This document shows positions 1 to 64,000 of a stretch of 64,000 nt of DNA, piece by piece. The notes under the pieces are model-generated. The model made no database searches and was not told where the DNA came from. It saw only the letters and a program-made list of their open reading frames with translations. Origin of the DNA: Yuukianura sp. NJ FZ-2021 (taxonomy: Eukaryota); contig CM102287.1 of the NCBI GenBank assembly GCA_046563655.1, forward strand, positions 1,674,001 to 1,738,000, read 5' to 3'. Each line of letters opens with the position of its first letter. Positions within the stretch are counted from its first letter, which is position 1. The translations under genes were made by a program, and so were the position numbers.

Positions 1-1
1 G

Positions 2-1684
2 TTGAGAGCCGAACGAGTTATAAGTGTGGACATGGAGTTTAGTCATGACAAAGGCTATCGTGATCGTTATGTTTGTTCCTTGCAGATATCGACCAAGGAA
101 TCGGATTTCATCATTGATCCATTCGTAGTGCCAATCCAGATGCAAATGTTGCGGGAAATCTTCTCCAATGGTAACTACATCAAGATTCTGCATGGATGTG
201 TTAATGATATCCTCATGTTCCAGCTTCATTACCATATCTTCTTCGTGGGTGTAATTGACACTCAAATCGTGGATTCTGTCTTTGGAGGGACTCAAGGACG
301 TGGATTGGACAAAGTGATTAGTGACTACTTGCCTGGTGTGAAAGTGAGCAAGGATTGTCAACTTGCTGATTTTAGGATTCGTCCTATTCAGAACATGCAT
401 CCAGACATGATTCAGTACGCCAGGAGTGACACACATTTGTTGTTACGTGTGTTTGAAGTCATGAAAAAACGTTATGACTTCAAAAGTGAAAGTGTTAAGT
501 GGAATGAAGTTGTCAAGTTGTGTAATAATTTGTGCTTAAAAGTCTACAAGTTTAAGCCTAATCCAAGTGCCCGTGAGATTCTGGCTAAAGTGGACATGCC
601 CACTTTAAGTGTAAGTGTGATGGAGCAAGTTGTCGGCTGGAGAGACATGGTTGCCAGGGAGATGGACGTTCAACCAAAGGAAGTCATTGCTGATGTTACT
701 TGTGCTCAATTGGTCAAGGAAGGGCCTAAAAATAGGTTGGACATTGAAAAAGTGATTGGCAAAAATGTTTTGTCATCGGGTCATTTGGATATGCTAGTTG
801 AAGTTTTTGTGTCTACTAAAAGTGTGGGTGGAGTCACAGAAGTTGCTGCTACAACTTCTACAGTGCAAAAAGTGACTTTGGACTTATCGGTGTTTGATTG
901 GGATACACCAATCACTAAAGAAGATGTAAAAAGAATGGAACAGGAAGTTGTTCAATCAACTTCCAAAAGTGTAAATTTTCCTGCTACAGTGCCTAAAGTA
1001 CATTTGGATTTGTCTGTTTTTGACTGGGATACGCCAGTCACCAGAGAGGATATTGCCAGGATGGAGGCGGAAGTTGGTAAAACAACTTCCCAAAATGTAA
1101 ATATTCGTGCTCCAGTGCCTGTTGACATTGATGGTTTATCGGATGTCTCCGATCTCTCAGAAGTTTCTGATGAACCATTGGAGGAGGAAGAAGAGGAGTC
1201 TCAAGTGGAAGTTGAGTGCAACGTCCAGAAATTTAGTGATAGTGATAATGGTGACATGCTGATTGTCACCGTCTCGGAAGATGATCTGCGTGAGGTGGTA
1301 GGAGTACCACCAGAAGATGTTCCGAATGTGGTTTACGAACCACAAGTACCAGAGGAAGATCCCCAGGAAGTGATGGCTGCGATGGAGGAGGAGCCCCAGG
1401 AAGTAGTAGCTGCAGCCGAACGAAGAGATCGGCGAGATCGCCGAAACTGTCCCCATTGTGGAAGCGAGCGGCATACTGACGTGATGTTTTGCCGATTTCG
1501 TGATCTGCCAGAACCAGAAGCGAGAAGACGTCACCGCCGCCGGCGTCTCAATATGAATCGACGCCGAAATCTTCGTATTCGTGCTGAGGAGGAGCGTTTG
1601 CGACGAGAAGCGGAACGTGCAGCCCGAGAAGCAGAGGATGATGGAGATCGTGTCCCGAGGAATGCCCCGGAACCCGATCTTTAG
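2..1684 (+). CDS. Rrp6/EXOSC10-like DEDDy 3'-5' exonuclease + HRDC-like domain + acidic linker + CCHC-like knuckle + Arg-rich tail; 5'-partial; accessory ORF of a probable LTR retrotransposon
   Basis: ExoI SVDMEF, CSLQIST..DFIID, ExoII KILHGCVNDI, QLADFRIRP and ExoIII YARSDTHLLL follow the Rrp6 motif order. An HRDC-like segment (WRDMVAREMDVQPKEVI) follows, then CPHCGSERHTDVMFC (CX2CX4HX5C). The ORF has no introns and is open from the window edge. Confidence 0.88.
   Translation: MRAERVISVDMEFSHDKGYRDRYVCSLQISTKESDFIIDPFVVPIQMQMLREIFSNGNYIKILHGCVNDILMFQLHYHIFFVGVIDTQIVDSVFGGTQGRGLDKVISDYLPGVKVSKDCQLADFRIRPIQNMHPDMIQYARSDTHLLLRVFEVMKKRYDFKSESVKWNEVVKLCNNLCLKVYKFKPNPSAREILAKVDMPTLSVSVMEQVVGWRDMVAREMDVQPKEVIADVTCAQLVKEGPKNRLDIEKVIGKNVLSSGHLDMLVEVFVSTKSVGGVTEVAATTSTVQKVTLDLSVFDWDTPITKEDVKRMEQEVVQSTSKSVNFPATVPKVHLDLSVFDWDTPVTREDIARMEAEVGKTTSQNVNIRAPVPVDIDGLSDVSDLSEVSDEPLEEEEEESQVEVECNVQKFSDSDNGDMLIVTVSEDDLREVVGVPPEDVPNVVYEPQVPEEDPQEVMAAMEEEPQEVVAAAERRDRRDRRNCPHCGSERHTDVMFCRFRDLPEPEARRRHRRRRLNMNRRRNLRIRAEEERLRREAERAAREAEDDGDRVPRNAPEPDL
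861..1112 (+). repeat. Two diverged 126-bp (42-aa) in-frame tandem repeats inside the exonuclease ORF
   Basis: cagtgc recurs at 861, 987 and 1113. KVTLDLSVFDWDTPITKEDVKRMEQEV aligns with KVHLDLSVFDWDTPVTREDIARMEAEV. Confidence 0.9.
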
Positions 1685-1700
1685 AAGGAGGAAGGTGAAG

Positions 1701-2103
1701 TGCCCCGGTTTTCCCCCTTTAGGTTAGGGTCGTTTGCCCCTTGAGGTTAGGGTGTGGCCCTAGGTTAGTGTAGTTAGGTTATGGTTTAGTCTTAGCGTTT
1801 AGTTGAGATTGGTTTAGCGCTTAGCGCGAGTTTTGAGTAGAGTTAGCGTGGTAGAGGAGAGTCAGGAGAGTATTGAGACTAGTTGTGCCAGTCAGTCGGT
1901 TTTTGGTGTTCGTCTCAGCATGAGCTGAAGACTTTGTATCTTTTGTACAAATAAATATATTTTATATTTATTTGTCTCTGAGTCTTCGTGTTGTTTCTTT
2001 GGTGTCCCTTTTGGTCCTCAGTTTTTGGTGCATGAGTCCGGCAGTGCTCGGATCGTAGTCTGGAGGCCATCTTTGGCAATTTTACGTAGCACGAGGTGCT
2101 ACA
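1701..2103 (+). mobile_element. Probable 3' LTR of the exonuclease-carrying element (left boundary uncertain)
   Basis: Purine-rich tract agaaggaggaaggtgaag (1683-1700) is followed by TG. AATAAA lies at 1950-1955. The segment ends ...tgctaCA at 2103, where the satellite resumes mid-monomer (ttatgtggtg). The partner LTR is outside the window. Confidence 0.6.
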
Positions 2104-2332
2104 TTATGTGGTGATCGGACTCAAATTTTCGGATTGCAAAATTGTTGTTGTTGTTGCTTAGTTTATTTTCCTATTCCGGATAGGTTTTTAAAAATAAACA
2201 GTTGTATACTGTCATTAGGTTAAGTGTTTAAAATTGTTTTCAATCAGTCAATTCGATTAATTAGTAATAGTTGAGCATTATTTTGATAATGAAAATGAAA
2301 ATCATTTGATAATAGTAAACATCAAAGGTAAA

Positions 2333-3295
2333 CAAGGTAGGGCAATGCTCAAGGGTTGAGCATAGGTCTTCTGGAGGGAGTGGACAATTGATACGACTTA
2401 AATCACTCTAACGCTGGTGAACAAAATAATGTAAAACCGTTTTCATGTAGTTGATGCACCAAAGCGTCGCTCAAAATACTCAGTGCGGATGTGTGGTCCT
2501 ATTTTGTGCATACGTTGCACCAAAATTGGGTTGGCAATTCTACCATTTAATTGCACCAAAGTCATGTTTCAGTTTTGAGCCCCAAAATATTTGCACTGAA
2601 TTGATGTTGTTAATTTGTTGAGCAAGATGCACATAATGTATTTTCTGTATTGCCATGGCAATGTACTATTAGCGAAAACAGCGTAAACCAAACGGCATCA
2701 AAATAATATCGAAATTGAGCATTGTGCATGATGCACAAAATTGAACGCCGAGGAGTATGGGTCGAACATCCCTTCTTTGAAGTCAAAATCGGTTGAAATA
2801 CATGCACCATGTGTCAAATTAGGTGCATAAGTTATAGCGTCGAATATCACTTGTTTAAAATCAAAACTTAAAATTTTCTGGCAAAGGGAAACTTGAACCC
2901 TGCCAAGCACTGCTTACGTATTATGAATTTAAGCCGGAATTTCTACCTTCTAACAACGCTAAATTTAACAAAGCGTTTAAACTAAATGTCAGGAAATGAC
3001 CAGATCAAACTCCGTTGTTTAGAAATACTTTGAGTGCAATCGAAACCAAAACAGGTTTGCGGAGCCAAGATACTGCGGGTACGTAAAGTAGCCGCCCACT
3101 TCTACGTTGTTACGATAACACTTTGAGTGGAATGTAGACATAATGAAAACACTTGAGCGATACAGGACACCCCGTCAATAATGGAGGTAATGTTTCAGTG
3201 CAAAGGGTACTAAAAAACGTTACGGACGGACGGACGGACAAAGTCGTATCAATAGTCTTCTTCAGCACGTCGTAGACGTGCGTCTCCAGAAGACT
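2333..3295 (-). mobile_element. Non-autonomous Helentron-type element (HINE, DINE-1-like) inserted in the 3' UTR of LINE copy 1
   Basis: It interrupts aggtaaaaaggt, which is intact in the other copies. Subterminal inverted repeats are gtcttctggag (2366-2376) and ctccagaagac (3284-3294). A 5' inverted repeat lies at 3253-3296, a (GTCC)n microsatellite at 3222-3240, and a 3' hairpin atgctcaa-ggg-ttgagcat at 2345-2363. The target is a T-run and there is no coding capacity. Confidence 0.8.
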
Positions 3296-4136
3296 AAAAG
3301 GTAAAAAGAAAGTAAAAATGAGAGAGAAAAAAAAAGAGAAACATTAAATGAACTTCCTACTAGGTTGCTTGTTGTTTTCTTTCGTGAGGACGTCATTTTC
3401 TTGTATCTTCAGAAACTGTTTGTGTATGGCCGCTTTGAACGCTCCTTTAGTTTTGAGTTCCGTCGTTGCTTTTGGCAAGTAACCCCATAGTAGTTTCGTT
3501 TTTGATTTAAAAGAATTACGAGTGATTGTTGTGTTCCTGGAGTGAATCATTTTTCGTGTTCTTAAGCCGGCTTCTTCTTCGGTGTCGTGCAAGTATTTCT
3601 CAAAATATGGAATGCTACGGTTGTTGAGGATATCAAATGCATGAAGTAGTACCATCATGTTGTGTTGATGAGTAGGGAAGAGCCACCCAAGTTCCTTTGT
3701 GATCCGTAATTTCACTTTGTCGTATTTCTTGCTCTTGAGAATAAAGTGACTCCGCCGTGCGTACTATTTTTTCCGCTGATTTCAATTGTACTTTAGTTGC
3801 GCTACCCCATATTTCAGCCATGTACCAAAGCTTAGACAAAACGTAAGATGTCATCAGAGTTTTTCGGTTGTCTTGTGTAAGAAGTCTTTGCATAGGGTAG
3901 AGTGAGAATATGATTTTTAAACATTTCTTTGTTGTGTTCATGATATGTGAATCCCACTTCAAGCAACCGTCTATGTTAAGGCCGAGGCTGGTGAGTGTTT
4001 CTGTTGTTCCGACTGTTACATTCTGAAATTGAAACTGCACTCCTTGAATTATATTCCTTATCTTCGGTTTTGCCACGATGAGGATTCCAGTTTTCTCAGG
4101 GTGAATTGTGAATCCGTTTTTTTGTGAATCCGTTGT

Positions 4137-5290
4137 GAATTGTGATCCAACATAGCCCAGAATGACTTCTTTGTCACTTTTTTTTGCGAAAAAATTGAAT
4201 TTTTTGCGAAAAAATTGAATTTTTTCACCAAAAATTGAGTTCTAGGCACTTTATGTGGTGATCGGACTTAAATTTTCGGATTGCAATATTGTGATCCACC
4301 ATAGCCCAGAATGACTCCTTTGTCACTTTTTTTGCGAAAAAATTGAATTTTTTCACCAAAAATTGAGCTCTAGGCACTTTATGTGGTCATCGGACTTAAA
4401 TTTTCGGATTGTAATATTCTGATCCAACATAGCCCAGAATGACTCCTTTGTCACTTTTTTTTGCGAAAAAATTGAATTTTTTCACCAAAAATTTAGTTCT
4501 AGGCACTTTATGTGGTGATCGGACTCAAATTTTCGGATTGCAATATTGTGATCCACCATAGCCCAGAATGACTCCTTTGTCACTTTTTGGTGAAGAAATT
4601 GAATTTTTTCACCAAAAATTGAGTTCTAGGCACTTTATGTGGTGATCGGACCCAATTTTCGGATTGCAATATTGTGATCCACCATAGCCCAGAATGACTC
4701 CTTTGTCACTTTTTTTGCGAAAAAATTGAATTTTTTCACCAAAAATTGAGCTCTAGGCACTTTATGTGGTGATCGGACTTAAATTTTCGGATTGTAATAT
4801 TGTGATCCAACATAGCCCAGAATGACTCCTTTGTCACTTTTTTTTGCGAAAAAATTGAGTTCTAGGCACTTTATGTGGTGATCGGACTTAAATTTTCGGA
4901 TTGTAATATTGTGATCCAACATAGCCCAGAATGACTTATTTGTCCCTTTTTGGTGAAAAAATTGAATTCTTTCACCAAAAATTGAGTTCTAGGCACTTTA
5001 TATGGTTATCGGACTTAAATTTTCGGATTGAAAAATTGTGATCCAACGTAGCCCAGAATGACTTTGTCACTTTTTGGTGAAGAAATTGAATTTTTTCACC
5101 AAAAATTGAGTTCTAGGCACTTTATGTGGTGATCGGACCCAATTTTCGGATTGCAAAATTGTGATCCAACATAGCCCAGAATGACTCCTTTGTCACTTTT
5201 TTTTGCGAAAAATTGAATTTTTTCACCAAACATTTAGTTCTAGGCACTTTATGTGGTGATCGGACTCAAATTTTCGGATTGCAAAATTGT
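4137..5290. repeat. Representative ~128-bp satellite run (about 9 monomers)
   Basis: Head-to-tail monomers with ordered subtype variants, rich in A/T tracts. Confidence 0.95.
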
Positions 5291-6314
5291 TGTTGTTGTT
5301 GCTTAGTTTATTTTCCTATTCCGGATAGGTTTTTAAAAATAAACAGTTGTATACTGTCATTAGGTTAAGTGTTTAAAATTGTTTTCAATCAGTCAATTCG
5401 ATTAATTAGTAATAGTTGAGCATTATTTTGATAATGAAAATGAAAATCATTTGATAATAGTAAACATCAAAGGTAAAAAGGTAAAAAGAAAGTAAAAATG
5501 AGAGAAAAAAAAAGAGAAACATTAAATGAACTTCCTACTAGGTTGCTTGTTGTTTTCTTTCGTGAGGACGTCATTTTCTTGTATCTTCAGAAACTGTTTG
5601 TGTATGGCCGCTTTGAACGCTCCTTTAGTTTTGAGTTCCGTCGTTGCTTTTGGCAAGTAACCCCATAGTAGTTTCGTTTTTGATTTAAAAGAATTAGGAG
5701 TGATTGTTGTGTTCCTGGAGTGAATCATTTTTCGTGTTCTTAAGCCGGCTTCTTCTTCGGTGTCGTGCAAGTATTTCTCAAAATATGGAATGCTACGGTT
5801 GTTGAGGATATCAAATGCATGAAGTAGTACCATCATGTTGTGTTGATGAGTAGGGAAGAGCCAACCAAGTTCCTTTGTGATCCGTAATTTCACTTTGTCG
5901 TATTTCTTGCTCTTGAGAATAAAGTGACTCGCCGTGCGTACTATTTTTTCCGCTGATTTCAATTGTACTTTAGTTGCGCTACCCCATATTTCAGCCATGT
6001 ACCAAAGCTTAGACAAAACGTAAGATGTCATCAGAGTTTTTCGGTTGTCTTGTGTAAGAAGTCTTTGCATAGGGTAGAGTGAGAATATGATTTTTAAACA
6101 TTTCTTTGTTGTGTTCATGATATGTGAATCCCACTTCAAGCAACCGTCTATGTTAAGGCCGAGGCTGGTGAGTGTTTCTGTTGTTCCGACTGTTACATTC
6201 TGAAATTGAAACTGCACTCCTTGAATTATATTCCTTATCTTCGGTTTTGCCACGATGAGGATTCCAGTTTTCTCAGGGTGAATTGTGAATCCGTTTTTTT
6301 GTGAATCCGTTGTG
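5291..6314 (-). mobile_element. Representative 5'-truncated non-LTR retrotransposon (L2/CR1-group-like) 3' fragment
   Basis: The minus strand encodes NGFTIHPEKT...SLGLNIDGCLKWDSHI...SKLWYMAEIWG...KELGWL, i.e. the end of the RT domain and the ORF2 C-terminus. A ~230-bp 3' UTR, AATAAA and a (CAA)4 tail follow. aattgt flanks both ends as a candidate target-site duplication. Confidence 0.9.
5522..6253 (-). pseudogene. ORF2 C-terminal remnant (243 aa). The same frame is intact at 24911-25642, 32749-33480, 35566-36297, 36848-37579, 38386-39117, 39934-40665, 41471-42202, 43134-43865 and 44802-45533
   Basis: The annotated start is GTG inside a truncated RT. The endonuclease and the YADD catalytic core are absent. 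Other copies carry frameshifts or a deletion. Confidence 0.85.
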
Positions 6315-8613
6315 AATTGTGATCCAACATAGCCCAGAATGACTTGTTTGTCACTTTTTTTTGCGAAAAAATTGAATTTTTTGCGAAAAAATTGAATTTT
6401 TTCACCAAAAATTGAGTTCTAGGCACTTTATGTGGTGATCGGACTTAAATTTTCGGATTGCAATATTGTGATCCACCATAGCCCAGAATGACTCCTTTGT
6501 CACTTTTTTTGCGAAAAATTGAATTTTTTCACCAAAAATTGAGCTCTAGGCACTTTATGTGGTCATCGGACTTAAATTTTCGGATTGTAATATTCTGATC
6601 CAACATAGCCCAGAATGACTCCTTTGTCACTTTTTTTTGCGAAAAAATTGAATTTTTTCACCAAAAATTTAGTTCTAGGCACTTTATGTGGTGATCGGAC
6701 TCAAATTTTCGGATTGCAATATTGTGATCCACCATAGCCCAGAATGACTCCTTTGTCACTTTTTGGTGAAGAAATTGAATTTTTTCACCAAAAATTGAGT
6801 TCTAGGCACTTTATGTGGTGATCGGACCCAATTTTCGGATTGCAATATTGTGATCCACCATAGCCCAGAATGACTCCTTTGTCACTTTTTTTGCGAAAAA
6901 ATTGAATTTTTTCACCAAAAATTGAGCTCTAGGCACTTTATGTGGTGATCGGACTTAAATTTTCGGATTGTAATATTGTGATCCAACATAGCCCAGAATG
7001 ACTCCTTTGTCACTTTTTTTTGCGAAAAAATTGAATTTTTTCACCAAAAATTTAGTTCTAGGCACTTTATGTGGTGATCGGACTCAAATTTTCGGATTGC
7101 AAAATTGTGATCCAACATAGCCCAGAATGACTCCTTTGTCACTTTTTTTTGCGAAAAAATTGAGTTCTAGGCACTTTATGTGGTGATCGGACTTAAATTT
7201 TCGGATTGTAATATTGTGATCCAACATAGCCCAGAATGACTTTGTCACTTTTTGGTGAAGAAATTGAATTCTTTCACCAAAAATTGAGTTCTAGGCACTT
7301 TATATGGTTATCGGACTTAAATTTTCGGATTGAAAAATTGTGATCCAACGTAGCCCAGAATGACTTTGTCACTTTTTGGTGAAGAAATTGAATTTTTTCA
7401 CCAAAAATTGAGTTCTAGGCACTTTATGTGGTGATCGGACCCAATTTTCGGATTGCAAAATTGTGATCCAACATAGCCCAGAATGACTCCTTTGTCACTT
7501 TTTTTGCAAAAAATTGAATTTTTTCACCAAAAATTTAGTTCTAGGCACTTTATGTGGTGATCGGACTCAAATTTTCGGATTGCAAAATTGTTGTTGTTGT
7601 TGCTTAGTTTATTTTCCTATTCCGGATAGGTTTTTAAAAATAAACAGTTGTATACTGTCATTAGGTTAAGTGTTTAAAATTGTTTTCAATCAGTCAATTC
7701 GATTAATTAGTAATAGTTGAGCATTATTTTGATAATGAAAATGAAAATCATTTGATAATAGTAAACATCAAAGGTAAAAAGGTAAAAAGAAAGTAAAAAT
7801 GAGAGAGAAAAAAGAGAAACATTAAATGAACTTCCTACTAGGTTGCTTGTTGTTTTCTTTCGTGAGGACGTCATTTTCTTGTATCTTCAGAAACTGTTTG
7901 TGTATGGCCGCTTTGAACGCTCCTTTAGTTTTGAGTTCCGTCGTTGCTTTTGGCAAGTAACCCCATAGTAGTTTCGTTTTTGATTTAAAAGAATTAGGAG
8001 TGATTGTTGTGTTCCTGGAGTGAATCATTTTTCGTGTTCTTAAGCCGGCTTCTTCTTCGGTGTCGTGCAAGTATTTCTCAAAATATGGAATGCTACGGTT
8101 GTTGAGGATATCAAATGCATGAAGTAGTACCATCATGTTGTGTTGATGAGTAGGGAAGAGCCAACCAAGTTCCTTTGTGATCCGTAATTTCACTTTGTCG
8201 TATTTCTTGCTCTTGAGAATAAAGTGACCCGCCGTGCGTACTATTTTTTCCGCTGATTTCAATTGTACTTTAGTTGCGCTACCCCATATTTCACCCATGT
8301 ACCAAAGTTTAGACAAAACGTAAGATGTCATCAGAGTTTTTCGGTTGTCTTGTGTAAGAAGTCTTTGCATAGGTAGAGTGAGAATATGATTTTTAAACAT
8401 TTCTTTGTTGTGTTCATGATATGTGAATCCCACTTCAAGCAACCGTCTATGTTAAGGCCGAGGCTGGTGAGTGTTTCTGTTGTTCCGACTGTTACATTCT
8501 GAAATTGAAACTGCACTCCTTGAATTATATTCCTTATCTTCGGTTTTGCCACGATGAGGATTCCAGTTTTCTCAGGGTGAATTGTGAATCCGTTTTTTTG
8601 TGAATCCGTTGTG

Positions 8614-10731
8614 AATTGTGATCCAACATAGCTCAGAATGACTTCTTAGTCACTTTTTGGTGAAAAAATTGAATTTTTTCACCAAAAATTGAGTTCTAGG
8701 CACTTTATGTGGTGATCGGACTCAAATTTTCGGATTGCAAAATTGTGATCCAACATAGCCCAGAATGACCCCTTTGTCACTTTTTTTTGCGAAAAAATTG
8801 AATTTTTTCACCAAAAATTTAGTTCTAGGCACTTTATGTGGTGATCGGACTCAAATTTTCGGATTGCAAAATTGTGATTCAAAGTAGCCCAGAATGAGTT
8901 CTTTGTCACTTTTTTTTGCGAAAAAATTGAATTTTTTCACCAAAAATTGAGTTCTAGGCACTGTATGTGGTGATCGGACTTAAATTTTCGGATTGCAAAA
9001 TTGTGATCCACCATAGCCCAGAATGACTCCTTTGTCACTTTTTGGTGAAAAAATTGAATTTTTTCACCAAAAATTGAGTTCTAGGCACTTTATGTGGTGA
9101 TCGGACTCAAATTTTCGGATTGCAAAATTGTGATCCAACATAGCCCAGAATGACTCCTTTGTCACTTTTTTTTGCGAAAAAATTGAGTTCTAGGCACTTT
9201 ATGTAGTGATCGGACTCAAATTTTCGGATTGCAAAATTGTGATCCAACATAGCCCAGAATGACTCCTTTGTCACTTTTTTTTGCGAAAAAATTGAATTTT
9301 TTCACCAAAAATTGAGTTCTAGGCACTTTATGTGGTGATCGGACTTAAATTTTCGGATTGTAATATTGTCATCCAACATAGCCCAGAATGACTTCTTTGT
9401 CACTTTTTGGTGAAAAAATTGAATTTTTTCACCAAAAATTGAGTTCTAGGCACTTTATGTGGTGATCGGACTCAAATTTTCGGATTGCAAAATTGTGATC
9501 CAACATAGCCCAGAATGACTCCTTTGTCACTTTTTTTGCGAAAAAATTGAATTTTTTCACCAAAAATTTAGTTCTAGGCACTTTATGTGGTGATCGGACT
9601 CAAATTTTCGGATTGCAAAATTGTGATCCAACATAGCCCAGAATGACTCCTTTGTCACTTTTTTTTGCGAAAAAATTGAGTTCTAGGCACTTTATGTAGT
9701 GATCGGACTCAAATTTTCGGATTGCAAAATTGTGATCCAACATAGCCCAGAATGACTCCTTTGTCACTTTTTTTTGCGAAAAAATTGAATTTTTTCACCA
9801 AAAATTGAGTTCTAGGCACTTTATGTGGTGATCGGACTTAAATTTTCGGATTGTAATATTGTCATCCAACATAGCCCAGAATGACTTCTTTGTCACTTTT
9901 TGGTGAAAAAATTGAATTTTTTCACCAAAAATTGAGTTCTAGGCACTTTATGTGGTGATCGGACTCAAATTTTCGGATTGCAAAATTGTGATCCAACATA
10001 GCCCAGAATGACTCCTTTGTCACTTTTTTTTGCGAAAAAATTGAATTTTTTCACCAAAAATTTAGTTCTAGGCACTTTATGTGGTGATCGGACTCAAATT
10101 TTCGGATTGCAAAATTGTGATCCAACATAGCCCAGAATGACTCCTTTGTCACTTTTTTGCGAAAAAATTGAGTTCTAGGCACTTTATGTGGTGATCGGAC
10201 TCAAATTTTCGGATTGCAAAATTGTGATCCAACATAGCCCAGAATGACTCCTTTGTCACTTTTTTTTGCGAAAAAATTGAATTTTTTCACCAAAAATTGA
10301 GCTCTAGGCACTTTATGTGGTGATCGGACTTAAATTTTCGGATTGTAATATTGTGATCCAACATAGCCCAGAATGACTTATTTGTCCCTTTTTGGTGAAA
10401 AAATTGAATTTTTTCACCAAAAATTGAGTTCTAGGCACTTTATATGGTTATCGGACTTAAATTTTCGGATTGAAAAATTGTGATCCAACGTAGCCCAGAA
10501 TGACTTTGTCACTTTTTGGTGAAAAAATTGAATTTTTTCACCAAAAATTGAGTTCTAGGCTCTTTATGTGGTGATCGGACCCAATTTTCGGATTGCAAAA
10601 TTGTGATCCAACATAGCCCAGAATGACTCCTTTGTCACTTTTTTTTGCGAAAAAATTCAATTTTTTCACCAAAAATTTAGTTCTAGGCACTTTATGTGGT
10701 GATCGGACTCAAATTTTCGGATTGCAAAATT
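8614..10731. repeat. Longest pure satellite run in the window (~17 monomers, with an internal multi-monomer duplication)
   Basis: Rare variants tatgtagtgat and attgtcatcc each occur twice, about 490 bp apart. Confidence 0.9.
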
Positions 10732-13700
10732 GTTGTTGTTGTTGCTTAGTTTATTTTCCTATTCCGGATAGGTTTTTAAAAATAAACAGTTGTATACTGT
10801 CATTAGGTTAAGTGTTTAAAATTGTTTTCAATCAGTCAATTCGATTAATTAGTAATAGTTGAGCATTATTTTGATAATGAAAATGAAAATCATTTGATAA
10901 TAGTAAACATCAAAGGTAAAAAGGTAAAAAGAAAGTAAAAATGAGAGAGAAAAAAAAAGAGAAACATTAAATGAACTTCCTACTAGGTTGCTTGTTGTTT
11001 TCTTTCGTGAGGACGTCATTTTCTTGTATCTTCAGAAACTGTTTGTGTATGGCCGCTTTGAACGCTCCTTTAGTTTTGAGTTCCGTCGTTGCTTTTGGCA
11101 AGTAACCCCATAGTAGTTTCGTTTTTGATTTAAAAGAATTAGGAGTGATTGTTGTGTTCCTGGAGTGAATCATTTTTCGTGTTCTTAAGCCGGCTTCATC
11201 TTCGGTGTCGTGCAAGTATTTCTCAAAATATGGAATGCTACGGTTGTTGAGGATATCAAATGCATGAAGTAGTACCATCATGTTGTGTTGATGAGTAGGG
11301 AAGAGCCAACCAAGTTCCTTTGTGATCCGTAATTTCACTTTGTCGTATTTCTTGCTCTTGAGAATAAAGTGACCCGCCGTGCGTACTATTTTTTCCGCTG
11401 ATTTCAATTGTACTTTAGTTGCGCTACCCCATATTTCACCCATGTACCAAAGTTTAGACAAAACGTAAGATGTCATCAGAGTTTTTCGGTTGTCTTATGT
11501 AAGAAGGCTTTGCATAGGGTAGAGTGAGAATATGATTTTTAAACATTTCTTTGTTGTGTTCATGATATGTGAATCCCACTTCAAGCAACCGTCTATGTTA
11601 AGGCCGAGGCTGGTGAGTGTTTCTGTTGTTCCGACTGTTACATTCTGAAATTGAAACTGCACTCCTTGAATTATATTCCTTATCTTCGGTTTTGCCACGA
11701 TGAGGATTCCAGTTTTCTCAGGGTGAATTGTGAATCCGTTTTTTTGTGAATCCGTTGTGAATTGTGATCCAACATAGCTCAGAATGACTTCTTAGTCACT
11801 TTTTGGTGAAAAAATTGAATTTTTTCACCAAAAATTGAGTTCTAGGCACTTTATGTGGTGATCGGACTCAAATTTTCGGATTGCAAAATTGTGATCCAAC
11901 ATAGCCCAGAATGACCCCTTTGTCACTTTTTTTGCGAAAAAATTGAATTTTTTCACCAAAAATTTAGTTCTAGGCACTTTATGTGGTGATCGGACTCAAA
12001 TTTTCGGATTGCAAAATTGTGATTCAAAGTAGCCCAGAATGAGTTCTTTGTCACTTTTTTTGCGAAAAAATTGAATTTTTTCACCAAAAATTGAGTTCTA
12101 GGCACTGTATGTGGTGATCGGACTTAAATTTTCGGATTGCAAAATTGTGATCCACCATAGCCCAGAATGACTCCTTTGTCACTTTTTTGCGAAAAATTGA
12201 ATTTTTTCACCAAAAATTGAGCTCTAGGCACTTTATGTGGTGATCGGACTTAAATTTTCGGATTGTAATATTGTGATCCAACATAGCCCAGAATGACTTC
12301 TTTGTCACTTTTTGGTGAAAAAATTGAATTTTTTCACCAAAAATTGAGTTCTAGGCACTTTATGTGGTGATCGGACTCAAATTTTCGGATTGCAAAATTG
12401 TGATCCAACATAGCCCAGAATGACTCCTTTGTCACTTTTTTTTGCGAAAAAATTGAATTTTTTCACCAAAAATTGAGTTCTAGGCACTTTATGTGGTGAT
12501 CGGACTTAAATTTTCGGATTGTAATATTGTGATCCAACATAGCCCAGAATGACTTATTTGTCCCTTTTGGTGAAAAAATTGAATTTTTTCACCAAAAATT
12601 GAGTTCTAGGCACTTTATATGGTTATCGGACTTAAATTTTCGGATTGAAAAATTGTGATCCAACGTAGCCCAGAATGACTTTGTCACTTTTTGGTGAAAA
12701 AATTGAATTTTTTCACCAAAAATTGAGTTCTAGGCACTTTATGTGGTGATCGGACCCAATTTTCGGATTGCAAAATTGTGATCCAACATAGCCCAGAATG
12801 ACTCCTTTGTCACTTTTTTTTGCGAAAAAATTCAATTTTTTCACCAAAAATTTAGTTCTAGGTACTTTATGTGGTGATCGGACTCAAATTTTCGGATTGC
12901 AAAATTGTTGTTGTTGTTGCTTAGTTTATTTTCCTATTCCGGATAGGTTTTTAAAAATAAACAGTTGTATACTGTCATTAGGTTAAGTGTTTAAAATTGT
13001 TTTCAATCAGTCAATTCGATTAATTAGTAATAGTTGAGCATTATTTTGATAATGAAAATGAAAATCATTTGATAATAGTAAACGTCAAAGGTAAAAAGGT
13101 AAAAAGAAAGTAAAAATGAGAGAGAAAAAAAAAGAGAAACATTAAATGAACTTCCTACTAGGTTGCTTGTTGTTTTCTTTCGTGAGGACGTCATTTTCTT
13201 GTATCTTCAGAAACTGTTTGTGTATGGCCGCTTTGAACGCTCCTTTAGTTTTGAGTTCCGTCGTTGCTTTTGGCAAGTAACCCCATAGTAGTTTCGTTTT
13301 TGATTTAAAAGAATTAGGAGTGATTGTTGTGTTCCTGGAGTGAATCATTTTTCGTGTTCTTAAGCCGGCTTCTTCTTCGGTGTCGTGCAAGTATTTCTCA
13401 AAATATGGAATGCTACGGTTGTTGAGGATATCAAATGCATGAAGTAGTACCATCATGTTGTGTTGATGAGTGGGGAAGAGCCAACCAAGTTCCTTTGTGA
13501 TCCGTAATTTCACTTTGTCGTATTTCTTGCTCTTGAGAATAAAGTGACCCGCCGTGCGTACTATTTTTCCGCTGATTTCAATTGTACTTTAGTTGCGCTA
13601 CCCCATATTTCACCCATGTACCAAAGTTTAGACAAAACGTAAGATGTCACCAGAGTTTTTCGGTTGTCTTGTGTAAGAAGTCTTTGCATAGGGTAGAGTG

Positions 13701-14320
13701 AGAATATGATTTTTAAACATTTCTTTGTTGTGTTCATGATATGTGACTCCCACTTCAAGCAACCGTCTATGTTAAGGCCGAGGCTGGTGAGTGTTTCTGT
13801 TGTTCCGACTGTTACATTCTGAAATTGAAACTGCACTCCTTGAATTATATTCCTTATCTTCGGTTTTGCCACGATGAGGATTCCAGTTTTCTCAGGGTGA
13901 ATTGTGAATCCGTTTTTTTGTGAATCCGTTGTGAATTGTGATCCAACATAGCCCAGAATGACTTCTTAGTCACTTTTTGGTGAAAAAATTGAATTTTTTC
14001 ACCAAAAATTGAGTTCTAGGCACTTTATGTGGTGATCGCACTTAAATTTTCGGATTGCAAAATTGTGATCCAACATAGCCCAGAATGACTCCTTTGTCAC
14101 TTTTTTTGCGAAAAAATTGAATTTTTTCACCAAAAATTGAGTTCTAGGCACTTTATGTGGTGCTCGGACCCAATTTTCGGATTGCAAAATTGTGATCCAA
14201 CATAGCCCAGAATGACTCCTTTGTCACTTTTTTTTGCGAAAAAATTCAATTTTTTCACCAAAAATTTAGTTCTAGGTACTTTATGTGGTGATCGGACTCA
14301 AATTTTCGGATTGCAAAATT

Positions 14321-17300
14321 GTTGTTGTTGTTGCTTAGTTTATTTTCCTATTCCGGATAGGTTTTTAAAAATAAACAGTTGTATACTGTCATTAGGTTAA
14401 GTGTTTAAAATTGTTTTCAATCAGTCAATTCGATTAATTAGTAATAGTTGAGCATTATTTTGATAATGAAAATGAAAATCATTTGATAATAGTAAACGTC
14501 AAAGGTAAAAAGGTAAAAAGAAAGTAAAAATGAGAGAGAGAAAAAAAAGAGAAACATTAAATGAACTTCCTACTAGGTTGCTTGTTGTTTTCTTTCGTGA
14601 GGACGTCATTTTCTTGTATCTTCAGAAACTACGGTTGTTGAGGATATCAAATGCATGAAGTAGTACCATCATGTTGTGTTGATGAGTGGGGAAGAGCCAA
14701 CCAAGTTCCTTTGTGATCCGTAATTTCACTTTGTCGTATTTCTTGCTCTTGAGAATAAAGTGACCCGCCGTGCGTACTATTTTTCCGCTGATTTCAATTG
14801 TACTTTAGTTGCGCTACCCCATATTTCACCCATGTACCAAAGTTTAGACAAAACGTAAGATGTCATCAGAGTTTTTCGGTTGTCTTGTGTAAGAAGTCTT
14901 TGCATAGGGTAGAGTGAGAATATGATTTTTAAACATTTCTTTGTTGTGTTCATGATATGTGAATCCCACTTCAAGCAACCGTCTATGTTAAGGCCGAGGC
15001 TGGTGAGTGTTTCTGTTGTTCCGACTGTTACATTCTGAAATTGAAACTGCACTCCTTGAATTATATTCCTTATCTTCGGTTTTGCCACGATGAGGATTCC
15101 AGTTTTCTCAGGGTGAATTGTGAATCCGTTTTTTTGTGAATCCGTTGTGAATTGTGATCCAACATAGCCCAGAATGACTTCTTAGTCACTTTTTGGTGAA
15201 AAAATTGAATTTTTCACCAAAAATTGAGTTCTAGGCACTTTATGTGGTGATCGCACTTAAATTTTCGGATTGCAAAATTGTGATCCAACATAGCCCAGAA
15301 TGACTCCTTTGTCACTTTTTGCGAAAAAATTGAATTTTTTCACCAAAAATTGAGTTCTAGGCACTTTATGTGGTGCTCGGACCCAATTTTTCGGATTGCA
15401 AAATTGTGATCCAACATAGCCCAGAATGACTCCTTTGTCACTTTTTTTTGCGAAAAAATTCAATTTTTTCACCAAAAATTTAGTTCTAGGTACTTTATGT
15501 GGTGATCGGACTCAAATTTTCGGATTGCAAAATTGTTGTTGTTGTTGCTTAGTTTATTTTCCTATTCCGGATAGGTTTTTAAAAATAAACAGTTGTATAC
15601 TGTCATTAGGTTAAGTGTTTAAAATTGTTTTCAATCAGTCAATTCGATTAATTAGTAATAGTTGAGCATTATTTTGATAATGAAAATGAAAATCATTTGA
15701 TAATAGTAAACGTCAAAGGTAAAAAGGTAAAAAGAAAGTAAAAATGAGAGAGAAAAAAAAAGAGAAACATTAAATGAACTTCCTACTAGGTTGCTTGTTG
15801 TTTTCTTTCGTGAGGACGTCATTTTCTTGTATCTTCAGAAACTACGGTTGTTGAGGATATCAAATGCATGAAGTAGTACCATCATGTTGTGTTGATGAGT
15901 AGGGAAGAGCCACCCAAGTTCCTTTGTGATCCGTAATTTCACTTTGTCGTATTTCTTGCTCTTGAGAATAAAGTGACCCGCCGTGCGTACTATTTTTTCC
16001 GCTGATTTCAATTGTACTTTAGTTGCGCTACCCCATATTTCAGCCATGTACCAAAGCTTAGACAAAACGTAAGATGTCATCAGAGTTTTTCGGTTGTCTT
16101 GTGTAAGAAGTCTTTGCATAGGGTAGAGTGAGAATATGATTTTTAAACATTTCTTTGTTGTGTTCATGATATGTGAATCCCACTTCAAGCAACCGTCTAT
16201 GTTAAGGCCGAGGCTGGTGAGTGTTTCTGTTGTTCCGACTGTTACATTCTGAAATTGAAACTGCACTCCTTGAATTATATTCCTTATCTTCGGTTTTGCC
16301 ACGATGAGGATTCCAGTTTTCTCAGGGTGAATTGTGAATCCGTTTTTTTGTGAATCCGTTGTGAATTGTGATCCAACATAGCCCAGAATGACTTCTTAGT
16401 CACTTTTTGGTGAAAAAATTGAATTTTTCACCAAAAATTGAGTTCTAGGCACTTTATGTGGTGATCGCACTTAAATTTTCGGATTGCAAAATTGTGATCC
16501 AACATAGCCCAGAATGACTCCTTTGTCACTTTTTTTGCGAAAAAATTGAATTTTTTCACCAAAAATTGAGTTCTAGGCACTTTATGTGGTGCTCGGACCC
16601 AATTTTCGGATTGCAAAATTGTGATCCAACATAGCCCAGAATGACTCCTTTGTCACTTTTTTTTGCGAAAAAATTCAATTTTTTCACCAAAAATTTAGTT
16701 CTAGGTACTTTATGTGGTGATCGGACTCAAATTTTCGGATTGCAAAATTGTTGTTGTTGTTGCTTAGTTTATTTTCCTATTCCGGATAGGTTTTTAAAAA
16801 TAAACAGTTGTATACTGTCATTAGGTTAAGTGTTTAAAATTGTTTTCAATCAGTCAATTCGATTAATTAGTAATAGTTGAGCATTATTTTGATAATGAAA
16901 ATGAAAATCATTTGATAATAGTAAACGTCAAAGGTAAAAAGGTAAAAAGAAAGTAAAAATGAGAGAGAAAAAAAGAGAAACATTAAATGAACTTCCTACT
17001 AGGTTGCTTGTTGTTTTCTTTCGTGAGGACGTCATTTTCTTGTATCTTCAGAAACTACGGTTGTTGAGGATATCAAATGCATGAAGTAGTACCATCATGT
17101 TGTGTTGATGAGTAGGGAAGAGCCACCCAAGTTCCTTTGTGATCCGTAATTTCACTTTGTCGTATTTCTTGCTCTTGAGAATAAAGTGACCCGCCGTGCG
17201 TACTATTTTTTCCGCTGATTTCAATTGTACTTTAGTTGCGCTACCCCATATTTCAGCCATGTACCAAAGCTTAGACAAAACGTAAGATGTCATCAGAGTT

Positions 17301-20300
17301 TTTCGGTTGTCTTGTGTAAGAAGTCTTTGCATAGGGTAGAGTGAGAATATGATTTTTAAACATTTCTTTGTTGTGTTCATGATATGTGAATCCCACTTCA
17401 AGCAACCGTCTATGTTAAGGCCGAGGCTGGTGAGTGTTTCTGTTGTTCCGACTGTTACATTCTGAAATTGAAACTGCACTCCTTGAATTATATTCCTTAT
17501 CTTCGGTTTTGCCACGATGAGGATTCCAGTTTTCTCAGGGTGAATTGTGAATCCGTTTTTTTGTGAATCCGTTGTGAATTGTGATCCAACATAGCCCAGA
17601 ATGACTTCTTTGTCACTTTTTTTGAAAAAATTGAATTTTTTGCGAAAAAATTGAATTTTTTCACCAAAAATTGAGCTCTAGGCACTTTATGTGGTGATCG
17701 GACTTAAATTTTCGGATTGTAATATTGTGATCCAACATAGCCCAGAATGACTCCTTTGTCACTTTTTTTTGCGAAAAAATTGAGTTCTAGGCACTTTATG
17801 TGGTTATCGGACTCAAATTTTCGGATTGCAAAATTGTGATCCAACATAGCCCAGAATGACTCCTTTGTCACTTTTTTTTGCGAAAAAATTGAATTTTTTC
17901 ACCAAAAATTTAGTTCTAGGCACTTTATGTGGTGATCGGACTCAAATTTTCGGATTGCAAAATTGTGATCCAACATAGCCCAGAATGACTCCTTTGTCAC
18001 TTTTTTTGCGAAAAAATTGAGTTCTAGGCACTTTATGTGGTGATCGGACTCAAATTTTCGGATTGCAAAATTGTGATCCAACATAGCCCAGAATGACTCC
18101 TTTGTCACTTTTTTTTGCGAAAAAATTGAATTTTTTCACCAAAAATTGAGTTCTAGGCACTTTATGTGGTGATCGGACTTAAATTTTCGGATTGTAATAG
18201 TGTGATCCAACATAGCCCAGAATGACTTATTTGTCCCTTTTTGGTGAAAAAATTGAATTTTTTCACCAAAAATTGAGTTCTAGGCACTTTATATGGTTAT
18301 CGGACTTAAATTTTCGGATTGAAAAATTGTGATCCAACGTAGCCCAGAATGACTTTGTCACTTTTTGGTGAAGAAATTGAATTTTTTCACCAAAAATTGA
18401 GTTCTAGGTACTTTATGTGGTGATCGGACCCAATTTTCGGATTGCAAAATTGTGATCCAACATAGCCCAGAATGACTCCTTTGTCACTTTTTTTTGCGAA
18501 AAAATTGAATTTTTTCACCAAAAATTTAGTTCTAGGCACTTTATGTGGTGATCGGACTCAAATTTTCGGATTGCAAAATTGTTGTTGTTGTTGCTTAGTT
18601 TATTTTCCTATTCCGGATAGGTTTTTAAAAATAAACAGTTGTATACTGTCATTAGGTTAAGTGTTTAAAATTGTTTTCAATCAGTCAATTCGATTAATTA
18701 GTAATAGTTGAGCATTATTTTGATAATGAAAATGAAAATCATTTGATAATAGTAAACGTCAAAGGTAAAAAGGTAAAAAGAAAGTAAAAATGAGAGAGAA
18801 AAAAAAAGAGAAACATTAAATGAACTTCCTACTAGGTTGCTTGTTGTTTTCTTTCGTGAGGACGTCATTTTCTTGTATCTTCAGAAACTACGGTTGTTGA
18901 GGATATCAAATGCATGAAGTAGTACCATCATGTTGTGTTGATGAGTGGGGAAGAGCCAACCAAGTTCCTTTGTGATCCGTAATTTCACTTTGTCGTATTT
19001 CTTGCTCTTGAGAATAAAGTGACTCCGCCGTGCGTACTATTTTTCCGCTGATTTCAATTGTACTTTAGTTGCGCTACCCCATATTTCACCCATGTACCAA
19101 AGTTTAGACAAAACGTAAGATGTCATCAGAGTTTTTCGGTTGTCTTGTGTAAGAAGTCTTTGCATAGGGTAGAGTGAGAATATGATTTTTAAACATTTCT
19201 TTGTTGTGTTCATGATATGTGAATCCCACTTCAAGCAACCGTCTATGTTAAGGCCGAGGCTGGTGAGTGTTTCTGTTGTTCCGACTGTTACATTCTGAAA
19301 TTGAAACTGCACTCCTTGAATTATATTCCTTATCTTCGGTTTTGCCACGATGAGGATTCCAGTTTTCTCAGGGTGAATTGTGAATCCGTTTTTTTGTGAA
19401 TCCGTTGTGAATTGTGATCCAACATAGCCCAGAATGACTTCTTAGTCACTTTTTGGTGAAAAAATTGAATTTTTCACCAAAAATTGAGTTCTAGGCACTT
19501 TATGTGGTGATCGCACTTAAATTTTCGGATTGCAAAATTGTGATCCAACATAGCCCAGAATGACTCCTTTGTCACTTTTTTTGCGAAAAAATTGAATTTT
19601 TTCACCAAAAATTGAGTTCTAGGCACTTTATGTGGTGCTCGGACCCAATTTTCGGATTGCAAAATTGTGATCCAACATAGCCCAGAATGACTCCTTTGTC
19701 ACTTTTTTTTTGCGAAAAAATTCAATTTTTTCACCAAAAATTTAGTTCTAGGTACTTTATGTGGTGATCGGACTCAAATTTTCGGATTGCAAAATTGTTG
19801 TTGTTGTTGCTTAGTTTATTTTCCTATTCCGGATAGGTTTTTAAAAATAAACAGTTGTATACTGTCATTAGGTTAAGTGTTTAAAATTGTTTTCAATCAG
19901 TCAATTCGATTAATTAGTAATAGTTGAGCATTATTTTGATAATGAAAATGAAAATCATTTGATAATAGTAAACGTCAAAGGTAAAAAGGTAAAAAGAAAG
20001 TAAAAATGAGAGAGAAAAAAAGAGAAACATTAAATGAACTTCCTACTAGGTTGCTTGTTGTTTTCTTTCGTGAGGACGTCATTTTCTTGTATCTTCAGAA
20101 ACTACGGTTGTTGAGGATATCAAATGCATGAAGTAGTACCATCATGTTGTGTTGATGAGTAGGGAAGAGCCACCCAAGTTCCTTTGTGATCCGTAATTTC
20201 ACTTTGTCGTATTTCTTGCTCTTGAGAATAAAGTGACTCGCCGTGCGTACTATTTTTTCCGCTGATTTCAATTGTACTTTAGTTGCGCTACCCCATATTT

Positions 20301-23300
20301 CAGCCATGTACCAAAGCTTAGACAAAACGTAAGATGTCATCAGAGTTTTTCGGTTGTCTTGTGTAAGAAGTCTTTGCATAGGGTAGAGTGAGAATATGAT
20401 TTTTAAACATTTCTTTGTTGTGTTCATGATATGTGAATCCCACTTCAAGCAACCGTCTATGTTAAGGCCGAGGCTGGTGAGTGTTTCTGTTGTTCCGACT
20501 GTTACATTCTGAAATTGAAACTGCACTCCTTGAATTATATTCCTTATCTTCGGTTTTGCCACGATGAGGATTCCAGTTTTCTCAGGGTGAATTGTGAATC
20601 CGTTTTTTTGTGAATCCGTTGTGAATTGTGATCCAACATAGCCCAGAATGACTTCTTAGTCACTTTTTGGTGAAAAAATTGAATTTTTTCACCAAAAATT
20701 GAGTTCTAGGCACTTTATGTGGTGATCGCACTTAAATTTTCGGATTGCAAAATTGTGATCCAACATAGCCCAGAATGACTCCTTTGTCACTTTTTTTGCG
20801 AAAAAATTGAATTTTTTCACCAAAAATTGAGTTCTAGGCACTTTATGTGGTGCTCGGACCCAATTTTCGGATTGCAAAATTGTGATCCAACATAGCCCAG
20901 AATGACTCCTTTGTCACTTTTTTTTGCGAAAAAATTCAATTTTTTCACCAAAAATTTAGTTCTAGGTACTTTATGTGGTGATCGGACTCAAATTTTCGGA
21001 TTGCAAAATTGTTGTTGTTGTTGCTTAGTTTATTTTCCTATTCCGGATAGGTTTTTAAAAATAAACAGTTGTATACTGTCATTAGGTTAAGTGTTTAAAA
21101 TTGTTTTCAATCAGTCAATTCGATTAATTAGTAATAGTTGAGCATTATTTTGATAATGAAAATGAAAATCATTTGATAATAGTAAACGTCAAAGGTAAAA
21201 AGGTAAAAAGAAAGTAAAAATGAGAGAGAAAAAAGAGAAACATTAAATGAACTTCCTACTAGGTTGCTTGTTGTTTTCTTTCGTGAGGACGTCATTTTCT
21301 TGTATCTTCAGAAACTACGGTTGTTGAGGATATCAAATGCATGAAGTAGTACCATCATGTTGTGTTGATGAGTAGGGAAGAGCCACCCAAGTTCCTTTGT
21401 GATCCGTAATTTCACTTTGTCGTATTTCTTGCTCTTGAGAATAAAGTGACCCGCCGTGCGTACTATTTTTTCCGCTGATTTCAATTGTACTTTAGTTGCG
21501 CTACCCCATATTTCAGCCATGTACCAAAGCTTAGACAAAACGTAAGATGTCATCAGAGTTTTTCGGTTGTCTTGTGTAAGAAGTCTTTGCATAGGGTAGA
21601 GTGAGAATATGATTTTTAAACATTTCTTTGTTGTGTTCATGATATGTGAATCCCACTTCAAGCAACCGTCTATGTTAAGGCCGAGGCTGGTGAGTGTTTC
21701 TGTTGTTCCGACTGTTACATTCTGAAATTGAAACTGCACTCCTTGAATTATATTCCTTATCTTCGGTTTTGCCACGATGAGGATTCCAGTTTTCTCAGGG
21801 TGAATTGTGAATCCGTTTTTTTGTGAATCCGTTGTGAATTGTGATCCAACATAGCCCAGAATGACTTCTTTGTCACTTTTTTTTGCGAAAAAATTGAATT
21901 TTTTGCGAAAAAATTGAATTTTTTCACCAAAAATTGAGCTCTAGGCACTTTATGTGGTGATCGGACTTAAATTTTCGGATTGTAATATTGTGATCCAACA
22001 TAGCCCAGAATGACTCCTTTGTCACTTTTTTTTGCGAAAAAATTGAGTTCTAGGCACTTTATGTGGTTATCGGACTCAAATTTTCGGATTGCAAAATTGT
22101 GATCCAACATAGCCCAGAATGACTCCTTTGTCACTTTTTTTTGCGAAAAAATTGAATTTTTTCACCAAAAATTTAGTTCTAGGCACTTTATGTGGTGATC
22201 GGACTCAAATTTTCGGATTGCAAAATTGTGATCCAACATAGCCCAGAATGACTCCTTTGTCACTTTTTTTTGCGAAAAAATTGAGTTCTAGGCACTTTAT
22301 GTGGTGATCGGACTCAAATTTTCGGATTGCAAAATTGTGATCCAACATAGCCCAGAATGACTCCTTTGTCACTTTTTTTGCGAAAAAATTGAATTTTTTC
22401 ACCAAAAATTGAGTTCTAGGCACTTTATGTGGTGATCGGACTTAAATTTTCGGATTGTAATAGTGTGATCCAACATAGCCCAGAATGACTTATTTGTCCC
22501 TTTTTGGTGAAAAAATTGAATTTTTTCACCAAAAATTGAGTTCTAGGCACTTTATATGGTTATCGGACTTAAATTTTCGGATTGAAAAATTGTGATCCAA
22601 CGTAGCCCAGAATGACTTTGTCACTTTTTGGTGAAGAAATTGAATTTTTTCACCAAAAATTGAGTTCTAGGTACTTTATGTGGTGATCGGACCCAATTTT
22701 CGGATTGCAAAATTGTGATCCAACATAGCCCAGAATGACTCCTTTGTCACTTTTTTTTGCGAAAAAATTGAATTTTTTCACCAAAAATTTAGTTCTAGGC
22801 ACTTTATGTGGTGATCGGACTCAAATTTTCGGATTGCAAAATTGTTGTTGTTGTTGCTTAGTTTATTTTCCTATTCCGGATAGGTTTTTAAAAATAAACA
22901 GTTGTATACTGTCATTAGGTTAAGTGTTTAAAATTGTTTTCAATCAGTCAATTCGATTAATTAGTAATAGTTGAGCATTATTTTGATAATGAAAATGAAA
23001 ATCATTTGATAATAGTAAACGTCAAAGGTAAAAAGGTAAAAAGAAAGTAAAAATGAGAGAGAAAAAAAAAGAGAAACATTAAATGAACTTCCTACTAGGT
23101 TGCTTGTTGTTTTCTTTCGTGAGGACGTCATTTTCTTGTATCTTCAGAAACTACGGTTGTTGAGGATATCAAATGCATGAAGTAGTACCATCATGTTGTG
23201 TTGATGAGTAGGGAAGAGCCACCCAAGTTCCTTTGTGATCCGTAATTTCACTTTGTCGTATTTCTTGCTCTTGAGAATAAAGTGACTCCGCCGTGCGTAC

Positions 23301-23673
23301 TATTTTTTCCGCTGATTTCAATTGTACTTTAGTTGCGCTACCCCATATTTCAGCCATGTACCAAAGCTTAGACAAAACGTAAGATGTCATCAGAGTTTTT
23401 CGGTTGTCTTGTGTAAGAAGTCTTTGCATAGGGTAGAGTGAGAATATGATTTTTAAACATTTCTTTGTTGTGTTCATGATATGTGAATCCCACTTCAAGC
23501 AACCGTCTATGTTAAGGCCGAGGCTGGTGAGTGTTTCTGTTGTTCCGACTGTTACATTCTGAAATTGAAACTGCACTCCTTGAATTATATTCCTTATCTT
23601 CGGTTTTGCCACGATGAGGATTCCAGTTTTCTCAGGGTGAATTGTGAATCCGTTTTTTTGTGAATCCGTTGTG
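14321..23673 (-). repeat. Sub-array of seven LINE copies sharing a ~199-bp internal deletion, organised as a ~4.26-kb higher-order repeat
   Basis: The junction cttcagaaact|acggttg occurs in seven consecutive copies. The ORF pattern 103/155/155 aa repeats at 14777/15835/17048 and 19037/20095/21308. Confidence 0.92.
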
Positions 23674-26600
23674 AATTGTGATCCAACATAGCCCAGAATG
23701 ACTTCTTTGTCACTTTTTTTGCGAAAAAATTGAATTTTTTGCGAAAAAATTGAATTTTTTCACCAAAAATTGAGCTCTAGGCACTTTATGTGGTGATCGG
23801 ACTTAAATTTTCGGATTGTAATATTGTGATCCAACATAGCCCAGAATGACTCCTTTGTCACTTTTTTTTGCGAAAAAATTGAGTTCTAGGCACTTTATGT
23901 GGTGATCGGACTCAAATTTTCGGATTGCAAAATTGTGATCCAACATAGCCCAGAATGACTCCTTTGTCACTTTTTTTTGCGAAAAAATTGAATTTTTTCA
24001 CCAAAAATTTAGTTCTAGGCACTTTATGTGGTGATCGGACTCAAATTTTCGGATTGCAAAATTGTGATCCAACATAGCCCAGAATGACTCCTTTGTCACT
24101 TTTTTTGCGAAAAAATTAAGTTCTAGGCACTTTATGGGGTGATCGGACTCAAATTTTCGGATTGCAAAATTGTGATCCAACATAGCCCAGAATGACTCCT
24201 TTGTCACTTTTTTTGCGAAAAAATTGAATTTTTTCACCAAAAATTGAGTTCTAGGCACTTTATGTGGTGATCGGACTTAAATTTTCGGATTGTAATATTG
24301 TGATCCAACATAGCCCAGAATGACTTATTTGTCCCTTTTTGGTGAAAAAATTGAATTTTTTCACCAAAAATTGAGTTCTAGGCACTTTATATGGTTATCG
24401 GACTTAAATTTTCGGATTGAAAAATTGTGATCCAACGTAGCCCAGAATGACTTTGTCACTTTTTGGTGAAGAAATTGAATTTTTTCACCAAAAATTGAGT
24501 TCTAGGCACTTTATGTGGTGATCGGACCCAATTTTCGGATTGCAAAATTGTGATCCAACATAGCCCAGAATGACTCCTTTGTCACTTTTTTTTGCGAAAA
24601 AATTGAATTTTTTCACCAAAAATTTAGTTCTAGGCACTTTATGTGGTGATCGGACTCAAATTTTCGGATTGCAAAATTGTTGTTGTTGTTGCTTAGTTTA
24701 TTTTCCTATTCCGGATAGGTTTTTAAAAATAAACAGTTGTATACTGTCATTAGGTTAAGTGTTTAAAATTGTTTTCAATCAGTCAATTCGATTAATTAGT
24801 AATAGTTGAGCATTATTTTGATAATGAAAATGAAAATCATTTGATAATAGTAAACATCAAAGGTAAAAAGGTAAAAAGAAAGTAAAAATGAGAGAGAAAA
24901 AAGAGAAACATTAAATGAACTTCCTACTAGGTTGCTTGTTGTTTTCTTTCGTGAGGACGTCATTTTCTTGTATCTTCAGAAACTGTTTGTGTATGGCCGC
25001 TTTGAACGCTCCTTTAGTTTTGAGTTCCGTCGTTGCTTTTGGCAAGTAACCCCATAGTAGCTTCGTTTTTGATTTAAAAGAATTAGGAGTGATTGTTGTG
25101 TTCCTGGAGTGAATCATTTTTCGTGTTCTTAAGCCGGCTTCTTCTTCGGTGTCGTGCAAGTATTTCTCAAAATATGGAATGCTACGGTTGTTGAGGATAT
25201 CAAATGCATGAAGTAGTACCATCATGTTGTGTTGATGAGTAGGGAAGAGCCAACCAAGTTCCTTTGTGATCCGTAATTTCACTTTGTCGTATTTCTTGCT
25301 CTTGAGAATAAAGTGACCCGCCGTGCGTACTATTTTTTCCGCTGATTTCAATTGTACTTTAGTTGCGCTACCCCATATTTCACCCATGTACCAAAGTTTA
25401 GACAAAACGTAAGATGTCATCAGAGTTTTTCGGTTGTCTTGTGTAAGAAGTCTTTGCATAGGGTAGAGTGAGAATATGATTTTTAAACATTTCTTTGTTG
25501 TGTTCATGATATGTGAATCCCACTTCAAGCAACCGTCTATGTTAAGGCCGAGGCTGGTGAGTGTTTCTGTTGTTCCGACTGTTACATTCTGAAATTGAAA
25601 CTGCACTCCTTGAATTATATTCCTTATCTTCGGTTTTGCCACGATGAGGATTCCAGTTTTCTCAGGGTGAATTGTGAATCCGTTTTTTTGTGAATCCGTT
25701 GTGAATTGTGATCCAACATAGCCCAGAATGACTTCTTAGTCACTTTTTGGTGAAAAAATTGAATTTTTTCACCAAAAATTGAGTTCTAGGCACTTTATGT
25801 GGTGATCGGACTCAAATTTTCGGATTGCAAAATTGTGATCCAACATAGCCCAGAATGACCCCTTTGTCACTTTTTTTTGCGAAAAAATTGAATTTTTTCA
25901 CCAAAAATTTAGTTCTAGGCACTTTATGTGGTGATCGGACTCAAATTTTCGGATTGCAAAATTGTGATTCAAAGTAGCCCAGAATGACTTCTTTGTCACT
26001 TTTTTTTGCGAAAAAATTGAATTTTTTCACCAAAAATTGAGTTCTAGGCACTGTATGTGGTGATTGGACTTAAATTTTCGGATTGCAAAATTGTGATCCA
26101 CCATAGCCCAGAATGACTCCTTTGTCACTTTTTTTGCGAAAAAATTGAATTTTTTCACCAAAAATTGAGCTCTAGGCACTTTATGTGGTGATCGGACTTA
26201 AATTTTCGCATTGTAATATTGTGATCCAACATAGCCCAGAATGACTTCTTTGTCACTTTTTGGTGAAAAAATTGAATTTTTTCACCAAAAATTGAGTTCT
26301 AGGCACTTTATGTGGTGATCGGACTCAAATTTTCGGATTGCAAAATTGTGATCCAACATAGCCCAGAATGACTCCTTTGTCACTTTTTTTGCAAAAAAAT
26401 TGAATTTTTTCACCAAAAATTGAGTTATAGGCACTTTATATGGTTATCGGACTTAAATTTTCGGATTGAAAAATTGTGATCCAACGTAGCCCAGAATGAC
26501 TTTGTCACTTTTTGGTGAAGAAATTGAATTTTTTCACCAAAAATTGAGTTCTAGGCACTTTATGTGGTGATCGGACCCAATTTTCGGATTGCAAAATTGT

Positions 26601-29600
26601 GATCCAACATAGCCCAGAATGACTCCTTTGTCACTTTTTTTTGCGAAAAATTGAATTTTTTCACCAAAAATTTAGTTCTAGGCACTTTATGTGGTGATCG
26701 GACTCAAATTTTCGGATTGCAAAATTGTTGTTGTTGTTGCTTAGTTTATTTTCCTATTCCGGATAGGTTTTTAAAAATAAACAGTTGTATACTGTCATTA
26801 GGTTAAGTGTTTAAAATTGTTTTCAATCAGTCAATTCGATTAATTAGTAATAGCTGAGCATTATTTTGATAATGAAAATGAAAATCATTTGATAATAGTA
26901 AACATCAAAGGTAAAAAGGTAAAAAGAAAGTAAAAATGAGAGAGAAAAAAAAAGAGAAACATTAAATGAACTTCCTACTAGGTTGCTTGTTGTTTTTCTT
27001 TCGTGAGGACGTCATTTTCTTGTATCTTCAGAAACTGTTTGTGTATGGCCGCTTTGAACGCTCCTTTAGTTTTGAGTTCCGTCGTTGCTTTTGGCAAGTA
27101 ACCCCATAGTAGCTTCGTTTTTGATTTAAAAGAATTAGGAGTGATTGTTGTGTTCCTGGAGTGAATCATTTTTCGTGTTCTTAAGCCGGCTTCTTCTTCG
27201 GTGTCGTGCAAGTATTTCTCAAAATATGGAATGCTACGGTTGTTGAGGATATCAAATGCATGAAGTAGTACCATCATGTTGTGTTGATGAGTAGGGAAGA
27301 GCCAACCAAGTTCCTTTGTGATCCGTAATTTCACTTTGTCGTATTTCTTGCTCTTGAGAATAAAGTGACCCGCCGTGCGTACTATTTTTTCCGCTGATTT
27401 CAATTGTACTTTAGTTGCGCTACCCCATATTTCACCCATGTACCAAAGTTTAGACAAAACGTAAGATGTCATCAGAGTTTTTCGGTTGTCTTGTGTAAGA
27501 AGTCTTTGCATAGGGTAGAGTGAGAATATGATTTTTAAACATTTCTTTGTTGTGTTCATGATATGTGAATCCCACTTCAAGCAACAGTCTATGTTAAGGC
27601 CGAGGCTGGTGAGTGTTTCTGTTGTTCCGACTGTTACATTCTGAAATTGAAACTGCACTCCTTGAATTATATTCCTTATCTTCGGTTTTGCCACGATGAG
27701 GATTCCAGTTTTCTCAGGGTGAATTGTGAATCCGTTTTTTTGTGAATCCGTTGTGAATTGTGATCCAACATAGCCCAGAATGACTTCTTTGTCACTTTTT
27801 TTGCGAAAAAATTGAATTTTTTTGCGAAAAAATTGAATTTTTTCACCAAAAATTGAGCTCTAGGCACTTTATGTGGTGATCGGACTTAAATTTTCGGATT
27901 GTAATATTGTGATCCAACATAGCCCAGAATGACTCCTTTGTCACTTTTTTTTGCGAAAAAATTGAGTTCTAGGCACTTTATGTGGTGATCGGACTCAAAT
28001 TTTCGGATTGCAAAATTGTGATCCAACATAGCCCAGAATGACTCCTTTGTCACTTTTTTTTGCGAAAAAATTGAATTTTTTCACCAAAAATTGAGTTCTA
28101 GGCACTTTATGTGGTGATCGGACTTAAATTTTCGGATTGTAATATTGTGATCCAACATAGCCCAGAATGACTTATTTGTCCCTTTTTGGTGAAAAAATTG
28201 AATTTTTTCACCAAAAATTGAGTTCTAGGCACTTTATATGGTTATCGGACTTAAATTTTCGGATTGAAAAATTGTGATCCAACGTAGCCCAGAATGACTT
28301 TGTCACTTTTTGGTGAAGAAATTGAATTTTTTCACCAAAAATTGAGTTCTAGGCACTTTATGTGGTGATCGGACCCAATTTTCGGATTGCAAAATTGTGA
28401 TCCAACATAGCCCAGAATGACTCCTTTGTCACTTTTTTGCGAAAAAATTGAATTTTTTCACCAAAAATTTAGTTCTAGGCACTTTATGTGGTGATCGGAC
28501 TCAAATTTTCGGATTGCAAAATTGTTGTTGTTGTTGCTTAGTTTATTTTCCTATTCCGGATAGGTTTTTAAAAATAAACAGTTGTATACTGTCATTAGGT
28601 TAAGTGTTTAAAATTGTTTTCAATCAGTCAATTCGATTAATTAGTAATAGTTGAGCATTATTTTGATAATGAAAATGAAAATCATTTGATAATAGTAAAC
28701 ATCAAAGGTAAAAAGGTAAAAAGAAAGTAAAAATGAGAGAGAAAAAAAAAGAGAAACATTAAATGAACTTCCTACTAGGTTGCTTGTTGTTTTCTTTCGT
28801 GAGGACGTCATTTTCTTGTATCTTCAGAAACTGTTTGTGTATGGCCGCTTTGAACGCTCCTTTAGTTTTGAGTTCCGTCGTTGCTTTTGGCAAGTAACCC
28901 CATAGTAGCTTCGTTTTTGATTTAAAAGAATTAGGAGTGATTGTTGTGTTCCTGGAGTGAATCATTTTTCGTGTTCTTAAGCCGGCTTCTTCTTCGGTGT
29001 CGTGCAAGTATTTCTCAAAATATGGAATGCTACGGTTGTTGAGGATATCAAATGCATGAAGTAGTACCATCATGTTGTGTTGATGAGTAGGGAAGAGCCA
29101 ACCAAGTTCCTTTGTGATCCGTAATTTCACTTTGTCGTATTTCTTGCTCTTGAGAATAAAGTGACTCCGCCGTGCGTACTATTTTTTCCGCTGATTTCAA
29201 TTGTACTTTAGTTGCGCTACCCCATATTTCACCCATGTACCAAAGTTTAGACAAAACGTAAGATGTCATCAGAGTTTTTCGGTTGTCTTGTGTAAGAAGT
29301 CTTTGCATAGGGTAGAGTGAGAATATGATTTTTAAACATTTCTTTGTTGTGTTCATGATATGTGAATCCCACTTCAAGCAACCGTCTATGTTAAGGCCGA
29401 GGCTGGTGAGTGTTTCTGTTGTTCCGACTGTTACATTCTGAAATTGAAACTGCACTCCTTGAATTATATTCCTTATCTTCGGTTTTGCCACGATGAGGAT
29501 TCCAGTTTTCTCAGGGTGAATTGTGAATCCGTTTTTTGTGAATCCGTTGTGAATTGTGATCCAACATAGCCCAGAATGACTTCTTAGTCACTTTTTGGTG

Positions 29601-32600
29601 AAAAATTGAATTTTTTCACCAAAAATTGAGTTCTAGGCACTTTATGTGGTGATCGGACTCAAATTTTCGGATTGCAAAATTGTGATCCAACATAGCCCAG
29701 AATGACCCCTTTGTCACTTTTTTTTTTCGAAAAAATTGAATTTTTTCACCAAAAATTTAGTTCTAGGCACTTTATGTGGTGATCGGACTCAAATTTTCGG
29801 ATTGCAAAATTGTGATTCAAAGTAGCCCAGAATGACTTCTTTGTCACTTTTTTTTGCGAAAAAATTGAATTTTTTCACCAAAAATTGAGTTCTAGGCACT
29901 GTATGTGGTGATCGGACTTAAATTTTCGGATTGCAAAATTGTGATCCACCATAGCCCAGAATGACTCCTTTGTCACTTTTTTTGCGAAAAAATTGAATTT
30001 TTTCACCAAAAATTGAGCTCTAGGCACTTTATGTGGTGATCGGACTTAAATTTTCGGATTGTAATATTGTGATCCAACATAGCCCAGAATGACTTCTTTG
30101 TCACTTTTTGGTGAAAAAATTGAATTTTTTCACCAAAAATTGAGTTCTAGGCACTTTATGTGGTGATCGGACTCAAATTTTCGGATTGCAAAATTGTGAT
30201 CCAACATAGCCCAGAATGACTCCTTTGTCACTTTTTTGCGAAAAAATTGAATTTTTTCACCAAAAATTTAGTTCTAGGCACTTTATGTGGTGATCGGACT
30301 CAAATTTTCGGATTGCAAAATTGTGATCCAACATAGCCCAGAATGACTCCTTTGTCACTTTTTTGCGAAAAAATTGAATTTTTTCACCAAAAATTGAGTT
30401 CTAGGCACTTTATGTGGTGATCGGACTTAAATTTTCGGATTGTAATATTGTGATCCAACATAGCCCAGAATGACTTATTTGTCCCTTTTTGGTGAAAAAA
30501 TTGAATTTTTTCACCAAAAATTGAGTTCTAGGCACTTTATATGGTTATCGGACTTAAATTTTCGGATTGAAAAATTGTGATCCAACGTAGCCCAGAATGA
30601 CTTTGTCACTTTTTGGTGAAAAAATTGAATTTTTTCACCAAAAATTGAGTTCTAGGCACTTTATGTGGTGATCGGACCCAATTTTCGGATTGCAAAATTG
30701 TGATCCAACATAGCCCAGAATGACTCCTTTGTCACTTTTTTTTGCGAAAAAATTCAATTTTTTCACCAAAAATTTAGTTCTAGGTACTTTATGTGGTGAT
30801 CGGACTCAAATTTTCGGATTGCAAAATTGTTGTTGTTGTTGCTTAGTTTATTTTCCTATTCCGGATAGGTTTTTAAAAATAAACAGTTGTATACTGTCAT
30901 TAGGTTAAGTGTTTAAAATTGTTTTCAATCAGTCAATTCGATTAATTAGTAATAGTTGAGCATTATTTTGATAATGAAAATGAAAATCATTTGATAATAG
31001 TAAACGTCAAAGGTAAAAAGGTAAAAAGAAAGTAAAAATTAGAGAGAAAAAAAAAGAGAAACATTAAATGAACTTCCTACTAGGTTGCTTGTTGTTTTCT
31101 TTCGTGAGGACGTCATTTTCTTGTATCTTCAGAAACTGTTTGTGTATGGCCGCTTTGAACGCTCCTTTAGTTTTGAGTTCCGTCGTTGCTTTTGGCAAGT
31201 AACCCCATAGTAGTTTCGTTTTTGATTTAAAAGAATTAGGAGTGATTGTTGTGTTCCTTGAGTGAATCATTTTTCGTGTTCTTAAGCCGGCTTCTTCTTC
31301 GGTGTCGTGCAAGTATTTCTCAAAATATGGAATGCTACGGTTGTTGAGGATATCAAATGCATGAAGTAGTACCATCATGTTGTGTTGATGAGTGGGGAAG
31401 AGCCAACCAAGTTCCTTTGTGATCCGTAATTTCACTTTGTCGTATTTCTTGCTCTTGAGAATAAAGTGACCCGCCGTGCGTACTATTTTTCCGCTGATTT
31501 CAATTGTACTTTAGTTGCGCTACCCCATATTTCACCCATGTACCAAAGTTTAGACAAAACGTAAGATGTCATCAGAGTTTTTCGGTTGTCTTGTGTAAGA
31601 AGTCTTTGCATAGGGTAGAGTGAGAATATGATTTTTAAACATTTCTTTGTTGTGTTCATGATATGTGAATCCCACTTCAAGCAACCGTCTATGTTAAGGC
31701 CGAGGCTGGTGAGTGTTTCTGTTGTTCCGACTGTTACATTCTGAAATTGAAACTGCACTCCTTGAATTATATTCCTTATCTTCGGTTTTGCCACGATGAG
31801 GATTCCAGTTTTCTCAGGGTGAATTGTGAATCCGTTTTTTTGTGAATCCGTTGTGAATTGTGATCCAACATAGCCCAGAATGACCCCTTTGTCACTTTTT
31901 TTTGCGAAAAAATTGAATTTTTTCACCAAAAATTTAGTTCTAGGCACTTTATGTGGTGATCGGACTGAAATTTTCGGATTGCAAAATTGTGATCCAACAT
32001 AGCCCAGAATGACTCCTTTGTCACTTTTTTTTGCGAAAAAATTGAATTTTTTCACCAAAAATTGAGTTCTAGGCACTTTATGTGGTGATCGGACTCAAAT
32101 TTTCGGATTGCAAAATTGTGATCCAACATAGCCCAGAATGACCCCTTTGTCACTTTTTTTTGCGAAAAAATTGAATTTTTTTCACCAAAAATTTAGTTCT
32201 AGGCACTTTATGTTGTGATCGGACTCAAATTTTCGGATTGCAAAATTGTGATCCAACATAGCCCAGAATGACTCCTTTGTCACTTTTTTTGCGAAAAAAT
32301 TGAATTTTTTCACCAAAAATTGAGTTCTAGGCACTTTATGTGGTGATCGGACTCAAATTTTCGGATTGCAAAATTGTGATCCAACATAGCCCAGAAAGAC
32401 TCCTTTGTCACTTTTTTTTGCGAAAAAATTGAATTTTTTCACCAAAAATTGAGTTCTAGGCACTTTATGTGGTGATCGGACTCAAATTTTCGGATTGCAA
32501 AATTGGTGTTGTTGTTGTTTAGTTTATTTTCCTATTCCGGATAGGTTTTTAAAAATAAACAGTTGTATACTGTCATTAGGTTAAGTGTTTAAAATTGTTT

Positions 32601-35600
32601 TCAATCAGTCAATTCGATTAATTAGTAATAGTTGAGCATTATTTTGATAATGAAAATGAAAATCATTTGATAATAGTAAACATCAAAGGTAAAAAGGTAA
32701 AAAGAAAGTAAAAATGAGAGAGAGAGAGAAAAAAAAAAAAGAGAAACATTAAGTGAACTTCCTACTAGGTTGCTTGTTGTTTTCTTTCGTGAGGACATCA
32801 TTTTCTTGTATCTTCAGAAACTGTTTGTGTATGGCCGCTTTGAACGCTCCTTTAGTTTTGAGTTCCGTCGTTGCTTTTGGCAAGTAACCCCATAGTAGTT
32901 TCGTTTTTGATTTAAAAGAATTAGGAGTGATTGTTGTGTTCCTGGAGTGAATCATTTTTCGTGTTCTTAAGCCGGCTTCTTCTTCGGTGTCGTGCAAGTA
33001 TTTCTCAAAATATGGAATGCTACGGTTGTTGAGGATATCAAATGCATGAAGTAGTACCATCATGTTGTGTTGATGAGTAGGGAAGAGCCACCCAAGTTCC
33101 TTTGTGATCCGTAATTTCACTTTGTCGTATTTCTTGCTCTTGAGAATAAAGTGACCCGCCGTGCGTACTATTTTTTCCGCTGATTTCAATTGTACTTTAG
33201 TTGCGCTACCCCATATTTCAGCCATGTACCAAAGCTTAGACAAAACGTAAGATGTCATCAGAGTTTTTCGGTTGTCTTGTGTAAGAAGTCTTTGCATAGG
33301 GTAGAGTGAGAATATGATTTTTAAACATTTCTTTGTTGTGTTCATGATATGTGAATCCCACTTCAAGCAACCGTCTATGTTAAGGCCGAGGCTGGTGAGT
33401 GTTTCTGTTGTTCCGACTGTTACATTCTGAAATTGAAACTGCACTCCTTGAATTATATTCCTTATCTTCGGTTTTGCCACGATGAGGATTCCAGTTTTCT
33501 CAGGGTGAATTGTGAATCCGTTTTTTTGTGAATCCGTTGTGAATTGTGATCCAACATAGCCCAGAATGACTTCTTAGTCACTTTTTGGTGAAAAAATTGA
33601 ATTTTTTCACCAAAAATTGAGTTCTAGGCACTTTATGTGGTGATCGGACTTAAATTTTCGGATTGCAATATTGTGATCCACCATAGCCCAGAATGACTCC
33701 TTTGTCACTTTTTTTGCGAAAAAATTGAATTTTTTCACCAAAAATTGAGTTCTAGGCACTTTATGTGGTGATCGGACTTAAATTTTCGGATTGTAATATT
33801 GTGATCCAACATAGCCCAGAATGACTTATTTGTCCCTTTTTGGTGAAAAAATTGAATTTTTTCACCAAAAATTGAGTGCTAGGCACTTTATATGGTTATC
33901 GGACTTAAATTTTCGGATTGAAAAATTGTGATCCAACGTAGCCCAGAATGACTTTGTCATTTTTTTTGCAAAAAAATTGAATTTTTTCACCAAAAATTGA
34001 GTTCTAGGCACTTTATGTGGTGATCGGACTCAAATTTTCGGATTGCAAAATTGGTGTTGTTGTTGTTTAGTTTATTTTCCTATTCCGGATAGGTTTTTAA
34101 AAATAAACAGTTGTATACTGTCATTAGGTTAAGTGTTTAAAATTGTTTTCAATCAGTCAATTCGATTAATTAGTAATAGTTGAGCATTATTTTGATAATG
34201 AAAATGAAAATCATTTGATAATAGTAAACATCAAAGGTAAAAAGGTAAAAAGAAAGTAAAAATGAGAGAGAAAAAAGAGAAACATTAAATGAACTTCCTA
34301 CTAGGTTGCTTGTTGTTTTCTTTCGTGAGGACGTCATTTTCTTGTATCTTCAGAAACTGTTTGTGTATGGCCGCTTTGAACGCTCCTTTAGTTTTGAGTT
34401 CCGTCGTTGCTTTTGGCAAGTAACCCCATAGTAGTTTCGTTTTTGATTTAAAAGAATTAGGAGTGATTGTTGTGTTCCTGGAGTGAATCATTTTTCGTGT
34501 TCTTAAGCCGGCTTCTTCTTCGGTGTCGTGCAAGTATTTCTCAAAATATGGAATGCTACGGTTGTTGAGGATATCAAATGCATGAAGTAGTACCATCATG
34601 TTGTGTTGATGAGTAGGGAAGAGCCACCCAAGTTCCTTTGTGATCCGTAATTTCACTTTGTCGTATTTCTTGCTCTTGAGAATAAAGTGACCCGCCGTGC
34701 GTACTATTTTTCCGCTGATTTCAATTGTACTTTAGTTGCGCTACCCCATATTTCAGCCATGTACCAAAGCTTAGACAAAACGTAAGATGTCATCAGAGTT
34801 TTTCGGTTGTCTTGTGTAAGAAGTCTTTGCATAGGGTAGAGTGAGAATATGATTTTTAAACATTTCTTTGTTGTGTTCATGATATGTGAATCCCACTTCA
34901 AGCAACCGTCTATGTTAAGGCCGAGGCTGGTGAGTGTTTCTGTTGTTCCGACTGTTACATTCTGAAATTGAAACTGCACTCCTTGAATTATATTCCTTAT
35001 CTTCGGTTTTGCCACGATGAGGATTCCAGTTTTCTCAGGGTGAATTGTGAATCCGTTTTTTTGTGAATCCGTTGTGAATTGTGATCCAACATAGCCCAGA
35101 ATGACTTCTTAGTCACTTTTTGGTGAAAAAATTGAATTTTTTCACCAAAAATTGAGTGCTAGGCACTTTATATGGTTATCGGACTTAAATTTTCGGATTG
35201 AAAAATTGTGATCCAACGTAGCCCAGAATGACTTTGTCATTTTTTTTTGCAAAAAAATTGAATTTTTCACCAAAAATTGAGTTCTAGGCACTTTATGTGG
35301 TGATCGGACTCAAATTTTCGGATTGCAAAATTGTTGTTGTTGTTGTTTAGTTTATTTTCCTATTCCGGATAGGTATTTAAAAATAAACAGTTGTATACTG
35401 TCATTAGGTTAAGTGTTTAAAATTGTTTTCAATCAGTCAATTCGATTAATTAGTAATAGTTGAGCATTATTTTGATAATGAAAATGAAAATCATTTGATA
35501 ATAGTAAACATCAAAGGTAAAAAGGTAAAAAGAAAGTAAAAATGAGAGAGAAAAAAAGAGAAACATTAAATGAACTTCCTACTAGGTTGCTTGTTGTTTT

Positions 35601-38600
35601 CTTTCGTGAGGACGTCATTTTCTTGTATCTTCAGAAACTGTTTGTGTATGGCCGCTTTGAACGCTCCTTTAGTTTTGAGTTCCGTCGTTGCTTTTGGCAA
35701 GTAACCCCATAGTAGTTTCGTTTTTGATTTAAAAGAATTAGGAGTGATTGTTGTGTTCCTGGAGTGAATCATTTTTCGTGTTCTTAAGCCGGCTTCTTCT
35801 TCGGTGTCGTGCAAGTATTTCTCAAAATATGGAATGCTACGGTTGTTGAGGATATCAAATGCATGAAGTAGTACCATCATGTTGTGTTGATGAGTAGGGA
35901 AGAGCCACCCAAGTTCCTTTGTGATCCGTAATTTCACTTTGTCGTATTTCTTGCTCTTGAGAATAAAGTGACTCGCCGTGCGTACTATTTTTTCCGCTGA
36001 TTTCAATTGTACTTTAGTTGCGCTACCCCATATTTCAGCCATGTACCAAAGCTTAGACAAAACGTAAGATGTCATCAGAGTTTTTCGGTTGTCTTGTGTA
36101 AGAAGTCTTTGCATAGGGTAGAGTGAGAATATGATTTTTAAACATTTCTTTGTTGTGTTCATGATATGTGAATCCCACTTCAAGCAACCGTCTATGTTAA
36201 GGCCGAGGCTGGTGAGTGTTTCTGTTGTTCCGACTGTTACATTCTGAAATTGAAACTGCACTCCTTGAATTATATTCCTTATCTTCGGTTTTGCCACGAT
36301 GAGGATTCCAGTTTTCTCAGGGTGAATTGTGAATCCGTTTTTTTGTGAATCCGTTGTGAATTGTGATCCAACATAGCCCAGAATGACTTCTTAGTCACTT
36401 TTTGGTGAAAAAATTGAATTTTTTCACCAAAAATTGAGTGCTAGGCACTTTATATGGTTATCGGACTTAAATTTTCGGATTGAAAAATTGTGATCCAACG
36501 TAGCCCAGAATGACTTTGTCATTTTTTTTTGCAAAAAAATTGAATTTTTTCACCAAAAATTGAGTTCTAGGCACTTTATGTGGTGATCGGACTCAAATTT
36601 TCGGATTGCAAAATTGTTGTTGTTGTTGTTTAGTTTATTTTCCTATTCCGGATAGGTATTTAAAAATAAACAGTTGTATACTGTCATTAGGTTAAGTGTT
36701 TAAAATTGTTTTCAATCAGTCAATTCGATTAATTAGTAATAGTTGAGCATTATTTTGATAATGAAAATGAAAATCATTTGATAATAGTAAACATCAAAGG
36801 TAAAAAGGTAAAAAGAAAGTAAAAATGAGAGAGAAAAAAGAGAAACATTAAATGAACTTCCTACTAGGTTGCTTGTTGTTTTCTTTCGTGAGGACGTCAT
36901 TTTCTTGTATCTTCAGAAACTGTTTGTGTATGGCCGCTTTGAACGCTCCTTTAGTTTTGAGTTCCGTCGTTGCTTTTGGCAAGTAACCCCATAGTAGTTT
37001 CGTTTTTGATTTAAAAGAATTAGGAGTGATTGTTGTGTTCCTGGAGTGAATCATTTTTCGTGTTCTTAAGCCGGCTTCTTCTTCGGTGTCGTGCAAGTAT
37101 TTCTCAAAATATGGAATGCTACGGTTGTTGAGGATATCAAATGCATGAAGTAGTACCATCATGTTGTGTTGATGAGTAGGGAAGAGCCACCCAAGTTCCT
37201 TTGTGATCCGTAATTTCACTTTGTCGTATTTCTTGCTCTTGAGAATAAAGTGACCCGCCGTGCGTACTATTTTTTCCGCTGATTTCAATTGTACTTTAGT
37301 TGCGCTACCCCATATTTCAGCCATGTACCAAAGCTTAGACAAAACGTAAGATGTCATCAGAGTTTTTCGGTTGTCTTGTGTAAGAAGTCTTTGCATAGGG
37401 TAGAGTGAGAATATGATTTTTAAACATTTCTTTGTTGTGTTCATGATATGTGAATCCCACTTCAAGCAACCGTCTATGTTAAGGCCGAGGCTGGTGAGTG
37501 TTTCTGTTGTTCCGACTGTTACATTCTGAAATTGAAACTGCACTCCTTGAATTATATTCCTTATCTTCGGTTTTGCCACGATGAGGATTCCAGTTTTCTC
37601 AGGGTGAATTGTGAATCCGTTTTTTTGTGAATCCGTTGTGAATTGTGATCCAACATAGCCCAGAATGACTTCTTAGTCACTTTTTGGTGAAAAAATTGAA
37701 TTTTTTCACCAAAAATTGAGTTCTAGGCACTTTATGTGGTGATCGGACTTAAATTTTCGGATTGCAATATTGTGATCCACCATAGCCCAGAATGACTCCT
37801 TTGTCACTTTTTTTGCGAAGAAATTGAATTTTTTCACCAAAAATTGAGTTCTAGGCACTTTATGTGGTGATCGGACTTAAATTTTCGGATTGTAATATTG
37901 TGATCCAACATAGCCCAGAATGACTTATTTGTCCCTTTTTGGTGAAAAAATTGAATTTTTTCACCAAAAATTGAGTGCTAGGCACTTTATATGGTTATCG
38001 GACTTAAATTTTCGGATTGAAAAATTGTGATCCAACGTAGCCCAGAATGACTTTGTCATTTTTTTTGCAAAAAATTGAATTTTTTCACCAAAAATTGAGT
38101 TCTAGGCACTTTATGTGGTGATCGGACTCAAATTTTCGGATTGCAAAATTGTTGTTGTTGTTGTTTAGTTTATTTTCCTATTCCGGATAGGTATTTAAAA
38201 ATAAACAGTTGTATACTGTCATTAGGTTAAGTGTTTAAAATTGTTTTCAATCAGTCAATTCGATTAATTAGTAATAGTTGAGCATTATTTTGATAATGAA
38301 AATGAAAATCATTTGATAATAGTAAACATCAAAGGTAAAAAGGTAAAAAGAAAGTAAAAATGAGAGAGAAAAAAAAAGAGAAACATTAAATGAACTTCCT
38401 ACTAGGTTGCTTGTTGTTTTCTTTCGTGAGGACGTCATTTTCTTGTATCTTCAGAAACTGTTTGTGTATGGCCGCTTTGAACGCTCCTTTAGTTTTGAGT
38501 TCCGTCGTTGCTTTTGGCAAGTAACCCCATAGTAGTTTCGTTTTTGATTTAAAAGAATTAGGAGTGATTGTTGTGTTCCTGGAGTGAATCATTTTTCGTG

Positions 38601-41600
38601 TTCTTAAGCCGGCTTCTTCTTCGGTGTCGTGCAAGTATTTCTCAAAATATGGAATGCTACGGTTGTTGAGGATATCAAATGCATGAAGTAGTACCATCAT
38701 GTTGTGTTGATGAGTAGGGAAGAGCCACCCAAGTTCCTTTGTGATCCGTAATTTCACTTTGTCGTATTTCTTGCTCTTGAGAATAAAGTGACCCGCCGTG
38801 CGTACTATTTTTTCCGCTGATTTCAATTGTACTTTAGTTGCGCTACCCCATATTTCAGCCATGTACCAAAGCTTAGACAAAACGTAAGATGTCATCAGAG
38901 TTTTTCGGTTGTCTTGTGTAAGAAGTCTTTGCATAGGGTAGAGTGAGAATATGATTTTTAAACATTTCTTTGTTGTGTTCATGATATGTGAATCCCACTT
39001 CAAGCAACCGTCTATGTTAAGGCCGAGGCTGGTGAGTGTTTCTGTTGTTCCGACTGTTACATTCTGAAATTGAAACTGCACTCCTTGAATTATATTCCTT
39101 ATCTTCGGTTTTGCCACGATGAGGATTCCAGTTTTCTCAGGGTGAATTGTGAATCCGTTTTTTTGTGAATCCGTTGTGAATTGTGATCCAACATAGCCCA
39201 GAATGACTTCTTAGTCACTTTTTGGTGAAAAAATTGAATTTTTTCACCAAAAATTGAGTTCTAGGCACTTTATGTGGTGATCGGACTTAAATTTTCGGAT
39301 TGCAATATTGTGATCCACCATAGCCCAGAATGACTCCTTTGTCACTTTTTTTGCGAAGAAATTGAATTTTTTCACCAAAAATTGAGTTCTAGGCACTTTA
39401 TGTGGTGATCGGACTTAAATTTTCGGATTGTAATATTGTGATCCAACATAGCCCAGAATGACTTATTTGTCCCTTTTTGGTGAAAAAATTGAATTTTTTC
39501 ACCAAAAATTGAGTGCTAGGCACTTTATATGGTTATCGGACTTAAATTTTCGGATTGAAAAATTGTGATCCAACGTAGCCCAGAATGACTTTGTCATTTT
39601 TTTTGCAAAAAAATTGAATTTTTTCACCAAAAATTGAGTTCTAGGCACTTTATGTGGTGATCGGACTCAAATTTTCGGATTGCAAAATTGTTGTTGTTGT
39701 TGTTTAGTTTATTTTCCTATTCCGGATAGGTATTTAAAAATAAACAGTTGTATACTGTCATTAGGTTAAGTGTTTAAAATTGTTTTCAATCAGTCAATTC
39801 GATTAATTAGTAATAGTTGAGCATTATTTTGATAATGAAAATGAAAATCATTTGATAATAGTAAACATCAAAGGTAAAAAGGTAAAAAGAAAGTAAAAAT
39901 GAGAGAGAGAGAGAAAAAAAAAAAAGAGAAACATTAAATGAACTTCCTACTAGGTTGCTTGTTGTTTTCTTTCGTGAGGACGTCATTTTCTTGTATCTTC
40001 AGAAACTGTTTGTGTATGGCCGCTTTGAACGCTCCTTTAGTTTTGAGTTCCGTCGTTGCTTTTGGCAAGTAACCCCATAGTAGTTTCGTTTTTGATTTAA
40101 AAGAATTAGGAGTGATTGTTGTGTTCCTGGAGTGAATCATTTTTCGTGTTCTTAAGCCGGCTTCTTCTTCGGTGTCGTGCAAGTATTTCTCAAAATATGG
40201 AATGCTACGGTTGTTGAGGATATCAAATGCATGAAGTAGTACCATCATGTTGTGTTGATGAGTAGGGAAGAGCCACCCAAGTTCCTTTGTGATCCGTAAT
40301 TTCACTTTGTCGTATTTCTTGCTCTTGAGAATAAAGTGACCCGCCGTGCGTACTATTTTTTCCGCTGATTTCAATTGTACTTTAGTTGCGCTACCCCATA
40401 TTTCAGCCATGTACCAAAGCTTAGACAAAACGTAAGATGTCATCAGAGTTTTTCGGTTGTCTTGTGTAAGAAGTCTTTGCATAGGGTAGAGTGAGAATAT
40501 GATTTTTAAACATTTCTTTGTTGTGTTCATGATATGTGAATCCCACTTCAAGCAACCGTCTATGTTAAGGCCGAGGCTGGTGAGTGTTTCTGTTGTTCCG
40601 ACTGTTACATTCTGAAATTGAAACTGCACTCCTTGAATTATATTCCTTATCTTCGGTTTTGCCACGATGAGGATTCCAGTTTTCTCAGGGTGAATTGTGA
40701 ATCCGTTTTTTTGTGAATCCGTTGTGAATTGTGATCCAACATAGCCCAGAATGACTTCTTAGTCACTTTTTGGTGAAAAAATTGAATTTTTTCACCAAAA
40801 ATTGAGTTCTAGGCACTTTATGTGGTGATCGGACTTAAATTTTCGGATTGCAATATTGTGATCCACCATAGCCCAGAATGACTCCTTTGTCACTTTTTTT
40901 GCGAAAAAATTGAATTTTTTCACCAAAAATTGAGTTCTAGGCACTTTATGTGGTGATCGGACTTAAATTTTCGGATTGTAATATTGTGATCCAACATAGC
41001 CCAGAATGACTTATTTGTCCCTTTTTGGTGAAAAAATTGAATTTTTTCACCAAAAATTGAGTGCTAGGCACTTTATATGGTTATCGGACTTAAATTTTCG
41101 GATTGAAAAATTGTGATCCAACGTAGCCCAGAATGACTTTGTCATTTTTTTTGCAAAAAATTGAATTTTTTCACCAAAAATTGAGTTCTAGGCACTTTAT
41201 GTGGTGATCGGACTCAAATTTTCGGATTGCAAAATTGTTGTTGTTGTTGTTTAGTTTATTTTCCTATTCCGGATAGGTTTTTAAAAATAAACAGTTGTAT
41301 ACTGTCATTAGGTTAAGTGTTTAAAATTGTTTTCAATCAGTCAATTCGATTAAGTAGTAATAGTTGAGCATTATTTTGATAATGAAAATGAAAATCATTT
41401 GATAATAGTAAACATCAAAGGTAAAAAGGTAAAAAGAAAGTAAAAATGAGAGAGAAAAAAAAAGAGAAAATTAAATGAACTTCCTACTAGGTTGCTTGTT
41501 GTTTTCTTTCGTGAGGACGTCATTTTCTTGTATCTTCAGAAACTGTTTGTGTATGGCCGCTTTGAACGCTCCTTTAGTTTTGAGTTCCGTCGTTGCTTTT

Positions 41601-44600
41601 GGCAAGTAACCCCATAGTAGTTTCGTTTTTGATTTAAAAGAATTAGGAGTGATTGTTGTGTTCCTGGAGTGAATCATTTTTCGTGTTCTTAAGCCGGCTT
41701 CTTCTTCGGTGTCGTGCAAGTATTTCTCAAAATATGGAATGCTACGGTTGTTGAGGATATCAAATGCATGAAGTAGTACCATCATGTTGTGTTGATGAGT
41801 AGGGAAGAGCCACCCAAGTTCCTTTGTGATCCGTAATTTCACTTTGTCGTATTTCTTGCTCTTGAGAATAAAGTGACCCGCCGTGCGTACTATTTTTTCC
41901 GCTGATTTCAATTGTACTTTAGTTGCGCTACCCCATATTTCAGCCATGTACCAAAGCTTAGACAAAACGTAAGATGTCATCAGAGTTTCTCGGTTGTCTT
42001 GTGTAAGAAGTCTTTGCATAGGGTAGAGTGAGAATATGATTTTTAAACATTTCTTTGTTGTGTTCATGATATGTGAATCCCACTTCAAGCAACCGTCTAT
42101 GTTAAGGCCGAGGCTGGTGACTGTTTCTGTTGTTCCGACTGTTACATTCTGAAATTGAAACTGCACTCCTTGAATTATATTCCTTATCTTCGGTTTTGCC
42201 ACGATGAGGATTCCAGTTTTCTCAGGGTGAATTGTGAATCCGTTTTTTTGTGAATCCGTTGTGAATTGTGATCCAACATAGCCCAGAATGACTTCTTAGT
42301 CACTTTTTGGTGAAAAAATTGAATTTTTTCACCAAAAATTGAGTTCTAGGCACTTTATGTGGTGATCGGACTCAAATTTTCGGATTGCAAAATTGTGATC
42401 CAACATAGCCCAGAATGACCCCTTTGTCACTTTTTTTTCGAAAAAATTGAATTTTTTCACCAAAAATTTAGTTCTAGGCACTTTATGTGGTGATCGGACT
42501 CAAATTTTCGGATTGCAAAATTGTGATCCAACATAGCCCAGAATGACTCCTTTGTCACTTTTTTTGCGAAAAAATTGAATTTTTTCACCAAAAATTGAGT
42601 TCTAGGCACTTTATGTGGTGATCGGACTTAAATTTTCGGATTGTAATATTGTGATCCAACATAGCCCAGAATGACTTATTTGTCCCTTTTTGGTGAAAAA
42701 ATTGAATTTTTTCACCAAAAATTGAGTGCTAGGCACTTTATATGGTTATCGGACTTAAATTTTCGGATTGAAAAATTGTGATCCAACGTAGCCCAGAATG
42801 ACTTTGTCATTTTTTTTGCAAAAAATTGAATTTTTTCACCAAAAATTGAGTTCTAGGCACTTTATGTGGTGATCGGACTCAAATTTTCGGATTGCAAAAT
42901 TGTTGTTGTTGTTGTTTAGTTTATTTTCCTATTCCGGATAGGTTTTTAAAAATAAACAGTTGTATACTGTCATTAGGTTAAGTGTTTAAAATTGTTTTCA
43001 ATCAGTCAATTCGATTAAGTAGTAATAGTTGAGCATTATTTTGATAATGAAAATGAAAATCATTTGATAATAGTAAACATCAAAGGTAAAAAGGTAAAAA
43101 GAAAGTAAAAAAGAGAGAAAAAAAAAGAGAAAATTAAATGAACTTCCTACTAGGTTGCTTGTTGTTTTCTTTCGTGAGGACGTCATTTTCTTGTATCTTC
43201 AGAAACTGTTTGTGTATGGCCGCTTTGAACGCTCCTTTAGTTTTGAGTTCCGTCGTTGCTTTTGGCAAGTAACCCCATAGTAGTTTCGTTTTTGATTTAA
43301 AAGAATTAGGAGTGATTGTTGTGTTCCTGGAGTGAATCATTTTTCGTGTTCTTAAGCCGGCTTCTTCTTCGGTGTCGTGCAAGTATTTCTCAAAATATGG
43401 AATGCTACGGTTGTTGAGGATATCAAATGCATGAAGTAGTACCATCATGTTGTGTTGATGAGTAGGGAAGAGCCACCCAAGTTCCTTTGTGATCCGTAAT
43501 TTCACTTTGTCGTATTTCTTGCTCTTGAGAATAAAGTGACCCGCCGTGCGTACTATTTTTTCCGCTGATTTCAATTGTACTTTAGTTGCGCTACCCCATA
43601 TTTCAGCCATGTACCAAAGCTTAGACAAAACGTAAGATGTCATCAGAGTTTCTCGGTTGTCTTGTGTAAGAAGTCTTTGCATAGGGTAGAGTGAGAATAT
43701 GATTTTTAAACATTTCTTTGTTGTGTTCATGATATGTGAATCCCACTTCAAGCAACCGTCTATGTTAAGGCCGAGGCTGGTGACTGTTTCTGTTGTTCCG
43801 ACTGTTACATTCTGAAATTGAAACTGCACTCCTTGAATTATATTCCTTATCTTCGGTTTTGCCACGATGAGGATTCCAGTTTTCTCAGGGTGAATTGTGA
43901 ATCCGTTTTTTTGTGAATCCGTTGTGAATTGTGATCCAACATAGCCCAGAATGACTTCTTAGTCACTTTTTGGTGAAAAAATTGAATTTTTTCACCAAAA
44001 ATTGAGTTCTAGGCACTTTATGTGGTGATCGGACTCAAATTTTCGGATTGCAAAATTGTGATCCAACATAGCCCAGAATGACCCCTTTGTCACTTTTTTT
44101 TCGAAAAAATTGAATTTTTTCACCAAAAATTTAGTTCTAGGCACTTTATGTGGTGATCGGACTCAAATTTTCGGATTGCAAAATTGTGATCCAACATAGC
44201 CCAGAATGACTCCTTTGTCACTTTTTTTTGCGAAAAAATTGAATTTTTTCACCAAAAATTGAGTTCTAGGCACTTTATGTGGTGATCGGACTTAAATTTT
44301 CGGATTGTAATATTGTGATCCAACATAGCCCAGAATGACTTATTTGTCCCTTTTTGGTGAAAAAATTGAATTTTTTCACCAAAAATTGAGTGCTAGGCAC
44401 TTTATATGGTTATCGGACTTAAATTTTCGGATTGAAAAATTGTGATCCAACGTAGCCCAGAATGACTTTGTCATTTTTTTTGCAAAAAAAATTGAATTTT
44501 TTCACCAAAAATTGAGTTCTAGGCACTTTATGTGGTGATCGGACTCAAATTTTCGGATTGCAAAATTGTTGTTGTTGTTGTTTAGTTTATTTTCCTATTC

Positions 44601-47319
44601 CGGATAGGTTTTTAAAAATAAACAGTTGTATACTGTCATTAGGTTAAGTGTTTAAAATTGTTTTCAATCAGTCAATTCGATTAAGTAGTAATAGTTGAGC
44701 ATTATTTTGATAATGAAAATGAAAATCATTTGATAATAGTAAACATCAAAGGTAAAAAGGTAAAAAGAAAGTAAAAACGAGAGAGAAAAAAAAAGAGAAA
44801 ATTAAATGAACTTCCTACTAGGTTGCTTGTTGTTTTCTTTCGTGAGGACGTCATTTTCTTGTATCTTCAGAAACTGTTTGTGTATGGCCGCTTTGAACGC
44901 TCCTTTAGTTTTGAGTTCCGTCGTTGCTTTTGGCAAGTAACCCCATAGTAGTTTCGTTTTTGATTTAAAAGAATTAGGAGTGATTGTTGTGTTCCTGGAG
45001 TGAATCATTTTTCGTGTTCTTAAGCCGGCTTCTTCTTCGGTGTCGTGCAAGTATTTCTCAAAATATGGAATGCTACGGTTGTTGAGGATATCAAATGCAT
45101 GAAGTAGTACCATCATGTTGTGTTGATGAGTAGGGAAGAGCCACCCAAGTTCCTTTGTGATCCGTAATTTCACTTTGTCGTATTTCTTGCTCTTGAGAAT
45201 AAAGTGACCCGCCGTGCGTACTATTTTTTCCGCTGATTTCAATTGTACTTTAGTTGCGCTACCCCATATTTCAGCCATGTACCAAAGCTTAGACAAAACG
45301 TAAGATGTCATCAGAGTTTCTCGGTTGTCTTGTGTAAGAAGTCTTTGCATAGGGTAGAGTGAGAATATGATTTTTAAACATTTCTTTGTTGTGTTCATGA
45401 TATGTGAATCCCACTTCAAGCAACCGTCTATGTTAAGGCCGAGGCTGGTGACTGTTTCTGTTGTTCCGACTGTTACATTCTGAAATTGAAACTGCACTCC
45501 TTGAATTATATTCCTTATCTTCGGTTTTGCCACGATGAGGATTCCAGTTTTCTCAGGGTGAATTGTGAATCCGTTTTTTGTGAATCCGTTGTGAATTGTG
45601 ATCCAACATAGCCCAGAATGACTTCTTAGTCACTTTTTGGTGAAAAAATTGAATTTTTTCACCAAAAATTTAGTTCTAGGCACTTTATGTGGTGATCGGA
45701 CTCAAATTTTCGGATTGCAAAATTGTGATCCAACATAGCCCAGAATGACCCCTTTGTCACTTTTTTTTTCGAAAAAATTGAATTTTTTCACCAAAAATTT
45801 AGTTCTAGGCACTTTATGTGGTGATCGGACTCAAATTTTCGGATTGCAAAATTGTGATCCAACATAGCCCAGAATGACTCCTTTGTCACTTTTTTTTGCG
45901 AAAAAATTGAATTTTTTCACCAAAAATTGAGTTCTAGGCACTTTATGTGGTGATCGGACTCAAATTTTCGGATTGCAAAATTGTGATCCAACATAGCCCA
46001 GAATGACTCCTTTGTCACTTTTTTTTGCGAAAAAATTGAATTTTTTCACCAAAAATTGAGTTCTAGGCACTTTATGTGGTGATCGGACTTAAATTTTCGG
46101 ATTGTAATATTGTGATCCAACATAGCCCAGAATGACTTATTTGTCCCTTTTTGGTGAAAAAATTGAATTTTTTCACCAAAAATTGAGTGCTAGGCACTTT
46201 ATATGGTTATCGGACTTAAATTTTCGGATTGAAAAATTGTGATCCAACGTAGCCCAGAATGACTTTGTCATTTTTTTTGCAAAAAATTGAATTTTTTCAC
46301 CAAAAATTGAGTTCTAGGCACTTTATGTGGTGATCGGACTCAAATTTTCGGATTGCAAAATTGTTGTTGTTGTTGTTTAGTTTATTTTCCTATTCCGGAT
46401 AGGTTTTTAAAAATAAACAGTTGTATACTGTCATTAGGTTAAGTGTTTAAAATTGTTTTCAATCAGTCAATTCGATTAATTAGTAATAGTTGAGCATTAT
46501 TTTGATAATGAAAATGAAAATCATTTGATAATAGTAAACATCAAAGGTAAAAAGGTAAAAAGAAAGTAAAAATGAGAGAGAAAAAAAAAGAGAAACATTA
46601 AATGAACTTCCTACTAGGTTGCTTGTTGTTTTCTTTCGTGAGGACGTCATTTTCTTGTATCTTCAGAAACTGTTTGTGTATGGCCGCTTTGAACGCTCCT
46701 TTAAGTTTTGAGTTCCGTCGTTGCTTTTGGCAAGTAACCCCATAGTAGTTTCGTTTTTGATTTAAAAGAATTAGGAGTGATTGTTGTGTTCCTGGAGTGA
46801 ATCATTTTTCGTGTTCTTAAGCCGGCTTCTTCTTCGGTGTCGTGCAAGTATTTCTCAAAATATGGAATGCTACGGTTGTTGAGGATATCAAATGCATGAA
46901 GTAGTACCATCATGTTGTGTTGATGAGTAGGGAAGAGCCACCCAAGTTCCTTTGTGATCAGTAATTTCACTTTGTCGTATTTCTTGCTCTTGAGAATAAA
47001 GTGACCCGCCGTGCGTACTATTTTTTCCGCTGATTTCAATTGTACTTTAGTTGCGCTACCCCATATTTCAGCCATGTACCAAAGCTTAGACAAAACGTAA
47101 GATGTCATCAGAGTTTTTCGGTTGTCTTGTGTAAGAAGTCTTTGCATAGGGTAGAGTGAGAATATGATTTTTAAACATTTCTTTGTTGTGTTCATGATAT
47201 GTGAATCCCACTTCAAGCAACCGTCTATGTTAAGGCCGAGGCTGGTGAGTGTTTCTGTTGTTCCGACTGTTACATTCTGAAATTGAAACTGCACTCCTTG
47301 AATTATATTCCTTATCTTC

Positions 47320-47580
47320 TGAGGGGTTACAGTGGTTGCAACCCAACCTCAAGGCAACCCAAAACTACGACTCGGCTCTTCTCCGTCTCCGCTCGTCTCG
47401 ACTTCACTTCAGTGGCTTCCCACCTCCGGACACAACAACAACTCCTCTCGTCAGTCTCTCCCTTCAGTCTCCATTTTCCAATTTCAAATTAACTTTATTT
47501 TCAATTTTCAATCAGTAACCTAAACTTAACGGTAATCTAAATAAACGGAGTGTTCACTCCTTCCACTAGCATCAACCTCA
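47320..47580 (+). mobile_element. Candidate 5' LTR of the outer element
   Basis: It starts TGAGG and could end CCTCA (47576-47580), with AATAAA at 47540-47545. An alternative end is CA at 47630 followed by a PBS-like TGGTGGA at 47633. No matching 3' copy was seen. Confidence 0.45.
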
Positions 47581-48570
47581 TCGTCAGTCGTTTCGTCTTC
47601 TTGTTTTTTGGGCTTGCCATTAGCCCGTCAAGTGGTGGATCGAGCTTCGTGCTGCACTCAGGGACCACCACAACCAGCCAACGACCTCTTCAGTGACATA
47701 CATCGTGGGATTGGACAGCAACCGTCGTAGTCAAGCGAAAATCTAACGGTAAAGTATCTGTTTTGATTGTTTCTGGGGGATATCGCGCGTGAGGCTAAAG
47801 TGAGAGATTCGTGAAACGATTGCTCGCATCCCCCCTTTTCTTTTCTCCCTTTTTAGCATACAGGTCACGATAGTTACCGTGTAGCTCAGAGGCAGAGCAA
47901 CAGTCCAGGTCAAATTCCGATTTTTGCAAATTTTGAGACCCCCCCTGCGCGAATTTTTTTTGAATAAGAAAAATTTTAGGTTTTTGGTGGCTTTTGGTGG
48001 CTCAGACTGGCCCCACCTTCATAATATCCATTGGTAATTGTCTCCCCCTCCCGTTTATTCCCATTTTACGTAGTTTCGAGGTCACTTTGACCCCGAAAAC
48101 ATCAAATTTAGGCACGAAAAGAGGAAAATTCAAGATGGCTGTCGTGATGCATGGCAGGAAGGACGCCAACATGGAGGCTCCCTTGTGGTGAAAAAGGAGG
48201 AAGACGAAGGAAGAATCCACTTCTTCCACCCGTCCCATGCTGTATGACCGACACCCCTCCTTTTTCCCCTATTTCTAGAAACTTCTTTCCCAACCATCAT
48301 CATTCACCAGTAGTTTGGCAATTGCCATTGCAAAACTTCAAAACCGTTTTTCCCTTTTAGAAGCCTACAACACAGGAAGGAGTGCCAATTACCAATTACA
48401 AATTGCGAAACTGAATTGCAAATTCCCAAATTCCTTTTTTTTGCAGGATCTTGGCAAAACTAATGCGAAATTTTTTCTAAAATTAAGTTTTTGCAGGAAT
48501 TAATTAAAAACAATGTCTAAATTTTGGCCGTACTAATTTTCTTTTGTTTCACTCAGTTTTCTACAAACTA

Positions 48571-48897
48571 ATGCAGTGGAGAGCCCTGCTTTTTGCAATT
48601 TCTGGATTTTGTCTGATGTTCAGTCTCCCCGAAGCAATCGAACTTGCGAAATTCATCGCGCTGAACGTAGACTCACGCTGTTTACCCGGACTACTGTCGT
48701 ACTTTTACAACTATCTGCTCTTCCACGTCCTTCCACTCATCTACTACCGTCGTCACCGGCACTTCGCAATTTTCATTCCGGTACTTTACGACGCTGAAGT
48801 CTGGTTTTTCATCACGATTGTGGGGAGACTGATCTACTTTCACCTCGACGTACTGGGACTGAGTCACTTCACCCTGTACGACATTTCTTTTATCTAA
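48571..48897 (+). CDS. Small hydrophobic ORF (108 aa) upstream of gag, possibly a membrane protein
   Basis: ATG at 48571. Signal-peptide-like N-terminus (ALLFAISGFCLMFSL), then hydrophobic LLSYFYNYLLFHVLPLIYY followed by basic RRHRH. No recognised homology. Confidence 0.35.
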   Translation: MQWRALLFAISGFCLMFSLPEAIELAKFIALNVDSRCLPGLLSYFYNYLLFHVLPLIYYRRHRHFAIFIPVLYDAEVWFFITIVGRLIYFHLDVLGLSHFTLYDISFI

Positions 48898-48951
48898 GGG
48901 AACGGTTCGAATTTTTTTTTCTAAACTTTTTTTTGAAATTGGGCCCTAACT

Positions 48952-50451
48952 ATGTTTGCGAGTTGGATGTTAAGTAATTCCTTAGAGCAGCAGCAGCAAA
49001 TCGAACCACCGAAAACTCCAACTGCCCAGACACCGCAACCCGAACCCAGATCTCCACGTCCCAGAGTACTTGGCCAATTGGAGCCACCACCACTTCGCCG
49101 TTCACAGGCTACGTCACCTCGTTCTCCCCGAATTGTAGACGAGCCTACCACATCACGCAGACAGAGACAAGTATCGCAAGTCACACTTTTTCCACCGGAG
49201 GCACAGACTGTACCTACAGTCACTGTTGCTCCTCCTCCGCCAGAACCTGTCCCTGCCCCGTTTGTAGCCCCACCTGCTCCACAGCCAGCACCAGTCCCCC
49301 CCGTTTCTCTCCCCGCAAATCCAGCACCCACCCCAAGAATCATGGCTCTCCCCAACCAACCGATTGTCCCCATTCCAGCTCACTCAGGCCCAGGAATCAA
49401 CATTTTTAGGGACCTTCGCAAGTATGATGGGAAGGGAGATCCTGAGGAGTTTTTGGATCGGTATGTCTCTGATTTATCAGAGCAGGGGGCCTCCATGAAA
49501 TTCATGTTGGAGGGATTTGACAGGGTACTGGAAGGTTTGGCTGCGTCATGGTATGCGTCAGCCTGGCCAAATTTTAAATTCAAATTAAATCAAGGTTTGG
49601 ACGTTGCACTAATCTGGTCTGAGTTTCAGGATCAGTTTTTAAATCATTTCTCCCTCAGAGACAGGAAGTCGGAATTTCAGGAGAGGAACAGGAACTTGAG
49701 ATTTTCGGTTGGGGACAATCCAGACAACTACGTTTTCAAGAAGCTGGAGATTTTCAAGGGTCTGGATCCCTACATGTCAGATTTGGACAAGGTTGACCTC
49801 TTGACCCGTGGGCTGCCTCTGGATTTGGAACGCTCCTTCGCCCTTTTGTCCTTTAGGAATCCCCACGAATTCCTGCAAAAGCTTCGCAAGATGGCAGAAG
49901 TAAACTCCCGACATCCTTCCAATGAGCTACCAGCCACTCAAGCCAAAGTCCAAGGATTAGGAGTCGGAAATGAACAGCAGCGAGAACCCCCTCGTGAAGC
50001 TCTCCGTGGACCGTCAGGCTACGAACAAAGACAATACAACAATTATCCGGGCCCTTCCAACTATGCTCCAAGATACAACAGCCAGAGTCGTGACTATGGC
50101 CGCCCAGGTCAAGGTCAAGGTCAAGGTCGTCAGAGCCATCTCATTTGCCATTACTGTGGGAAGCCGGGCCACATCAAACCTAGATGCTTCCAGTATTTGG
50201 ATTCCTTGAGGGATGCACAAGCTGCCCATGCAGCGGCTGGAACACAACCAGCCCCGATTCCGTCCCTCCTTTCTCTTCCCGTCCAGCAGCCCCCACCACC
50301 ACAGCAACAACAACGACCTGCACCCGATCCTTATCTGCAGATGTTCGAGTCCATCCAGCGTTCCTTGGATATTCTGACCAGACAGGGTCAAGGTCAACCG
50401 AACCCACCAGCCCAGCCACAAAATCCAGCTCCTCCGGGGGCGGGAAACTAA
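48952..50451 (+). CDS. gag: Gag of the outer Ty3/gypsy element
   Basis: Pro-rich N-terminus, capsid motifs YDGKGDPEEFL, LEGLAASWY and WSEFQDQFLNHF, and nucleocapsid knuckle CHYCGKPGHIKPRC. Confidence 0.93.
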   Translation: MFASWMLSNSLEQQQQIEPPKTPTAQTPQPEPRSPRPRVLGQLEPPPLRRSQATSPRSPRIVDEPTTSRRQRQVSQVTLFPPEAQTVPTVTVAPPPPEPVPAPFVAPPAPQPAPVPPVSLPANPAPTPRIMALPNQPIVPIPAHSGPGINIFRDLRKYDGKGDPEEFLDRYVSDLSEQGASMKFMLEGFDRVLEGLAASWYASAWPNFKFKLNQGLDVALIWSEFQDQFLNHFSLRDRKSEFQERNRNLRFSVGDNPDNYVFKKLEIFKGLDPYMSDLDKVDLLTRGLPLDLERSFALLSFRNPHEFLQKLRKMAEVNSRHPSNELPATQAKVQGLGVGNEQQREPPREALRGPSGYEQRQYNNYPGPSNYAPRYNSQSRDYGRPGQGQGQGRQSHLICHYCGKPGHIKPRCFQYLDSLRDAQAAHAAAGTQPAPIPSLLSLPVQQPPPPQQQQRPAPDPYLQMFESIQRSLDILTRQGQGQPNPPAQPQNPAPPGAGN

Positions 50452-50478
50452 CTAAGCTGCCGTTGCAGGAACGACAGC
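50442..50478 (+). promoter_or_regulatory. -1 programmed ribosomal frameshift signal (gag-pol)
   Basis: In-frame G GGA AAC (50442-50448) lies just before the gag stop. A 7-nt spacer is followed by the stem gctgccgtt/aacgacagc (50456-50478). pol is in the -1 frame. Confidence 0.8.
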
Positions 50479-50729
50479 ATCCACCATCTCGTGTCGTAAA
50501 TTCCAGGAGAAAGAGGGTTTTTGGTAGGAATCCTCCTGTCTCCCGGCAATCTAGCAAGTATGTTCTAATTGATTCTAATACTTTAAACAATTTTTTCTCT
50601 AGTTTAGTCTAAGTCCCAACTTCTCGTCGTCCCCCCCGTTCTGATTTTTCTAATTTTTCACCGAATCCCCGATTTACCCATAGGATCGCCCGGTCCCAGT
50701 GTGCAGATCGCCCGGAGTCATCTAATTCG

Positions 50730-53300
50730 ATGTATGTAAGACCCCCCTGTTCCCCCATGTCTAATTTTGATGATTTAGATTCTCAGGTTTTAGGTGGATT
50801 TGGTACTTTTACTGCCCGAGACAGCCGTCCTTCGCCCCCTTCTGTCCACCATACTCTTAAAGTCCCGATTTTCTTTTCTGGTTTTGAAGAAAGCGCTTTA
50901 GCGGACACTGGAGCGTCTATTTGTGCAATGAATCCCCAATTTTTGCGTCGTATTTCTTCTTCTGTTGAGGCTGTTCATGAAATTACCCCCATGAAAACAG
51001 CATTTTCAGTTACTGGCCCGGAGTCTTTCATCAATCAGGTTGCTCTTGTGAAATTTGAATTTTTTGGTTGTAATTACTCGTATTTTTTCTACGTCATTCC
51101 CAACCTTTCTAACCCCGTAGTCATAGGCATGGACTTCATCCTCCATTACGATTTCCTTCTGGATCCGAAGAACGCTTTGATGTGGAGACGCCAGGACACA
51201 AACCCGTTTTGCCCTTCCATTCCCCCAGGTCCTAAAGCGCAGTCTCAGCCTCCAGAAAAACAATCACTTCAGTCCACTACCCTATCTCAGACCACTGCAC
51301 CCTCAGACGATTCAACAAAGGCTGAAACGCTCACTACGAGCTCTACTTGCTCTACTTGCTCAGAATCTGCAAAAACTACAGCGTCAGAGCCCGCAGACAC
51401 AGAATCTACGTCATCCTCCGATTCTTCTGACATGCGCAGAACAGTTTCTCTGGATCGGACATACGACATTCTCCCGGGGTGCATGAAGAGAGTCAACATC
51501 AAGTCCAGCGTCACTTTCTCCGGAGACATAGCCATCACCCCGAACCAGGAATTCCAAGAAAAACAACATGTAGCTGTCGGTAACTGTATCGTTTCACTTG
51601 ACAATGGCAAAGGCATCACATTTCTTTGGAACTTGACTAATTCCCCTATTCGTGTCTTCAGATCCACCATTATTGGAGATTGGTGCCCGTTTCAAGGACT
51701 TTTAGGTTCCCAGAAGACAGTAGATCCAGCCACAGTCAAGCCAGTCATTTGCGGCCTCTCTGTTGACCTCAGTCCAGATGAGGAACTCGCCATTCTGCAG
51801 AAACGATTTGACCAACTCGAACTACAACTTGGGGAAAGGCTAACTCCGGAAGAAAAGTCGTCGCTTCGTCAGCTTCTGTTCCAGAACAGGGACATGTTCT
51901 CCTCAAACCCCACAGAAATTGGCCGTACCCATTTAGTCCAACATCACATCGACACAGGAAACGCCAGACCAGTCAGATCGCATCCTTATCGCGTCGGTCC
52001 CATTGAACGTCAAGAAATTGCCAAGGAAGTTTACCGTCTCATGGATCTCGGGTTTGTCCGTGAGTCCAACAGTCCCTGGAGTTCCCCGGTTGTCCTTGTC
52101 AAGAAGTCAGACGATAGTTGGCGTTTCTGCGTCGACTACCGCCGTGTCAATGCCCTAACCAAGAAAGACTCCTACCCGCTTCCTAGGATCGACGACACTT
52201 TGGATCGACTTGGTGGAGCCAAGTACTTTTCTTCAGTCGACTGCGACCAGGCCTACTACCAAGTCGAAATTGCGGAAGAAGACAAGGAAAAGACAGCATT
52301 TGTCACCCCTGACGGCCAATACCAGTTCGACGTGATGCCATTCGGACTTTCAAATGCTCCTGGGACTTGGCAGAGACTAATTGATCGTGTCCTCGGAAAT
52401 CTCAAATGGACAAGTGCACTTGTGTACTTGGACGACATAACCATTTTTTCCCGCACTTTCTCTGACCATTTGACCCACCTCAACCAGGTTTTTGCAGCTC
52501 TACGATCCGCTAACTTGACTTTGAAACCGAAGAAGTGCGTTTTCGGTCATCATGAGTTGAAGTTCCTGGGTCACATCGTCTCTTCAGAAGGAATTCGTCC
52601 AAATCCAGAGAAAGTCGCAGCAGTTATGGAATTCCCAAGACCGACAAGCACCAAAGGAGTTCGTTCCTTCGTCAGTCTCTGCTCCTACTACAGAAAGTTC
52701 ATGGAAGGATTTGCTTCTGTCGCCAGACCACTGCACGCACTTTGTGGAGCAAAACCAGGAGACGAATTCGTTTGGAGTCAAGAAGCTGAGACTGCCTTTA
52801 CGTCACTCAAAGCCCTTTTGTCCTCCCCTCCTGTTCTAGCTTTCCCCTCAGAAGATGCGCCAACTTCCATTCACACAGACGCGAGCGCCATTGGTTTCGG
52901 TGCCACCCTCGTCCAGACAATTGAGGGAGTTGAGAAGGTAATTGCCTACGCGTCTAGGGTCACTTCGAAGACAGAATCTAACTACGGAGCAGCAGAACTT
53001 GAGATGAAAGCAGCAATCTGGGCTGTTTCCCATTTTCGTCCTTACCTCTACGGGAGACACTTTAAACTCATAACGGATCACAGAGCCTTAACGTCCCTTC
53101 TCCGTTTTCGTGACCCCCATGGGAGACTCGCTAGGTGGGCTATTGCACTTCAGCCTTACGATTTTCAAGTCATACATCGCTCCGGCCGTGTACACCAAGA
53201 CGCTGATCCACTTTCCCGCAATCCCGTTTGGCCCGCTCCCTCAGATTGCGATCATTTAGCAATTGAAGGTCACCTCTTAGCCCTTTCTCTCTTTCCCTTA
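50730..53300 (+). CDS. pol: Pol of the outer element: aspartic protease, reverse transcriptase, RNase H (N-terminal part of the chimeric 50730-55022 ORF)
   Basis: ALADTGAS; SPWSSPVVLVKK, WRFCVDYRRVN, MPFGLSNAP, VYLDD, KFLGH; HTDAS, ELEM, TDH, DADPLSR. The right boundary is approximate. Confidence 0.93.
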
Positions 53301-55022
53301 GGTTCTAGGAAAGTCACCTTTCCTACTTATGATACTGAAAATGAAGAACCGAACGTACCACCGCATAGACCGCCTATATCACATGTTAGCACTAGACAAG
53401 AAGGTCCAAATAACACAGACAGAATTAGAGAACAAGGTCAACGTACTGAAAATTCTAATGTAACGCAGAACGTTATGACTCAGCCTAATCCAGGTGCAAG
53501 TCGTGCTACAGTAGCAGCCAGAGCCAGTATCTCACCAGAACAAATAGGTCCGCAGAATATTCCGAAACGAGTAATTAGACAATTAGGTCTAGAACAGGAG
53601 GGTTTAGACACATGGTCAGATTTTAAAAAGTGGTTAGACAAAATTCCTAAAAAGAAAAGTGTCAGAGGCGACGTGAGTTCAGTCGACGTCTCAGACGAAG
53701 AAAAAGATTCAGATGATTATGATGACGAGAAAAGTAGTGATGATGAAAGTGAAGTAGACAGTCGAAAGAAAAACCGAATGCCAAAGGTCAACTACGTTAT
53801 TACGGGTATTAACCCGAATATACCGATACCAGTCTACGACTACAGAAAGCGAACAGCTGTTTCTTATTTACATGATGTAGAGTCGTACTTTCAAAGTCAA
53901 AATTATACGAAAGACAAGTACTTGTATTTGATCAGAACGATTATGACAAAGGAGGTCAAATCTTGGTTCGATAACGTCAGAGACGACATAAAAACATGGT
54001 CAGAGTTTAAAAAAGCGTTTATAGCCAAATACGATTCAGTCGCAGAGAAAGAGTTTAGAGCAAGGTTGTTATTAACCAGAAAACAGAAAGTTACAGAGTC
54101 TGTAGAGTCATTTGTATGGGAAATGGTTACTCTAAGTCATCAGGTGAATCCGAAAGAAGAGACACATGTCATTGTACGCAGATGCAGAGACGCTCTGTAT
54201 CCTACAATTCGGACATTGATTGGTTATAGTGCTAGTTGGACGCCGACGGATTTAATTAATGAAGCGAAAAGAGTCATTTACGATTTGAGATCAGAGGCTA
54301 AACGAACGAAAACGTATATCCCAATTCCTCAGGTTAATACTATTCCAGTTGAGCAGAGTGAACTTAATTCAGCTCACAAAACAGATTCTAACGCTACAGA
54401 GTCACAAAATCATAGATTTCCAGAGAACATACAATTCAAGGGAAACCGTAATCGAGGAAATTACCATGGAAGTCAAGAAAGAGTTCAAAATTTTCGAAAT
54501 TCTCAAAATTTTCAAAACAATGAAGGTCAACCAAGTGAAACGCGGAGTTATATGACATACCAAGGTCAAAGTTCTAGAGGCAGAGGTAATTCCTATGTGA
54601 TCAGACAAGGGAATAATACCCCAGAGTACTTGGCAGAGGATCACAATTTTTATTTTCAAAACAATAGACGTAAGGATTACTTCGAACGAGACTTTCAAAG
54701 TCAGAACAGACATTTTAATCAACAGAAGAAGGAGTTAACCTGTTTTGTATGCCACCAGATTGGTCATTTTGTTCGAGATTGTCCAAATGTAAACGCAGTC
54801 GCCATGACGTATAATCCTAGAGAAGAGAATTGTGAAGGTCAGAGACAAGAATTTTCGAATATCACATTTCAACAAAATAATCCAAGAGACCAAAGTCAGG
54901 AAGAATTTTCTCACAACACAATGCCAATTTTTTCGAGTAGAAGTTATAAGAGGAACGACGTGTTCGACGATGTTCCTCCCCAAAACCAAAACAGCCAGGA
55001 AAATCAATATTTAAATTACTAA
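53300..55022 (+). CDS. gag: Gag of the nested element, fused in frame to the outer pol
   Basis: Capsid-like YLHDVESYF, EVKSWFD, TWSEFKKAFIAKY and KQKVTESVESF; knuckle CFVCHQIGHFVRDC. It ends at an in-frame slippery heptamer T TTA AAT (55010-55016). Confidence 0.85.
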
Positions 55023-56200
55023 AGAGCAGAGTCCCACCAAGTCTCAATTTACCCCATAATTATTGCAGAGATTTAGTGTTTAAAATTTAGTATTCAAGAA
55101 TTTAAATACTTAAAAAAGACAATGTGCGCAGATGTCACATTAGACATTACATAGTTTAGATTAGCCAAAAAGATTTCTATCGCAACAGACAGTTCAGATT
55201 ATGGGATTTCCGCAGCGTTATTCCTGAAATTAAAAGGAAAAAGCGAAGTTGTACATTCAACAGTTTACAGAGCAACAGTAACAGCTCTTAAGACAGATCA
55301 AAATTTAGTAGATGATGAAATAGAAATACGGGATGCTCCCAAGGTTAGGTCGACGTGCTCGACGATGACCTGACACGTTGTCAAATTTCAAATGTATAGT
55401 TAGTTAAAGTTTAATCTAGAAGAGTAAAAGAGAGAATCAGAAATTATTGAAATCAGAAAGAAAATATTAAAATCACAATGATTGAAAGAAATAAATTGAA
55501 AGAAACGAGCAATTGTCCTCGCACAAAAAGCAGAATTATGCTGTTAAAAATGACGTAGTAGTCAGAATTGTTTATTTTACAAAAGCAGAGTTGCTAAGAA
55601 AAGAGATCTCCAAAAATATTTCCAGTGATACGCCAGAACTCCAGAAAGTTAACGTATCTGTTAAATACAGGCATTAAATACCTGGAAAATACAGGCCTTA
55701 CCCGGGAGCAACAGTCTAGCCCCGCGGAATATGAGCACATTGCGCTGCCATTAAATGAATCAGAAAAAAGTACGTACAGAAAATGAGAAAGTCGACTTAG
55801 TTAGGAAAAGAAATAGGTTATAAGATAGAATTAAAATTTTAGTGCTAGGTATTACAATGATGTGGAGAGAATTGATTTTGAGTTCAAATTAAAGTGTCAT
55901 GAACTAATATACCGCAAATTATGCCAAAAAGTTTCTATGGTTCGTTAGCCAACAAGGTTTAATAACTTTCAAATAGACAGAGATGTTTCCAATAAAAGAA
56001 ACGACAACAAATAGATTAATTGTTTGACGAACTAAGTATTTGGACAAAACGGAAGTCTTAAACGAATTATTGCGAATCAAGGGGCTTAATCTCTTTGAAC
56101 TTTAGTGTCAAACTGTTGTTCAACATCTCAGAGTCAAAGTTACAAAAATACTTACAGAAGTTTATTGTATGGGTTCGAAACCATATGAGCAAGTTTCAAA
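55023..56200 (+). pseudogene. Heavily decayed and internally deleted pol relic of the nested element
   Basis: 55161-55259 translates LAKKISIATDSSDYGISAALF... (RNase H TDAS motif). 55968-56030 gives FK*TEMFPIKETTTNRLI and 56069-56086 gives IANQGA (integrase-core-like). Many stops. Confidence 0.65.
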
Positions 56201-56579
56201 AAGTATAATGACCCAGATTAGTTTAACAGTGTTCAACAAAAGCAGTCAGTATTGAGTCGACGCAGTGCTGTATTGTAATAAATTACGAACACGGGGCAGA
56301 AAGTTACTCAAAACCATTACCAATAGCGAAATAACCGAAAAAACAAGCGTTCTCAGATCAAAACCACAGTTAATTATACAGCGTTACCAGGTTTAAGAAT
56401 ATAGATTAAGTTAGTACCCCGGGTTAGATTAAGTTAGGCTAAAGTAGCATAAGTCAGAGTTAGTGAAATAATGTAAAAATGTATAATAATCCAGTTTACT
56501 TTAATTAATTTATGAAATAGATCAAATTTCAAAAGCAAACAGTTTAGAGATAAAAAAAATTAAAGCCTATCATAGAGAA

Positions 56580-58527
56580 ATGCACAAAATAAGTGGAGGT
56601 CAAAAGAGTGCCGACCAGTCTAAGTATCTTATGTTTTTAAAGCGACGAAGAGTAGTCAATTTCAAAGGAGACATTGTGTTCAGACAGAGTCACCCTTATC
56701 AAGAAAAGATCGTTAAATGGAATCCGAAAAGAAGTATTCTTAAAGCATTGGTATTTCCACAACATCGAATTCAACATTGGATCAACACAGAGTATCATGC
56801 CGACCAGATGATGGCACATTTGTTGACTAAAAAGATTATTTTTGTGGATACGGAACATTGCCAATCAAATTCTTTCAAAACGTACATCGCAATTATACAA
56901 ATTTCGACCGAAGAACATGATTTCGTGATCGATGTGCCACCATTGATTCCATGGTTACTTAAACACCTACCGAAAGTGTTATCAAAGTCCAAATTCCTTA
57001 AAGTATTGTCAGGTGGCGACAATGATCTTTTGTTGCTCCAACAAGACTTTAACATCTTCGTATACCCGGCCATTGACTTACAAGAATTTTACTATAAAGT
57101 GTACAAAGACAGTCAAGAAGAGTTTAAGCCAATCGGTTTGGCTACAATGCGTCACCACTTACTCAAAAGTACAGTAAACAAAGAAGCACAAGCAGCAGAT
57201 TGGTCTACGAGAGACAGAATCGGTAGATTACCGAACGATTTATTTGAATATGCACGATTGGACACATATTACTTAATTTTACTTTGGAATGTGTTAGTGG
57301 AGAAGATTGAGGTCGATGTGCTCAACAATGACCTCAGGAAGGAGTTTTCGGATGAAAACACAAATCAAAAGTTTCCAATTTCGGCAAAGAGATGCTTAGC
57401 ATTGCTAAAACCCACTAAAAGTTCATTAGAAACTGAGTTAGCTAAGCACACGTCAACGTCACATCAAATCTACCAAGCTATGTTTCGAAAAATATTTATG
57501 TGGACAGAGTATCGAACAAAGGCACTCGATAAACCAATAGTTCAAATCTTAAAAAGCGAAATTATAGCAGAAATTGCTAAAAAATCACCATTACAAAATT
57601 ACAAATGAAGACTTACGAAAAATTACAAAATATACTCACAAATACGAAAATGATATTCTGAGAGTTATTTCAGACACAAACAGCCTCATCCTAAGCGTCT
57701 ACAACGTCCCACCTTCACAATTCGGAATCGTCGCCAGTCAAAAACCATTCTACGAGAAAAATTTCAGCGAAGAGGAGATGGAAATTCGACAAATCAGCGA
57801 GACAAGTTCAGATTCAGACTCAGAAGATAGCGACATGGAGATTGAATGTGAAGTTTACGAAGAATCCGACCCAGAAATTGTCTATGAGCTCATCAATCTC
57901 ATTCCAGACGAACAATTCCAAATCATTCCAGTCACCAAACAAGAAAATCTTCAACGCATCAATTCAGAATCCCAATCGGAACAAGTCAGTACTTCACAAC
58001 CACACCCAGAAGAAGAAGAACCATCCCCAGAACAACCCGCACCAGACCCAGAATTCCTCAACATTCACGCCGACTACGACGACATCGAGATTTTTCCGCA
58101 ACCGACAACTACAAAAAAATGCTGGTGGTGCTTTTCTACTGGACACAGTCACAAAAACTGCGAAAATCCGAAAGCCCGCTACAAAATGATCAAAGCAAAC
58201 CCCGACCAGAAAAAGAAGTACAACAAAAAACATAAGGAGTGGCTGCGGCGGAAACAGAAACGAGGAGGACCCATGCAGAAACCAGGACGCCCCCTTATTC
58301 CAGTCGAAGGACCCCCAGGAGGAGGTCAAGGGGCTCTTTCGAAGGAGAGTGTGAGGGAGCATCACCCCCACCCACCCAACTCAGCAGATCCAGCGCCAGA
58401 GGAGGAAGACGGAGCGGAGCAGCTTCACTCCTGGAGCGGACGGCGAGGAGACAGGAGGACAAGACACGACACAGGACACAGGATCATCATTTGTATCATA
58501 TTTTATATATATTATTATTATTATTGA
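56580..58527 (+). CDS. Second Rrp6/EXOSC10-like DEDDy exonuclease + HRDC-like + acidic linker + CCHC knuckle + basic tail; split by a 1-nt frameshift near 57580-57600
   Basis: FVDTEH, IIQISTEEHDFVID, SGGDNDLLLLQQDF, QAADWSTR, YARLDTYYL and HRDC-like FRKIFMWTEYRTKALDKP in ORF 56580-57608. It continues in 57574-58527 with an acidic region, CWWCFSTGHSHKNC and a Lys/Arg-rich stretch. Confidence 0.85.
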
Positions 58528-58623
58528 TTGACTGGTTTATCTTTCAATAAACCAGTATCCAGCATCTTATTCTGTGTGCCTCATTTCAGGTTCTTATTGG
58601 TTGAGAGGATCGTTTGTTTCACA
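58350..58623 (+). mobile_element. 3' LTR of the nested element (274 bp)
   Basis: PPT gaaggagag (58341-58349), 5-bp inverted termini TGTGA...TCACA, a TATA-like run near 58504-58512 and AATAAA at 58546-58551. Confidence 0.75.
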
Positions 58624-59742
58624 CACGTCCTAGTGGTGACTGACCTCCATACTCGTTACATGGAAGCGTGGCCCGTAACCAATTCGACCTCAGAAAATGC
58701 CATCAAGATACTTGAGCAACACGTGTTCTCCCGCCATGGAATTCCGTCTCAAATCCTCATGGATCAAGGATCTCATTTCATGTCAGCCGAATTCCAGGAT
58801 CATCTTAAAGACTACGGAATCAAAGTACGGAGATCAGCAGCCTACAATCCGCAGGCCAATGGAGTCGTAGAGAGACATAACGGGACCATCAAAGCCACTC
58901 TGGCTAAACGTGTCGCTGACAACCACAAAGATTGGGATTTGCATCTCCATAAAGTCGTTTTTTCATTTATTTGCTCTACACACAAGGTAACGAAATTCTC
59001 ACCTTATTACTTAGCCTTTGGTAGAGAGCCTGTTGTCAAAACGGACAAGCTCTTCCCGATTGTCGAAAACCCCATTTTAGAGTCACCGGAAACAGTTCAG
59101 CTTCGTTCGGAAGTCGCAAATGTCATCGCATCTCAAAGGACACGAAAAGATCAAGTCCATCGACAGGCAGAAGTCAGCAAGAAACGTAAACCTCGCAAAT
59201 ACTTCGTTGGGGACATTGTTCTCTGGATGAACTTTCACCTCAGGAAACGACATGTCCGAAAATTCGAGCCGAAATGGAAAGGTCCCTACAAGATTTTGGA
59301 GGTTATCAGCCCAGTCAATGTCAAAATCCAGAGTATCGTGAAGAAACGCAAAGCCTTTGTCGTTTCTACGTCTCAGATCAAACTCTACAAGGAACCCCGA
59401 GAAGAAATCGAAATAGAAGAATTTGACCCGTCTGACCCCATTGACCTCGAATCCACTTCGTCTTTGCCCGTTTTGTCCCCTAATTCAGATACCCGTTTGC
59501 CCGTTCCCACCATTTCCGATTCCCCTCCTTCCCTTACCCCATTTGACTCTAGTTCATCGGTCGCTGAAATTGGAAAAGATAAGGAATTGGAGTCTCGAGA
59601 AATCCTGCATCTCGAGAACGATCCAGTTCTGCCCAGTAGTGGACCTACCACCGCTTCTGAGCCACCAGCCCCTCAAAACAGTGCAATTTTGCAATGGCTG
59701 GGCCGATTACGACCGAGAAAACCCCCCGCAAACAAAAAATAA
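58624..59742 (+). pseudogene. Integrase of the outer element, N-terminally truncated
   Basis: HVLVVTDLHTRYMEA, D(35)E pair MDQG...NGVVER, SPYYLAFGRE and GPY/F module KWKGPYKI. The HHCC finger and first catalytic Asp are missing. The listed ORF start (58528) is LTR read-through. Confidence 0.9.
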
Positions 59743-59817
59743 TCATGCGCGCATTTAGTTAGTTTAGGTTAGTTTTTGATTCTCTTATTCATTTTATCTT
59801 TTTTCTGCTTTTTAGAT

Positions 59818-60411
59818 ATGGAAGAACTGACTAAAGCTGCGGAGGATCTTTCGCTTCAGGAGTGTACTGCTCCTTCGCTCCCGATGGAGGAAGATTCTCT
59901 TTTGGAGTTGTCTGAGTCGGAAGCAGCCGAGCCACTTCCGACCCCTGAACAAGAACTTCTGCTTTTGGGAGATGAGTTTGGCCCCCCTCCAGCGCCAATT
60001 GTGCCAGTTGTGATGGAGACTGAGCCGATTTTAGACTCCAGGCCACCTACGACTTGGTTTCCGCCACTTGTCCCCACTCCCGTTTCTCCCCCTCATAGGC
60101 CAAGACGTCGTCGCCCCACCCGTTTCCACCCCTTTCAAGTTCCAAAGTCTGTGCTTGACGCAGTGATGGTTTCCCAGCCTCAATCTCCACCGGTTCCTCT
60201 CATGGGATTAACTTTGGAGGCTCCCGTCACTCGTCGTCATGCACGTCCCTTCGGACAAGCTGCTTCTCGTCACGTCCCTCCGATTGGCCGTTCCCAGAGT
60301 CCACCAGGAAGAGAGAACCCGCAATTTCCGCATTTAAACATGGTGGCCAGGGACAGAGTTGAAGATCCGTGTCCAACTCCAAGGCGTGAGCGTCGCCCTC
60401 AGCGATTCTGA
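59818..60411 (+). CDS. Pro-rich/acidic ORF3 (197 aa) of unknown function downstream of the integrase
   Basis: ATG at 59818 lies two bases after a strong polypyrimidine-AG splice acceptor (59815). The product is acidic, then Pro/Arg-rich (HRPRRRRPTRF). No env-like transmembrane segment. Confidence 0.5.
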   Translation: MEELTKAAEDLSLQECTAPSLPMEEDSLLELSESEAAEPLPTPEQELLLLGDEFGPPPAPIVPVVMETEPILDSRPPTTWFPPLVPTPVSPPHRPRRRRPTRFHPFQVPKSVLDAVMVSQPQSPPVPLMGLTLEAPVTRRHARPFGQAASRHVPPIGRSQSPPGRENPQFPHLNMVARDRVEDPCPTPRRERRPQRF

Positions 60412-60720
60412 AGCGTGGTGGATCATCGGTTGACGATTTGGCTTTTTTCTCCGGTAATTTTTCGGTAACGGATAATATTTTTTCCTTTATTCATTCATAA
60501 TTGGCAGATTTTTCATTTAAAGTACCCTAATCCTTTCAAGATTTAGCCTCAGACGTGTATTTTTCCTAAATTTACCCCCTACCCGTTTTTCCCCCTCAAT
60601 TAGGCTTAAAATCATTTGCTAAATTAGAACTCCCAATTCGGTTTAACCATTTTTATCGTTTTCAGAGTCCATTCCCGCTTTTTCCCCTCAGTTTTGTTCT
60701 ATTTCCAGGAACAAGATTAA

Positions 60721-63700
60721 CTTCGGTTTTGCCACGATGAGGATTCCAGTTTTCTCAGGGTGAATTGTGAATCCGTTTTTTTGTGAATCCGTTGTGAATT
60801 GTGATTCAACATAGCCCAGAATGACTTCTTTGTCACTTTTTTTGCGAAAAAATTGAATTTTTTGCGAAAAAATTGAATTTTTTCACCAAAAATTGAGTTC
60901 TAGGCACTTTATGTGGTGATCGGACTTAAATTTTCGGATTGCAAAATTGTGATCCAACATAGCCCAGAATGACTCCTTTGTCACTTTTTTTGCGAAAAAA
61001 TTGAATTTTTTCACCAAAAATTGAGTTCTAGGCACTTTATGTGGTGATCGGACTTAAATTTTCGGATTGTAATATTGTGATCCAACATAGCCCAGAATGA
61101 CTTATTTGTCCCTTTTTGGTGAAAAAATTGAATTTTTTCACCAAAAATTGAGTTCTAGGCACTTTATGTGGTGATCGGACTCAAATTTTCGGATTGCAAA
61201 ATTGTGATCCAACATAGCCCAGAATGACTCCTTTGTCACTTTTTTTTGCGAAAAATTGAATTTTTTCACCAAAAATTTAGTTCTAGGCACTTTATGTGGT
61301 GATCGGACTCAAATTTTCGGATTGCAAAATTGTTGTTGTTGTTGTTTAGTTTATTTTCCTATTCCGGACAGGTTTTTAAAAATAAACAGTTGTATACTGT
61401 CATTAGGTTAAGTGTTTAAAATTGTTTTCAATCAGTCAATTCGATTAATTAGTAATAGTTGAGCATTATTTTGATAATGAAAATGAAAATCATTTGATAA
61501 TAGTAAACATCAAAGGTAAAAAGGTAAAAAGAAAGTAAAAATGAGAGAGAAAAAAAAGAGAAACATTAAATGAACTTCCTACTAGGTTGCTTGTTGTTTT
61601 CTTTCGTGAGGACGTCATTTTCTTGTATCTTCAGAAACTGTTTGTGTATGGCCACTTTGAACGCTCCTTTAGTTTTGAGTTCCCTCGTTGCTTTTGGCAA
61701 GTAACCCCATAGTAGTTTCGTTTTTGATTTAAAAGAATTAGGAGTGATTGTTGCGTTCCTGGAGTGAATCATTTTTCGTGTTCTTAAGCCGGCTTCTTCT
61801 TCTGTGTCGTGCAAGTATTTCTCAAAATATGGAATGCTACGGTTGTTGAGGATATCAAATGCATGAAGTAGTACCATCATGTTGTGTTGATGAGTAGGGA
61901 AGAGCCAACCAAGTTCCTTTGTGATCCGTAATTTCACTTTGTCGTATTTCTTGCTCTTGAGAATAAAGTGACCCGCCGTGCGTACTATTTTTCCGCTGAT
62001 TTCAATTGTACTTTAGTTGCGCTACCCCATATTTCACCCATGTACCAAAGTTTAGACAAAACGTAAGATGTCATCAGAGTTTTTCGGTTGTCTTGTGTAA
62101 GAAGTCTTTGCATAGGGTAGAGTGAGAATATGATTTTTAAACATTTCTTTGTTGTGTTCATGATATGTGAATCCCACTTCAAGCAACCGTCTATGTTAAG
62201 GCCGAGGCTGGTGAGTGTTTCTGTTGTTCCGACTGTTACATTCTGAAATTGAAACTGCACTCCTTGAATTATATTCCTTATCTTCGGTTTTGCCACGATG
62301 AGGATTCCAGTTTTCTCAGGGTGAATTGTGAATCCGTTTTTTTGTGAATCCGTTGTGAATTGTGATCCAACATAGCCCAGAATGACTCCTTTGTCACTTT
62401 TTTTGCGAAAAAATTGAATTTTTTCACCAAAAATTGAGTTCTAGGCACTTTATGTGGTGATCGGACTTAAATTTTCGGATTGCAATATTGTGATCCACCA
62501 TAGCCCAGAATGACTCCTTTGTCACTTTTTTTGCGAAAAAATTGAATTTTTTCACCAAAAATTGAGTTCTAGGCACTTTATGTGGTGATCGGACTCAAAT
62601 TTTCGGATTGCAAAATTGTGATCCAACATAGCCCAGAATGACTCCTTTGTCACTTTTTTTTGCGAAAAAATTGAATTTTTTCACCAAAAATTTAGTTCTA
62701 GGCACTTTATGTGGTGATCGGACTCAAATTTTCGGATTGCAAAATTGTGATCCAACATAGCCCAGAATGACTCCTTTGTCACTTTTTTTTGCGAAAAAAT
62801 TGAATTTTTTCACCAAAAATTGAGTTCTAGGCACTTTATGTGGTGATCGGACTTAAATTTTCGGATTGCAATATTGTGATCCACCATAGCCCAGAATGAC
62901 TCCTTTGTCACTTTTTTTGCGAAAAAATTGAATTTTTTCACCAAAAATTGAGTTCTAGGCACTTTATGTGGTGATCGGACTCAAATTTTCGGATTGCAAA
63001 ATTGTTGTTGTTGTTGTTTAGTTTATTTTCCTATTCCGGATAGGTTTTTAAAAATAAACAGTTGTATACTGTCATTAGGTTAAGTGTTTAAAATTGTTTT
63101 CAATCAGTCAATTCGATTAATTAGTAATAGTTGAGCATTATTTTGATAATGAAAATGAAAATCATTTGATAATAGTACACATCAAAGGTAAAAAGGTAAA
63201 AAGAAAGTAAAAATGAGAGAGAAAAAAAAAGAGAAACATTAAATGAACTTCCTACTAGGTTGCTTGTTGTTTTCTTTCGTGAGGACGTCATTTTCTTGTA
63301 TCTTCAGAAACTGTTTGTGTATGGCCGCTTTGAACCTCCTTTAGTTTTGAGTTCCGTCGTTGCTTTTGGCAAGTAACCCCATAGTAGTTTCGTTTTTGAT
63401 TTAAAAGGATTAGGAGTGATTGTTGTGTTCCTGGAGTGAATCATTTTTCGTGTTCTTAAGCCGGCTTCTTCTTCGGTGTCGTGCAAGTATTTCTCAAAAT
63501 ATGGAATGCTACGGTTGTTGAGGATATCAAATGCATGAAGTAGTACCATCATGCTGTGTTGATGAGTAGGGAAGAGCCACCCAAGTTCCTTTGTGATCCG
63601 TAATTTCACTTTGTCGTATTTCTTGCTCTTGAGAATAAAGTGACCCGCCGTGCGTACTAATTTTTCCGCTGATTTCAATTGTACTTTAGTTGCGCTACCC

Positions 63701-64000
63701 CATATTTCAGCCATGTACCAAAGTTTAGACAAAACGTACGATGTCATCAGAGTTTTTCGGTTGTCTTGTGTAAGAAGTCTTTGCATAGGGTAGAGTGAGA
63801 ATATGATTTTGAAACATTTCTTCGTTGTGTTCGTGATATGTGAATCCCACTTCAAGCAACCGTCTATGTTAAGGCCGAGGCTGGTGAGTGTTTCTGTTGT
63901 TCCGACTGTTACATTCTGAAATTGAAACTGCACTCCTTGAATTATATTCCTTATCTTCGGTTTTGCCACGATGAGGATTCCAGTTTTCTCAGGGTGAATT
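60721..64000. repeat. Composite satellite/LINE array resumes: remainder of copy 26 (60721-60796), copy 27 (~61332-62357) and copy 28 (~63004 to window end)
   Basis: Same monomer and LINE fragment, with a few more private substitutions than the upstream copies. Confidence 0.96.

Follow-up and report, generated by a model that had tools for sequence, protein, structure and literature searches.

A predicted Rrp6-type exonuclease encoded at the 3′ end of a multicopy LTR retrotransposon in Yuukianura sp.

Positions 2 to 2103 of the sequence displayed above combine a long reading frame resembling the exosome nuclease Rrp6 with an LTR-like terminus, which raises the question of whether this nuclease belongs to the host or to a mobile element and, in the latter case, what the element would use it for. 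The window considered here is the entire 64,000-nucleotide stretch, the rest of which is satellite and transposon DNA; an Rfam search of the whole window returned no matches. We hold with high confidence that the segment is the 3′ end of an LTR element whose ORF3 specifies an Rrp6 core that would act as an accessory 3′-to-5′ exoribonuclease.

The ORF3 frame runs uninterrupted on the forward strand from the first bases of the window to a TAG codon at 1682-1684, with no intron across 1.68 kb. The region is laid out as follows.

2-1684, forward strand: 3′ part of retroelement ORF3, 560 codons plus stop, Rrp6-core exonuclease protein
8-472, forward strand: DEDDy 3′-5′ exonuclease domain, residues 3-157 (Pfam PF01612, E 2.6e-26)
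611-826, forward strand: diverged HRDC-like helical domain, residues 204-275
858-1120, forward strand: 126-bp tandem duplication within ORF3, 2.1 copies, 77% matches
1124-1411, forward strand: acidic linker, predicted to be disordered
1448-1492, forward strand: Cys/His knuckle CX2CX4HX6C, residues 483-497
1493-1681, forward strand: Arg-rich C-terminal tail, one long helix predicted at residues 505-550
1683-1700, forward strand: polypurine tract, 18 nt with one T, overlapping the ORF3 stop codon
1701-2103, forward strand: 3′ LTR-like terminus, TG...CA, ~400 bp, start uncertain by a few bases
2104-2108, no strand assigned: first bases of the interrupted satellite monomer, with TTAT or TTATG as candidate target-site duplication

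Judging from its full-length relatives, which begin ~100 residues ahead of the exonuclease domain, some 100 N-terminal codons of ORF3 probably lie upstream of window base 1. The first-pass annotation of this locus had described the frame as fully open with an intact DEDDy set. It is so: the 560 codons include the Pfam match listed above, and alignment with Rrp6 proteins places all five residues (D10, E12, D69, Y139, and D143). AlphaFold2 modelled residues 1-275 confidently, with a pLDDT of >90 in the exonuclease domain, and the best Foldseek matches of this model were Rrp6 catalytic cores (4nlb, 6.8e-17; 2hbj; 3saf), aligned over about 280-300 columns. By sequence, the nearest solved structures were likewise Rrp6 (E 1.3e-24) and EXOSC10 (E 2.5e-20). 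The nearest ESM Atlas clusters were RNase D and 3′-5′ exonuclease families, with scores of 0.83-0.85, and contributed nothing further. The HRDC assignment is fainter in sequence (Pfam E 1.2e-3; 19.2 bits, below the cut-off of 23.8 bits), and residues 204-275 form confident helices in the model; alignments of ORF3 to Rrp6 chains extend to residue 246. Five relatives of ORF3 (P0012, P0013, P0035, P0051, and P0132) have an HRDC domain above the Pfam cut-off. A profile of the family matched Rrp6 (3e-63) and EXOSC10 (5.8e-63) far better than RNase D (6.2e-24) or Mut-7/Nibbler (7.5e-17), and its positions 20-85 correspond to the EXOSC10 segment just ahead of the exonuclease domain. By sequence and predicted fold, we trace ORF3 to the catalytic core of Rrp6/EXOSC10, a nuclease of the nuclear exosome.

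What surrounds this core differs from the cellular enzyme at both ends. PMC2NT is the N-terminal domain through which Rrp6 binds Rrp47. A Pfam scan detected it in none of nine full-length element-type proteins but in seven of the nine cellular matches from a near-length protein search. The family retains the pre-exonuclease segment, the DEDDy domain, and an HRDC domain, diverged in the ORF3 of the window, and lacks PMC2NT. Past the HRDC region, comparison of ORF3 and its family with Rrp6 and EXOSC10 chains yielded no confident alignment column. Here the tandem duplication encodes a 42-residue repeat, each unit of which contains the Trp-acidic motif FDWDTP and one short helix, and the linker is modelled with a pLDDT of <50 at residues 361-425 and 433-466. 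The spacing of the ORF3 knuckle is non-canonical, 12 relatives having CX2CX4HX4C; a knuckle motif of this kind occurred in at least 13 database proteins, from a set of 280. Where cellular Rrp6 has its C terminus, ORF3 has an acidic linker bearing the Trp-acidic motifs, followed by a Cys/His knuckle of retroviral type and a basic tail predicted to be helical.

Downstream of the frame, the annotated purine tract, AATAAA signal, and CA end within a satellite were all recovered, at 1683-1700, 1950-1955, and 2103 within a 128-bp monomer, respectively. The terminus opens with TG at 1701, directly 3′ of the polypurine tract, and closes with CA at 2102-2103; AATAAA lies within a 29-nt palindrome (1947-1975), and the last element bases are ...GCTACA, followed by neither poly(A) nor telomeric repeat. 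No second copy of the terminus occurs within the 64-kb window. Because the window begins downstream of the 5′ part of the element, the LTR is defined from a single copy and its start is uncertain. From 2104 onward (TTATGTGG...) the sequence is that of the satellite monomer. Contigs from public runs continue through unbroken satellite up to the place of 2104, and these empty sites have ...GGCACT ahead of it. In four public sequencing runs from two organisms and two studies (X1 to X4), 298, 349, 166, and 69 contigs, respectively, fell on window 1-2140 at 80-100% likeness, and the pieces spread over bands of 99% and above, 95-99%, 90-95%, and under 90%. In runs X1 and X2, the summed depth of contigs was about 3-5 times as high over the terminal ~400 bp as over the ORF part, which hints, weakly, at the excess expected for LTRs. 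We read window 2-2103 as the 3′ end of a single copy of a multicopy LTR retrotransposon, inserted in a satellite monomer; gag, pol, and the 5′ LTR would lie upstream of window base 1.

Relatives in public collections add genomic context. The best, P0012 (36% identity, E 1.1e-53), is encoded on metagenome contig L001 directly behind an integrase ORF with an H2C2 zinc finger, an rve core, and SH3 domains, which ends 36 nt ahead of the ORF3 start codon. A G-rich tract similar to the polypurine tract of the window follows the ORF3 stop on the same contig. The element of window 2-2103 is probably of the Ty3/gypsy type. Elsewhere the searches led mainly to cellular proteins. The near-length search with ORF3 gave nine matches, all cellular-type at 27-30% identity; a search of longer proteins gave one match, to an exosome subunit of a fungus, and no fusion to pol; and among the 120 matches listed for the family profile, P0012 was accompanied only by Rrp6/EXOSC10-type proteins. 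Pfam detected no reverse transcriptase (RT) or integrase fusion in 13 further long or element-type matches; an apparent fusion to an MFS transporter among these was set aside as a probable gene-model artefact. A scan of viral contigs with alignment A3 produced 164 pattern matches and no relatives, and a metagenome scan with the single protein P0012 returned one locus. Three genomic contexts of the family are known, two in the window and one on L001. Nucleotide comparison of their 3′ non-coding ends gave no significant similarity (best E 0.59); a match at E 0.006 was discarded as AT-rich low-complexity sequence.

Could the frame nevertheless be a host gene, either a cellular or a domesticated Rrp6 paralogue that happens to adjoin repeat DNA? 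An intact frame, intact catalytic residues, and the signal of purifying selection described below would suit such a gene. They must be set against tens to hundreds of diverged contig pieces per run (69-349), the lack of introns over 1.68 kb, a stop codon overlapped by a polypurine tract that leads to an LTR-like end, an insertion within a satellite monomer that is empty elsewhere, and a 64-kb neighborhood otherwise made of satellite and transposon DNA. A host gene is exceedingly unlikely on this evidence. The original proposal, that an LTR-type retroelement carries an Rrp6-type nuclease next to its 3′ terminus, is borne out by the terminus, the satellite insertion, the copy number, and the position of P0012 behind an integrase.

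The window contains a second frame of the ORF3 kind (copy 2), on the following features.

53300-58625, forward strand: A-rich degenerate retroelement remnant holding copy 2
about 53800-55022: gag-like part of the A-rich remnant
55155-55373: RNase H remnant in the A-rich element
56505-58527, forward strand: copy 2, frameshifted, in frames 56505-57608 and 57568-58527

Copy 2 begins 66-90 residues before its exonuclease domain, with a stop codon upstream, and continues through an acidic stretch, a CX2CX4HX4C knuckle (hhalign probability 87% over 27 columns), and a basic tail. The same module order had been claimed for 56580-58527. This applies in outline, but copy 2 is frameshifted, within 57568-57608, and Pfam detects no HRDC domain in it. 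The two sequences are as different as had been stated: the proteins share 26% identity across 263 aligned positions (E 4e-21), and the contrast in base composition is equally real (GC 0.446 and GC skew +0.23 in window 1-2000 versus GC about 0.36 and AT skew about +0.2 in 54001-58000). The A-rich remnant has a short 3′ end with AATAAA, terminating in ...CACA. No RT, integrase, or 5′ LTR was found in 53300-58625, tblastn gave no integrase remnant in the element, and no LTR pair was detected in 47200-60900 (seed 12; word-7 blastn). The element around copy 2 appears as a nested, deleted composite.

This state of the second element bears on whether the one at 2-2103 is an LTR retrotransposon at all, rather than a member of another retroelement class, for example one akin to the Athena/Terminon elements of the Penelope-like group, or a patchwork of unrelated parts. 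The second element is nested and deleted and has no LTR pair, the upstream part of the first lies outside the window, and a DEDDy ORF of rotifers also occurs in Athena elements, according to the accessible text of PMC5408684 and PMC6431247. The 3′ end of the first element tells otherwise, with its polypurine tract directly before a ~400-bp TG...CA terminus containing AATAAA and with no poly(A) or telomeric repeat; so do the closest relative, placed behind a Ty3-type integrase, and, weakly, the deeper contig coverage of the terminal 400 bp. We consider another class very unlikely and retain the assignment to LTR retrotransposons.

In phylogenetic analysis, 17 element-type rows, both window copies included, split from 43 cellular Rrp6/EXOSC10 rows with an SH-aLRT of 96. 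Forcing copy 1 (the ORF3 at 2-1684) into the animal EXOSC10 group was rejected (delta lnL 59.2, p-AU 0.006), whereas the same constraint on copy 2 was not (delta lnL 0.89, p-AU 0.495); the tree was searched quickly and has long branches, and the groupings used in the AU tests were chosen once it had been seen. A shared clade of the two ORFs, separate from host Rrp6, is therefore supported for copy 1, but the test leaves copy 2 free to join the host proteins. Different elements may have captured the host Rrp6/EXOSC10 gene separately, with no single old acquisition. The small likelihood cost of placing copy 2 in the animal group points in this direction, as do its end branch, the longest in the tree (3.62), and the mere 26% identity between the window copies; the accessible text of PMC5408684 also infers at least two independent acquisitions of DEDDy ORFs, by Juno and by Vesta. 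On the other hand, both copies agree in characters that did not enter the tree: they start ~100 residues before the exonuclease domain and have no PMC2NT, they have a C-terminal Cys/His knuckle followed by a basic tail, and they adjoin the 3′ end of their element. Moreover, the branch with an SH-aLRT of 96 parts both from the 43 cellular rows when the tree is left free. Separate captures seem improbable to us; for copy 2 the case for a common origin is an architectural one, made from its start, its knuckle, and its place in an element remnant.

Differences among copies were used to look for selection on ORF3. Of 37 listed differences within the frame, 21 were at third codon positions and 19 were synonymous, compared with 21.7% expected (binomial p 7e-5); the test draws on 40 of 567 differences and on contigs of mixed copies, and it ignores transition bias. 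As read from these sequences, the differences are biased to synonymous changes, which indicates purifying selection. The ORF3 of the window keeps its full catalytic set, and so do 11 of 13 element-type rows. P0016 has lost one of the five and P0032 four, so activity is not always kept in the family. An old, selected acquisition, as first proposed, fits the element-type group in the tree, the synonymous excess, and the 2017 report on rotifer elements discussed below, but copy 2 is left unplaced.

Most likely, the ORF3 protein would be an exosome-independent 3′-to-5′ exoribonuclease. Its own knuckle and basic tail would hold it on single-stranded nucleic acid, where it would trim either RNA or single-stranded DNA from the 3′ end, and such trimming may be an accessory step in the replication cycle of the element. 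The same anatomy could serve a different mechanism, in which the nuclease acts as a counter-defence factor that weakens silencing of the element by attacking host small RNAs (piRNA- or siRNA-like) or the 3′ tails that mark element RNA for decay. Preserved catalytic residues, purifying selection on the gene, and the absence of the domain by which Rrp6 is linked to cofactors agree with it. DEDD nucleases acting on small RNAs have precedents in Nibbler and ERI-1, and the ExoN domains of nidoviruses and arenaviruses blunt host sensing; both count for counter-defence. Contrary to it, the presence, transcription, and copy number of ORF3 in rotifers had no clear link in the accessible text of PMC5408684. 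Counter-defence is, in our estimate, unlikely, and we favor a replication accessory.

A bolder version is more doubtful still. The ORF3 would belong to an ancient line of Rrp6 cores that are mobile, independent of the exosome, and fused to a nucleocapsid-type zinc knuckle, and that are directed against RNA-based silencing by the host; these cores would have passed from one Ty3/gypsy-like element to other, unrelated ones, perhaps also outside rotifers, and would trim small RNAs or decay-marking 3′ tails and not process the nucleic acids of the element itself. Enzymes other than protease, RT, RNase H, and integrase are, to our knowledge, rare in retroelements. An apparently selected, catalytically intact copy of an exosome nuclease is for this reason a direct handle on how an element copes with the 3′ ends of RNA or with RNA surveillance by its host.

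Among known systems, RNase D, Mut-7/Nibbler, and WRN-type proteins resemble ORF3 in the exonuclease fold and the catalytic motif, yet RNase D and the Mut-7 homolog are far weaker matches to the family profile than Rrp6 (6.2e-24 and 7.5e-17 versus 3e-63). The Rrp6/EXOSC10 core (2hbj, 3saf, and 4nlb) is alike in sequence and fold across the pre-exonuclease segment, the DEDDy domain, and, more faintly for ORF3 itself, HRDC. It differs in that ORF3 resides on a multicopy mobile element, that PMC2NT is missing from the relatives (0/9), and that the C-terminal part consists of acidic linker, Cys/His knuckle, and basic tail. Athena/Terminon Penelope-like elements of rotifers carry the same kind of accessory nuclease, as described in PMC5408684 and PMC6431247. 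They form a different class, with no LTR or integrase and with telomeric repeats at the end, in contrast to the polypurine tract and TG...CA end found here and to the integrase that precedes the relative P0012.

The closest parallel is with the LTR retrotransposons Juno and Vesta of bdelloid rotifers, reported to carry a DEDDy-exonuclease ORF3 (Rodriguez, Kenefick and Arkhipova 2017, PMC5408684). Our comparison is with the published description. Juno and Vesta likewise have TG...CA LTRs, and their third ORF, located after pol and before the 3′ LTR, encodes an RNase D/Rrp6-type DEDDy exonuclease; the ORF occurs in unrelated element lineages, and the element ORFs are closer to each other than to cellular nucleases. 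A Cys-His-Cys motif like the knuckle of the window is described for the Vesta2 and Vesta5 ORFs. In the Juno/Vesta report the DEDD motif is changed to DEED, whereas ORF3 of the window has an intact DEDD-Y. The text of that report names neither HRDC nor CCHC, and it relied on HHpred, whereas plain Pfam and phmmer searches sufficed to find Rrp6 for the window ORF3. A dUTPase between protease (PR) and RT is a mark of rotifer lineages in that account; between PR and RT of the GC-rich element no dUTPase was detected, the only match being a weak one to a spumavirus protease (E 0.02). In our literature search, LTR elements with an ORF3 for a DEDDy nuclease or an exonuclease came up solely in PMC5408684 and in two reviews citing it (PMC6431247 and PMC6338049). 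The search gave no report that joins HRDC, retrotransposon, and ORF3 in this sense, the one match obtained concerning prokaryotic RTs.

A DEDDy ORF3 of LTR retrotransposons having been published in 2017, the ORF3 of the window belongs to a known kind and opens no new category, and its role as a nuclease is a prediction. Beyond the 2017 report, it adds a clearly Rrp6-derived version in which an acidic linker, a zinc knuckle, and a basic tail follow the core and HRDC; a set of relatives from public protein collections, including one encoded behind an integrase; and a signal of purifying selection among copies.

The ORF3 at the start of the window (copy 1) is open from base 2 of the forward strand and runs for 560 codons to a TAG stop at 1682-1684, a length that chance does not explain given its base composition. 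Pfam PF01612 (3'-5' exonuclease) matches residues 3-157 (E 2.6e-26; profile positions 19-171 of 173), and an HRDC match at residues 206-253 is sub-threshold (19.2 bits versus the 23.8-bit Pfam cut-off). Alignment with relatives and fungal Rrp6 located all five DEDDy residues (D10, E12, D69, Y139, and D143), bearing out the first-pass annotation of a fully open frame with an intact active site. The solved structures closest in sequence are yeast Rrp6 (1.3e-24) and human EXOSC10 (2.5e-20). In the AlphaFold2 model, residues 1-275 exceed a pLDDT of 90, the linker is disordered except for two short helices within a 42-residue repeat, and residues 505-550 form a long C-terminal helix. Foldseek ranked Rrp6 catalytic cores on top (4nlb, 6.8e-17; next 2hbj and 3saf). 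The repeat stems from an in-frame 126-bp tandem duplication (858-1120), each unit carrying an FDWDTP motif and then a short predicted helix. Several relatives also have Trp-acidic motifs in their linkers (three in P0012 and one each in P0015, P0035, P0065, and P0132), and these may thus be a short linear binding motif.

An exhaustive HMMER search with copy 1 over 1.84 billion representatives returned 3939 matches at E up to 1e-3, led by the protein P0012 (36% identity, E 1.1e-53). The best matches have a common architecture that is absent from cellular Rrp6, namely, from the N-terminus:

About 100 residues ahead of the exonuclease domain, with a conserved RPQ..N ... HP pattern
The exonuclease domain, followed by HRDC
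An acidic linker, with Trp-acidic motifs in many members
A CX2CX4HX4C knuckle
A basic tail at the C-terminus

A Cys/His knuckle occurs in 13 of the 280 proteins compared, i.e., copy 1, where its spacing is CX2CX4HX6C, and 12 relatives. A profile of ten members scored far better against Rrp6 (3e-63) and EXOSC10 (5.8e-63) than against RNase D (6.2e-24) or a Mut-7 homolog (7.5e-17), and its N-terminal positions 20-85 match the EXOSC10 segment immediately ahead of the exonuclease domain. PMC2NT, the N-terminal domain of the cellular form, was found in none of the nine full-length family members scanned and in seven of nine cellular matches. Collectively, the architecture, the profile scores, and the PMC2NT counts indicate that the family is, as judged from sequence, an Rrp6 catalytic core devoid of the N-terminal cofactor-binding domain and extended by a new C-terminus. 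The five catalytic residues are complete in 11 of the 13 element-type rows of the family alignment; one has been lost in P0016 and four in P0032.

The 5' part of the copy 1 element lies outside the window, so the case for an element-borne gene draws on four lines of evidence: the terminus, copy number, the closest relative, and the setting of the second ORF3 (copy 2). Copy 1 is followed by a polypurine tract and then a TG...CA end of ∼400 bp with a poly(A) signal, and the junction with the interrupted satellite monomer is precise. Specifically, the 18-nt tract (1683-1700, with one T) is entered from the stop codon, TG follows at 1701, AATAAA lies at 1950-1955, and the terminal ...GCTACA ends at 2103, in agreement with the purine tract, AATAAA, and CA end initially described. 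The AATAAA signal is enclosed by a 29-nt, AT-rich, near-perfect palindrome (1947-1975) within the LTR-like terminus. From 2104 on, the sequence is the 128-bp satellite that makes up most of the window, and in contigs from public runs this satellite is unbroken as far as place 2104. Logan contigs matching positions 1-2140 numbered 298, 349, 166, and 69 in four runs (two coded organisms, two studies), and their likeness spans more than 99% down to less than 90%. Summed contig depth over the terminal 400 bp was ∼3 to 5 times that of the ORF in two runs, which is only a hint because such depth is not a copy number.

The gene for P0012 lies on L001, a metagenome contig of 3573 bp. The ORF upstream of it, with integrase domains (a zinc finger, an rve core, and a Tf2-type SH3), shares its frame and stops 36 nt ahead of its start codon; the P0012 stop is followed by a G-rich tract. 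The interval (1654-1695 of the contig) consists of one stop codon and 12 codons, and the start codon is preceded by pyrimidine-rich sequence with CAG at its end. This ORF3 could conceivably be expressed if the stop codon is read through, or via a subgenomic RNA that is spliced.

Copy 2 (56505-58527, forward strand) resides in a nested arrangement:

47321-60780, C-rich Ty3/gypsy-type element
48952-50451, its gag
50730 to about 53300, its PR-RT-RNase H
53300-58625, A-rich remnant in which a gag-like region and a short piece of RNase H precede the exonuclease ORF3 (copy 2) and a short AATAAA-bearing end follows it
58528-59742, integrase fragment of the C-rich element, which lacks the zinc finger and the beginning of the core
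59776-60411, Pro-rich ORF of the C-rich element, with no Pfam match

No protease, RT, integrase, or 5' LTR was found in the A-rich remnant, which may be a derivative, either deleted or non-autonomous, that keeps gag and ORF3. A frameshift within 57568-57608 splits copy 2, whose second frame extends to 58527 through GC-rich, probably non-coding DNA. Window composition agrees with the contrast drawn earlier between a G/T-rich copy 1 and an A-rich copy 2. The remnant breaks the C-rich element at about 53300-58625, and the pol frame of the latter continues past this boundary, with no stop, into the foreign gag-like part, so that one ORF spans 1430 residues. A search of 47200-60900 revealed no LTR pair for this element. 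The copy 1 feature is real, and its first reading was largely correct.

The remaining DNA (2104-47320 and 60780-64000) is a higher-order repeat in which arrays of the 128-bp satellite alternate with a 760-bp, minus-strand fragment of a non-LTR retrotransposon (C-terminal part of the RT). This fragment occurs 28 times at 97 to 100% identity, and seven copies (14518-23601) share an internal gap (fragment positions 113-310). A 981-bp stretch unique within the window (2330-3310) splits a repeat unit that is unbroken at 46540-46560; it contains a (GGAC)n run, has no long ORF or Rfam match, and may be another small insertion.

A quick IQ-TREE phylogeny (60 rows, 517 columns), built without EXOSC10 of the host itself or any outgroup nuclease, separated 17 element-type rows, both copies included, from 43 rows of cellular Rrp6/EXOSC10 from animals, fungi, and unnamed sources with an SH-aLRT of 96, and placed P0012 as sister of copy 1 (support 91). 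In AU tests on groups named after viewing the tree, a tree with copy 1 constrained to the animal-type group was rejected (59.2 log-likelihood units worse; p-AU 0.006), whereas the same constraint on copy 2, the longest branch of the tree (3.62), was not (0.89 units worse; p-AU 0.495). The proposed single clade of both ORFs apart from host Rrp6 therefore holds for copy 1, and copy 2 is left unplaced. Common origin of copy 2 with the family is argued from three points: it starts ∼66 to 90 residues ahead of the exonuclease domain and downstream of a stop codon; it has a canonical knuckle that hhalign matches to the family profile (probability 87%, 27 columns); and it sits at the 3' end of an element.

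Of the 567 differences that separate the contigs from the window copy, the best-supported 40 were sampled, in a test that ignores transition bias. Among those listed, 37 of the 40 fall inside the ORF, distributed 10/6/21 over codon positions 1/2/3 (third-position excess, p 0.003), and 19 of the 37 are synonymous versus 21.7% expected from random single changes (p 7e-5). All 12 small insertions/deletions listed, besides which 57 further ones exist, map to the LTR-like terminus (1760-2080). This pattern fits purifying selection on ORF3 during spread of the family.

The proposed function builds on the intact Rrp6-type active site and fold, the added knuckle and basic helix, the lack of PMC2NT, and the selection signal. 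Copy 1 is the last gene ahead of the 3' LTR-like terminus. Rrp6 is a distributive 3'-5' exoribonuclease whose PMC2NT domain binds Rrp47 and whose C-terminus binds the exosome core. From these contacts, we infer that the element protein would act outside the exosome with its own means of substrate binding; the knuckle and tail, predicted to bind nucleic acid, would locate single-stranded substrates whose 3' ends the protein would trim. Our tentative choice, at slightly less than an even chance, is a role in processing the ends of RNA, primers, or cDNA of the element itself; counter-silencing is an unlikely role, and other or lost functions account for the rest. Rodriguez, Kenefick and Arkhipova likewise proposed 3'-end processing of retrotransposon RNAs for a rotifer ORF (PMC5408684, Viruses 2017).

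That text describes an ORF3 strongly homologous to DEDDy exonucleases in the bdelloid rotifer LTR retrotransposons Juno and Vesta, acquired at least twice and common to Penelope-like Athena elements (PMC5408684). The rotifer ORFs are closer to each other than to cellular RNase D, Mut-7, WRN, or Rrp6, their DEDD motif is changed to DEED, two families have a Cys-His-Cys motif, and the LTRs are TG...CA, 159 to 551 bp long. Two reviews restate this ORF3 (PMC6431247, PMC6338049), and literature searches gave nothing further on DEDDy ORF3s in LTR elements. The copy 1 element fits this kind, as likened by published description rather than by sequence. Its significance would be greater were the family shown to reach past rotifers or to have a counter-silencing activity. 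Compared with Juno and Vesta as portrayed in the available text (PMC5408684), copy 1 retains an intact DEDD-Y set instead of DEED, reveals its Rrp6 affinity in plain searches, and displays a defined HRDC-knuckle-tail architecture that this text does not mention.

Follow-up and report, generated by a model that had tools for sequence, protein, structure and literature searches.

The window, a stretch of 64,000 nucleotides from Yuukianura sp. NJ FZ-2021 (GenBank assembly GCA_046563655.1, contig CM102287.1, positions 1,674,001 to 1,738,000), carries a gene for a putative 3'-5' exonuclease within a single 13.4-kb insertion into a satellite array; the empty site is found in another unit of the array, and the insertion is accompanied by a 4-bp duplication. 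All features described here lie on the forward strand. The outer parts of the insertion form a Ty3/gypsy element, designated element A, whose boundaries were set by comparison with the empty satellite unit. Its left part (47320-53317) comprises a 5' region, a gag gene (48952-50451) and a pol gene (from 50730) with protease, reverse transcriptase and RNase H, the latter two recognized by Pfam (RVT_1, E 1.4e-37; RT_RNaseH, E 4.5e-32). Its right part (58624-60716) holds the integrase core without the N-terminal part, an ORF of no assigned kind (59776-60411) and the 3' end. The integrase frame runs from 58528 to 59742, and its rve match (E 3.9e-17) covers only positions 23-102 of the 102 in the profile, the first 22 being missing. 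A search for an LTR pair of element A returned no direct repeats of at least 25 nt, and its two ends share no words above 11 nt.

Between these two parts lies block B (53318-58623), which contains the nuclease gene and takes the place of 478 letters in the integrase gene of A. Contigs that carry element A with the joint 53317 to 58624, skipping 5306 letters and having 478 others in their place, were found in two organisms, in sequencing runs X3 (a contig of 7767 letters) and X4. The composition switches at about 53350 and again at about 58500-58600, block and element A differing sharply in GC content (about 0.36 against about 0.47) and having opposite AT skews. The nuclease block belongs to a second, nested element, B, and not to the intact-looking Ty3/gypsy element A. 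The end at 58623 that the initial annotation gave for its feature coincides exactly with the end of the inserted block.

Element B is a copy of an LTR retroelement of the Ty3/gypsy-like kind that is truncated at its 5' end and from which most of pol is gone. It opens with a gag gene of its own (53319-55022) that encodes a capsid-like domain and a CCHC knuckle (Pfam Retrotrans_gag, E 1.6e-6; Arc_capsid_dom, 1.2e-4; zf-CCHC, 2e-4; the first and third above their cut-offs). One database homologue of this gag, P0164, shows 39% identity and has matches to PF03732 and PF00098; the gag of B happens by chance to be in frame with the pol of element A, resulting in an ORF of 1430 amino acids. It is followed by a degenerate pol remnant (55023-56579), in which tblastn with the pol and integrase of element A detected an RNase H relic at 55176-55337 (motif region, E 0.006) and an integrase-core relic at 55985-56086 (E 0.076), in the correct order, both matches being weak and coming from a small search. 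The three frames of this remnant contain 28, 47 and 35 stops, as opposed to none in the gag of B and none in the nuclease before its frame break. Neither a protease nor a reverse transcriptase of B was detected, be it in the remnant (tblastn with the element A pol) or elsewhere in the window. We had also considered that the block might be a non-LTR insertion of foreign origin, containing a spacer without coding function, and dropped this reading since the spacer shows these RNase H and integrase relics.

Downstream of the nuclease, the 3' end of B (58400-58623) consists of a purine-rich tract resembling a polypurine tract (PPT; 58400-58483) and about 130 bp of sequence from TG (58492) to CA (58623), in which a TATA-like run and an AATAAA at 58546 occur. 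We regard this terminus as a putative short 3' LTR, an assignment made with no 5' partner within the window. The order of features in B is therefore gag, RNase H relic, integrase relic, nuclease ORF, purine-rich tract and short TG...CA end, which bears out the initial placement of the nuclease between pol relics and a PPT and LTR. In the window, B is truncated at its 5' side; no direct repeat of at least 25 nt pairs its ends, there are no paired LTRs with a target-site duplication, and no primer-binding site was found in the window. We thus call B an LTR element on the basis of its order and end features rather than as a full-length copy, because paired LTRs, primer-binding site, protease and reverse transcriptase are all missing and the RNase H and integrase relics are weak. 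An Rfam scan of 47000-61000 returned no family at gathering score, hammerhead motifs included, and no telomeric repeats were seen.

Diverged contigs matching the block were numerous in all four runs (551, 572, 196 and 111 in X1 to X4, with identities ranging from the 99+ class down to the class under 90), the contig depth in these runs not being a measure of copy number. X1 to X3 may derive from the sample behind the window assembly, and X4 (organism B) is the only independent run, from a separate organism and study; copies of the B nuclease type occur in this second organism too, at about 93% identity (X4 record 27). At 53329 the match has a loose end beyond which other copies extend in the 5' direction (4 contigs, agreement 0.95), and the sequence that they share there holds an in-frame ATG. 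A second loose end, at 55241, marks a position of the pol remnant where other copies diverge. Past 58623, three X4 contigs continue unlike each other (agreement 0.56). Within the nuclease ORF, 8 of 16 listed differences are synonymous, a biased sample, as these sites belong to the 40 differences with the best support among more than 1300. The nuclease family is a multi-copy one, a point that the initial annotation had marked for checking.

The nuclease gene and its family

The nuclease gene spans 56580-58527 of the window. A DEDDy 3'-5' exonuclease resembling the Rrp6 core is followed by a probable HRDC domain and an acidic stretch, and the protein closes with a C-X2-C-X4-H-X4-C knuckle and a basic tail. 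Described initially as intronless, the gene is not a single open frame here, but breaks into two overlapping ORFs near 57590-57608. The first piece (56580-57608), which includes the N-terminal extension, the exonuclease domain and the first half of the HRDC, ends in a stop, and the reading carries on in the +1 frame from 57574. This second piece (57574-58300) completes the HRDC and continues with the acidic stretch, the basic tail coming after the knuckle at 58120-58161. Beyond 58300, up to 58527, the frame stays open in what is probably non-coding, purine-rich DNA. The frame break, which the initial annotation does not mention, is private to the window copy. Contigs of other copies show length differences at 57590 that are not a multiple of three (at all of the depth in X1 and X3, at part of it in X2 and X4), and programmed frameshifting at about 57600 was ruled out, as the length of the other copies differs there.

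The exonuclease domain is readily recognized (DNA_pol_A_exo1 on residues 66-243, E 1.2e-24, 87.5 bits versus a cut-off of 23.6), and the five catalytic residues are all there: D90 and E92 (D-x-E), D149, and Y224 and D228 (Y-x3-D). Their columns are invariant or at least 90% conserved in an alignment of 24 sequences, and they align to the motifs of EXOSC10. A sequence search of the PDB gave 17 matches, the best 13 of which are all Rrp6/EXOSC10 (E 1.3e-13 to 3.4e-12), followed by RNase D, NrnC and a mut-7 homologue (E 0.003-0.005). An AlphaFold model (mean pLDDT 84.5) led to the same neighbourhood, the best 12 Foldseek matches in the PDB all being catalytic cores of Rrp6 (311-329 aligned columns, E 8e-17 to 4e-15), with RNase D and Nibbler next at about 1e-11. 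The domain match, the five residues and the Rrp6 proteins at the top of both rankings agree with the initial call of an Rrp6-like DEDDy exonuclease with all catalytic positions present.

The two accessory modules named along with it, HRDC and CCHC, can be read from the alignment and the translation, but Pfam places both below threshold on the window copy. For the HRDC, whose domain is split by the frame break, neither piece reaches the Pfam threshold; the phmmer alignment to human EXOSC10 (query 37-338 versus 255-546) nevertheless extends into this domain, up to EXOSC10 residue 546, and the model has helices at 295-335. For the knuckle, zf-CCHC gave no match at E <= 0.01, the pattern at 58120-58161 being taken straight from the translation, like the acidic stretch and the basic tail, and the homologous knuckle of the database relative P0003 itself scores 19.8 bits versus the PF00098 cut-off of 20.8. 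Homologues of this knuckle and tail end the proteins P0003 (E 2e-8) and P0010 (E 6e-6). The PMC2NT domain, through which Rrp6 binds Rrp47 and Mtr4, is absent from the ORF according to Pfam. The second piece has no PDB sequence match to the C-terminal exosome-association region of Rrp6, its sole matches being weak ones to nucleocapsid knuckles (E 0.6-1). Where Rrp6 has that region, the window protein has its acidic linker, a zinc knuckle of retroviral type and the basic tail. The ORF is predicted to encode an Rrp6-type catalytic core, that of a distributive 3'-5' exoribonuclease, consisting of N-terminal extension, DEDDy domain and HRDC.

A second, divergent nuclease gene, part of what we call element 1, occupies positions 2-1684 and is open at the window edge. 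It encodes an exonuclease domain (DNA_pol_A_exo1, E 3.4e-26), an HRDC (E 1.2e-3, below cut-off), an acidic stretch, a variant Cys/His motif and a basic tail, and matches the B nuclease by BLASTP at E 7e-21 with 26% identity. The 3' end of this element (1683-2103) begins with an 18-nt polypurine tract (1683-1700) directly after the stop codon and continues with about 400 bp from TG (1701) to CA (2103), with an AATAAA at 1950; it adjoins the satellite array. The order of ORF, PPT and TG...CA end is as in B and, as in B, the LTR is unpaired in the window.

All 24 aligned family members have the exonuclease domain and 17 have the HRDC, while PMC2NT, which the canonical relatives do have, is found in none. 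In a tree, 32 of the 35 rows labelled "short" (proteins of about 500-600 residues without PMC2NT), both window nucleases among them, form one clade (SH-aLRT 95) that is sister to a clade with all 21 PMC2NT proteins, in a quick search that has long branches (win_el1 2.08, P0003 2.18) and covers no WRN, Mut-7 or EXD sequences; long-branch attraction could be the source of this clade. The three other short rows are placed among canonical Rrp6. The earlier notion of a captured host enzyme does not find support here, the family being sister to the sampled canonical Rrp6 proteins and not nested in them. Likewise, the statement that cellular Rrp6 has no CCHC knuckle was too strong: two of the nine knuckle-bearing proteins among the 163 that we fetched are of the canonical kind (P0034 by the tree, P0096 by length only), and a cluster of kinetoplastid proteins pairs this exonuclease domain with zf-CCHC.

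The named family members (P0015, P0016, P0038, P0167, P0050 and P0052) all come from one genome, that of the springtail Orchesella dallaii, and the remainder are metagenome, ENA or Logan contigs. The springtail loci are those of CAL8135783.1, CAL8133578.1, CAL8123257.1, CAL8117413.1, CAL8103629.1 and CAL8134906.1. These springtail relatives could be host genes, the link to a transposable element being known from the window only. A word-based protein search with the nuclease gave nothing at near lengths and, at longer lengths, just two transcriptome Rrp6-like proteins. Of 80 loci kept from a metagenome scan, L001 alone exceeds 31% identity (46%, on a contig of 1082 letters that is itself frame-broken), and the remaining ones, at 22-31%, resemble distant RNase D-type genes, the search pattern having been too general. 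A scan of viral contigs for relatives returned none. The family is diversified, with a paralogue of 26% identity in the window, several divergent members in one springtail genome and many more in environmental contigs.

Origin and possible role of the nuclease

We propose, with a probability of roughly 0.7, that the nuclease is the last gene (ORF3) of the degenerate LTR retroelement B, which is inserted in the integrase gene of the Ty3/gypsy element A. In this scenario B would have landed in A, and a later deletion, probably a single one, would have removed the 5' LTR of B together with the first letters of its gag and the 478 neighbouring letters of A. The position after pol in a Ty3/gypsy-like element is what stands of the initial annotation of a Ty3/gypsy element with a nuclease in env position; the carrier, taken there for the well-preserved element, is a different one. 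Since gag and nuclease are open, pol is full of stops and the decayed stretch is common to other copies, these data suggest a non-autonomous lineage in which gag and nuclease would be kept under selection and pol borrowed in trans.

As for the function, the knuckle and the basic tail may behave like a nucleocapsid module that delivers an exosome-independent exonuclease to the RNA of the element or to its nucleoprotein particle, where RNA 3' ends, e.g., those of the primer, the genomic RNA tail or RNase H leftovers, might be trimmed. We hold this targeting of a free-standing exonuclease tentatively, at somewhat less than an even chance. It is rather doubtful, although worth considering, that the window samples a large retroelement lineage, as yet undescribed, of soil arthropods (springtails) and further small invertebrates. 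Its members would carry an Rrp6-derived, exosome-independent exoribonuclease fused to a nucleocapsid-like knuckle as a replication or anti-silencing factor, a gene that would matter enough for non-autonomous derivatives to keep it along with gag and without pol. If true, a retroelement factor would have been built from the enzyme class that cells use against aberrant RNA. Accessory genes of retroelements reveal limiting steps of the life cycle and, should the family be generally element-borne and under selection, it would offer a tractable protein for distinguishing a private 3'-5' exonuclease in RNA or primer processing from the blunting of small-RNA defence, as well as a route to how a core RNA-surveillance enzyme was freed from the exosome.

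With the same anatomy, the nuclease could instead act as a counter-defence factor that trims or destroys host piRNA, siRNA or their precursors. The related DEDDy enzymes Nibbler and Mut-7, both among the structural or sequence matches, act on small RNAs, and other viruses are described, in the available text of one article, as countering host sensing with 3'-5' exonucleases (PMC7968707). A targeting to particle or RNA would suit the nucleocapsid-like knuckle and tail at least equally, however, and in the available part of a study on bdelloid rotifers ORF3 is not clearly associated with copy number (PMC5408684). We consider this role unlikely.

More improbable is a cellular origin, in which a host gene or an Rrp6 retrocopy would lie amid transposon debris, be it as a processed pseudogene or as a domesticated trimmer of small RNAs like Nibbler or Mut-7. 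Cellular Rrp6 proteins are indeed the closest solved relatives, the springtail relatives are annotated as ordinary proteins and the window copy is frame-broken. Against such an origin, the protein has no PMC2NT and no match to the Rrp6 C-terminus and falls into a separate clade outside canonical Rrp6; the succession of gag, pol relics, nuclease, PPT and TG...CA end in B is echoed by the 26%-identical paralogue, which also precedes a PPT and a TG...CA end; and there are many diverged copies in the runs, including those of the second organism, with knuckle and tail conserved in relatives.

We give still less credence to block B as a fragment of another multi-ORF retroelement, e.g., a Penelope-like or Terminon-like one, even though no LTR pair, reverse transcriptase or protease of B is visible in the window and the DEDDy ORFs of bdelloids, as far as the available text of two reports goes, span LTR elements and Athena/Terminons alike (PMC5408684; PMC6431247). 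The RNase H and integrase-core relics are like those of a Ty3/gypsy pol, the gag is of the Retrotrans_gag/Arc kind, both nuclease genes are followed by a polypurine tract and a TG...CA end, and neither telomeric repeats nor, in 47000-61000, an Rfam match were seen. Finally, the nuclease as env-position gene of the well-preserved element A has next to no chance, in spite of the single insertion in the satellite array and the one open frame that joins the pol of A to the second gag, because it is already contradicted by the contigs with A but without B, by the place of the block between RNase H and integrase core and not past the integrase, by the sharp difference in composition, and by the gag and pol relics that the block has of its own. 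The locus illustrates a practical trap, as a nested second element can be concealed within an intact-looking gag-pol-integrase frame.

Comparison with known systems

A cluster of kinetoplastid proteins in the Atlas combines DNA_pol_A_exo1 with zf-CCHC, a pairing that resembles the exonuclease domain and CCHC-type pattern of the B nuclease, but its members are cellular proteins of protists with about 381 amino acids and no HRDC listed, and the Atlas score of 0.82 is a lead only. Bacterial RNase D, Nibbler, Mut-7 and the WRN exonuclease have the DEDDy fold in common with the B nuclease, and RNase D has an HRDC as well, yet the group matches far more weakly than Rrp6 does (PDB E 0.003-0.005 versus 1e-13, Foldseek about 1e-11 versus 1e-16). 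Rrp6/EXOSC10 is closest in sequence and fold, and shares with the B nuclease the N-terminal extension, the DEDDy domain, probably the HRDC and the five catalytic residues. The B nuclease differs from it in having no PMC2NT and no match past the HRDC, with a C-terminus that goes from acidic to knuckle to basic, and in belonging to a separate, fast-evolving clade; it is also multi-copy and located inside retroelements.

In the literature searched, which does not extend to Repbase/GyDB or to subscription journals, no retroelement was seen described with an Rrp6-HRDC-knuckle ORF, springtails included, and exonuclease cargo is reported there for bdelloid rotifers only. This precedent, named in the initial annotation, is indeed in print and is the sole one that we found: according to the available text, the bdelloid LTR retrotransposons Juno and Vesta carry a DEDDy-type exonuclease as ORF3 (PMC5408684). 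As in the present case, the extra ORF follows pol in Ty3/gypsy-like elements and encodes a 3'-5' exonuclease, there assigned to the DnaQ/RNase D superfamily (PMC5408684), and exonuclease ORFs occur in more than one element lineage per genome, being common to LTR elements and to Athena/Terminon retroelements (PMC5408684; PMC6431247). The B nuclease has the placement of the Juno/Vesta type, after pol and before a PPT and 3' LTR, the LTRs of the window being unpaired. The closest named relatives of the B nuclease come from a springtail and not from a rotifer. The bdelloid ORFs, in the available text, were recognized only via HHpred and have DEED instead of DEDD (PMC5408684); the terms HRDC and zinc knuckle do not appear in the main text of that article as available, which gives a Cys-His-Cys motif only for Vesta2 and Vesta5 (PMC5408684). 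The B nuclease, in contrast, is detected directly by Pfam and in the PDB, with an intact DEDDy set, a probable HRDC next to it and a knuckle of canonical pattern and basic tail at its end. The window presents a much clearer case of exonuclease cargo, with a readily recognizable Rrp6 core whose catalytic residues are intact, a probable HRDC and a nucleocapsid-like tail, in two divergent elements of one genome.

A Probable Second Element Nested in a Ty3/gypsy Insertion

Most of the window consists of a satellite array (4100-47319 and 60717-64000). Its unit, ~1.7 kb long, joins the 3' fragment of a minus-strand LINE-like gene, represented by 243-aa ORFs, to a 128-bp tandem repeat present 3 to 10 times, and the units are 96-99% alike. 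The array is interrupted by a 13.4-kb insertion (47320-60716), whose empty site is visible in another array unit and at both junctions of which 4 bp (CTTC) are duplicated. Within the first array unit lies another insertion of 956 bp (2340-3295), with ~8 bp of array sequence duplicated on both sides and imperfect inverted repeats near its ends (e.g., 2383-2399 and 3241-3257, 17 nt, 94% complementary), and resembles a small TIR (MITE-like) element.

The 13.4-kb insertion looks at first sight like a single Ty3/gypsy element (element A), for which Pfam and ORF reading gave gag at 48952-50451, protease, reverse transcriptase, and RNase H from 50730, and an integrase core at 58528-59742. The composition changes at ~53350 and ~58500-58600, the GC content falling from ~0.47 to ~0.36 and the plus strand being A-rich inside, and the integrase match lacks the first 22 profile positions. 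We compared contigs of four public sequencing runs (X1 to X4, the last from another organism and another study) with the window, and found 53317 joined to 58624 with 478 other letters in between, both in a 7767-letter X3 contig and in a 1603-letter X4 contig. Normal copies of element A therefore lack the stretch 53318-58623 (block B), which stands in place of 478 letters of the integrase gene, and the 1430-aa pol-gag fusion ORF is a by-product of the A/B junction. The initial annotation had placed the nuclease gene in the env position of the surrounding Ty3/gypsy element; in view of these joints its interpretation was right in kind but mistaken on the carrier, as the gene belongs to block B.

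The ends of element A have no common repeat and share no word longer than 11 nt, despite the clean empty site and the 4-bp duplication, and a terminal CA is lacking at the 3' end. Its 5' end may be an LTR with a missing 3' partner, since the summed contig depth is raised over 47320-47766. Two of its ORFs are without Pfam match: one of 117 aa, hydrophobic, before gag (48544-48897), and one of 211 aa, proline- and arginine-rich, 3' of the integrase (59776-60411) and preceded by a splice-acceptor-like TTTTTAG.

Block B opens with a gag containing Retrotrans_gag and Arc-capsid-like domains and a CCHC knuckle, with one homologue of the same domains at 39% identity. It is truncated in the window almost exactly at the gag start, because in other copies a common sequence with an in-frame ATG extends upstream of 53329 (four contigs, agreement 0.95). 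The 1.5 kb between gag and nuclease hold 28, 47, and 35 stops in the three frames, together with relics of an RNase H (55176-55337, E 0.006), within which contigs part from the window (loose end at 55241), and, 3' of it, of an integrase core (55985-56086, E 0.076). The nuclease gene is followed by a purine-rich tract and a ~130-bp stretch that starts with TG, has a TATA-like run and AATAAA, and terminates in CA at 58623, past which three X4 contigs go on unlike each other. We read block B as a Ty3/gypsy-like LTR element with the nuclease as ORF3, which was nested in element A and afterwards lost its 5' end; a direct-repeat search of the window found no 5' partner of the terminal stretch, so that both the LTR label and this history are inferred. 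The family is structurally heterogeneous, with further internal skips and back-joints in the contigs, and in one variant, present in all four runs, 101 other letters take the place of 748 where the nuclease gene begins (window 56507-57256).

An Rrp6-like Nuclease and Its Relatives

Pfam finds DNA_pol_A_exo1 in the ORF at 56580-57608 (E 1.2e-24), and the 13 best PDB sequence matches of the protein are all Rrp6/EXOSC10 (E 1.3e-13 to 3.4e-12), with RNase D, NrnC, and a mut-7 homologue reaching just E 0.003-0.005. Residues 37-338 align with human EXOSC10 255-546, from the Rrp6-type N-terminal extension to the start of the HRDC. In a structure model based on 24 aligned sequences (mean pLDDT 84.5), the 12 best Foldseek matches were Rrp6 catalytic cores, RNase D and Nibbler coming next, five orders weaker.

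The initial annotation had missed a frame break near 57590-57608. The remainder, in the +1 frame from 57574, contains the HRDC end, an acidic stretch, a C-X2-C-X4-H-X4-C knuckle (58120-58161), and a basic tail. Since this knuckle and tail have homologous counterparts at the C-termini of two database proteins, P0003 (E 2e-8) and P0010 (E 6e-6), the second frame genuinely codes for part of the same protein. Contigs vary in length at 57590, the difference not being divisible by three, and the break is confined to the window copy or to some of the copies. The original observation of an Rrp6-like exonuclease gene with probable HRDC and knuckle modules is confirmed; the Pfam HRDC and zf-CCHC profiles stayed below threshold on both pieces of this copy.

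A second exonuclease-HRDC gene, open at the window edge (2-1684), belongs to another element (element 1). Its product has just 26% identity to the B nuclease and ends in an acidic stretch, a Cys/His motif, and an arginine-rich tail. An 18-nt polypurine tract overlaps its stop codon, followed by a ~400-bp stretch running from TG to CA, with AATAAA inside, up to the satellite start; this nuclease is plainly the last gene ahead of a terminal repeat.

An exhaustive HMMER search retrieved 1747 proteins at E <= 0.001 (585 at E <= 1e-10), the best matches having ~500-620 residues and an exonuclease domain beginning at about residue 60-125. All 24 aligned members carry this domain and 17 carry the HRDC, and PMC2NT, present in canonical Rrp6 matches, is found in none of the 24. 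A maximum-likelihood tree of 75 rows, from a quick search and with long branches, leaves out WRN, Mut-7, and EXD and was rooted on six RNase D-like genes from long metagenome contigs that we take to be bacterial. One clade (SH-aLRT 95) unites 32 of its 35 "short" rows, the two window nucleases being part of these, and is sister to the clade holding all 21 PMC2NT proteins; the B nuclease pairs with P0003 (SH-aLRT 99). Among 30 members checked, the named ones (five representatives and one more cluster member) are all from the springtail Orchesella dallaii, and the others belong to contigs from metagenomes, ENA, or Logan, some labeled "ribonuclease D" or "RRP6" by JGI. The environmental relative closest to the B nuclease (L001, 1-1082, 46% identity), on a contig of 1082 letters, is itself disrupted and spread over three frames, as a decaying repeat copy would be.

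The C-terminal knuckle was found in 9 of 163 retrieved proteins. Two of these 9 are of the canonical Rrp6 kind (P0034 by tree placement, P0096 by length), and a kinetoplastid Atlas cluster combines the same exonuclease domain with zf-CCHC; this combination therefore arose more than once.

Possible Function and Comparison With Bdelloid Elements

With all DEDDy positions filled (D90, E92, D149, Y224, D228), the B nuclease retains both the catalytic core and the active-site residues that characterize a distributive 3'-5' exoribonuclease. PMC2NT and the Rrp6 C-terminus tie Rrp6 to Rrp47/Mtr4 and the exosome; Pfam and PDB sequence searches found neither PMC2NT nor a match to this C-terminus in the B nuclease. 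The enzyme might work alone, carried by its nucleocapsid-like knuckle and basic tail to the element RNA or particle, where it would trim 3' ends. The main alternative is that it counters silencing by acting on small RNAs. Some weak hints point to the gene being important for its element: in the window copy of block B, gag and nuclease are open while pol is decayed, the decayed pol stretch is common to other copies among the contigs, and 8 of the 16 listed differences within the nuclease ORF are synonymous.

The precedent invoked initially, DEDDy ORFs in bdelloid LTR elements, is borne out: HHpred revealed DEDDy ORF3s in Juno and Vesta elements of bdelloids as well as in Athena/Terminons (Rodriguez et al., 2017, PMC5408684), later reviews give the same account (PMC6431247, PMC6338049), and the literature searched held no further reports of such ORFs. 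According to the main text of the former paper, in which the words HRDC and zinc knuckle are absent, the bdelloid ORF3s have no close kinship with Rrp6, RNase D, WRN, or mut-7 of cells, and DEED replaces DEDD, whereas the B nuclease has kept the full DEDDy set.
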